Both the position numbers and the translations under genes were made by a program. From positions 1 to 41,190 of the IMG/VR virus record IMGVR_UViG_3300017655_000277: a DNA stretch of 41,190 nucleotides. One strand, 5' to 3'. The stretch is from a virus (Duplodnaviria; Caudoviricetes). Below, in pieces: positions 1 to 41,190 of the stretch (within the stretch, counting starts at the first letter, position 1; each line of letters opens with the position of its first letter). The notes beneath the pieces are model-generated. The model was given only the letters and a program-made list of their open reading frames with translations, was not told the DNA's origin and ran no database searches.

Positions 1-1206
1 ATGGCCCTTTATTGGACACAGATTATGTCATTTTACCAACAGAAGATTTCCGTCAAGATTCGCATGCGTGCCCGGGCCAACGCAAAAAACGGCACCGTAT
101 TCGTTCAATTGATCATCGATGGTGAGTCCAAGCGCTATCCGCTGGGTATCACCTGGCCAAAACATTTGTTCGATAAAGAAGGCGAAAAGCTGCTGCCTAG
201 GCAAAAGGATGATACCCTATGCTACCAGCATAACCTAGTGCTGCAAAACGAGCTGGCAAAGTGGAATAGGCTAATCCTGCGCTACTACGTTGCCGAGCAT
301 AGTGCCTCGCACGATGATTTTAAGCGTGCGCTGAAGCTCTTCAACTCGCGCGAAGATGTGATAGGGTACTTTCGCGTTATCGCTTCGCTGTTAGGGGCCG
401 AGAAAGTGCTTGACGGTGAAACCATCAAACGGCACGAAACCATGTTCCGGCGCACCGAAAAGTATTTTAAAGAAAAAGGCACCCGCTGGCAGTTCAACAC
501 CGTTCAACCCATTGATATGCTAAACATCGAGGCGTGGATACGCGAACGGTTATCCCACAACACTACATGCGCCCATATGCGCGTGCTGCACAAATATTTC
601 GGTATCGCTGCGGATGATGGCGTCATCATCCACGACCCCATGAGCAGCTACAAAATGCCTGCGTTCCACGATGGCGTACGCGATGCGCTGGAAATTGACG
701 AAATCAAGCAGCTGAAAAATTATTACGACGAAGGCGATCTAACCGAATTCGAGGCCGACATCCTACGACGCTACCTCATTTGCTGCTACACCGGTCTGCG
801 CAAGTCCGATATCGAGCAGCTAGACCCACGGTTTCACATCCGCAATGGCAACGTGCTGCGCCTCCATATGTTCAAAACGCGGCGGTACGGTAAAGTAGTT
901 GAGTTCACGATGTCCAAAACAGCCACCGCGCTTATCGGCAAAAAGCGCGCGCGGCTATTTCCGTTCGTCGAGTCCGGCCTGCTTTGCAAAACGCTCCGCC
1001 GCATAGCTGAGCGGGCAGGCATCGATAAATATCTGAAATTCCATTCCGGCCGCGATTCATTTGCAACCGCTTACCTCGAATTGGGAGGCAACATAAAAGA
1101 CCTGCAGGAAATACTGGGGCATTCATCCATCAAGTACACGGAGATTTATCTCAAAATGACCAGTCGAACAAAAAGTAACATCATGAGTAAGTTTGACGCG
1201 ATTTAG
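1..1206 (+). CDS. int: Tyrosine recombinase / phage integrase (true start may be the ATG at 25)
   Basis: Catalytic set visible: TGLRKSD (R), FKT (K), FHSGRDSF (HxxR), LGHSS (H), TEIY (Y). The N-terminus (GTVFVQLIIDGESKRYPLGI) resembles Bacteroidota arm-binding domains. Confidence 0.95.
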   Translation: MALYWTQIMSFYQQKISVKIRMRARANAKNGTVFVQLIIDGESKRYPLGITWPKHLFDKEGEKLLPRQKDDTLCYQHNLVLQNELAKWNRLILRYYVAEHSASHDDFKRALKLFNSREDVIGYFRVIASLLGAEKVLDGETIKRHETMFRRTEKYFKEKGTRWQFNTVQPIDMLNIEAWIRERLSHNTTCAHMRVLHKYFGIAADDGVIIHDPMSSYKMPAFHDGVRDALEIDEIKQLKNYYDEGDLTEFEADILRRYLICCYTGLRKSDIEQLDPRFHIRNGNVLRLHMFKTRRYGKVVEFTMSKTATALIGKKRARLFPFVESGLLCKTLRRIAERAGIDKYLKFHSGRDSFATAYLELGGNIKDLQEILGHSSIKYTEIYLKMTSRTKSNIMSKFDAI

Positions 1207-1287
1207 GCGGACAAGATGGACACAATTCCCACAACTCACTAAAAACGAAAGGGAAAGTACAAGGCGGCTAAACGAAATTTTCCACCA

Positions 1288-1623
1288 TCATTGTCCACGG
1301 AAGCCCCGCGCATCACTATACGTGCCCAGCGGTTCGTTCGTTTCTTTGTCAAAAATAGAAAAGATGATTTTTGAAACCCCGCCCAGTTCCTGTACCCGCT
1401 TCAAGTGCGTTAACGCCCACACACGGAAAACATTGGCCGTAAAATTCTCTTTATACTTGTTATCCCGGCCATTCCACAACTCGCGGTACATCACCGCGCT
1501 CGGCTCGTCAGGATTAAGCGTAAGCGCCCCCAGTGCCTCCAAATCATTCACCTGCTTTACCTTTTCCGCCAGTTGGTTTACCGCTGGCGCCGCGTTACGT
1601 TTAGCTTTTTTAAGTAGTCCCAT
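1288..1623 (-). CDS. Hypothetical protein, 111 aa, last gene of the tail region
   Basis: Clean ATG ORF preceded by its own copy of the late-promoter motif; no recognisable domain. Confidence 0.7.
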   Translation of the reverse strand: MGLLKKAKRNAAPAVNQLAEKVKQVNDLEALGALTLNPDEPSAVMYRELWNGRDNKYKENFTANVFRVWALTHLKRVQELGGVSKIIFSIFDKETNEPLGTYSDARGFRGQ

Positions 1624-1664
1624 ATTTCAAATGTAAGCAAAAGGGAAAGTAATCCAAGGGACAC
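1624..1664 (-). promoter_or_regulatory. Putative late promoter copy 1
   Basis: Minus strand reads GTGTCCCTT-N20-TACATTTG-AAAT-ATG(1623). Confidence 0.75.
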
Positions 1665-4600
1665 TAGGCATCCACGCCATTCGTAATCCGTCCCACCCGC
1701 TCATTCGCATCCTGCAACGCCCGGTAAGAAATCACCACCGGCCTACCCTCCGCATCCTGCACAACATCCACCAGCTGGCCAACTACATTCTCCAACCCAC
1801 GCAAATCCACGTTTGGAGCGGCCACATTCACCACCGGTGCCTCCACCCGCGCGGCTACCGATCCGCCATTGCGCACCGCCCTGTCCGCATCAATCAAATC
1901 AGGGTTCAACCTTATCGCCGCGCCATCACGGCGCATGCTGCTATACAGCAGCTCATCTACAATCTCGCGATTATTACGATAAGTTTCCCTGCTCAGTATC
2001 GGCTCACCACCCTCAATATTTCCGATAATACGCCTCCGTCGCCTATCCCACAGATCAATGCCCCCTTGCGCGTGGCTGCTACCATCCGGCACCATACCAC
2101 CCTTGCCAAATGTTGGCGGCTTCTGCGCCGATATAATAGCCACCTGCGCCGCGCCCGCCGCCGCCGCGATACCCATCTGTATCCAGTTCGGTATCGACTT
2201 AGCCACCCCCAGCGCAGTAGCAATAATAGCCTGGGCAATGTCCGCTTTTTTCTGTGCCTGCCAGGCCCTTCTTTTTTCCGCCTTTTCCAGCTTATCATAC
2301 TTATCGTTGATAGCTTTTTTCTGAGTTTCGGTTAGGCTTTTATTACTAAGCTCCGCCTCGCGCTCTTTTCGCAACTGCTCCAGCTTGGCATCACTTTCGG
2401 CCTTTCGGTTGTTTCCGGAAATCTGAAAAACAGCATCGCTAATGATTTCCGCGCCCCGTACCGCCAGTTCAATCTTCTTTTCCAGTTCCTCCTCATCCAG
2501 CGCCTTCACCGCGTCGCGCCGTCCCTGATCAATCGCCGCCAGTGCATCCTGAAACTCCTGGCTTAGTTGCAACTCCTGGTTATACTTTTTGCGAAGCGCC
2601 TCCACCTCCGCATCATACTTCGCGTTAATATCTGCCAGCCGCTTTTCATAGCCACTCATGCCACCCCGCAGATACTCCGCCTCCAGCCGTTCCTTTTCGC
2701 GCTTCAACCGCTCCGCCTCGCGTATCTCCGCATCCGTGATATCCCGTGCCCGCGCCTTATTCAAATCCTCCACCACCTCCGCATTCTCACGGTTTTCGTC
2801 TACCAGCTTATCGTAAAAAGCATTTATCCGAGCTTTCTCTTTATCCAGCTCACTAGCATGCTTATTCGCCAGCCCCACCCGCAGCGATTCGATTTTAGCC
2901 AAGTACTCTTTTTCCTGCCGTACTTTAATCGCATCGCTCGCAGTCTTTTGGTTCACCTCCAGCTCACCGATCTTTTTTTCTATCTCAGCTCGCTGCTCAT
3001 CAGTAACACCCTCCTGCTTCAGAAAATCCCTGTGCTGGTCAATCAGCTTTTGGTACTTCGCATTACTCTCCTCTACCTCGCGCTTACTTTTTCCCATCAG
3101 ATCCAGCAACCGCGCAGCGTCCAGCGCCCCAAAATCGTTCAGCAATTTTTCGTAGTCTTTTTTCGCCTTTTCCCGTTTTCGCTCAGCATCCTTTTCAGCC
3201 TTCTCCTGCTCTTTGGTTTTCCCGCCACCACCAGTACCGCCTGGCGCATCGCCACCGTTCATTGCGTCCAACCTTGCGGTAAGCTGAGCAATGCCCGCCT
3301 CCGCTTCCATATAAGCCTGGCTACCCGCATCCGCATTTTTTCGCGCTTCCGTCAGCTCCTCTATCCGCTTGGTAATCTTTTCCACGCTATCCAGCGCCCC
3401 CTGCGAATACTTGCCTTCAATCTGCCTGAACACACCCAGCGTATCCTCACCCAGCATGCCCATCTGCGTGTCCAGCGCTCGGATATCGTTTACCACATCC
3501 TCCAGCTCCGCCCGTTTCGCCTTCAACTCCTCATTAGTCATATCCCGCGTCACCAGCTGGCCACCGCTACGATCATAGGCAGATAAGCCCTGAAACTCCG
3601 TAACCTTCCTTTCATTCAAAACAGACTCAATCCGCTCTTTGCGCCGCTTCAATTCCGCTTGGTGATCCTTCGCCTCAGCAATCGCCTTTTCATTAATAAA
3701 GCGCAGGTAATTCCGGTGCTCTTCCACGTTGCCGCGCAAAATGTCCGTATTCATCGCCAGCGCGTTCCCATACGCATCCACCTGGCTTATCGCAATCGGG
3801 TATTCTTCAGAAAGTTTAACGATGATCTTATGCAATTCCTGGTGTTCCGCCTCCGTGAGCTCCCCTTTAGCCGTAAGCTCCTCATATCGATCAATCAGCG
3901 GCACCAAATCCCTATCCATCGCCCGCATTTCACTGCGAGCATTCTCATACTCACCGATAGCTTTCTCCACTGCGCTACGGTTATCCACCAGCGCCCCCGT
4001 CAAATCCGTAAACCACTGCCGCAGCCCACTATGCTCCCATAGCTGCGCCAGCCGGTTCTGTATTTTTTCCAAGTTCGCCGCGAGCGTCGTGTTCATGTTG
4101 TTGAACTCCGCCATGATAGACGTGTTTTCATCAAACGCCTCCGCGCCTTCCTGCACCCGCCTCCGCAGCAAGTCCGTGCGTTCCGCCAGCGCCCCCAGCG
4201 CCGCCACACCACGCGCGCCGCTCACCTCCATTACCCCCATGTTTTTCGCCAGCGCAGCCACGCCGCCCCCAGCCGTTTTAGAACCCTCCAGCACCCGCGT
4301 AAACGCCTCCATCGCATCCTCACGCAGCAGCTTGGAAAAATCCGCAACGCTCATCCCCGCTATCTTCGCATATTTCGGCACATCCTTACCCAGCTGGAGG
4401 ATAAACTGGCCAATAGCCGTACTACTACTTTCCATGCTTTGCCCCAGCTCATCCGCCGTCGCCGCAAGCCCCAGCACGGCCGGTAGCGATATCCCCGCGG
4501 CTGGAGCAATACCCGCCATCCGCTGCGCAAAGTCCACCAAGTTCTTTTCAGCCGCCGTACCACTCGCGCCCAGCGTATTGATCGCACTACCCACGCGCAT

Positions 4601-5266
4601 CAAAGATTCCTCGATGCCAAACCGATCCTTTAGCTTAAAAATATCCGTCAGCTTTCCCAAGCTGTTGATACTTTCTTCCACGCCGCCAAGGTCCTCACCC
4701 AGTGCCACGCCTATGCGGTCCGCCGCCCGCACAAAGCCCTCCACATCACGCTCCGCAGTTATCCCCAGCTTACCCGCCACCTGTGCTAAGTTCATCAGCT
4801 GCGTATTCGCCGTGCGCGAATCGAATTTTTTAAAACGCTCATTCAGCCGGTCCACCGCATCCCCCGTCAGGCCAGTTGTTTTCATCACCCCGCCCATAAT
4901 GTCGCTCAGCTCCGCGTTTTTGGTTATGAAGCCCGTCACACCTTTCACCAATAAGTCAAATCCCCGCTGGTACATATTACCAGCGAAAACACCCTTGGCG
5001 ATATCCTGCATGGAAGATTTAAAAGTTTTGGCAGCGGTAGCGTTGCCATTCAACGCCCGTCGAGATTCGTCAAGCGCCTGTTTAAGTTTTTCAACCTGTT
5101 TGGTTTTCTCCGCGTAGAGTCGAGGGTTGTCCTCTTCGCGCATATTTTTAAGCTCAGCGCGTACCTTCCGCCAGCTATCTTCAATTTCCTTTGCCGATGC
5201 CTTAGCCTGCTGGCCATTAATCACCAGCTTCAGCACACTTTCTGTGTCCGTCCGAGTCTTCGCCAT
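1664..5266 (-). CDS. Tail tape measure protein, 1200 aa
   Basis: TP901-like N-terminal core (VMKTTGLT...LAQVAGKLG...LVDFAQRMAG), long Glu/Lys/Ala helical region, and C-terminal FGKGG...SHAQGG...EGGEPIL motif typical of tape measure ends. Confidence 0.93.
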   Translation of the reverse strand: MAKTRTDTESVLKLVINGQQAKASAKEIEDSWRKVRAELKNMREEDNPRLYAEKTKQVEKLKQALDESRRALNGNATAAKTFKSSMQDIAKGVFAGNMYQRGFDLLVKGVTGFITKNAELSDIMGGVMKTTGLTGDAVDRLNERFKKFDSRTANTQLMNLAQVAGKLGITAERDVEGFVRAADRIGVALGEDLGGVEESINSLGKLTDIFKLKDRFGIEESLMRVGSAINTLGASGTAAEKNLVDFAQRMAGIAPAAGISLPAVLGLAATADELGQSMESSSTAIGQFILQLGKDVPKYAKIAGMSVADFSKLLREDAMEAFTRVLEGSKTAGGGVAALAKNMGVMEVSGARGVAALGALAERTDLLRRRVQEGAEAFDENTSIMAEFNNMNTTLAANLEKIQNRLAQLWEHSGLRQWFTDLTGALVDNRSAVEKAIGEYENARSEMRAMDRDLVPLIDRYEELTAKGELTEAEHQELHKIIVKLSEEYPIAISQVDAYGNALAMNTDILRGNVEEHRNYLRFINEKAIAEAKDHQAELKRRKERIESVLNERKVTEFQGLSAYDRSGGQLVTRDMTNEELKAKRAELEDVVNDIRALDTQMGMLGEDTLGVFRQIEGKYSQGALDSVEKITKRIEELTEARKNADAGSQAYMEAEAGIAQLTARLDAMNGGDAPGGTGGGGKTKEQEKAEKDAERKREKAKKDYEKLLNDFGALDAARLLDLMGKSKREVEESNAKYQKLIDQHRDFLKQEGVTDEQRAEIEKKIGELEVNQKTASDAIKVRQEKEYLAKIESLRVGLANKHASELDKEKARINAFYDKLVDENRENAEVVEDLNKARARDITDAEIREAERLKREKERLEAEYLRGGMSGYEKRLADINAKYDAEVEALRKKYNQELQLSQEFQDALAAIDQGRRDAVKALDEEELEKKIELAVRGAEIISDAVFQISGNNRKAESDAKLEQLRKEREAELSNKSLTETQKKAINDKYDKLEKAEKRRAWQAQKKADIAQAIIATALGVAKSIPNWIQMGIAAAAGAAQVAIISAQKPPTFGKGGMVPDGSSHAQGGIDLWDRRRRRIIGNIEGGEPILSRETYRNNREIVDELLYSSMRRDGAAIRLNPDLIDADRAVRNGGSVAARVEAPVVNVAAPNVDLRGLENVVGQLVDVVQDAEGRPVVISYRALQDANERVGRITNGVDA

Positions 5267-5307
5267 CCAACAAAAAGACGTACAAAAGCCGCCCCCGGAA
5301 AGGACAC
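5267..5307 (-). promoter_or_regulatory. Putative late promoter copy 2
   Basis: Minus strand reads GTGTCCTTT-N20-TCTTTTTG-TTGG-ATG(5266). Confidence 0.75.
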
Positions 5308-5312
5308 CAGCG

Positions 5313-5771
5313 CTACACCCGCACCGTTACATCACCGCCCGTTTCCTGTGCTATCCAGCCCGTTATCTCCTCGCCCAGGTCACGCGCCAGCAGCTCCCCC
5401 AGCCGTAGCGTCTCCGCCCATTTCGTTTTGCTGTACCACCGCTTGGCCATCCGGCGCGAGTAGGGGACATCCGCCCCGTAGCGCTTCGCTGCAATCAAGT
5501 TCGCCTTGTTTGTCGCCCGTTCCCAAGCCTTCATTCCCCGGCCCACGCCCATATCGCGGAAACGGCCATACATCAAAAATTTCAGCAGCACCCCCTTCAC
5601 ATCGCCGCCACCGGCCACCAGCTGCTTTTTAAAAGAGTTGTAAAGCTGCCTGGTCACCCCGATACGCTTTTTCTCGATCGATTTCTGAAACTCCACGATC
5701 GCAATCCGCGCCCACCCATCCACCGTATCACGGCGCACCAGCTTCGTCACGTCATACTTACGATCCATCAT
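5313..5771 (-). CDS. Putative neck / tail-completion (virion morphogenesis) protein
   Basis: 152 aa basic protein with TRQLYNSF and YGRFRDMGVGRG segments reminiscent of HK97 gp10 / Mu G-like neck proteins; ATGA-coupled to the upstream tail gene. Confidence 0.55.
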   Translation of the reverse strand: MMDRKYDVTKLVRRDTVDGWARIAIVEFQKSIEKKRIGVTRQLYNSFKKQLVAGGGDVKGVLLKFLMYGRFRDMGVGRGMKAWERATNKANLIAAKRYGADVPYSRRMAKRWYSKTKWAETLRLGELLARDLGEEITGWIAQETGGDVTVRV

Positions 5772-7831
5772 AGTTTTTGATAACTGCCGTCCGGGCTCAC
5801 ATCGAGCGTAAACGTCGTTCGAGCATCATATTTTTGCCAAAGGTTCCAAAGCGTTGGCTTAATCCAGTGATACACCTCCCACCCAACCAATGCCACATAC
5901 CGCTCACCATCGGCGGTAACATCATGCGTGAAATCCGCATTAACACCCGTACCCGAATTATTATAATTTCTCAGTATCCGCACAGGCAGCGCAGTTACGC
6001 TATACGGTATCGTGCCGGCATTATCCCTGTAGAAATACAGCACCACGTCCGCCACCCTTCGTTTCTCTTTGCTTTTATTGGTCGTGTATCGCTCATTTTC
6101 CGGCGCCAGCCGCGCGTATATCGTTATTTCCGGCACCACCACCTCCCCCTCAGAAAAGCCCACTTCAATATCTTCCGCCAGCGCACCCCGGTTGTAATGC
6201 GGATAAGCCAGCACCCGGCATGCCACTATGCGCCCCGTATCTGTAGGCTCAAACGTTACCCGATCAGGAAGAGCAGGTATGACAGCGCGCGAATCACCAG
6301 CCAGCAGCATTTTGCGAAGCGGCGACAAACGCATGAACGTCGCCACGTCCAGCCTTGCAATAAAATCAAGCGGCTCCGTACTGCATAGCATTTCATACCA
6401 GGTAAGGCAAAACTTGCTCAGCCACCCACTCGCTCCCCCCGGTTGCATCGAGTAGTCGTATGCAGGTTCCTCTAGCTCATTCAGGTTATCACACGTAGCG
6501 TATGGTATCATTCCGCTGTTGCCCAGCGCTCCCCAGGGCACCATTCCCTTGTAAGCGATCAGGCGCAACTTAAAATCATTCCGGCCATACGTGTCCGGCT
6601 GATTATACGCTTCCGTCTCCCTGTAAGCTTCGTCATATATATTAGCCGTTTGCCGTGCCCACGGCATCCGGTGCTCGGCAGTTGCATTCAAGTACATCGG
6701 GCCTCGATACATAAACAAAGTCCCCGTTTGCAAGTCCTGCGCGCGTGGCGTTTCACTCAGCCCAATAGTATAATCGCGCACGTATGGATGCAGCGTATAG
6801 CACTCATCCCCATCATCCACCATAGTCCGCAGGCGGTAGCCATCCACCGCATTACGCTTTATCCGCATCGTCCCCGCCTCAATGCTTGCCGATACATCCA
6901 CAGCATCCGTGCGCGACAATACGTCATCCGGCAAATCAAAGCGCGCTTTCCGCGTGTGGCTATCAAAGTATATTGCCACTTTCAAATCATTCCGCAGCGC
7001 TTTTAAAAAAGCCGCCACGCTCATCCCCGGTAGGTGCCGGGCGGGGTACAATTCAAGCGATCCGTTGTTAAATTCAGCACCCCCAATCATACCCGTGTTA
7101 TAAATCACCCAAGTTCGCACCTCCGGATGAGTCAAAAACGAACCGGTGGCCTCAAAACCCATCCACTTGCATACCTCTCCGATTACCCACGTCAGGTAAA
7201 AAAACGGGCAAAACAAGCGGTTAACCTGCGGCGTAAAAAAACCGCCGCCCCACTCATTCACAAACCAATATCGTTTACTGTCCGGCGGGTCATCGCTCGG
7301 TAAAGCTTCCAAATCACCCGTCCGGAGTTCATTCCGCATCGGGAAAAACACCCACGGATATTTCCCCGGATTCTCACAGCTGTCCAGTATTTTCGCTTTT
7401 CGCTCAGGTTCAGTGCTGCTTACCTTCACTGGGATGTGCTTCGCAAACTTGCCGTTATTGGAAATAGTAAACACGCTGGCCAGCGAGCGCTCACGCATCC
7501 ACTCCGCCACCGTCCCGCTATCAATCTGCAAATCCCCCTCATATCCATTCGCCGTCACATCAAACGCCAGCATTCCCCGCTTCCACGACTGGCCATATAG
7601 CTGCACCAGCACCTGCAGCTTTCGGCGCGCACCGCGGTTTTCCAAAACATGCGCATTCGTAAAAACCGCTTTGTTCGTCGGCGTCAGCGGAAACAAAATA
7701 GGGTAGGAGTAAGATCCAGCAAATAAGCTATCCTCATTAAAGAGCACGCTCATCCACTCCACCGTCAAACGGCTCCCCTCCGCCACGTCCAGCGTCACAT
7801 CCCCGTACCGTATTGCAAAAAGCCCATCCAT
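5768..7831 (-). CDS. Tail tip / minor tail structural protein, 687 aa
   Basis: N-terminal GSYSYPILFPLTPTNKAVF motif typical of siphovirus tail-tip proteins; position between fibre and tape measure. Confidence 0.7.
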   Translation of the reverse strand: MDGLFAIRYGDVTLDVAEGSRLTVEWMSVLFNEDSLFAGSYSYPILFPLTPTNKAVFTNAHVLENRGARRKLQVLVQLYGQSWKRGMLAFDVTANGYEGDLQIDSGTVAEWMRERSLASVFTISNNGKFAKHIPVKVSSTEPERKAKILDSCENPGKYPWVFFPMRNELRTGDLEALPSDDPPDSKRYWFVNEWGGGFFTPQVNRLFCPFFYLTWVIGEVCKWMGFEATGSFLTHPEVRTWVIYNTGMIGGAEFNNGSLELYPARHLPGMSVAAFLKALRNDLKVAIYFDSHTRKARFDLPDDVLSRTDAVDVSASIEAGTMRIKRNAVDGYRLRTMVDDGDECYTLHPYVRDYTIGLSETPRAQDLQTGTLFMYRGPMYLNATAEHRMPWARQTANIYDEAYRETEAYNQPDTYGRNDFKLRLIAYKGMVPWGALGNSGMIPYATCDNLNELEEPAYDYSMQPGGASGWLSKFCLTWYEMLCSTEPLDFIARLDVATFMRLSPLRKMLLAGDSRAVIPALPDRVTFEPTDTGRIVACRVLAYPHYNRGALAEDIEVGFSEGEVVVPEITIYARLAPENERYTTNKSKEKRRVADVVLYFYRDNAGTIPYSVTALPVRILRNYNNSGTGVNADFTHDVTADGERYVALVGWEVYHWIKPTLWNLWQKYDARTTFTLDVSPDGSYQKL

Positions 7832-7837
7832 ATCACA

Positions 7838-7939
7838 TTAACCAAAAAGCCACCAAGCCGTAGCCACCAGCAAAGCCAGATATCCCCAAAAAACAAGGCC
7901 CCGCAGGTTCAGCCTGTACCGGTACCGCCCGAAGATCAT
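7838..7939 (-). CDS. Small membrane peptide, 33 aa (not in the ORF track)
   Basis: Hand translation MIFGRYRYRLNLRGLVFWGYLALLVATAWWLFG*. The start overlaps the upstream stop (ATGA) and the ORF fills the gap to 6 nt before the next ATG. Confidence 0.65.
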   Translation of the reverse strand: MIFGRYRYRLNLRGLVFWGYLALLVATAWWLFG

Positions 7940-8166
7940 TTTTCACTCAGCTCAGTATCCGTAGTCGTAGCCTTAGCCAGTAGCGTAGCCACAAAACCCG
8001 CCGTAGCCAGGTAGCTCGCCACATCCCGAAGAAACTGCGGGATAGCAATATCATCCGGCGCACCAATGATGCCCGCACTCACAATGGTCAACATACCGCC
8101 GTAAAAAGCCAGTTTATTCCAAAATTTCGGCGTTTCGCTCGCCAGGCGTTTCCAAATTGTTTTCAT
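7936..8166 (-). CDS. Holin-like small membrane protein, 76 aa
   Basis: Basic N-terminus (WKRLASETPKFW), two hydrophobic helices and a charged C-tail; class II holin-like topology. Confidence 0.6.
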   Translation of the reverse strand: MKTIWKRLASETPKFWNKLAFYGGMLTIVSAGIIGAPDDIAIPQFLRDVASYLATAGFVATLLAKATTTDTELSEK

Positions 8167-8179
8167 GATTATCTGATTT

Positions 8180-11100
8180 TTATTTTATTACTCTCACCGA
8201 AAACTTCACATTCGGCACCCCCGTTACGTTGGTGGTGTACGGATTGTGAATGGTAATGGTAATGGTGCCGCTGGTCAACACCTTTGCCGAGGCTATCAAT
8301 TGCGTCGGCCCGTCATGATTCACCACTACCACGTCGCTGGTAATTACCCCACTCACGGCGTAATTTTGGCTTAAAAGCGAATTAGCCGGCAGGGACGAAT
8401 CGGTTATTGCCATAGCCAAACTGTCAACTCTTATGATATTATCCTGCACGGCAGTGTTCATCTGCGCCATCGTCACAAACTCATCATTTGCAGTCGCATT
8501 AACGCCTTTCACCGGGCTAGTGAAGGTCTTTGTGCCGGTTATCGTAGCGTTGCCTGAAATCGGTACCGCTGACACATCCGCAGCCGTTAGCGTTACGTTC
8601 GCTGATAATGCCTTGCCATTTATTTGCCGGGTATTCGGTACTGCGTTCACAATCCTTGAATCATTACCCTGCGCAACTGTGCCAGCAGCTGTACCGAAAT
8701 TCTTGTTAAAGGCTGTGTTCTTGCTGAAAGCGGCTTCTTTACTGTTTAACTGTGTCTGAATGTTCGATGTGGCTCCGCTCAGGTAGGCTAGTTCTGTGGT
8801 GGTGGTGGCGCTCACCACAACCTTGCCCGATGCATTGCTACCTAAAGCTCTACCAGCGGTAAGATCACTGCTGGCAATAGTGGAAGCCGCTCCTGTGATG
8901 GTTGTTTGGTAATTCGCTGGATTGAAATTCCTGGTCGTAAAGACCATGTACCAGTCGGACCATGTACCAGTTGAGCGCGAACGCAGCCATATATCTTCTG
9001 TGTTCGCTCTATAAGGCCATACTACTTGTGTAGTGTTATCTCCTATATACTGTAAATTCTGTAAGTGCCAATAGGTACCAGTAGTTGGTTTATTAGCCCA
9101 CCCTTGCCCGGTTAGATTCTTGTAAAAACCCGGCGAAACAAAATCGTTAAAGTCTAAATTAGGTTGATTGCCACCTGTAGTCGCAGTGGCCTGATATAAA
9201 CTTCCTCTCGCGGGTATACCTTGTTCGCCATCAATGTAGTATCTACCATCTAGGCTAGTTGTCCAGTTGCCGCCAGTTTGCCGTAGTAATACAAGGTTTC
9301 CGTTGGCTGCATTAAAAGATACATCTGTCAATGACCTACTGTAAGCTGTATTCCAAGTGCCGATATCTCCAGTCGTAGGAATTAGATACCCACTAGCAGT
9401 TGCTACAGTGAATGAGGTGTTACCAGTTTGATTAGCTGTAAATGATGCTGTCCCCGTAAGACCGGTTCCTGTGTTTAGCGATAAAGTACCATTACCTATA
9501 GATGGCATAGCTGTACGGCCTAATACCCCACCTGCATCGGCAGTGACCAATTGAATTCCCGGACCAGTCAAGGTGCCTATGGTAGTGTTGGTGGATGAAA
9601 AGATAGACCTGTTAACGGCGTTAGTTCTGCCATTCGGGTATATGTAGACTACTCCGTTGTTAGATGGTGATGATAGCACAGTAGAACCCGAAGCAGCGGC
9701 CACTATTGTTGAACCTCCAATCAAATATCCTGCTGTACCGCTTTCAGGTACGTTTACACCGCCTTCATTAAGTTCTAGTTGAACGCCATTATTTTGGTAA
9801 CCTCTTATAAGGAATGATTGAGTGGCCGAAGTTCTTTGCCCGCCTCTAATGAATGCGCCATTTCCATTCGAGAACCCTATGTCAACGACACCACCAGTAA
9901 CTATAGATAAGTCACTTGTCGGTTGCCATCTGTGATTTGATACCCATTGTTTAACTCCTGCTATTGCTGATTGATTGCCTGTAGTATTCACATAATCAGT
10001 GGGTATGGTAGGTATCTGTGAGCTTACCCAGTCTCTATCGGCCAATGTTATCCAACCCGACCATGTATTAATCCCTGTGCCAAAATTTACACGTAATGTG
10101 TGGTCGCTTAATGTTCCGCTCTTCCAAAGCATCCAAGACTGCCGAAAGTCCGCTGTGCCTAAGCGATTAAATAATATGCCAGTTCCTACTTCGAGTGGGT
10201 ACCCCGTAGACCCTGTTGTGTTAGAAAATGGCCACAACCCTGCACCTACAGTAGCTGGCCAGCCTTCAACTATATCATCGATCACAGTCGCTCTGCCCAA
10301 TGACGATAGCGATACGCTGTTACCATTGCTGATAGATATTTGGCCGCTCGACGAACCTAAATATAGAGTCTGAGCCGAGGGTATTTGCGAGCCGACATAG
10401 GTAGCGACTGCTTGGGTGGTCGGGAACAATGTATTATTCAGCGTGCCGAAAGAAGTGGCTTTATTGGATGAACTTTCTTTTCCGTCCAACGCCGATTGCA
10501 ACCCAGTAACCTTGCTTATTGGCAAAGTCGGGATGTCACCAGCTGCTAACGAAGCTCCCCCAGTCGCGCGGCCATAGGCATCAAAGGTGGGTTTGGTATA
10601 TGCTCCGGGCGTAATTCCGCTAGGTGCTAAATCAAGCGTCCACTCCCTGTTTTGCGTGATGTCCTGCGCCCCGCCGCTAGCCACTATGCGTCCCGCTGTG
10701 CCGCTCACCGTCAGCGTGCGCGATGCAAGCGCCCGCGCGTTGATCTGTCCCTGCGCCTTGCCCAGTGCCTGCACAATGTTATCGGTGCTTACCATCACAC
10801 TGTTGGTGGCCGCATAGCCGGTTATAGGCGTGGCCCGCACCCGGGGCTGCGTGAAGTATTGATTGGTGCCTTCTGTTACCTGCGTGGTGGAGTAGTCGCC
10901 TACCTCGGCCGTTACACCGCCATCACGGCCAAACACGGATGTCACAACGCCGCCCGTCCCGCTGCCGGGTACGCTGTTGTAGGTAATCGTATTCGTGGCC
11001 GGGTTGAAGCTTACCGAAGCGTCGCCGGTCGCAGCAAAGCGAATCTTTTCATTGTTCCCTATCGGGAACTGCGTGGTGCCGCCAGCATTTGCAATGTCGA

Positions 11101-11731
11101 TGCTCACTTCATCCAGTTGTTTCTTGCCCACGTTCCCGCTGCCGTCAACCACTAGGAAATCCGTAGCGCTGGCCATTGTAGCCAACGATGGTAGTTGAAG
11201 TTCCGTCACTTCCGCCGCCTCGGCTATCAGATCGGCGACCGTTAGGGTGTTGTCCGTTTCATCGTCAACATCCTTGCGCAGGAAGCGGTTATTTAGATAT
11301 GTGTCGTTAAGCCCAATGCTCACACTGCCGCTGGCCAGCGATCCGCCTACGTCCAGCCCGCCCGAGTTAGTGATCGTTGCCGTCTTATCGACCTTTCCGG
11401 CCAATAACACATCAGCCGCAGCCTTCGTATAAAAGTCATCTAGTGCACTAGCATCCGCTTTCAACGCCAAAAAAGCATTAATCTGCGACTGTGTGTAAAA
11501 ATCAGCAAGGGCGGCTGCATCGGCTTTCAACGCCAGCAACGAATCCACATTATGCCAGCTGCCCAAGTTTATGTATGGCCCGCGGCCCGTCCATATGTTG
11601 CCCTGCAAATCTTTGAAAAGTTGATTACCGTATGGCAGCGCCCCACTCGGCAGATTAGGCTGTGTCTGCGCTGCACTGGTAAGCGCACAAACGACAAAAA
11701 ACAACGTTAATAACCGTCTCATTTCTCTCAT
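8180..11731 (-). CDS. Tail fibre-like protein, 1183 aa, with N-terminal signal peptide and two knob-like domains
   Basis: Fibre motifs VTSVFGRDG, GAYTKPTFDAYGR, ISKVTGLQSALDGK, GTAAGTVAQGNDSR and RQINGKALSANVTL; pyocin-knob-like segments ending TWSGW and TWSDW; N-terminus MRRLLTLFFVVCALTSAA|Q. Confidence 0.85.
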   Translation of the reverse strand: MREMRRLLTLFFVVCALTSAAQTQPNLPSGALPYGNQLFKDLQGNIWTGRGPYINLGSWHNVDSLLALKADAAALADFYTQSQINAFLALKADASALDDFYTKAAADVLLAGKVDKTATITNSGGLDVGGSLASGSVSIGLNDTYLNNRFLRKDVDDETDNTLTVADLIAEAAEVTELQLPSLATMASATDFLVVDGSGNVGKKQLDEVSIDIANAGGTTQFPIGNNEKIRFAATGDASVSFNPATNTITYNSVPGSGTGGVVTSVFGRDGGVTAEVGDYSTTQVTEGTNQYFTQPRVRATPITGYAATNSVMVSTDNIVQALGKAQGQINARALASRTLTVSGTAGRIVASGGAQDITQNREWTLDLAPSGITPGAYTKPTFDAYGRATGGASLAAGDIPTLPISKVTGLQSALDGKESSSNKATSFGTLNNTLFPTTQAVATYVGSQIPSAQTLYLGSSSGQISISNGNSVSLSSLGRATVIDDIVEGWPATVGAGLWPFSNTTGSTGYPLEVGTGILFNRLGTADFRQSWMLWKSGTLSDHTLRVNFGTGINTWSGWITLADRDWVSSQIPTIPTDYVNTTGNQSAIAGVKQWVSNHRWQPTSDLSIVTGGVVDIGFSNGNGAFIRGGQRTSATQSFLIRGYQNNGVQLELNEGGVNVPESGTAGYLIGGSTIVAAASGSTVLSSPSNNGVVYIYPNGRTNAVNRSIFSSTNTTIGTLTGPGIQLVTADAGGVLGRTAMPSIGNGTLSLNTGTGLTGTASFTANQTGNTSFTVATASGYLIPTTGDIGTWNTAYSRSLTDVSFNAANGNLVLLRQTGGNWTTSLDGRYYIDGEQGIPARGSLYQATATTGGNQPNLDFNDFVSPGFYKNLTGQGWANKPTTGTYWHLQNLQYIGDNTTQVVWPYRANTEDIWLRSRSTGTWSDWYMVFTTRNFNPANYQTTITGAASTIASSDLTAGRALGSNASGKVVVSATTTTELAYLSGATSNIQTQLNSKEAAFSKNTAFNKNFGTAAGTVAQGNDSRIVNAVPNTRQINGKALSANVTLTAADVSAVPISGNATITGTKTFTSPVKGVNATANDEFVTMAQMNTAVQDNIIRVDSLAMAITDSSLPANSLLSQNYAVSGVITSDVVVVNHDGPTQLIASAKVLTSGTITITIHNPYTTNVTGVPNVKFSVRVIK
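11384..11540 (-). repeat. Tandem 22-aa repeat in the fibre N-terminal shaft
   Basis: LALKADAAALADFYTQSQINAF / LALKADASALDDFYTKAAADVL; DNA GCTTTCAACGCCA recurs 66 bp apart (11457, 11523). Confidence 0.8.
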
Positions 11732-13905
11732 CTTACTATTTTATCAAAACCACTTTGCATCCATTCATCCGCCGCCACTTTCTCCCAGCGCTGATAGCTG
11801 CTCTCACTATACAGTACATCACCTATCCGGGCATTAGCAAAAGCTGCTGACAATTCGGTGAATACGGCCCCATACCCCAAGGTATCATCCCGCCTGTACA
11901 CCGCTCCATCCAGCACACGCTCCCAATCTGCACCAGCCTCGCCCGGCTCACTTACGTTATCCTCCGCCGTACTTTTCCAAAGCACACCATTATGCACCAC
12001 GAAAATTCCCGCGCTGTATACCTCGCTATCTTCTTCATCAGGTTCCGGCAGTACCCAGTCGCCTCGAAAAGTCCACGTGGTATCCAGCTGCTCATACACA
12101 AATCCTTCAGTCACGTACTGGTCGTGCGTATGGTTAAGTGGCGCTTTACCATTAATCGCAATCTGCTTAGCCGCCAAATCCGCGTTCGTCGCCGCCGCAT
12201 AGGCAACGAGCGCATTCTGTACCGCCGCTACCTTAGCATCAATCTCCGCGCGATTGTAGGTTTCCGTTTTCAGATAATACCTATCATCAAAATTTTCCGG
12301 ATCAGAGGGTGGGGGAGGGATATACCCGCTCAGATCAGGCGTGTAAGCATACTCATCGGTTTCCTCATCCGCCGTAAAAAGCTCTTCACTGTACCGGCTA
12401 CCCACCTCAAAAGCCAGGGCAAACAGGTTGTTGCCATCTTGAAACTCATTGATGTTTTTGCTCACCAGCGTAATAGGGTAGAAGCGTCCATTTTTGTACG
12501 CAAACTTTTCCGTACTCAAAAAGAAATCCCTGAAGCCCCGCAGCTGCCGCCTGGTCATGTAGCCCGTGTTCACCTCTTCACTATCCGTCAGCCGCACATC
12601 AAAATCAATGCTATCGCCATCTGTCAACACAAAATCAGCCATCCGCGTCAGCGTAGCCCGCTGCTGCACCACCTCATAGCCCTTGCTTTTTCGGCCATAT
12701 ACATACACCCCTTCATACCCCCCGAAACTGTTTTCATACACAAAGAATCGTGTGTAGGGCTCATACCGGTAGTTGATGGTAAACCGCATCACCTCCGTGC
12801 GCACACCCCCAGCGTCTTCCAGCCACACCTCATAAGTCGCGGGCACCTTTTCAGCATCCTGCAAGTGCACCCCCAGCTGCTTCATGCCCGCGGGTATCAT
12901 CACCCGCATAAATTCCGGTACCGCGGCAAACGTATCGGCCGTATAGGTCACGTCCGTATTGTCAGAAAAAAGCACCTTCACCCGCACGTCCAAATCCACA
13001 AGCTGCCCGCCCGAAAAATTCACCGCATACAAGTAGTCGGGCTGGTCGGGTTTCACCACGCGGTAGCCGCCGCTTTGGTCCATCCACTTCAATTTTCCGG
13101 CAGATACAAACCAACCCGGAAAAGAGCGCTCTGCCAGCATCCCCTTGCTGAAGCCGCCATATACACCCCACTTCACAGCCGTGTCCGTTATTATGCCCAC
13201 CCGTTGCGGTTGCCCCAGCATCTCGGCGTACCGCACAAAAAAGCGACGGACGGTGCGGCCGCTGGTCTCAAACACCGGCAAAGAAAGGTTAGGCCGATCA
13301 TGTCCATCCGCCAGCAGTGCCGTTGTTAGCGCTTCCGAAACATCCCACACCACGTGCCCGTTATCGTCCGGCTCCAATACCGCCTGCACAAACAGCTCAT
13401 ACCCGCCGTCCAAGCCCATCACATACAGCTCCGCCAGCACCTTCAAGTTGGCCGTAAACAAGGCAGGCACGCCGCTCTGCTGCCAACCCATTGTTATTCC
13501 TACGCCATCTAACAGCGTCACATCATACGCATCACTATTTACCCGCGCACTAAGCGCTATTGTATTATCAGAAACGGCCGTAAGCTCAAAATCCCGGTTC
13601 AAGTAATAATTGCGGCTCAACGCCGCCAACACTTTATCACGCCATTCCGCCATCGTCTCAACGCCATCCCATGCAGGTAACCGCAAGCCGCTGCCATCAA
13701 TGACATCCACAAAAACAAAAAAAAGCGTTGTCCCCCCATACTCCAACCTCATCACCACACCATCCGTTCGCGGACTGGAAAACACCAAATGCCCTACAAA
13801 CGGCCTACCCTCGTTCGCATAGCGCCTATCCGTATGGAAGCCGAAAACAACCGGATTACGGCTGAAAACCGCCGCCCCGGGCTCACGTGTAAGGGTTATC
13901 GCCAT
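11728..13905 (-). CDS. Tail structural protein, 725 aa, with C-terminal fibre-like and CBM5/12-like segments
   Basis: FSRNPVVF N-terminus and FVYENSFGGYE motif seen in Bacteroidota phage tail proteins; YNRAEIDAK and HTH shaft motifs; YSAGIFVVHNGVLWKS...PG....W segment. Confidence 0.7.
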   Translation of the reverse strand: MAITLTREPGAAVFSRNPVVFGFHTDRRYANEGRPFVGHLVFSSPRTDGVVMRLEYGGTTLFFVFVDVIDGSGLRLPAWDGVETMAEWRDKVLAALSRNYYLNRDFELTAVSDNTIALSARVNSDAYDVTLLDGVGITMGWQQSGVPALFTANLKVLAELYVMGLDGGYELFVQAVLEPDDNGHVVWDVSEALTTALLADGHDRPNLSLPVFETSGRTVRRFFVRYAEMLGQPQRVGIITDTAVKWGVYGGFSKGMLAERSFPGWFVSAGKLKWMDQSGGYRVVKPDQPDYLYAVNFSGGQLVDLDVRVKVLFSDNTDVTYTADTFAAVPEFMRVMIPAGMKQLGVHLQDAEKVPATYEVWLEDAGGVRTEVMRFTINYRYEPYTRFFVYENSFGGYEGVYVYGRKSKGYEVVQQRATLTRMADFVLTDGDSIDFDVRLTDSEEVNTGYMTRRQLRGFRDFFLSTEKFAYKNGRFYPITLVSKNINEFQDGNNLFALAFEVGSRYSEELFTADEETDEYAYTPDLSGYIPPPPSDPENFDDRYYLKTETYNRAEIDAKVAAVQNALVAYAAATNADLAAKQIAINGKAPLNHTHDQYVTEGFVYEQLDTTWTFRGDWVLPEPDEEDSEVYSAGIFVVHNGVLWKSTAEDNVSEPGEAGADWERVLDGAVYRRDDTLGYGAVFTELSAAFANARIGDVLYSESSYQRWEKVAADEWMQSGFDKIVR

Positions 13906-13946
13906 AGCCCAAAAATCCCCCTATACACTAAAAAGAGAAAGGACAT
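13906..13946 (-). promoter_or_regulatory. Putative late promoter copy 3 (overlaps the 3' end of the upstream gene)
   Basis: Minus strand reads ATGTCCTTT-N20-GATTTTTG-GGCT-ATG(13905). Confidence 0.7.
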
Positions 13947-14410
13947 ATAAACCGGAAAGTAAACAGGTAACCGTAGTACTGCGACGCCAATGGGCCCACC
14001 GGCGTGTAAGAAACATTGTTGATCCGCATGTGTACAATCTCCCCCGGCTTCACCACACCCGCCCGCGAATCCTTTCGTATCTGCGTAATGATGGCCTTGC
14101 CTATTTCCCGGCACCGGTGGCGCACGTCCCGCGTCGGTTCCTTACCGCGCCGCTTATCCACGATCATAAAGCCGCCCATCATCGTGTCCGTGTAGTTCGC
14201 CGAATCGTTGTCATCCAGCTCACCCTCGTTCAGCTCCGCCAGCATCGCCGGGAAAGCCGCAAAGTTCCGCAGCGCCTGGTCAAACTCTTCCAAATCATAC
14301 GGATCATCCAACCCGTAAAATGCCACCTTCTTATTGGCTGGGTCGTGCGGTATATCCGCGTGCTGCACCGCCTTCGCTTCCAGGAAATCAAAAAAATCAG
14401 CTATCGTCAT
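13928..14410 (-). CDS. Putative tail terminator / head-tail joining protein, 160 aa
   Basis: Size, position and C-terminal beta-strand pattern (YTPVGP...YYGYLFTF); ATGA-coupled to the upstream gene. Confidence 0.5.
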   Translation of the reverse strand: MTIADFFDFLEAKAVQHADIPHDPANKKVAFYGLDDPYDLEEFDQALRNFAAFPAMLAELNEGELDDNDSANYTDTMMGGFMIVDKRRGKEPTRDVRHRCREIGKAIITQIRKDSRAGVVKPGEIVHMRINNVSYTPVGPLASQYYGYLFTFRFICPFSF

Positions 14411-15210
14411 ACCGTTCCCCCTTTCCGCTGGCGCGCATCGTACTCCTCCAGCCGTTGCGTCATATGTTTAAAAAATACGTGCATATTCACCTCATTCGTC
14501 TCCGCATACGTCCCCAGCTTATCACCGCTAAAAGCCAAAATATGCGTATCCAAATCCACCAGCTTCCACGGTTGTGGCCTACCGTCCGTTTGGTCCCCGC
14601 CGGTTGCCTTCACGAATACCCTTGGATAAAGCTTCCGTACCGCAGCCCGGCAACCCTCGTAATAAAGCAGAATCGCATGCAACCAGTTCGGATGCAACAG
14701 CCGGAAAAGCCGCGCCCTGCGGTTAATACGCCGCTCCACCATCCGCTCGCGCACATCATCCGCTCCACCTTTACCTTTCGGCCGGAAAAGCGTCGCCGCC
14801 AGCAACCGCAATAATTGCGGGTCCCGCGAACGCAGCCAGTGCTGGTAATAAATCTCCGTGCGCCTAAACTCCCCAATGCTCACGTTGGCCAGCCTGCCCA
14901 CCGGACCGTGGTACGCCCGGCCCAATAACCGCACGCGGCCGATCACATTCGTGGTCAGCCTATTCTCACCATCAAGAAAACCCAAGCTTTCCGCCAGCTT
15001 AAACCGCTGGCCCGGGGAAAGCCAGCTAAGCAGATCCAGCGGAATTTTATAAAACAGCAGCACCGCAGCCGCCAGCGCATCCTCTACCGATATCGCTTGC
15101 CGCACAATGCCGCACCAGGCAAAAATCTGCCGCCGCGTCAGCTCATTCCATTCCGATGGCGCACGGTAATACCTCCGCTTACCCCTACGTTCAATATGTA
15201 TCGTGTTCAT
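14407..15210 (-). CDS. Conserved phage protein, possible tail assembly chaperone (start revised to MNTIHIE)
   Basis: ATG at 15210 overlaps the upstream stop (ATGA); the PSEWNELT and SIGEF...E motifs occur in tail-region proteins. The ORF-track extension to 15294 overlaps the spanin-like gene. Confidence 0.55.
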   Translation of the reverse strand: MNTIHIERRGKRRYYRAPSEWNELTRRQIFAWCGIVRQAISVEDALAAAVLLFYKIPLDLLSWLSPGQRFKLAESLGFLDGENRLTTNVIGRVRLLGRAYHGPVGRLANVSIGEFRRTEIYYQHWLRSRDPQLLRLLAATLFRPKGKGGADDVRERMVERRINRRARLFRLLHPNWLHAILLYYEGCRAAVRKLYPRVFVKATGGDQTDGRPQPWKLVDLDTHILAFSGDKLGTYAETNEVNMHVFFKHMTQRLEEYDARQRKGGTV

Positions 15211-15755
15211 CGCCTCAAATAATATCGCACCAGCACATATAAAAACACCAGCACCAGCGCAATGCCCCCCAGCCACACCCAAACCCCTTTCCACGATGCC
15301 GTACCCGTGCGCTCATCCGCCTTGTGCTTTTCGTTAACTTCCAACTGCGAGTTATCCCGTTCCGATTTCCCCGCTTGCTCCAGCGTCAGCCGTTCGCCCG
15401 ATCCCGACACATCCGAAGGCGGTAATACAAGCGCACCGCTCAGCACATTACCCAAGCTATCCAGCCCCATCTGCAGCTCAAACAACGGATTGACCACCCG
15501 TAGCCAGCCGTCTACGAAATTGCCACCAAACGAATACGATTGCCCAGGCATCCGTTGCTGCACATTCCATCGCTCCAGCACTAGCCGTTTGCTCGTATCC
15601 ACCCGCGCCACATCAAGCAACACCGAAGCATCCACCTTATCCAGCCGCCTATCGCGCGTCGAATCCCTAAATACCCCGCAACCCGATATCGCGAAAATCA
15701 ATACCCATTCCCACACGTGCCATGCCACCGGCATCTTTGCCCCGCGCCACCTCAT
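15207..15755 (-). CDS. Putative unimolecular spanin (lipoprotein with C-terminal TM helix)
   Basis: Lipobox-like LIFAISG|C at the N-terminus; C-terminal VWVWLGGIALVLVFLYVLV helix followed by RYYLRR; lies downstream of the endolysin. Confidence 0.7.
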   Translation of the reverse strand: MRWRGAKMPVAWHVWEWVLIFAISGCGVFRDSTRDRRLDKVDASVLLDVARVDTSKRLVLERWNVQQRMPGQSYSFGGNFVDGWLRVVNPLFELQMGLDSLGNVLSGALVLPPSDVSGSGERLTLEQAGKSERDNSQLEVNEKHKADERTGTASWKGVWVWLGGIALVLVFLYVLVRYYLRR

Positions 15756-15931
15756 TCCACCTCCGCAAGCTGGCTCGTAAGCGCCTCAAGTTCCATCACC
15801 TTCCGCTCCAACGAGTCCACACTGATTCCCAGCTCACGCGCCGCAACACCGATCGTACGCCGCTCGCGCACCCGGTTTGAAGTACTACCCAATAACAGCA
15901 GCACTACTGCAACAAATAATAGCCGTTTCAT
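15752..15931 (-). CDS. Small signal-peptide / coiled-coil protein, 59 aa (not in the ORF track)
   Basis: Hand translation MKRLLFVAVVLLLLGSTSNRVRERRTIGVAARELGISVDSLERKVMELEALTSQLAEVE*; stop overlaps the next start (ATGA). Confidence 0.7.
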   Translation of the reverse strand: MKRLLFVAVVLLLLGSTSNRVRERRTIGVAARELGISVDSLERKVMELEALTSQLAEVE

Positions 15932-15935
15932 ATTG

Positions 15936-16295
15936 CTACCTCCTTTTCTTATTTAAATCCTCAACCGCTTCCGAAAGCTTTTCCAGCAACGGGGCCGTTT
16001 TCTGCGCCATCGTGTCCACCTTCGCCCGCGCACTATCCGTATTCTCACGCATCTGCGATATTTCGGGCTCCAGCCGCCGCAGCACCTGGTTGTATATAAA
16101 ATCCTCTGATCGCTTCAACCGCGCCTCACTATCCACCGCCCGCACGTTATACACCCGCCTCAGATCGTAACCCAAAAAGCCAATAAGCGCAAACAACAGC
16201 ACCATTATCGAAGCCCGCGTTTTCGTATCAAAGAGCCCAACCAGCTCCGAAAAATTCTTTACCAACCAATTCACTTTCTTTTCATCCATAAGCAT
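15936..16295 (-). CDS. Single-TM membrane protein of the lysis cassette (holin or spanin-like); start revised
   Basis: One TM helix (IMVLLFALIGFLGY) followed by a helical coiled-coil; ATG 4 nt after the endolysin stop. Confidence 0.55.
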   Translation of the reverse strand: MLMDEKKVNWLVKNFSELVGLFDTKTRASIMVLLFALIGFLGYDLRRVYNVRAVDSEARLKRSEDFIYNQVLRRLEPEISQMRENTDSARAKVDTMAQKTAPLLEKLSEAVEDLNKKRR

Positions 16296-16299
16296 GATA

Positions 16300-16971
16300 T
16301 CACGCAACCGTTCGCAAGGCCGCACTTTCAAAAACATCAGCAATCGCCGCTATCAAACGCGCTTGGTCAAGTCCATTCACTACCTGCCTCGCATTCACGA
16401 AGTCCCGTAAGCCACCCGCCACATAATCCGATAGACGGTGCATGCCCCGTGTAAACCATCCTTCCAAGCAACCCACAACCAAAATTTTGCTCGATACCAA
16501 CTCATCCAACGCCAAATCAGGATCAGCCAGTAAGTCCACACCCGTTTTTTCACTTGCAAACACGTAGTTGTTGCGCCCCGTGATATGCACATCACCACGG
16601 CCACGGTAGTTCCACCCGTCATCCGTGCCCGGTCGATTTCCGAGCCTTCCGTTATACACAAAGTTTGCAAGTCCGCGCGGGTTGCGCACGTACGGCGCCG
16701 CGCTAGCCAGCGTCGGGAAACGGCTCGGCCACACCTCCCTAATCCGCATCGCACTCGTATAGTTCAGGTTTTCATAATTCGGCTGCATCGCCTTATTCGT
16801 CTCGTGATATGAAGTTGCCAGCAAGTACGCCAATTGCGAAAAACCGCCGCTGGGTAACCGCTCCACATAATAGCGGTCTATTATACGATCAATCCCAACT
16901 TTTTGGGCTTGCAGTATCCGGCCATTGAATAGGTTTAGTCGTAGATGATCCCAAAAAATATCCGGTCTCAT
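16300..16971 (-). CDS. Endolysin, glycoside hydrolase family 19 (chitinase-like)
   Basis: QLAYLLATSYHET, ENLNY, YRGRGDVHITGRNNY and ARQVVNG motifs. Confidence 0.9.
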   Translation of the reverse strand: MRPDIFWDHLRLNLFNGRILQAQKVGIDRIIDRYYVERLPSGGFSQLAYLLATSYHETNKAMQPNYENLNYTSAMRIREVWPSRFPTLASAAPYVRNPRGLANFVYNGRLGNRPGTDDGWNYRGRGDVHITGRNNYVFASEKTGVDLLADPDLALDELVSSKILVVGCLEGWFTRGMHRLSDYVAGGLRDFVNARQVVNGLDQARLIAAIADVFESAALRTVA

Positions 16972-17945
16972 AAAAAGTACACATTAGAATCATCCAACCC
17001 CTCGTTAATCTTTGCCATCGGCGCTACCTCATGATCCGGCGCACCCTCAAACGTCGCCCGGTTCGCGTTAAGGAACTTGCGCAGCCGTTCCAGTTCCGCC
17101 TCGCCTTCCGAGACTAGCCGCGTCAACAGCCCCGCCATCACCCGGGGCTGCACCACGCTACGCGCCTCGATGTTATCGCTGGTGCTACTCAGCGCCGCCT
17201 CGCTCAGCTGGAAAACACCATCTTTGCCCACTTCCACCATTTGGTAAGGAAGCGCATCCGCCAGCGCCAGCGGCCCCAGCGCCCGCAGCACCTGCTCCAA
17301 CAGTTCCTGCCACTTGCCATCCAAGTCACCGCCGTCGCCATTCTTGCGCGACTTTAATTCCGTCCACACCGCACTACCCAGTACCGGCGCCAGCACATCA
17401 ATCTCCGTTTTGCGGATTTCCGGCCGCAGCCGCTGATACAGATCAGGCGAAACATTCACCTTGCTATACAGCGCGAACTCAAACGAGTAATCCACGAAAA
17501 GCGCCATGTACCGCGCCCGCTCTTCGCTCGCCTTCCATCCCGGGAAAGCCACCGCATCAGCTTCCATTTGTGCCACGCACTTTTCAAAATAGCCCCAGCC
17601 CACCTTGTGCCGATCCCTTTTAAACGCCACGATCTTCTTATCACTCGCGGGGAGGTTACGGTCGCTCTTCGTCACATGCATCCCCGCATCAGATATCAGC
17701 ATCGCCCCGCTACTAGCATACGCCGCCAGCGCCAAGTTTACCGCCGCCGCCCGTATATACACCGTAGCAATATGATCAGGGAGCGCCACCAGCTCATCCT
17801 TTGCCAACTTCCCGATCAGCAGTATAAAATCGCTCTCCACCTCCAGCAGAAACGAGCCCAAACTATCGATACTCAAATCAACAGTAACCGCGCTAACGGC
17901 CGCCTTCAGCTGCTCATCCGTCGTTACCCAAATCATCGCCGCCAC
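16968..17945 (-). CDS. Putative head-tail adaptor (DUF6712-like), 325 aa
   Basis: Helical protein with internal two-fold repeat (AAVNLALAAY...ISDAG / ALGPLALADA...VGKDG), downstream of the portal. Confidence 0.55.
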   Translation of the reverse strand: MAAMIWVTTDEQLKAAVSAVTVDLSIDSLGSFLLEVESDFILLIGKLAKDELVALPDHIATVYIRAAAVNLALAAYASSGAMLISDAGMHVTKSDRNLPASDKKIVAFKRDRHKVGWGYFEKCVAQMEADAVAFPGWKASEERARYMALFVDYSFEFALYSKVNVSPDLYQRLRPEIRKTEIDVLAPVLGSAVWTELKSRKNGDGGDLDGKWQELLEQVLRALGPLALADALPYQMVEVGKDGVFQLSEAALSSTSDNIEARSVVQPRVMAGLLTRLVSEGEAELERLRKFLNANRATFEGAPDHEVAPMAKINEGLDDSNVYFL

Positions 17946-18388
17946 CCCCTTTCAATCGCCCGGCGCCCCTTCCATTTGCCGCGACTTTCCGAAGCCACGA
18001 CAAACTCACTTTTAGCCATCGGAACATCCTTCAGTCGATCTGCGATAGGTTCACCGCCAGGAAGGAACTCGCCTAAATATTCTCTCCGAAAATCTTCGGG
18101 GGAGCGTTCGCACATCTTGTCTAACACAGACGCCAAAGATGAATCCACTTCAAAAGATAAGTGGTCAACTTCATCTACAGCTATGTGCGTGGGCTTGCGG
18201 CCATTCAACTCCGCGATGTGCACCACTTTTACATTCGCTAAGTTCCCCGCTTGGGCAATTATCCGCCCCAGCTCTTCAACTTGCGCCGCGTCGGATAAAA
18301 AAAGCAGCACGGTCGACCCTGACCGGCGCTGATCCATCATCTTGAGCTTGTCCAGCTCAGTAGCGACATCCCATTTAGTTGTGTTCAT
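17933..18388 (-). CDS. Hypothetical 151-aa protein with terminase-ATPase-like motif remnants (start revised to MNTTKW)
   Basis: ATG 1 nt after the portal stop; RRSGST, THIAVDEVD and FRREYLGEF motifs. Confidence 0.6.
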   Translation of the reverse strand: MNTTKWDVATELDKLKMMDQRRSGSTVLLFLSDAAQVEELGRIIAQAGNLANVKVVHIAELNGRKPTHIAVDEVDHLSFEVDSSLASVLDKMCERSPEDFRREYLGEFLPGGEPIADRLKDVPMAKSEFVVASESRGKWKGRRAIERGWRR

Positions 18389-18389
18389 A

Positions 18390-19739
18390 TCAGTTAGTTG
18401 TTTCTTTAGCCGTCTTATGAGATTTATCCAGCGTTTCCAGCTCAATCTCCACCATCCGAAAGCACAGCCCGGGGTGTTTTGCCTTCCAGCCGTTATACTC
18501 CGCAATGAAATCCAGCGGCTCCAGTATCACATCACGGTATGGTTGCTGTAAAGCGACGTAGATATTGAAAGCCACACGCTTATCAGAGCCACTACCGCCG
18601 CCCATCTTCTTACCGGGACCATCGCCCACCAACGTCGGGTCAACCCCCAGCGCGCGCATCAGATGCTCACTGGCCTCGCGGCTATCTTCCAAGTGTTCCC
18701 CTGATAACTCATGCCGCTCAATTTTCTCAATCTTCCATTCCGGCAAATCATTGCCCGCCCGATCCTTCCCAAATTCCGTCAAGATTGTTTTACCGGCATT
18801 TTCCTCACCCGTCAACGTCTTGTTAATGTGCGCCAGCTTTTCTTGCTTTTTCTCCTTTTGCTCCTGAGGTGATAGTTTATCCCAATCCTTGTAAGTAGCT
18901 GGCCAATAAGCAATCGGGATTGATAGTTTGTACAGCGCTGAAAACACGCGCTTCATTTGGTTTTCTTTTGATTTAGGAATTTTACGGGCCACGCTCTCCC
19001 ATCCGCTCACCAAATAGCCGTTCCACTTTGCCAGCTGATAATACACCTTGCCCGGCGATGGATACGACACTGGGTAAATAAACGTAGTCGCCTGGCTCTT
19101 CCTAACCAAATCAATACGCTCATTACTGTAGGGATCAATAACCGGCAGTTTTACCGTTTCCTTATCATCCGGCCTCGCATCCGGCCAGTTCGCATTGATG
19201 TAGCACTTATCTACGATCCCCTTGTTGTTTTGCTTCCCCCACCGGCAAAAGCTCGCATCCTGCGTGCCCAGGTAAGCAATCTTATCGCCGCCTTTCGCTT
19301 TAATCAGCTCCGGGAAAACGTTCCAAAACCAAAAGAAATCTGTGGGGGCCTCGCGCATATAGCGCTTAAATGCGATATCGCTTAAAAAGTTGGTGATCTC
19401 CTCATCTTCCACGTACTCATACTCCAGCTTGCGCGTTTCCGGATTCCACTTCTTGATGAACGGAAGTACCTCGCGTCCCTGAAGTGCCCGCGCCATCCAG
19501 TCCAGCAATGAAGGTAGTTCCGTGCTACGCTCATTCGCTTCGATAATCAACTGCGGGAAATCGTTATCCTCTCCCCAACGCGCTATCTCTTCGCTCGATT
19601 GCTGTTTTTTCTTCGGGCTCACCGGTTGCTTTTTCAACGGATCGAGATTGACCGGCGTACCCATTTCCACCAGTATCTCCCCGCCAGCTATCAGCGCCAA
19701 ATCATCCGTTACAAACTCAACCCCGTTGTTTTTTGCCAT
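18390..19739 (-). CDS. Portal protein, 449 aa
   Basis: WGEDNDFPQ, YYQLAKW, LTGEENAGK, ALGVDPTLVG and GSGSDKRVAF motifs typical of Bacteroidota phage portals. Confidence 0.88.
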   Translation of the reverse strand: MAKNNGVEFVTDDLALIAGGEILVEMGTPVNLDPLKKQPVSPKKKQQSSEEIARWGEDNDFPQLIIEANERSTELPSLLDWMARALQGREVLPFIKKWNPETRKLEYEYVEDEEITNFLSDIAFKRYMREAPTDFFWFWNVFPELIKAKGGDKIAYLGTQDASFCRWGKQNNKGIVDKCYINANWPDARPDDKETVKLPVIDPYSNERIDLVRKSQATTFIYPVSYPSPGKVYYQLAKWNGYLVSGWESVARKIPKSKENQMKRVFSALYKLSIPIAYWPATYKDWDKLSPQEQKEKKQEKLAHINKTLTGEENAGKTILTEFGKDRAGNDLPEWKIEKIERHELSGEHLEDSREASEHLMRALGVDPTLVGDGPGKKMGGGSGSDKRVAFNIYVALQQPYRDVILEPLDFIAEYNGWKAKHPGLCFRMVEIELETLDKSHKTAKETTN

Positions 19740-20044
19740 TATTGTGCTACCCTCATTCCGTTGAATCGCGTTACCAGCAACGCGTGAATCTTTATAATCC
19801 GGTCGCTGTCTGCATGCCGGATGTTCCTGGTATAATTTCCGTAGTGCTGCGGATCACGACTACCGCGCTTGTTTTTCGAACTGGGACCGCCAAGCAGTAC
19901 TGCGCGATCGAGCGTAATTTTCTTACCACCAGTCCCCAGCTTTTCGTCGCAGGTCACGAACGTGATCGAGAAAGGAATCAGCTCACCATCCGCGCCACGC
20001 ATGGCCATCGTATTGAGCATATCTTTCACCTTAATGATCTCCAT
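19739..20044 (-). CDS. Small conserved phage protein upstream of the portal (start revised to MEIIKV)
   Basis: ATG lies 4 nt after the late-promoter motif; PFSITFVT...PQH..NYTRNI...FNG pattern. Confidence 0.7.
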   Translation of the reverse strand: MEIIKVKDMLNTMAMRGADGELIPFSITFVTCDEKLGTGGKKITLDRAVLLGGPSSKNKRGSRDPQHYGNYTRNIRHADSDRIIKIHALLVTRFNGMRVAQ

Positions 20045-20085
20045 GCCCCAAAAGTCCCCCCTCGCGCGCACGGACGAAAGGACAC
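20045..20085 (-). promoter_or_regulatory. Putative late promoter copy 4
   Basis: Minus strand reads GTGTCCTTT-N20-GACTTTTG-GGGC-ATG(20044). Confidence 0.75.
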
Positions 20086-20299
20086 GAAACAGGGAAAGTC
20101 CAGCGACGCACATTTGTGCACGATTTTTTGAGGCAAAAGTTTCATGGCCAAAACCTTACCCGTGAAAACTGAAAATTTTTAGCGCAGTGACACACAGTTG
20201 ACCCCGCCACGCCCTATCCGAAAGGGAAAGCTTTCCGTGCACTTTTGACGATATATGAATAGGGGGGTGGGGGTGGGGCGCTCCCCGCTCTTCGCGTTC

Positions 20300-21931
20300 C
20301 TAAGCTATCAGCAGATCGGTAACTGGTAGGTCATAGCCATAATCAAATTGGAACTTGCCAATGTAGAGGGTGTCAAGCGCGTCGGTTAGGTGCGGTGCAT
20401 CTTCGGGCTTTACCTTGCTGTTTTGTTCGGGGCGCTTATCTTTCTCCACGCCATTGCGCCCCTGTCTGGTACCGCATGCCTGCATGGCCGTGATTAGGTT
20501 ATCATTGTTTTGCCGGTTGAAGCGTACCGATTGGAAACGATGATCTTTTTCCTTCAGCACTTCCTCCCACATCCGGTAACGCGTTTCGTGCATTGGCTGC
20601 TGGCCAATGTCGATACCACGCACATGCCAGCCATTCGCTTGGAACTGATCCATCACGATCTCAGATAATGTTTTGAGACGCGTAGCGTCCGTTACCTTTG
20701 CGGTGTGATCATAGAAGTAATTAACATCGTGACAATCGTGCGGTTTGTAGTACTCGCAAAACTCATCCACCAAATCCGTCAGTATCTTACCTTGCTCGCG
20801 GGTAACAAACATCGACTTCAATACGCGGTATGCGCGATTGGTATCCTGCCCACATACCAATGATTTGATCTTGCTATTGTAGTCGAATGACACATCAATG
20901 GCTTTGCCTTTAATCAGATCAGCATCCTTCCGGCAATCAGATAGCGCATCCGGTGGTAAGTGTAGCCCCAGACCCTCGATGTAACTGTAGTCGTACTCGT
21001 TATAGCAATGGTGATCGGTATCCAGCAGGTGGTAAAAACCATCATCAATCAAAAATATCTTTTCGTTAAGGATAGCTGCTTTGAAAACCGGGGTAATCAT
21101 TTCCCGCCGCCATTGCAGTATCTGCTCTTCGCCCAGGATGGCTAGGTTTTCTAAGCTGCTGGCCTCGGAATAATAAACCGGGTACTCCGACCGTGCCGCA
21201 TGCAATGCCCGGTTATACTCCGATATCCTGCGGTTTAAATACTTAATTTGTCCCTTTCTTAGATTCTTTTGCAGGCGCTTTTGTAACAGTTTGTTTTGCT
21301 CATATTGGAGCATCGCGATCTCCGCGATGCCACGCGTATCCATCTGCTCCACCTTATCCAGTATCCAGCGCCCACGCGGATCGCGCGGCATGTCTGTAAA
21401 CATGGTCACGGCGTGGTGGAAGGGTAGATGGCTAAAGTGGTCGAGGTTACCCCGGTTGATCGGCGCGATATCGTCTACGTATCGCTCGTGGTTTAAAAAG
21501 CGAGCTTCGTCGCATACAATAGCATCGAGCGTCTTACCATTGGCGAGTCCCGGCTTATCCTGGCTTATCAAATGAAAAACGTGGCCATTCCACCAAAATA
21601 TAGAGTATTCCGGGTGTAGAACTTTGTACAACGGCTTCGGGATGAGCAACCTATCTTGTGGCCGTGTGCGCACCCAAAAATGTATGCCTTCATGGTATCC
21701 ACGATCTTCCCACGCCTTCAGTAATGGTGGCAATGTACGGTCCAGCAACTGCATGTACGTCGTGCCCACAATACCGGTAGCCCCCCTGGGCATCGCATTG
21801 GCGAACCGTATGGTACGGTCAGCAATGGGACCTTGCGTTTTTCCGGTACCGCGCCCCCACACGCCGTACTCTTCCTTGCACTGGGTGTACCATGACCGTT
21901 TCTGCGGATCGTTAAGATAGATTTCGGCCAT
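20300..21931 (-). CDS. terL: Terminase large subunit
   Basis: Walker A WGRGTGKT, Walker B AIVCDEA, nuclease-domain acidic motifs SFDYN, YYDHT-like FYDHT and HLTDALD. Confidence 0.92.
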   Translation of the reverse strand: MAEIYLNDPQKRSWYTQCKEEYGVWGRGTGKTQGPIADRTIRFANAMPRGATGIVGTTYMQLLDRTLPPLLKAWEDRGYHEGIHFWVRTRPQDRLLIPKPLYKVLHPEYSIFWWNGHVFHLISQDKPGLANGKTLDAIVCDEARFLNHERYVDDIAPINRGNLDHFSHLPFHHAVTMFTDMPRDPRGRWILDKVEQMDTRGIAEIAMLQYEQNKLLQKRLQKNLRKGQIKYLNRRISEYNRALHAARSEYPVYYSEASSLENLAILGEEQILQWRREMITPVFKAAILNEKIFLIDDGFYHLLDTDHHCYNEYDYSYIEGLGLHLPPDALSDCRKDADLIKGKAIDVSFDYNSKIKSLVCGQDTNRAYRVLKSMFVTREQGKILTDLVDEFCEYYKPHDCHDVNYFYDHTAKVTDATRLKTLSEIVMDQFQANGWHVRGIDIGQQPMHETRYRMWEEVLKEKDHRFQSVRFNRQNNDNLITAMQACGTRQGRNGVEKDKRPEQNSKVKPEDAPHLTDALDTLYIGKFQFDYGYDLPVTDLLIA

Positions 21932-22611
21932 TAGACTTCCTCCTCTTCCACATTTTCATCATCAACCGTTTCAGCATCTTCTACGAGTGTCTCAATGAAT
22001 CCCTTTTTGAGCTTTTTCATCAGTCGGGCCTTGATGTCCTCCACCGGCTCATCCAGTGCGGGAAAGCCAAGCTTAGACGGATCATCGACCAGTATGGGGT
22101 CCGTCGGAATGTACTCGCTCGGATCAAGCAAATCCATTTGGAAGGTTCGCAGCTGCTTGATTTGATTGAGCTCTTTGAAAATAGCTGCAGCTGCGCGGAA
22201 GTCGCCAGCAGCTTCCGCACGGGCCATCATTTCCTCGCCGGTCTCAATGGCCATGCCACGAGCAATCTCACGATCCTGCGACGTTTCGAAACTGTGAAAG
22301 AAGCGCTGGGCCATCTCGACATCCAAATATGCCTGGCGGATAGAAATCCCGAACTCCGATTGAAGCCATTCAACAATCTCGCGCTTTTTATAGGGACGCT
22401 TGAATGAAAACACGTAAGATTCCCCCCCCGAATTATATCGCTTTTCTTCGTGCAGCTTCTTTTCGCGTACCAACGTGTCTACCCGCCTCATGCGGGTAAG
22501 TAGTGCTTTGTCTGTTGCCCGAAGCTGGTCAACCTTATTCGACAAATGCGCTTTATAGATGCGGCCCAATGGACCATCAATATCAACGTCCTTTGCCCGT
22601 ATCAAACTCAT
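21931..22611 (-). CDS. Putative terminase small subunit, 226 aa
   Basis: HTH-like EFGISIRQAYLD segment, helical oligomerisation-like region and acidic tail; stop overlaps the terL start. Confidence 0.6.
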   Translation of the reverse strand: MSLIRAKDVDIDGPLGRIYKAHLSNKVDQLRATDKALLTRMRRVDTLVREKKLHEEKRYNSGGESYVFSFKRPYKKREIVEWLQSEFGISIRQAYLDVEMAQRFFHSFETSQDREIARGMAIETGEEMMARAEAAGDFRAAAAIFKELNQIKQLRTFQMDLLDPSEYIPTDPILVDDPSKLGFPALDEPVEDIKARLMKKLKKGFIETLVEDAETVDDENVEEEEV

Positions 22612-23219
22612 AGACCACTCCTTTCTCTACGCAGCTCTTCGAGCCTAGCACGCTTGCGTGCCAGCAAATGCGTCGTTTTTTCGCGGTTCCTTAAATTAGG
22701 CTGTAGCAGCCTTTTTTCGGCTTTGCAGATTTGCACGTACAACCGCTGCATTTCCGGTGTCTTATGCTCTTTAGGCGGGGCTACAGGCATGGGAGCGCCA
22801 TGCTCTTCCATGTAATCCAGCTCCGCGAAAAATTCCTGCTTGCGTCGCTGCAGGCGAAGTATTTGTTTGGCGGCTTTGTAGCGCGTATCGTCGGACCGGC
22901 ACGTGTCTAGCAAATACATATTTCGGTCGATCTGCCTAAACACCTGGTCACGATCGCGGCAAAGCTTCAGGTAGATCGGGCTGGTGATCACTTTCTCGTG
23001 ATCCATTTCTGAGGTAGTGGCTTCCGCTGGTGGCAGATCAGGATGGGTAGCATCTTCAGGCACCAAGCTAGCCAGCTCTTCCCAAAGCTTCGTTCGGGTA
23101 TACTGGCTGGATCCACCTGCGAAAAGTTGCTTTAGAAAGTCACTGGTGCCGAACTTTTCATAAAGTGCGACACCAGTGGGATAATCTTGATTTTCGAGCC
23201 ATGCGCGTATTTCCTGCAT
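22608..23219 (-). CDS. Hypothetical helical protein heading the terminase operon, 203 aa
   Basis: IRAWL...DY..GVALY N-terminal motif; ATG 4 nt after the late-promoter motif. Confidence 0.7.
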   Translation of the reverse strand: MQEIRAWLENQDYPTGVALYEKFGTSDFLKQLFAGGSSQYTRTKLWEELASLVPEDATHPDLPPAEATTSEMDHEKVITSPIYLKLCRDRDQVFRQIDRNMYLLDTCRSDDTRYKAAKQILRLQRRKQEFFAELDYMEEHGAPMPVAPPKEHKTPEMQRLYVQICKAEKRLLQPNLRNREKTTHLLARKRARLEELRRERSGL

Positions 23220-23260
23220 GACTCAAAAATCCTAAAGGGAAAGTGTGGGGGAAAGGACAC
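23220..23260 (-). promoter_or_regulatory. Putative late promoter copy 5
   Basis: Minus strand reads GTGTCCTTT-N20-GATTTTTG-AGTC-ATG(23219). Confidence 0.75.
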
Positions 23261-23310
23261 TTGGTAGATGTTAAACTTGTATATTTGCTTAAGCTATTAA
23301 TTATAAATCT

Positions 23311-23937
23311 ATGTTTAACTTTTACTTTGACTCTTCATCTAGTGAATTATTATTGCAATTAATTACCACAATTGCATCTTTTCTCACGATGGTAATTGCT
23401 GCTATCGCTCTTTTTGCGTGGAAACAACAAAAAAAGTATGACCTAGTAATAGACGCAAAGGCAAAAGCCGGTTCTGTTATTGAATATATAGCATTTATTA
23501 GGGGGCCTTTCAATAATTACCATTTAGTTGAGTTAGAATCATTTTTCCAGAAAGCTATAGACGAAAAAAATAATGGGCAAAAAAACACATTAAATTATGT
23601 AATTAAAAACTATAAAAGGTTTGATAATTTTTACATTGAAATAGTCGATATAAGTGAAAGACTGAAGTCGTCATTTGGAAAAAAAAACCCATTAGTAAAG
23701 TTCTATTCATTTGCCGTAACGGCTGGTAAAAATATCGAGCAGCTAAAATCTATTAGGGAATCCTACTTCGAATTTTCAGCCGAAAGTGGACATTCCGAGC
23801 AAACTATTAAAGAAGTTGTATCAGGGCTTGATGCTCAAATTTTTGCAACCCCTAATGAGCCTGACGATATAAATGACAATCTTCGAGAATTATTCTCCCA
23901 CGTAGAGAACTTTAGATTGAAGTGGTATCATATTTAA
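23311..23937 (+). CDS. AT-rich moron: N-terminally membrane-anchored protein, 208 aa
   Basis: Opposite strand to its neighbours and visibly low GC; TM helix LITTIASFLTMVIAAIALFAWKQQ; own TATATTTG box at 23280-23287. Confidence 0.8.
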   Translation: MFNFYFDSSSSELLLQLITTIASFLTMVIAAIALFAWKQQKKYDLVIDAKAKAGSVIEYIAFIRGPFNNYHLVELESFFQKAIDEKNNGQKNTLNYVIKNYKRFDNFYIEIVDISERLKSSFGKKNPLVKFYSFAVTAGKNIEQLKSIRESYFEFSAESGHSEQTIKEVVSGLDAQIFATPNEPDDINDNLRELFSHVENFRLKWYHI

Positions 23938-23939
23938 AC

Positions 23940-23966
23940 AAAAAAACCACCGCTTCCCAGCGGTGG
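23940..23966 (-). terminator. Rho-independent terminator of the capsid/tube operon
   Basis: CCACCGCT-tccc-AGCGGTGG perfect stem with an A-run on its left (U-tail for the minus strand). Confidence 0.8.
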
Positions 23967-23994
23967 CTCCAAACTAACCAAAAAAAGCACACAC

Positions 23995-24198
23995 CTATTC
24001 CTTATCCTTCGCCGTGGAAGGTTTCTTTTCAATCTTACGCAAGTACCTAGTACCCGCTTTGATCAACGCCTCTGCCTTTTCTTTTGTGAGCCTGCGAAAA
24101 TCAATCCGACCGATCCGGCTTTCCAAAATCGGCGATGTGGTATTTACCACTTCGTAGCTGCCAGCAAGATCAGCTGGCAAAGAGAATTTCACTGCCAT
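23995..24198 (-). CDS. Small basic hypothetical protein, 67 aa
   Basis: ATG 3 nt after the tube gene stop; GRIDFRRLTKEKAEALIKAG. Confidence 0.7.
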   Translation of the reverse strand: MAVKFSLPADLAGSYEVVNTTSPILESRIGRIDFRRLTKEKAEALIKAGTRYLRKIEKKPSTAKDKE

Positions 24199-24201
24199 AG
24201 T

Positions 24202-24762
24202 CTATCCTCCGGGTGCAGGGGCTGGAAATTCCCCTTTGTAAACGAAAAGTGGCATATGGCTGAAGCCTTGGAAATTGATTCGAATACCAGGCTCGCCAGT
24301 AGGACCTACACCGGTACCGAACGTGCCCCCAGGAATGGGACGTGCCAAAATCTCCTCCGAGCCAATTTGCAACCAATCACCGCCAAAGGTGCGTTTAAAC
24401 AACACGATTCCGCGGTAATTCTTAATTGCACCTGCGCTACCAAGATTCTTTGCCGACAATTGTGGCATAAAGGTTTCCAGCGTAGCTTGGAAAACACTGC
24501 TCAAAATCTCACCGTCCATCGAACCGTTCACGCCCGACTTGTCAGTCAGCACATCCAATGCAATGGGAGCCTTACCCTCCTTTAAAATGTGATCATTTTC
24601 GATCGTCACCAAGCTTTCCGCGGTCGTGCCGTCCGCAGCTGGCTTCCCCCATGTCTCTATATAAGAGCTGGGGATAAAGTAAGCCTTTTCCTGAATACCG
24701 CTGGCGTTTTCCAAGCCATCTTGAAAGCCAAGCGCGATATCCATTATACTATTATAATCCAT
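24202..24762 (-). CDS. Putative major tail (tube) protein, 186 aa
   Basis: Gly-rich beta-type protein (N.SGI..KAYF...QIGS...GTG) downstream of the capsid gene; call rests on resemblance and context. Confidence 0.6.
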   Translation of the reverse strand: MDYNSIMDIALGFQDGLENASGIQEKAYFIPSSYIETWGKPAADGTTAESLVTIENDHILKEGKAPIALDVLTDKSGVNGSMDGEILSSVFQATLETFMPQLSAKNLGSAGAIKNYRGIVLFKRTFGGDWLQIGSEEILARPIPGGTFGTGVGPTGEPGIRINFQGFSHMPLFVYKGEFPAPAPGG

Positions 24763-24790
24763 GTTTTACGGTTTTAAAATCGTTCAACCA

Positions 24791-25108
24791 TTATTTAATC
24801 GCCGTCAGCGCACCGCTTTCAGCCTTCACCAATGATTGCAGCAGCTTCCCATCTTCCGCTACTTGCTGTTTGGTTTTTCCGTTCACGCCGAAATTGACCA
24901 CGTACTTTTGTTTCCCAACGGCGGCTATGACTTGCGCTGGTTTGCCCGTCGAAGCATCTTCCAGCTTCGCAGTAAGCTCCTCTACCACACCCTTAGCCGT
25001 AGAAAAATCTTTAGCCTGTGCGTCGTATTTTCCCTTCAATTCGGTATGAACACCCTGCAATCTGTCGTAGGCTTCTTGCGCCTCTTCAATTGTTTTAAAC
25101 TTTTGCAT
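24791..25108 (-). CDS. Hypothetical protein, 105 aa (start revised to MQKFKT)
   Basis: Coiled-coil N-half; AT-rich leader; the longer track start runs through a hairpin. Confidence 0.7.
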   Translation of the reverse strand: MQKFKTIEEAQEAYDRLQGVHTELKGKYDAQAKDFSTAKGVVEELTAKLEDASTGKPAQVIAAVGKQKYVVNFGVNGKTKQQVAEDGKLLQSLVKAESGALTAIK

Positions 25109-25140
25109 CTTTTTATCAGTAAAAAAGTATCGAAAAGTTA

Positions 25141-25156
25141 CCCGGCCGAAGCCGGG
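25141..25156 (-). other. Stable cUUCGg tetraloop hairpin just after the capsid gene
   Basis: Minus strand CCCGGC-TTCG-GCCGGG followed by T-rich sequence; likely mRNA stabiliser or partial terminator. Confidence 0.6.
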
Positions 25157-25165
25157 CAACGTTTA

Positions 25166-26407
25166 TTAACTCATGTCGTTGGTCGAAATCACTTCCGGGT
25201 CCTGCACACCGAAACCCAGCACACCAGTCAAACCGAAGTCGATCGTGTACATCTTTTCGATAGGCCGCCATTTTTCGTAATCGCCCAGCAAGTCGGTCGC
25301 AGCAATCAGATTTTCCTTCGGCGTACAAACCAGCTGCTGGCTCCCACTCATCCACGTTACCGGCTTAAGGATGCAATTGCCATTGGACGTAGGCAATGTG
25401 ACCAACTTCAAATCCTTATCGGTATACTTCGAGATATCGCCCTCGAAATCATCAAGCAACGCCTCAAAAGAAGACAAAGAGCTATACATAAAGCATTTCC
25501 TGTTTGCGCGCACTACTTCGGGAACGCCCCGGTACACAGCTTTGAACTTTGAATACGCATCAGTGGCCAACGATCCCGTTGTAACCACTTTACCCAATGC
25601 ATCAGCTGTACGCAGCGTGCGGATTTTAGTCCCCAAACCCTCACAGATAGCCAGCACATCCACGTTGAGCCATTTTGCTGGGTGGGTAGCGGGCGACTGC
25701 CCCGCTGTCGTTTCGTCCAACGCACGGAAATAGTGATCTTTCTTACCCGTATTGAAGCGAACCAAATCGCCTACGTCGTAAGTAGAAGCCGGATTAAACG
25801 CGCTGAATGCCGCGCGACCTACACCATTCCAAACGGTTTGGTTATTGATTGCTGAGGCATTCTCATCAGCCACCGTTTCCAGTGTAAATTGTGCGTACGG
25901 AATCCGAGTGTTAGTAGCGCCTTCACCAGGGCCACGATCTTCCGCGAGATAGATCGTACGGTATTTTTTCGGTTCAATCGTAATATCCCGCTGCCAATCA
26001 TCAACCTCCAGCACCTGCCCGCTCAATTTGATGTCGTTAGGGTTCGACTCCTCAATACCTGAGTACGGCATCGGGCCACCACTAACGGTTAGCTTATGCA
26101 GGTTCACCTTGTTTTTAACGTTAAACATGGGTGTGATATCGTTGAATACCTGTATGCCAGTTACAAAACGCCTATACAATCCCTTCGCGTATTTACCTGC
26201 ATATGCAGCCAGCGCCGAAATATCCGGCGATGCCTCTGCACGGAGCACACCCGCGTTCCCTCGAGGCACCAGCCCCCCAATTAAAAACACAGCAAAAAGC
26301 ACCCCCAGCAAAGCAGGTTTACCCACCGCATTCGCCACAAAGAGCGATAAAAGAGCCGTCAGCAACAAGCCGACCGCCAACCCCAATCCTTTCGAAAAAT
26401 TTTTCAT
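25166..26407 (-). CDS. Major capsid protein (putative), with hydrophobic N-terminal leader and CBM-like insertion
   Basis: Directly follows the Clp protease/scaffold gene; size fits; HK97-type order of elements is inferred (TVWNG...EGLGTKI...TPKENL...GFGV). Confidence 0.75.
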   Translation of the reverse strand: MKNFSKGLGLAVGLLLTALLSLFVANAVGKPALLGVLFAVFLIGGLVPRGNAGVLRAEASPDISALAAYAGKYAKGLYRRFVTGIQVFNDITPMFNVKNKVNLHKLTVSGGPMPYSGIEESNPNDIKLSGQVLEVDDWQRDITIEPKKYRTIYLAEDRGPGEGATNTRIPYAQFTLETVADENASAINNQTVWNGVGRAAFSAFNPASTYDVGDLVRFNTGKKDHYFRALDETTAGQSPATHPAKWLNVDVLAICEGLGTKIRTLRTADALGKVVTTGSLATDAYSKFKAVYRGVPEVVRANRKCFMYSSLSSFEALLDDFEGDISKYTDKDLKLVTLPTSNGNCILKPVTWMSGSQQLVCTPKENLIAATDLLGDYEKWRPIEKMYTIDFGLTGVLGFGVQDPEVISTNDMS

Positions 26408-26447
26408 CTTATCCAGTTCTAAAAATTTAGCAAATCACAATCAGGGC

Positions 26448-27569
26448 TTACTTACCCCAAATTTGTTCATACTCCTCATCCACCGAAGTGCGGAAATTGT
26501 CCACCTCTTCCTCTTTTTCACCGGTCGGGATCACGTCATCCTTATCCGTTTTGGTAGTGGTTGTTTCAGCTGCTGGCTTACCCTTCAGCTCTGCCACTTC
26601 CGCCTTTAGCGCCTCAATGGTTGCATTGTCTTTAGTCGCCCGAGCTTCCAAATCCGTTACCTTTTTCTTTGCCTCGACCAAGTCAGTAGCGTTTTGCTCA
26701 GCAGTAGCCAGCTCACTATCCAATGCAAGCGTTACACCCTCAATCCCAGCCTCTGCGATTTCGGTGTTTACGGCATCCACTTGCTCCGCCGTCACATCAC
26801 CCGCAGCAACTTTTGCCAGGGCTGTGAGTTTCGAAAATTTATTACCAAACATATTTTTCGGGTTTTGATCCTTATTCAAACCGATCATCGCGCCAACTTG
26901 ATCCATCACTTTAGCCATAAAAGACTGCGATGGCTCTTCCATCCGCTCATCATACCAAGCTGCCACCTGCTCAGGGCTCATTTCCTTCACATTTTCCGGC
27001 ATATCCTCAGCGTCGTAATCTTCCACCACATCGATAAAGCCCTCCGCTTTCGCTTCATCCGGCGTAAAGTAATGATCGTCGTAGTCCATGTATTCGGCCT
27101 GCACCACGTCGAGGGCTTTGCCCGTCCGGTCTGCGATCAAACCACCCAGCACATCGTCATACTTATCCATAGTGTCAGCATCCTTACGGAGCTTCCGCGC
27201 GTTCCCGTATGACCACGTGCTAACGTTGTGAATCATCATCAACGAACCTTTGGCCGCGTGTACCCGGCCCGGCTTAGCCGCCAGCAAGATCATTGCAGCC
27301 ATACTGAAGGCAATACCGTCGTTATATGTATGCACTTCCTTCTTGCTCGCTTTGATAGCGTTGAAAATCGGCAAACCCTCCCATACCGAACCGCCTGGTC
27401 CATTGATATGGATATTTATCCGCTCATGCTCCTTTTCCAACGCATTGAAAGCGCGGATAAAACCTTTGGCATTCGTCTCATCCCACCAGGGACCAATCAC
27501 CCCGTAGATATTTATCCGGCCAGCTTCCCCGGCTTTCGCCTGCACAACTTCAAAAAATGGACGCTTCAT
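26448..27569 (-). CDS. ClpP-type head maturation protease with C-terminal scaffold-like coiled coil
   Basis: INIYGVIG, HINGPGGSVWEG, DGIAFSMA (Ser), MMIHN (His) and EAKAEGFID motifs. Confidence 0.92.
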   Translation of the reverse strand: MKRPFFEVVQAKAGEAGRINIYGVIGPWWDETNAKGFIRAFNALEKEHERINIHINGPGGSVWEGLPIFNAIKASKKEVHTYNDGIAFSMAAMILLAAKPGRVHAAKGSLMMIHNVSTWSYGNARKLRKDADTMDKYDDVLGGLIADRTGKALDVVQAEYMDYDDHYFTPDEAKAEGFIDVVEDYDAEDMPENVKEMSPEQVAAWYDERMEEPSQSFMAKVMDQVGAMIGLNKDQNPKNMFGNKFSKLTALAKVAAGDVTAEQVDAVNTEIAEAGIEGVTLALDSELATAEQNATDLVEAKKKVTDLEARATKDNATIEALKAEVAELKGKPAAETTTTKTDKDDVIPTGEKEEEVDNFRTSVDEEYEQIWGK

Positions 27570-27632
27570 TTAACTCTTTTAATTCCGGCACCACCACCAC
27601 GGCAGTGCCGGAAAACCAATACTATGAGAATG

Positions 27633-27669
27633 CAAAACTGAATAATGCCCTTAGCGGGCGAAAGGACAC
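27633..27669 (-). promoter_or_regulatory. Putative late promoter copy 6 (the only one with a real 5' leader)
   Basis: Minus strand reads GTGTCCTTT-N20-CAGTTTTG; the protease ATG is at 27569, about 60 nt downstream. Confidence 0.7.
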
Positions 27670-28109
27670 TACAGCGCCGGGTGCGGTTGCTCCACCCGAA
27701 AGCCATACTGGTAGTGCGGAGCACCGGTATACGTCTCACCCGTATCGCCAGCCATTACGATCGTTACCGGGCACACCGGCGAACCAATCACCCAGTAGCG
27801 GCCATTCATGTCGCGGATGCGCAGCACCGACCGCTGGCCAATGTAAGCAGCCAGCGTAGCCTCCAGCTCCGCTGTCGGGTGGTGTATACGAAACCTCCCT
27901 TGGTACGTGTAGCGCATACCGTTGTCCGTTTCCTCGCGCGTAGGCTCCAAGCTGCCTTGGGCCGGAAGTATTTCCACTTGGTTCCAGCCTTTGCCGGCTT
28001 TGAAAGCAATGGGCGCGAAAGATGAGAAATCAGTGTGGTGGGCGATCTCGATCACGTGAGCAATCGAGCCAATGTTGTCGCCGTCATGTAGTATATGAAT
28101 CTTTGCCAT
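27669..28109 (-). CDS. Tail-tube-like paralogue, 146 aa (start revised to MAKIHI)
   Basis: ATG 4 nt after the late-promoter motif; DNIGSI...DMNGRYWVIGS...DTG..TG pattern parallels the 24202-24762 protein. Confidence 0.55.
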   Translation of the reverse strand: MAKIHILHDGDNIGSIAHVIEIAHHTDFSSFAPIAFKAGKGWNQVEILPAQGSLEPTREETDNGMRYTYQGRFRIHHPTAELEATLAAYIGQRSVLRIRDMNGRYWVIGSPVCPVTIVMAGDTGETYTGAPHYQYGFRVEQPHPAL

Positions 28110-28150
28110 AGCGCAAAGTGACAGCAAACGGTGTTGAAGGGAAAGGACGG
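28110..28150 (-). promoter_or_regulatory. Putative late promoter copy 7
   Basis: Minus strand reads CCGTCCTTT-N20-TCACTTTG-CGCT-ATG(28109). Confidence 0.7.
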
Positions 28151-28171
28151 GAAATAGTTGTATATTTGGAT

Positions 28172-28456
28172 ATGGAATCAAAAGAAAAAATAACTAAAGA
28201 ATATCTGGTTAACAAATTAAAATGGCAGCCGGTTGATGAACCTCATATCTTGGCAATGGAATTAAAGGACGACGGAGTTATATTGGCAAACCCTAGTTAT
28301 CCTGATATAGTGCTCGTAGAATTTGACGAAAACAAGTTTGTCCCGATGCAACGGTCAACTATCAATCATAAACCAAAAGTCATTTCCGATAATAATATCG
28401 AAGTGGTCGGCGATTATGATGCTTTTATAATACCGATTTTAAAAATAAAAAAATAG
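28172..28456 (+). CDS. AT-rich moron, hypothetical 94 aa (start revised to MESKEK)
   Basis: TATATTTG at 28161-28168 then ATG 3 nt later; low GC; opposite strand. Confidence 0.65.
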   Translation: MESKEKITKEYLVNKLKWQPVDEPHILAMELKDDGVILANPSYPDIVLVEFDENKFVPMQRSTINHKPKVISDNNIEVVGDYDAFIIPILKIKK

Positions 28457-28487
28457 TCCTTTGGAAAGGCTGATATCTGTTTTCCCT

Positions 28488-28640
28488 TGGATATCATGGA
28501 TACGATGGACATTAACCATACAACCCCAACAAAATCAGCGCTTTACATTATCCACGGCTCGTGGACACAAAAAACACCTAAAAACCTAAAACACTAATAA
28601 CTAGGTAAATAACAAAACACCTAGTGTCCACAAGTGTCCA
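28488..28640. repeat. TGGAYA iteron-like array A
   Basis: Forward copies at 28488, 28497, 28506 and 28562; reverse copies at 28549, 28625 and 28635; A-rich spacer. Confidence 0.8.
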
Positions 28641-28654
28641 CGGTTTCGGCAAAA

Positions 28655-29230
28655 TCACCCGAAAAGCGACATTTGAGGCGGAAAATTACTGCCGAATGCA
28701 CCCACCACTGGCCGATCAAAATCCTCAATCATCATTGGGATCACCAGCCCCGGCTTCCCATTTTCATCTACGCCCGTTCGCACCTCCAGCCGCTGGCGCT
28801 CGCGGTAATACCAGCGCTTCAAATTATCAAACGAAAGATGTTCCTCCTGGAAGCCGTAAAAATCCTGAAAACGGCGGATGTTATAATCAACCTTCGTATC
28901 CGGCGCGTCCGGGTGATGGCACCAGCGGTACATTTCCTGTTTGATCAACAAATCAATTGCCTCGCTAAAAAGCTTCAATTTCTCAGCGCTAAGATATCCA
29001 CCATACTTCCGCAAACCCGTCTCACCCATGCATACATCATACATTTCCCCCAGGCTATGCTTCAAGCAAGGGCGAATGCGCCCCGGATCATCCTTTGCAA
29101 AAGGCTCAAACATCGATCGTAACAAGCCAGCGGCATAGTTACGATCGGAGATCAAAAGCTGCGGACCAAATTGGACCAAAAGATAACGCCTTACATGCGG
29201 CTTAACGGTTATTCTTACAATGTCGCTCAT
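28655..29230 (-). CDS. Putative transcription regulator (candidate late activator), 191 aa
   Basis: N-terminal RITVKPHVRRYL (ribbon-helix-like) and C-terminal IRRFQDFYGF.E..LSFDNLKRWYYR (HTH-like); sits between early and late modules; own TATATTTG box at 29253-29260 (minus). Confidence 0.5.
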   Translation of the reverse strand: MSDIVRITVKPHVRRYLLVQFGPQLLISDRNYAAGLLRSMFEPFAKDDPGRIRPCLKHSLGEMYDVCMGETGLRKYGGYLSAEKLKLFSEAIDLLIKQEMYRWCHHPDAPDTKVDYNIRRFQDFYGFQEEHLSFDNLKRWYYRERQRLEVRTGVDENGKPGLVIPMMIEDFDRPVVGAFGSNFPPQMSLFG

Positions 29231-29309
29231 GGTATTGGGTAATTAGTACCCTCAAATATAGCTAATTATAATCAAAAACTATATAAAAAATATATTAGAT
29301 AGTTTTTAA

Positions 29310-29636
29310 CTATTTAAATATCCCGTTGGCCTTATAATGCTCTTCCAGTCTGCGCGAAAATTCAATCGTTTCCGTCATTACCTTTTGCAGATAGTCCACA
29401 CGCCTCCGTAGTCCGTCCCACGGGTTCATCGGCACAAAATCATAATCATTCATGTGGCCACCTGGCTCTTTAACGAGCAACCGGAAAGCCTCATTCTGAA
29501 ATTCCTGCGGTGTAAACCATTTCTTAGTACTCCGCTGGTAAATCCACCATCCGTTATCTTTTGCCATGCGCAGCGTAAGCTTCAGCTCATGCGGCACTGA
29601 TTTATCAAAACGTCTAATCGTTCCATGCTCTTCCAT
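29310..29636 (-). CDS. Hypothetical protein, 108 aa, behind an SOS-box-like palindrome (start revised to MEEHG)
   Basis: TAATTTTG (29642-29649, minus) then ATG 5 nt later; KKWFTPQEF motif. Confidence 0.7.
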   Translation of the reverse strand: MEEHGTIRRFDKSVPHELKLTLRMAKDNGWWIYQRSTKKWFTPQEFQNEAFRLLVKEPGGHMNDYDFVPMNPWDGLRRRVDYLQKVMTETIEFSRRLEEHYKANGIFK

Positions 29637-29650
29637 ACACACAAAATTAT

Positions 29651-29665
29651 ACTAATATTTTTAGT
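29651..29665. promoter_or_regulatory. Palindrome ACTAA-N5-TTAGT (SOS-box-like operator)
   Basis: Perfect 5-bp inverted arms abutting a TAnnTTTG box; matches the CTAA-N5-TTAG motif I recall for some Bacteroidota SOS repressors. Confidence 0.6.
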
Positions 29666-29701
29666 CTTCCCAATGTTTCGGATATCAAAGATGTAAATGT
29701 A

Positions 29702-29829
29702 TGGACACGCGTGGACACGGATGGATAATGTTTGCGAGCGTTTTCGCGAGCTATAGCATCATAATATGTTGATTATTAATACAATCTTTATATATATAGA
29801 ACGTGTGTCCACGCTATCCATGCTATCCA
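29702..29829. repeat. TGGAYA iteron-like array B
   Basis: Forward copies at 29702, 29712 and 29722; reverse copies at 29806, 29815 and 29824; AT-rich core including TATATATATA. Confidence 0.8.
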
Positions 29830-29882
29830 CGCAGTTTCGCCACCCTCTTAAAAAACAACTTAGTAATTAAACTCCACCACAC

Positions 29883-29914
29883 AAAAAAGCCCCGACCGTG
29901 TTACCGATCGGGGC
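29883..29914 (-). terminator. Rho-independent terminator of the early operon
   Basis: AAAAAA-GCCCCGA...TCGGGGC stem; U-tail on the minus strand. Confidence 0.75.
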
Positions 29915-29971
29915 CACCCCAAAGGGATTTGGGGCTATCAACCTAAACCAATGCTAAGATACAAAAAAAGC

Positions 29972-30433
29972 TCAATACCGAAAGTCCGTGAAGTGGATAA
30001 TACCGCCTGTAAGGCTTCCGCCAAACCAAGCGCGGAAATCTTCCACCGCCAGCCCATCGTTCGCAGCTACGTATTTTTCGCTTACGCTGCTAAAACTCCC
30101 CTCATGAATAGCATTCGTACGTATGCGCACATCTTTACTCACATCCCCATATGGCAATACCATAGTTTCCTGCCACCCCATTTTTTCCAGCCGCAAAAAC
30201 TCGTCTTGCTTACTATTATATGGCCTTCCAATCCAGTCACGCACACTCAGCACCGCATTCCCAGCGTTAACTTCTTCCGCCACTTTGCGCCAGTACTCCC
30301 CGGCGCGTATCGTGTGTATTTTCTTTCCTTCCAGTATCAGCTGCCGGAAGTTCGTAGGCTGGCCAGCCCGCGGGTGGCCCTTCAAAAATACCTTGCTCAC
30401 CGTGAGCACGTATGTTTTCTTCTTAGTCTCCAT
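29972..30433 (-). CDS. ASCH/PUA-like domain protein (start revised to METKKK)
   Basis: ILEGKKIHTIR (GxKxxxxR) and AANDGL..EDF..WF motifs. Confidence 0.65.
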   Translation of the reverse strand: METKKKTYVLTVSKVFLKGHPRAGQPTNFRQLILEGKKIHTIRAGEYWRKVAEEVNAGNAVLSVRDWIGRPYNSKQDEFLRLEKMGWQETMVLPYGDVSKDVRIRTNAIHEGSFSSVSEKYVAANDGLAVEDFRAWFGGSLTGGIIHFTDFRY

Positions 30434-30674
30434 GTATGCTATAAATAAGTGTATGCAACTCTTTATACGTAGCCTCAATTATCTCCTTTTGCGTTGATTC
30501 GTCAAGAGCTTGAAAATCGCTCTTGTGGCGGTAAACCGGTCCAATAGAATCCTTCAGCACTTTGTGATTGATGATTTCGCCGTACATCACCAGCTCCGCC
30601 CCGTCATCCTTTTTAAAGGATACACAACATTGCTTTTCAATCCTCGATACACCGCTGTAAGATAAAGTTGGCAT
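30423..30674 (-). CDS. Hypothetical protein, about 83 aa
   Basis: Fills the operon gap between HNH and ASCH-like genes; start uncertain. Confidence 0.5.
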   Translation of the reverse strand: MPTLSYSGVSRIEKQCCVSFKKDDGAELVMYGEIINHKVLKDSIGPVYRHKSDFQALDESTQKEIIEATYKELHTLIYSIHGD

Positions 30675-30691
30675 TTTGATAAAAATTAAGT

Positions 30692-30994
30692 TCAAAAATT
30701 AAGTTTCAACTGGTCGCGCCGCCAGTTACGGCCATACTTCCTATTTTCGATATGCCTCGGCAAATCATACTTCAGGTGGCACGCCTGGCACAGCGCCCGC
30801 AATCGATCATCCAAAACATCCGCATTGCTCTTATCATGATCGAGGTGGGCAATCGTCAGTACCACCTTGGTCCCGTTAGCCTTTACGGTGTAGTTGGCTA
30901 CCCCGCAAAACTCGCAGCAATGATTTGCCCGTTCCAAAATCCGTTGGCGGATTTCGTTCCAATTGGCCGGATATTCCGAATAATCGCAAGGCAT
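30692..30994 (-). CDS. HNH endonuclease-like zinc-binding protein
   Basis: CEFCG...LTIAHLDH...LRALCQACHLKYD. Confidence 0.8.
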   Translation of the reverse strand: MPCDYSEYPANWNEIRQRILERANHCCEFCGVANYTVKANGTKVVLTIAHLDHDKSNADVLDDRLRALCQACHLKYDLPRHIENRKYGRNWRRDQLKLNF

Positions 30995-30996
30995 GG

Positions 30997-31449
30997 CTAT
31001 GTGGCGCTACAATCAAATTCGTCAGTCACCGATCGCGTAGTCTTTCGGCCATTAAAATTTTTCAAGAACCGAATAGCCATTGCACCCGTCTGAACAGCCT
31101 CCGCCAGCAAAGCCTTTTCCTCACCGCCCTCATATACATATTGCACGGCAGCCTTTACCATTTCCCCGCATTCTTCCTGTACAACAGCTGCCGCATGAAT
31201 AGGATCGCTAGGCCACGCTGGGTGCTTTGTTTCAGCCCGCTCCAGCTCTTCCAGTATAGGATAAACAGGACCGACATCCATTGCCGCCAGTCGCTGGATA
31301 TTCGTGGCCGACTGGTCGCGAATTTTAACCAATAAGCCCAGCGCCTTATTCATTTTTCCCACTGGCATTTCACCGTAAATACAGTCCTTCAGCCCTTCGT
31401 ACAATTCGTCGAGCTTGTCAATTTCTGTGTTCAATAAATTTTCGTTCAT
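30997..31449 (-). CDS. MazG-like NTP pyrophosphohydrolase fold protein
   Basis: RAETKHP...VVQEECGE...EAVQTGAMAIRF all-alpha EExxE motif. Confidence 0.6.
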   Translation of the reverse strand: MNENLLNTEIDKLDELYEGLKDCIYGEMPVGKMNKALGLLVKIRDQSATNIQRLAAMDVGPVYPILEELERAETKHPAWPSDPIHAAAVVQEECGEMVKAAVQYVYEGGEEKALLAEAVQTGAMAIRFLKNFNGRKTTRSVTDEFDCSAT

Positions 31450-31454
31450 GATAT

Positions 31455-32288
31455 TTAGTTATTAAAAAGTGTCAATTGTTCCTTATGCTCGTAGTTCATC
31501 CAAATACATTCCTGCACCAGGCCACTACGTATATTATTCCGTTTCGAGGGGAAAGCCACCATTTCCCAATCACCATACAGCTCGCGCATCAGTCCGCAGT
31601 CATAAGATGAAATCATCACCATCCCAGTAGCCGCCCGTGCCACCGTCGCCAAGTCAATGTGATCATTATCTGTAAAGTCAAACCGGTAATCATTTTTGCT
31701 GGCCCGGCTCTCCACTGGGTACGGCGGATCCAGGTAAAAGAAAGCTTCGGCAAAATCCAGTAACGGAATCAACTCACGAAAACACCTATTTTCAATCTGC
31801 AAGCTCATCAGCCTATCCGATATCTCAATCAGTTTAGGTATACTATTCCACCACAGCGAAACCACTTCTCCCCCCCATACATCCGTTTTCGCTTTCGATA
31901 GCCGCCATCCCTTATTTTTCTGTTGGCCACCCATGCTAAACATACTTTGCCGTACACGCACGTAAAAACGCCGTGCCCGCTCAACCGGTTCGTCCACATC
32001 ACCCCAGCACTCATTATATTCCTGCCGCGATATCGGTGTAAGCAAAAGCTGTGTGATCAGCTCACGCGGATAATCGCGCAGCACCCGGAAAAAATTCACT
32101 ACATCGCCATTGATGTCGTTATATGTATTAATCCGGCTCAGCGGTTTATTCAGCGTAACGGCCATCGAGCCACCAAACACGTCGATAAAATGCACATGCT
32201 TCGGAAAGTACTTATACAGCCAGTCAGTCCAGGTAAGTTTTCCCCCGAAGTAGTTGAAAGCAATCAGTTTGCTTGAATCGTGTGACAT
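31455..32288 (-). CDS. DNA adenine methyltransferase (Dam/D12 family, alpha class)
   Basis: NYFGGK, DVFGGS, NDIN and YLDPPY motifs in alpha order. Confidence 0.92.
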   Translation of the reverse strand: MSHDSSKLIAFNYFGGKLTWTDWLYKYFPKHVHFIDVFGGSMAVTLNKPLSRINTYNDINGDVVNFFRVLRDYPRELITQLLLTPISRQEYNECWGDVDEPVERARRFYVRVRQSMFSMGGQQKNKGWRLSKAKTDVWGGEVVSLWWNSIPKLIEISDRLMSLQIENRCFRELIPLLDFAEAFFYLDPPYPVESRASKNDYRFDFTDNDHIDLATVARAATGMVMISSYDCGLMRELYGDWEMVAFPSKRNNIRSGLVQECIWMNYEHKEQLTLFNN

Positions 32289-33368
32289 TTAACCAACCCT
32301 ATTAAATTGAAACAAACCCTGACTAGACGCCACCCGATTAGTAGAAATATCTCCATACGCCGGATTGAGTTCAATGATAATCCAGTATCTACCCAGTTTA
32401 TCAGACACAACGGCGGTAGTACCAGCGCCCCCGAATGGATCAATCACTACCCCCCCCTGCGGACTACCAGCCTTTATGCAATCCACTATCAGCTTTTCCG
32501 GAAAAGTCGCAAAATGGGCCTCATGGAACTGGGCGGGCGATACCGTCCATACAGACCGCTTATTCCGCATCCCCGGTCCCTGCTCGCGCTTGGTCATGTG
32601 ATCCCATCTAGCATTAAAACCCTCATGCCGTCTCGAATGGCCCCGCTGTTTGTCGTTGTGTTTTCCGTTAAATTTAGACGCATCTTTAAATCCAGCTCTG
32701 ATACCGTTTCGCAGCTCATCCGGCACGCTTTTGTTGCTGTTTGCCACGCGCGCCTTTCTCGCCGCGGTACCGGTACCATCCACATCGTACACAGCCAGCT
32801 CTTTGATGGCTTCATGGTCATAGTAGTACTTCGGTTGCTTCGAAAGCATAAATATGTATTCATGACTTTTTGTACAGCGGTCGGTAACCGATTCGGGCAT
32901 GCAATTTGGTTTGCTCCAAATAATATCTTGGCGCAGATACCACCCATCCGCCCGCAAAGCAAAAGCCAGCATCCAGGGTATGCCAATTAGATCCTTTTGC
33001 TTCAAGCCCGGCCCCATCTTTTTAGGCTGATTCTTACAAGCAATTTGGTTACCCTTACCACCCATCAAGCCCGATTTTCTGCATGCCTGTTCATCTGTCC
33101 GCTTCTTAGCGGCCGATGCATAACTATCCCCAATATTCACCCACAACGTGCCATCATCACGTAGTACACGCCGCACTTCACGAAAAACCGTCACCAGCTT
33201 ATCAATATACTCTTCCGGCGTAGCCTCCATACCTATTTGGCAGGCCACTCCATAATCACGTAAGCCATAGTATGGCGGCGACGTTACGCATGTGTGCGCA
33301 ATACCGTCGGGCAATTCCTTTAGCCTCGCCAAAGCATCGCCGATCAATATTTTATTAAGTTCACTCAT
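32289..33368 (-). CDS. DNA methyltransferase (N4-C/N6-A family, beta class)
   Basis: VTSPPY before HFATFP...DPFGGAGTT; SPPY suggests N4-cytosine. Confidence 0.92.
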   Translation of the reverse strand: MSELNKILIGDALARLKELPDGIAHTCVTSPPYYGLRDYGVACQIGMEATPEEYIDKLVTVFREVRRVLRDDGTLWVNIGDSYASAAKKRTDEQACRKSGLMGGKGNQIACKNQPKKMGPGLKQKDLIGIPWMLAFALRADGWYLRQDIIWSKPNCMPESVTDRCTKSHEYIFMLSKQPKYYYDHEAIKELAVYDVDGTGTAARKARVANSNKSVPDELRNGIRAGFKDASKFNGKHNDKQRGHSRRHEGFNARWDHMTKREQGPGMRNKRSVWTVSPAQFHEAHFATFPEKLIVDCIKAGSPQGGVVIDPFGGAGTTAVVSDKLGRYWIIIELNPAYGDISTNRVASSQGLFQFNRVG

Positions 33369-33372
33369 GATA

Positions 33373-34227
33373 TTATTCAGTTAATAGATTTCTCAAACTC
33401 CAGCCACTTTTAAACGTCGCCTTCCCTTCATCTTCCATCTCGATCATTTGTCCCAGCAGCTCCGGGTTGTGTTTCGCTCCACATTGCAGATCACCAATAC
33501 ACGCCAGCACACAAAACATGCAGCTCACCCGCTCGTTTCCGAAAACATACGCAGGATGGAACGGCCACCAGTCAGGCACGAGGCCATTCTGCTGGTAAAA
33601 TGCCCTAGCAAACATCAAATCCGCCGACGTCATACCATACGTGGCCCACACCTGGTCAATTGAGTAATCAAATACCGGATACCAGTTTATCGTTAGCCGC
33701 TTGTCGGGGCGATAATTCCGTAGGGCTTCCGCTACCGTCATTCTTTTGTAAAACTCGCTAGTTTTACTTCCTCTAATGCTAAGTGGCTGCTTCTTTGCAC
33801 GGGCTTTTGATTCCTGGGCACGTATACCCTCGGCAGATATAACAAGGTTCCCACAAGTAGTAAAGAAAACGTTTGATGGTCCACGCTTCAAATCGCTAGT
33901 GCAATAGCGGCTTTTTGCACTACTCCAAAACGGTTTGCCAGTATCCTTCAATAGTAACAAACGGCGGTACCAATAAGCCAGTAGATCCAGCCCGTCCTTA
34001 CGTTTCAAAATATGCAACGGCAACGTAAACTCTTTCGCTTGCTTCCGGCACATATCAATACTTTGTGGCCACTCTACGCGTCCAAGGTCGCAATGTATCA
34101 TCGAGGTAATTGGATACCCGTTTGTAGCCAGCATTTTCGTCATAGCTTGGCCATCCTTGCCACCCGACACACTGCAATGAATTTCAGCGCCTAGGGATAT
34201 AGCTTTATCAATCAATAGATTTTCCAT
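33373..34227 (-). CDS. Phosphoadenosine phosphosulfate (PAPS) reductase family protein
   Basis: PP-loop SVSGGKDG, RYCTSDLK, GIRAQES and HPAY..GNERVSCMFC. Confidence 0.88.
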   Translation of the reverse strand: MENLLIDKAISLGAEIHCSVSGGKDGQAMTKMLATNGYPITSMIHCDLGRVEWPQSIDMCRKQAKEFTLPLHILKRKDGLDLLAYWYRRLLLLKDTGKPFWSSAKSRYCTSDLKRGPSNVFFTTCGNLVISAEGIRAQESKARAKKQPLSIRGSKTSEFYKRMTVAEALRNYRPDKRLTINWYPVFDYSIDQVWATYGMTSADLMFARAFYQQNGLVPDWWPFHPAYVFGNERVSCMFCVLACIGDLQCGAKHNPELLGQMIEMEDEGKATFKSGWSLRNLLTE

Positions 34228-34229
34228 AT

Positions 34230-37112
34230 TTAAAACCCCGCCTCCCCATTAGTCGGCGGCACATTCGTAAAAGGCAAAGCACCCTGCACCGCCGCAGGCT
34301 CTTCCGCCACCGGTTCCGCATCTTCCACCACCTCGTTATCATTCACATCCCCCCGGCTCACCTCATCGTCCGGCAATCCCATTTCGCGGTACCGCGCTTT
34401 CAGCCTATCCATATCCTCCTCACGGATCAAGTCCACGCCAAGGTCCGCATACTTAAACCGCAGCGACCACTTATACGCCCCGCCAAAAAATATCCGGTGC
34501 CGTTTCACGAAAGTTTTCGCATCGCTCATGAGGTAGCTATCCAGTGTAGACTTATCCAGTATATTCGGGTCCCGGCGTTTCTGCATCGCCTCCGTATACT
34601 GTTGGTAAATATCCTGCACCCGTATATCAATGTACCCATCACGCAACTGGAAGTGCCTATTTTCCTGCACCAGCCCAGCCGCCACCAGTTGCTCCACAAT
34701 CTGCCAAAACTTCGACGTATCATCCGAGCCCCGCAATATGTGGAACTGCTCCAGCAGTAGCTGCTTACATTGCTCCTTAAAATCCGACAACTTAAACGGC
34801 AATTTCTCCACGCCCTCCACCAACTCACACGTCGCAATCATCACTGAATAATTAGCCAGCATCCGCTCATCCACATCCGCGTTATTAATCTCCCTGCTCA
34901 GCTCGCGCAGCACCCGCTCATACACATCCTTGTACTGGTCGGCAAACAGCTTCCTATGCCGCATCAATTCCACTGTAAGGTGAGATACCCCCGCCACCTC
35001 CATTTCCCGCAGCTTACGGTACCGCTCGCGCGCAGCCTCACTAAACTTCGTCTCCGCAAAGACCAGCTGTATCACCCGCGTAAACAATGCCGGCTCCACC
35101 GTAGGCATTTCCTGCCCGCTCACAATCGCCGCGCTCCGTATAGGCGTGCTCTCTGTTTGGAAAGTATTATCCTTTTTGCCACGCTCATAGCCAATACCGT
35201 CAAAAATATTCTTGATCGATTCCACAATCGGTCCCTGCAGGCTATTCTTATACTCATCCAGCCACACCAGCGCATTGCTAAACTGGGCCATTTTCCGCAT
35301 AAAGCTCACCACGGTCGATTTCCCTCCCAACATAATCTGATCCTGCCCCTCGCCAAATAAACGCATCAACGACTGCACCATCGTACCCTTACCGCTTCCC
35401 CGCTTGCCATAAGGAAAAAGCATTGGAAAGCGCTGGCCATTCCGCGCAAAGATGATATCCCTAAACAGCGCCGCCATATAAAAAACCATACCCACACGAC
35501 CATTGGCGCCAAATACCCTATCAAACAAAACCGCCCACTCCGAAAATCCAACCGTCCCCTCCATCAGCTTAAACTTCTTATCATTGGCGTACATATCATC
35601 CTTATCCGCAAACATTCGGCTCATCGCCGGGATAAAGTAGTTTTGCGGCTTACCGTCCACCTCATGCTCTACGATCCCAAACTCATCAACTGGCAAAAAC
35701 TTTCCAGCGGCAACCACGTATATCCCATTCGCAAACGCATAGAACCCACCGCGCCGATTCCAGCCCAGCGTATCAACCAGCGCCGTAGGCTTTTCCTCCC
35801 GTTGCAGCATGTCCTGTAGGCGTATCAGGTCATGGTCAGCACCTTTAAAGATAAAATTACCCTGCCGGGCGATGATTTTCTTAAACGAACCCGCCGAAAC
35901 AAAATCATCCGTGTTCACGCGGATCACCTTATCCAGCCCGAAAACATTCTTGATTTGGAGAATACGGAAAGCCACATCGTCGCTTGTGGCTACGTGGTAG
36001 ATAATCCGCATTTTGAAATTTGTTATTTCCTCTTTTTTGCCCTTCAGGTTAAGCGAATAGTACGTTTGCGTTCGTCTATCCAGGTAGATGCCATATTTCA
36101 AAAAATCATCTGTCGAATCCTCATCCCCGATGATCGCTTTCGCATCAGAATGCTGCTGGGCCTCATCCAGCGTACGCGGCGCTTTAATGCTAAGCCCATA
36201 ATCCTTAGCGATCGAGAAAAAACGCGTCGGGTGTTTAATCCGCTTCCGTGTGGCTAGTGCGTTCGCCCATTTCTCATCCGTTAGTTTCGCATCATAAGCC
36301 CCATTTTGAGCGCTCACCAGGTGGAACAAATCGCGCGCCCGCTCGCCAAACACCGCCAGCGAGAAAGCAATCACCTGCCAGTCATTATAATCGTCGGTAA
36401 TGTCCACTTTATCCCGCGCAATTTGCTCGCCTACCCATTCCGCCCGCTTAAAATCCTGATTCAGCTTATGCCGCCGTTGTGCCTCCTCTTCCAATTCGTC
36501 ACCCTCCCCAGCGGCCCCATCAAAAGGGAGCTCATCCGCCCCCTCGGCAGGTTCCGCCACCACCGGTGCCGGCGGATTATACACCTTCGCTTTCCCATTG
36601 TAATAAGCATCCGGGTCCCAGCTCACAAAGCAAGCCCGTGCCACATCCTTCACCCCCTTATCAGCCGGAATATCAAAATTATCCGCAAAAAACGCCTTCA
36701 ACCCCTCAAAGCTCTCCTCATGCTTAGTAGGCGATATCCGGCAAACCACCTTCAGGCCCTCCCCACTGGGCGATATGAAAGCCGCCGCCACAAAATCCAC
36801 CTCCGGCAGCAACTTGCGCAGCTCCGCGAGCCTTTCCACGGCCACCCCGTCAAAATCAATACAAATCAGCCCGCTATGCTTCACCAGCGCGTCGTTGGCC
36901 CGCTTCTTAAACACCCCGCTAAAACAAAAATAATCCAGCGAGTTTTTCAGCACCTTCGCCGCCACCGGGTCGGCAATCCCACGCAGCTGCTCCACCGTCT
37001 CGCGGTAGTCATCTTTGCGTATCTTATCAATAGCCTGTTTCAGCGGATAGGAGCAAAGCGGTTTCGTGTTTTTTATCGGTCCCCTAAAAAAAGAAAATTC
37101 AAGCATCAGCAA
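34230..37112 (-). CDS. Primase-helicase (BT4734/BF3469-like N-terminus, PriCT-2-like domain, P-loop helicase)
   Basis: SGLICIDFD, FISPSGEGLK, DVARACFVSWDP; DYNDWQVIAFSL; Walker A GKRGSGKG and Walker B WLDEY. Confidence 0.85.
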   Translation of the reverse strand: MLMLEFSFFRGPIKNTKPLCSYPLKQAIDKIRKDDYRETVEQLRGIADPVAAKVLKNSLDYFCFSGVFKKRANDALVKHSGLICIDFDGVAVERLAELRKLLPEVDFVAAAFISPSGEGLKVVCRISPTKHEESFEGLKAFFADNFDIPADKGVKDVARACFVSWDPDAYYNGKAKVYNPPAPVVAEPAEGADELPFDGAAGEGDELEEEAQRRHKLNQDFKRAEWVGEQIARDKVDITDDYNDWQVIAFSLAVFGERARDLFHLVSAQNGAYDAKLTDEKWANALATRKRIKHPTRFFSIAKDYGLSIKAPRTLDEAQQHSDAKAIIGDEDSTDDFLKYGIYLDRRTQTYYSLNLKGKKEEITNFKMRIIYHVATSDDVAFRILQIKNVFGLDKVIRVNTDDFVSAGSFKKIIARQGNFIFKGADHDLIRLQDMLQREEKPTALVDTLGWNRRGGFYAFANGIYVVAAGKFLPVDEFGIVEHEVDGKPQNYFIPAMSRMFADKDDMYANDKKFKLMEGTVGFSEWAVLFDRVFGANGRVGMVFYMAALFRDIIFARNGQRFPMLFPYGKRGSGKGTMVQSLMRLFGEGQDQIMLGGKSTVVSFMRKMAQFSNALVWLDEYKNSLQGPIVESIKNIFDGIGYERGKKDNTFQTESTPIRSAAIVSGQEMPTVEPALFTRVIQLVFAETKFSEAARERYRKLREMEVAGVSHLTVELMRHRKLFADQYKDVYERVLRELSREINNADVDERMLANYSVMIATCELVEGVEKLPFKLSDFKEQCKQLLLEQFHILRGSDDTSKFWQIVEQLVAAGLVQENRHFQLRDGYIDIRVQDIYQQYTEAMQKRRDPNILDKSTLDSYLMSDAKTFVKRHRIFFGGAYKWSLRFKYADLGVDLIREEDMDRLKARYREMGLPDDEVSRGDVNDNEVVEDAEPVAEEPAAVQGALPFTNVPPTNGEAGF

Positions 37113-37117
37113 ATCAG

Positions 37118-37690
37118 TTAGTCATGTTTAGTAATCTCGTGGTACCGCTGCAAAAACAGCGCTTTCACGCGGTCAATGGTTAGGCTCTGTACCGTATCAT
37201 CCAGCACCTTATGCTCCCATTCAAATTCCAGCGACGATTTATCCAGCGCCTTCACCATCGGGTCTATCCGGTACGGGTCAAACCCAAACTTTCGGCCTAT
37301 AGCCTCCATCAGCGTAGCCTCTACCTTCAGGTAGTCCGGCATCGCCCGCTTTATCGGCGTCGGCATATCACCAATGTACGCCTCGCTGGCATCGTGCAGC
37401 AGCGCCTGCAGCTTCAAGTGTTGGGGTACCATGTCAGCAATGAAAACGCAGTGCTCCGCCACCGTGTGGAAAGATTTCGTATGCCCACCAAATCGGCACC
37501 GCATCGCCAGCCCATGCGCAATATCCTCAATGCATATTTGGTGGGGCTGCGGGTCAAACACATCAATGTATAGCCCGCTATACGTGCGTATGGCCGAGCC
37601 AGTGCCAAAAAGCGGTGCACTATGCACCACTTCCTTACCAGCTACCACTACCATTGCTTTGTGCAGGTTGCGTGTTACCATTCGGTTCAT
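37118..37690 (-). CDS. HD-domain hydrolase (YfbR-like 5'-deoxynucleotidase family); start uncertain
   Basis: IEDIAHGL..CRFGGH...TVAEH...ALLHDASEAYIGD. Confidence 0.85.
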   Translation of the reverse strand: MNRMVTRNLHKAMVVVAGKEVVHSAPLFGTGSAIRTYSGLYIDVFDPQPHQICIEDIAHGLAMRCRFGGHTKSFHTVAEHCVFIADMVPQHLKLQALLHDASEAYIGDMPTPIKRAMPDYLKVEATLMEAIGRKFGFDPYRIDPMVKALDKSSLEFEWEHKVLDDTVQSLTIDRVKALFLQRYHEITKHD

Positions 37691-38012
37691 GCAGCGTCAA
37701 GTCCCCCAGCCGCGCGCTGATCAACCAAATATCTTCCCCTGTCTCGCGCTTCTGAAACCTTTTGCTGTCCACATATACCACCACCTCCACACGCTTTTCG
37801 TGCAGGTTAGTGTTTAAGCCCATCTTATCAATCCTATCGTTAAAGATGTCCAGCTGCCACTCCTCATCCTGGCCCTTCTTATCGCCAAACCCATCCACAT
37901 ACCCCGGCACAAAAAGAATTACCGATTGGCGCCTGCCTGCCGACTCCCCACTGCCATAATTTACCACCGGCATCACCCGTTTTACGATGCCCTTCAAATT
38001 GAACTTTGCCAT
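37635..38012 (-). CDS. DUF3127-like OB-fold (ssDNA-binding) protein
   Basis: LKGIVKRV...IFNDRID...VEVVVYVDSKRF pattern with low-complexity tail. Confidence 0.55.
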   Translation of the reverse strand: MAKFNLKGIVKRVMPVVNYGSGESAGRRQSVILFVPGYVDGFGDKKGQDEEWQLDIFNDRIDKMGLNTNLHEKRVEVVVYVDSKRFQKRETGEDIWLISARLGDLTLHEPNGNTQPAQSNGSGSW

Positions 38013-38108
38013 GATTATTGATTTTTATAGATTAGAAAAATAGATTACCCAATAATGGGGCGGCACTAATCACCGCCCCGGTCAATCCGCCGATACGGCA
38101 TATCAGCA

Positions 38109-38552
38109 TCACGAATGCGTTGGCACCGGTGCCGAATCCTTCAAGTAGTTGCCACACCACTCCACAATAGGCATTATCACCTCCTGGTAGTGGTGTCTAA
38201 AGCGCGAGAAAGGCCCCGGCGCAAGCTCCTCAATCAGATCACTATCAGCCACCACCTTCGCGCACAGCGCAGGCAAAGTGCTCTCATAGCCCCCCATCAG
38301 CATAAACAGCAGCTTATCCACCGCATTCTGCGCCCGCGCATGCCTAGCGCCGGTCATCAGCACCACCGCCTTACTGCGCTGCAATACAAAGCCCCTCAGT
38401 TGCTCAAAAATGTACTTCCGCGCCTGCACCGTCCACACCGTCACCGCATGGTCCGTGCTCATTACCGGCACCACTCTTTTTGGCAGGTGCGCCCGTTTCG
38501 GGTATTCCAATATCAGTACCCGTTGTTTCGTGTCAAGATGTCCTGTCAGCAT
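38109..38552 (-). CDS. Hypothetical protein, 147 aa
   Basis: ATG ORF tightly packed in the early operon. Confidence 0.65.
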   Translation of the reverse strand: MLTGHLDTKQRVLILEYPKRAHLPKRVVPVMSTDHAVTVWTVQARKYIFEQLRGFVLQRSKAVVLMTGARHARAQNAVDKLLFMLMGGYESTLPALCAKVVADSDLIEELAPGPFSRFRHHYQEVIMPIVEWCGNYLKDSAPVPTHS

Positions 38553-38554
38553 AA

Positions 38555-38878
38555 CTATTTGATTTTCAAATGTTGTTTAACGTCCTTCATAGCTTTCTCC
38601 AGCGCAGGTATGCGCTCCAAATTCTCATATCTCGCTTTTATTACCACGGCCTCGCCCATCACAAACATCACCGCCAAAAACCTATCCTTTTCCGCCACTA
38701 CACCCACAAATCGCCTACGGCCAAAAACCTCACGTATCTCCATGTGCCGCAGCCCTGAAAACACTGAGTGGCCCACTCCATGCTCCACAAGCTCGTATAT
38801 CGTAGAGTCGCCCTTGTCAGACCAGTAGCCTAGTTTTTCTCGGAAAATCACCCCCGGTTTAAATTCTCTTCTTTTCAT
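38555..38878 (-). CDS. Hypothetical protein, 107 aa
   Basis: ATG ORF with AT-rich leader in the early operon. Confidence 0.65.
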   Translation of the reverse strand: MKRREFKPGVIFREKLGYWSDKGDSTIYELVEHGVGHSVFSGLRHMEIREVFGRRRFVGVVAEKDRFLAVMFVMGEAVVIKARYENLERIPALEKAMKDVKQHLKIK

Positions 38879-38897
38879 AGTATTGGTTTTTTAAAAC

Positions 38898-39470
38898 TTA
38901 CAATAGGTTTTTCTGTATGGCAAAGGCAGATATCTCCAGCTTACTGCTAAAGCCACATTTCTGCTGTATATTCTGCACATGGCTCTTTACCGTCTCCTCA
39001 CTGATCTTTAACTCATCAGCTATCTCGCAATTCGCTTTTCCCTGCCCGGTCAGCTTCACCACATCCAGCTCACGCTTCGTCAGGTAGCCATTAGCCACCT
39101 TTATCGCCGGGCAAAGCTTGCCCTCCATCGAGCAGCTACCACGCTTGCCGCAGTCAAAGTATTCCGTATGCTCAATGCGCCCATCCGGCGATATATCCGG
39201 CTCCGAGTCAAACCCGCCGAAACGGCAAAGTATGTACTGGCGCAGCATTTCCTCACGCGTAGTCAGGTCCCACGCTACCAGCGCCCGTATCGCTTCCGGG
39301 TGCCTCGCCAAGTCATCATCAACTATTGCCAGTATTTGGTCGGGTATTTGGTCAAAGGGTAGGGGAGTGCCACTATGCAGGCACCAAATTTCGCCTTGGT
39401 GGTAAAAGAACTCCACCCCCTTATCCATAAGCCCCGCTGGCAAACGTTGGTTTAACGGCTTCCCAGTCAT
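38898..39470 (-). CDS. LuxR-type HTH regulator with Cys-rich linker
   Basis: C-terminal LTKRELDVVKL..QG....EIADELKISEETVKSHVQNIQQK; CGKRGSCSMEGKLC upstream. Confidence 0.85.
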   Translation of the reverse strand: MTGKPLNQRLPAGLMDKGVEFFYHQGEIWCLHSGTPLPFDQIPDQILAIVDDDLARHPEAIRALVAWDLTTREEMLRQYILCRFGGFDSEPDISPDGRIEHTEYFDCGKRGSCSMEGKLCPAIKVANGYLTKRELDVVKLTGQGKANCEIADELKISEETVKSHVQNIQQKCGFSSKLEISAFAIQKNLL

Positions 39471-39706
39471 GCCAAAGCAGCAATTTTGTTTTCCATTTCA
39501 GCCGCCTGCGCGCGCGCTTCCTCAACAACTTTCAGCGCTTCCTCAACTATTTTCATGTTTACGTTTTTGGTTTTTCCATTGAGAGCCTTACTAACCGCAC
39601 TTTGCTTTAAATTAAGCCGCTCCGCAATGGTGTTGATCGCTCCTGAAGGCAAAACAGCTCGTAGTGCTTTCAGAGATTTAGTACTTATTTGGGATTTCAT
39701 AATCAC
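39467..39706 (-). CDS. Cro-like HTH protein
   Basis: INTIAERLNLKQSAVSKALNG; first gene divergent from the cI-like gene. Confidence 0.8.
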   Translation of the reverse strand: MIMKSQISTKSLKALRAVLPSGAINTIAERLNLKQSAVSKALNGKTKNVNMKIVEEALKVVEEARAQAAEMENKIAALA

Positions 39707-39716
39707 TATTTAAATA

Positions 39717-39835
39717 TGAATTTTGATTTCACAAATATGAAATTCATTCACTGAATATGCAAATCAAATTCACATTTAAGGAATATTTTATTCATACAAA
39801 ACTGATTATGAGTGAAATAAAATTTCATTTATTTG
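39717..39835. promoter_or_regulatory. Lysis/lysogeny switch with TGAA-N7-TTCA operators
   Basis: Perfect copies at 39717-39731 and 39813-39827, one-mismatch copies at 39758-39772 and 39780-39794; TTTATTTG (39828-39835) 4 nt before the cI-like ATG. Confidence 0.7.
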
Positions 39836-39839
39836 TGAT

Positions 39840-40250
39840 ATGAAAGAACCGATTGGCGAGATTATACGCGAAAGCGTTAAACGATCCGGACTCACGCAAG
39901 AAGAGTTCGCAAAGGAGATGGGAATGACACTTAGGAATTTAGCCAACCTATTCAACAAACAGCGCCTTCCGATTGAGCAAGTTGTTAGGGCTTCTAAGAT
40001 ACTGAAAGAGGATTTCATAGAACGTTACACGGACATTCTTTACGACGAGGACCCCGGATTATCCGCCATTAGGCAGGCACCGGTACTTCGAGAACCCGCG
40101 TCAGGATATGAAGCCACAGTTCATAAAGAGCCGATACTCACTTTTTCATTAAACATCAAAGGTGAAGCTGGGAAGATTTCAGAAAAATTCCCTGAACTAT
40201 TAAACGTAATTAAATCAGAAACCGAAGCCAGGGGGCTTCAACTCGGATAA
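39840..40250 (+). CDS. cI-like XRE-family repressor lacking an obvious S24 peptidase domain
   Basis: IGEIIRE...GLTQEEFAKEMGMTLRNLANLF HTH; only 136 aa. Confidence 0.8.
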   Translation: MKEPIGEIIRESVKRSGLTQEEFAKEMGMTLRNLANLFNKQRLPIEQVVRASKILKEDFIERYTDILYDEDPGLSAIRQAPVLREPASGYEATVHKEPILTFSLNIKGEAGKISEKFPELLNVIKSETEARGLQLG

Positions 40251-40266
40251 CCCAAAACTACGCACA

Positions 40267-41190
40267 ATGGATTTTATAGCTATCGACTTCGAAACCGCCG
40301 ACGAAACACGTTATTCGCCGTGCCAACTTGGTATTACCACTGTTCGTTGCGGAAAGGTAATTGAAAATAAAAAGTGGAACATCAAACCAGCGTGCTGGCC
40401 CGATTTCAATCCTTTCAACATATCTGTTCACGGAATCGAACCGGATCAAGTTGCCAACGCACCTACTTTCCCCGACCTGTGGCCCGAAATCGCTCCGTAT
40501 TTTCAAGATACCACCATAATTGCCCACAATGCGGCATTTGATGTGGATGTATTACGACAAACACTAGATTATCATAGAATGCCCATGCCAAGCTTTGATT
40601 TTGTATGCAGTTACTGTATATCTAAGCAAGCATGGCCACATTTTGGCGCATATTCGTTGCCATTACTTTGTAATCGGTTGGACATTAAGCTTACAACCCA
40701 TCACGATGCGCAGGCAGATAGTTTAGCGGCTGCTCAAATCTTTCAAAAAATTGTAGACCAGTATCATATTACCGGCCTGCCATCCGTAGCGCTTAACTTT
40801 AAAATACGCATCGGCACCTTATCGGAAACCTTATACATAGCGTCCAATACCGTAAGGCAATACGATAATAAAAAACGCGATATGTCACGCTTCGTACCAA
40901 CGCTAGGCAAAGAGGATACAGAATCTGTCTTTTACGGTCAAAACGTCGTGTTTACCGGTAAGTTATCATCTATGCAACGCGAATTGGCATTGCAGACAAT
41001 CGTAGATATCGGCGGCTACGTATCTGAAACCCTCACAACCTCTACAAATTTTCTTGTGGTTGGCCAGCAAGACACCGCTATAGTAGGAATTTCCGGCATG
41101 AGCGGCAAACAGAAGAAGGCTATTTCGTTCGCCGAAAAGGGGCATCCCATTGAAGTCGTTAGCGAACAGTTTTTTTTAAACAATATATAA
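40267..41190 (+). CDS. DEDDh 3'-5' exonuclease (DnaQ-like) fused to a C-terminal BRCT domain
   Basis: AIDFETA, AHNAAFD and HHDAQADS; BRCT-like FYGQNVVFTGKL...GG...TNFLVVG...KKA. Confidence 0.9.
   Translation: MDFIAIDFETADETRYSPCQLGITTVRCGKVIENKKWNIKPACWPDFNPFNISVHGIEPDQVANAPTFPDLWPEIAPYFQDTTIIAHNAAFDVDVLRQTLDYHRMPMPSFDFVCSYCISKQAWPHFGAYSLPLLCNRLDIKLTTHHDAQADSLAAAQIFQKIVDQYHITGLPSVALNFKIRIGTLSETLYIASNTVRQYDNKKRDMSRFVPTLGKEDTESVFYGQNVVFTGKLSSMQRELALQTIVDIGGYVSETLTTSTNFLVVGQQDTAIVGISGMSGKQKKAISFAEKGHPIEVVSEQFFLNNI

Follow-up and report, generated by a model that had tools for sequence, protein, structure and literature searches.

A prophage tail fibre with a conserved Sec-type leader, a candidate for export and for docking on the tail at lysis

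The prophage and its fibre gene

The DNA analysed here (the window, the whole 41,190-nucleotide stretch of IMG/VR virus record IMGVR_UViG_3300017655_000277) is a nearly complete temperate prophage that encodes an integrase (1-1206), a tape measure protein (1664-5266), an endolysin (16300-16971), a DUF6712 adaptor, a portal protein, a terminase, a Clp-type head protease and, judged by its sequence, a repressor-like gene near 39840. A 12-base direct repeat, at -65 and at 41930 in window coordinates, is the longest exact match between the two flanks, occurs in 4 copies in the genome and is a candidate for the attachment core. Distant relatives of the terminase are encoded by Polaribacter phage Leef, Flavobacterium 6H, Cellulophaga Ingeline and Porphyromonas prophages (about 23% identity to the Porphyromonas phage terminases), and the named relatives of the tail gene are found in Parapedobacter and Pedobacter records, so that the host is likely a Sphingobacteriaceae bacterium. 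The early region contains two methyltransferase-like genes and a PAPS-reductase-like gene (31455-34227, minus strand), which we take to be such from their motifs, and an exonuclease-plus-BRCT-like gene (40267-41190, plus strand) adjoins the repressor gene. A 208-aa gene on the opposite strand (23311-23937, plus strand), with a hydrophobic N-terminal stretch and no family match, is inserted in the late region, where its position is occupied by a different gene in the related locus L006.

The tail module includes, on the minus strand, a 725-aa leaderless tail protein (11728..13905), referred to below as the anchor, whose relatives in five prophages form one protein with a fibre, followed by an ORF of 1183 aa (8180-11731) and by a 76-aa membrane protein (7936..8166) that is holin-like by appearance only. 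The last of these has no match in family scans including NCBIfam, lies far from the endolysin gene and travels with the fibre gene, being near-identical in L006 (18580-18810) and in the unrelated prophage L035, as if moving with the fibre cassette. The 1183-aa ORF is named a tail fibre from its position, its mosaic likeness to annotated fibres and its predicted lectin-like tip. Its mosaic shaft is common to leaderless fibres and annotated phage fibres: pieces of it match annotated fibres of unrelated phages, and residues 116-946 share 34-41% identity over long stretches with four leaderless fibres. A gene that lies in the tail module and encodes a fibre-type shaft and tip has the features of a tailed-phage side fibre. 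Over its whole length the protein has no sequence match in Pfam, NCBIfam or the PDB, a PHROG search returned two marginal matches, and the Atlas matches, at or under 0.90, serve as leads only.

The C-terminal end of the fibre (8183..8440, minus strand) is predicted to fold into a six-strand sandwich that forms a lectin-like tip (model pLDDT 87). The structure closest to these last 86 residues is that of residues 488-575 of KP32gp38 (Z 8.0, rmsd 2.4, 81 residues aligned), and further matches are to discoidin (Z 7.9) and the LKA1 tailspike (Z 7.5), all of them middling Z values; a Foldseek search with the tip model returned nothing at E below 0.001. Relatives of the fibre combine a constant N-terminal domain with swapped tips, which among 52 scanned relatives include S74 (in 3) and GDSL (in 2) as well as pectate-lyase-like, GH28 and collagen modules. 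Assignment of the ORF as a T9SS cargo or a trimeric autotransporter was considered and rejected, as NCBIfam and Pfam give no sorting-domain or anchor match and the C-terminus is a predicted sandwich with no barrel.

The leader and the mature N-terminal domain

The fibre ORF begins MREMRRLLTLFFVVCALTSAA|QTQP, with positions 11660-11731 (minus strand) encoding residues 1-24, MREMRRLLTLFFVVCALTSAAQTQ. The first-pass annotation had recognised here a classical Sec leader with Gln at +1, and this is confirmed: residues 1-21 (4-21 from the second ATG; 11669..11731, minus strand) form a Sec/SPase I-type leader with a basic n-region (R2, R5 and R6), a core in which residues 7-17 exceed every other 11-residue stretch of the fibre in hydrophobicity (Kyte-Doolittle mean 2.98), S-A-A at -3 to -1 and Q22 at +1. 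The n/h/c organisation and the small residues at -3 and -1 are those of Bacteroidota Sec/SPase I substrates according to a rule-based test of our own design. The fibre passes this test, whereas shuffling its first 50 residues 5000 times gave a single pass and 1103 internal windows gave none. Under the same rules, the fibre is the only one of 44 window ORFs tested that has a leader ending before Gln, a combination also present in 25 of 51 host ORFs picked with rough patterns as SusC-like or T9SS-like, and the strict form of the rule is passed by 254 of 3394 host ORFs. The fibre ATG overlaps the TGA of the anchor gene (ATGA); an alternative ATG at codon 4 keeps the complete leader, and the Met after that is residue 186. 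A Bacteroidota lipoprotein (SPase II) was rejected, as the sole Cys, C15, lies inside the core after Val and is mostly absent in relatives. The mature chain contains no cysteines, so export does not serve disulphide formation. The leader is real, is under selection and very probably functions as an export signal.

The leader is followed by a conserved mature N-terminal domain (Q22-V62; 11546..11668, minus strand), predicted to be a small beta domain and likely a docking module. The 12 matches to fibre residues 1-300 divide into proteins that share this domain and have leaders and 6 that share only the shaft and have none. With a profile built from the leader and the domain together, 175 clusters were obtained, and the 150 of these that were listed comprise 131 with full leaders, 9 with starts inside the leader and 10 unrelated repeat proteins, which were removed from the family set. 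In the 131 full leaders the -1 residue is always A, G or S and the +1 residue is Gln in 130, the full-leader and -1 counts being partly by construction since leaders were called with a rule that requires the core to be uncharged and the -1 residue to be small. As such a profile favours leader-bearing proteins, the search was repeated with the mature domain alone (7997 candidates scored): the domain stands immediately after A/G/S|Q in all 45 matches and is internal in none; the leader is complete in 40, and in the other 5 the called start lies within it. Homologues lacking the leader had been named beforehand as evidence that would speak against export; the opposite is seen, both in the 131 full leaders and in the 45 leader-blind matches, and no leaderless copy of the domain occurs among the matches found.

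Identity to the window is 25% across the leaders and 50% across the first 14 mature residues: the leader is conserved in its type rather than in its sequence. In 147 of the 149 relatives aligned, the residue right after the A/G/S site is Gln. Gln-first mature ends are described in PMC5837995 as a mark of Bacteroidota SPase I substrates, with cyclisation taking place on the periplasmic face. Gln at +1 is kept in relatives, and the host has a gene for a glutaminyl cyclase (PF05096, E 6e-87), both as for such a substrate. The N-terminal domain is present in 7 of 401 family genomes; neither cultured phages nor the viral contigs searched with a single N-terminal query gave a match.

Directly after the domain, D63-S64-L65 (11537..11545, minus strand) forms a Bacteroidota O-glycosylation sequon, D-(S/T)-(A/I/L/V/M/T) (as defined in the available text of PMC8550257 and PMC12871550), at which glycosylation is predicted; such glycosylation is restricted to non-cytoplasmic proteins, according to PMC12871550. 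Of 149 aligned relatives, 112 keep a sequon at this position; comparable aromatic-V/I-D motifs contain one in 4 of 80 cases further down the family proteins and in 1 of 13 cases from leaderless fibres. Over whole proteins sequons are not enriched, either in the window fibre (2 observed, the second at 1103, vs 5.4 expected) or in the family (352 vs 393 expected). Among leader-bearing phage proteins, 10 of the 16 examined have a sequon within the first 70 mature residues (4.8 expected, P 0.004); two of the 16 are from the fibre's family and the others are different, some of them mutually related. Among leaderless phage proteins the figure is 6 of 23 (4.5 expected). A sequon is absent from this early region in 4 of 7 Cellulophaga-type proteins tested, a set that includes phi10:1 gp091, gp094 and gp095 and phi18:3 gp087, with gp085-086 standing outside it. 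Because the conservation is that of one inherited column, in which the D-S pair could be structural rather than glycosylated, it may be taken as supporting and not as decisive.

These features bear on the alternative that the leader merely tethers the nascent fibre to the inner face of the membrane, or is bypassed by an internal start, with assembly in the cytoplasm and trimming by a phage protease. Such tethering or trimming is probably how the hydrophobic leader of the capsid protein works (judging from the accessible text of PMC10367356), in-frame TTG or GTG codons are present at fibre codons 42, 56 and 62, and leaderless relatives fold the same shaft without export. However, residues 22-60 are conserved, and part of this domain would be lost with an internal start; leaderless copies of the domain were not found among the matches, and the near-invariant Gln after the cleavage site and the conserved sequon would be meaningful only beyond the inner membrane. 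Purely cytoplasmic assembly is accordingly held to be highly improbable.

Neighbouring genes and the candidate docking site

Anchor-bearing prophages were counted at 29 loci, with duplicates and loci ending before the next gene left out. The anchor is directly followed by a gene with a leader and Gln at 7 loci, and such a gene stands one or two genes further on at 3, one of the three encoding only 118 aa; a leaderless gene follows at 8 loci (4 of them cut short by the locus end), the fibre is fused to the anchor at 5, and there is no fibre between the anchor and the hub gene at 6. As 19 of the 29 related prophages have no leader-bearing gene in the slot after the anchor, export is optional. 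A quick tree of the anchor implies no fewer than 4-5 changes in the leader trait, and a phylum-wide anchor search added 1 further genome among 400.

The N-terminal domain itself occurs at nine loci, two of them viral contigs, and at 8 of these its gene is part of the virion module and follows a leaderless gene that ends in one of two partner domains. These loci include three prophages with unrelated head and terminase genes, in which the gene bearing the domain is the last virion gene ahead of the lysis genes. The type 1 partner domain is present at 3 loci (the window, L006 and L035) and corresponds in the window to anchor residues about 669-725 (11731..11901, minus strand), a candidate fibre binding site; the type 2 domain is present at 5 (L022, L037, L039, L047 and L067). 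The upstream gene is little more than the partner domain in L035 (113 aa) and in L067, where it stands alone (95 aa). At the exception, L041, neither a partner nor an adjoining virion module was found in the 19.9 kb read. Profiles of the partner domains have no match at loci with leaderless or fused fibres, their positive matches being by construction since they were built from the same loci. The two types cannot be aligned with one another (HHalign probability 0.1), and the occurrence of one fibre domain after two unlike upstream domains would fit co-transfer as well as binding.

A 3:3 complex predicted for anchor residues 590-725 with fibre residues 22-118 scored 0.53, with the best of 3 controls at 0.00 (runs 0.28, 0.54 and 0.53; contact agreement at least 86%; partner pLDDT at least 80). 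Of 157 solved pairs 116 reach the mark used, as do 2 of 215 mismatched ones; because only 18 of these solved pairs, but both mismatches, score 0.60 or under, the prediction favours docking weakly. This weak score is compatible with a different fate, in which the fibre is a free protein that is exported late and released at lysis to act as a decoy, to loosen matrix or capsule or to guard against re-adsorption to debris; enzyme tips are found in many family members, and the six related prophages with no fibre between anchor and hub indicate that the slot is dispensable. Attachment, however, better suits a shaft of this length and an N-terminal domain that is conserved and goes together with an upstream domain; in five relatives the fibre is fused to the anchor at the same place, and two cultured phages have leader-bearing proteins with a structural annotation. 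Release as a free protein is held to be quite improbable.

A second hydrophobic leader is encoded in the window by the gene for the probable major capsid protein (25166..26407, minus strand), assigned from its position after the Clp-type head protease. This leader is double, with hydrophobic stretches at about residues 7-26 and 31-47, and is not followed by Gln after a cleavage site. The first-pass annotation had combined it with the fibre leader into one envelope-linked morphogenesis route, a proposal that is not supported, given the different build of the two leaders and their independent distribution. The capsid leader is common in the window's prophage family and absent from L061, L070, L071 and L072, yet L071 and L072 have leader-bearing genes after the anchor, and in L008 and L064 the capsid leader is present beside leaderless or fused fibres. 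This distribution does not support a single system joining the two, and the capsid leader is treated as a feature separate from that of the fibre. Capsid leaders of Porphyromonas prophages are already in print and are likely cut by the head protease, in the account given in the available text of PMC10367356.

Proposed role and comparison with known systems

Tailed phages are commonly regarded as assembled entirely in the cytoplasm, and their ordinary side fibres are made and attached there and are leaderless. Ordinary side fibres and tailspikes, including KP32gp38 with its matching tip (PDB 9qrm) and those of the sister prophages, share with the window fibre the same slot, shaft modules and a lectin-like tip. 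Export of the window fibre to the periplasm, as the first-pass annotation had suggested, is well supported by the conserved leader with Gln, the conserved sequon and the host glutaminyl cyclase. Between the two fates that it had offered, joining of the virion at lysis emerges as the better option, in view of the late operon, the partner domain and the precedents annotated from MS/MS, and a role as adhesin or receptor blocker as the less likely one. The preferred reading, which we hold to be reasonably probable, is that the side fibre is exported and becomes attached to the tail when the cell lyses.

According to this model, the fibre would likely leave the cytoplasm by the host Sec route, after which the leader would likely be cut before Gln22 and pyroglutamate would form. 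In the periplasm, Ser64 would likely be tagged with a sugar and the fibre would assemble into a trimer. Only once lysis opens the inner membrane would the fibre bind the leaderless upstream tail protein, presumably at the C-terminal domain of the anchor. Because the shaft needs no export (leaderless fibres share it, and it contains no cysteine), the purpose likely lies in the N-terminal module, either as a means of placing a host glycan at the fibre base or of keeping a sticky or glycan-cutting tip outside the cytoplasm until release. A more general proposal, of a portable two-gene cassette made up of a cytoplasmic adaptor and a Sec-exported fibre, with virion assembly in two compartments, processing in the host periplasm and attachment to the tail at lysis, is put forward tentatively, as somewhat more doubtful than not. 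Were it correct, particles would carry the glycan of their last host and attachment may depend on that glycan.

The plan of the fibre raises the possibility that it never enters the virion and instead serves the lysogen at its surface, as an adhesin or a receptor blocker displayed by way of the constant N-terminal domain. The mosaic adhesive trimer (MAT) fibres of Bdellovibrio, which are on the cell surface with no known anchor, have the same plan of signal peptide, constant N-terminal domain and mosaic trimeric shaft, and their tips are variable, with or without an S74 chaperone, as in the fibre's family (accessible text of PMC10769870). According to the same part of that source, MAT fibres are chromosomal and surface-exposed, with 21 paralogues and an N-domain of about 130 aa, whereas the window fibre is encoded by a phage late gene present once, has an N-domain of 40 aa and is preceded by a leaderless partner. 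A check for a MAT-type N-domain gave 0 matches in a PDB sequence search, and the fold search with the fibre N-terminal model was dominated by generic helix matches. The adhesin reading also accommodates the L041 copy, which stands apart from virion genes, and the GC3 of the fibre gene (0.49 vs 0.59-0.62 in its neighbours), which suits a mobile cassette. Genes that follow the Gln rule are described in Porphyromonas gingivalis prophages of the proposed Nixviridae, together with capsid leaders, where they are interpreted in the available text as genes of unknown function and possible modifiers of the outer membrane, and are not there called fibres, although the supplement may hold fibre-like genes among them (PMC10367356). 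Against an adhesin, the fibre start overlaps or abuts a tail gene of the late operon, with no terminator and no Bacteroidota-type promoter found between the anchor and fibre genes; T9SS or autotransporter signatures are found in 0 of the 38 fibres among 47 proteins scanned with NCBIfam; the predicted tip is a lectin-like sandwich with no barrel; the upstream partner domains have no leaders; and the N-terminal domain has 0 copies among host housekeeping genes in the 401 genomes searched. Display on the lysogen surface is therefore considered unlikely.

For the preferred reading, docking of an exported side fibre at lysis, the nearest precedents are late genes of Bacteroidota phages that likewise begin with a leader followed by Gln, namely gp091-gp094 of Cellulophaga phage phi10:1 (KC821618) and gp085-gp087 of phi18:3 (KC821620). 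GenBank notes describe these as 'structural protein, experimental MS/MS' and leave the leaders unremarked; MS/MS of purified phage can include co-purifying material. Unlike the fibre gene, they stand three or four in tandem, and their products have no homology to the fibre or partner domains. Leef_1 gp08 is leaderless.

Cleaved Sec leaders are present on the virion proteins pIII and pVIII of Inovirus, which are membrane-anchored and added during extrusion in filamentous, non-lytic phages. No description of an exported tailed-phage fibre was found in the literature searched, a search that left out subscription papers and leaves absence from print unproven; signal peptides are merely counted in the accessible text of PMC5723332, PMC13507307 and PMC4615864. 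The fibre family, the partner domain and the conserved sequon are new here. If the preferred reading is true, maturation of a host-recognition part across the inner membrane would constitute an assembly step coupled to lysis, with access to host glycosylation, and pipelines that file signal-peptide proteins as host or 'moron' genes would miss real receptor-binding proteins. For docking, the locus supplies one candidate pair of partners, and for glycosylation one candidate site.

Several further observations concern related genes. The type 2 partner domain is also found inside or at the end of the leader-bearing fibres P0034, P0023, P0033, P0037 and P0060, which suggests fibre chains or branches. 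Tail modules of other loci hold additional genes with a leader and Gln that are unrelated to the fibre's family (L068, 19374-20810, plus strand; L019, 8601-8927, plus strand; and L017), and a 179-aa protein of this kind is encoded beyond the window, after the exonuclease-plus-BRCT-like gene and inside the candidate prophage end. The same genome contains a second, distantly related tail-gene cluster (G000:C21, about 449000-455000; L030), in which an anchor-like gene is followed by a leaderless gene of 828 aa. In the viral contig L067, the capsid gene (4407-5537, plus strand) reads as two pieces. Finally, in the unrelated prophage L038 a leader-bearing protein is encoded immediately after the capsid gene (19421-19900, plus strand) and is a candidate exported head decoration.
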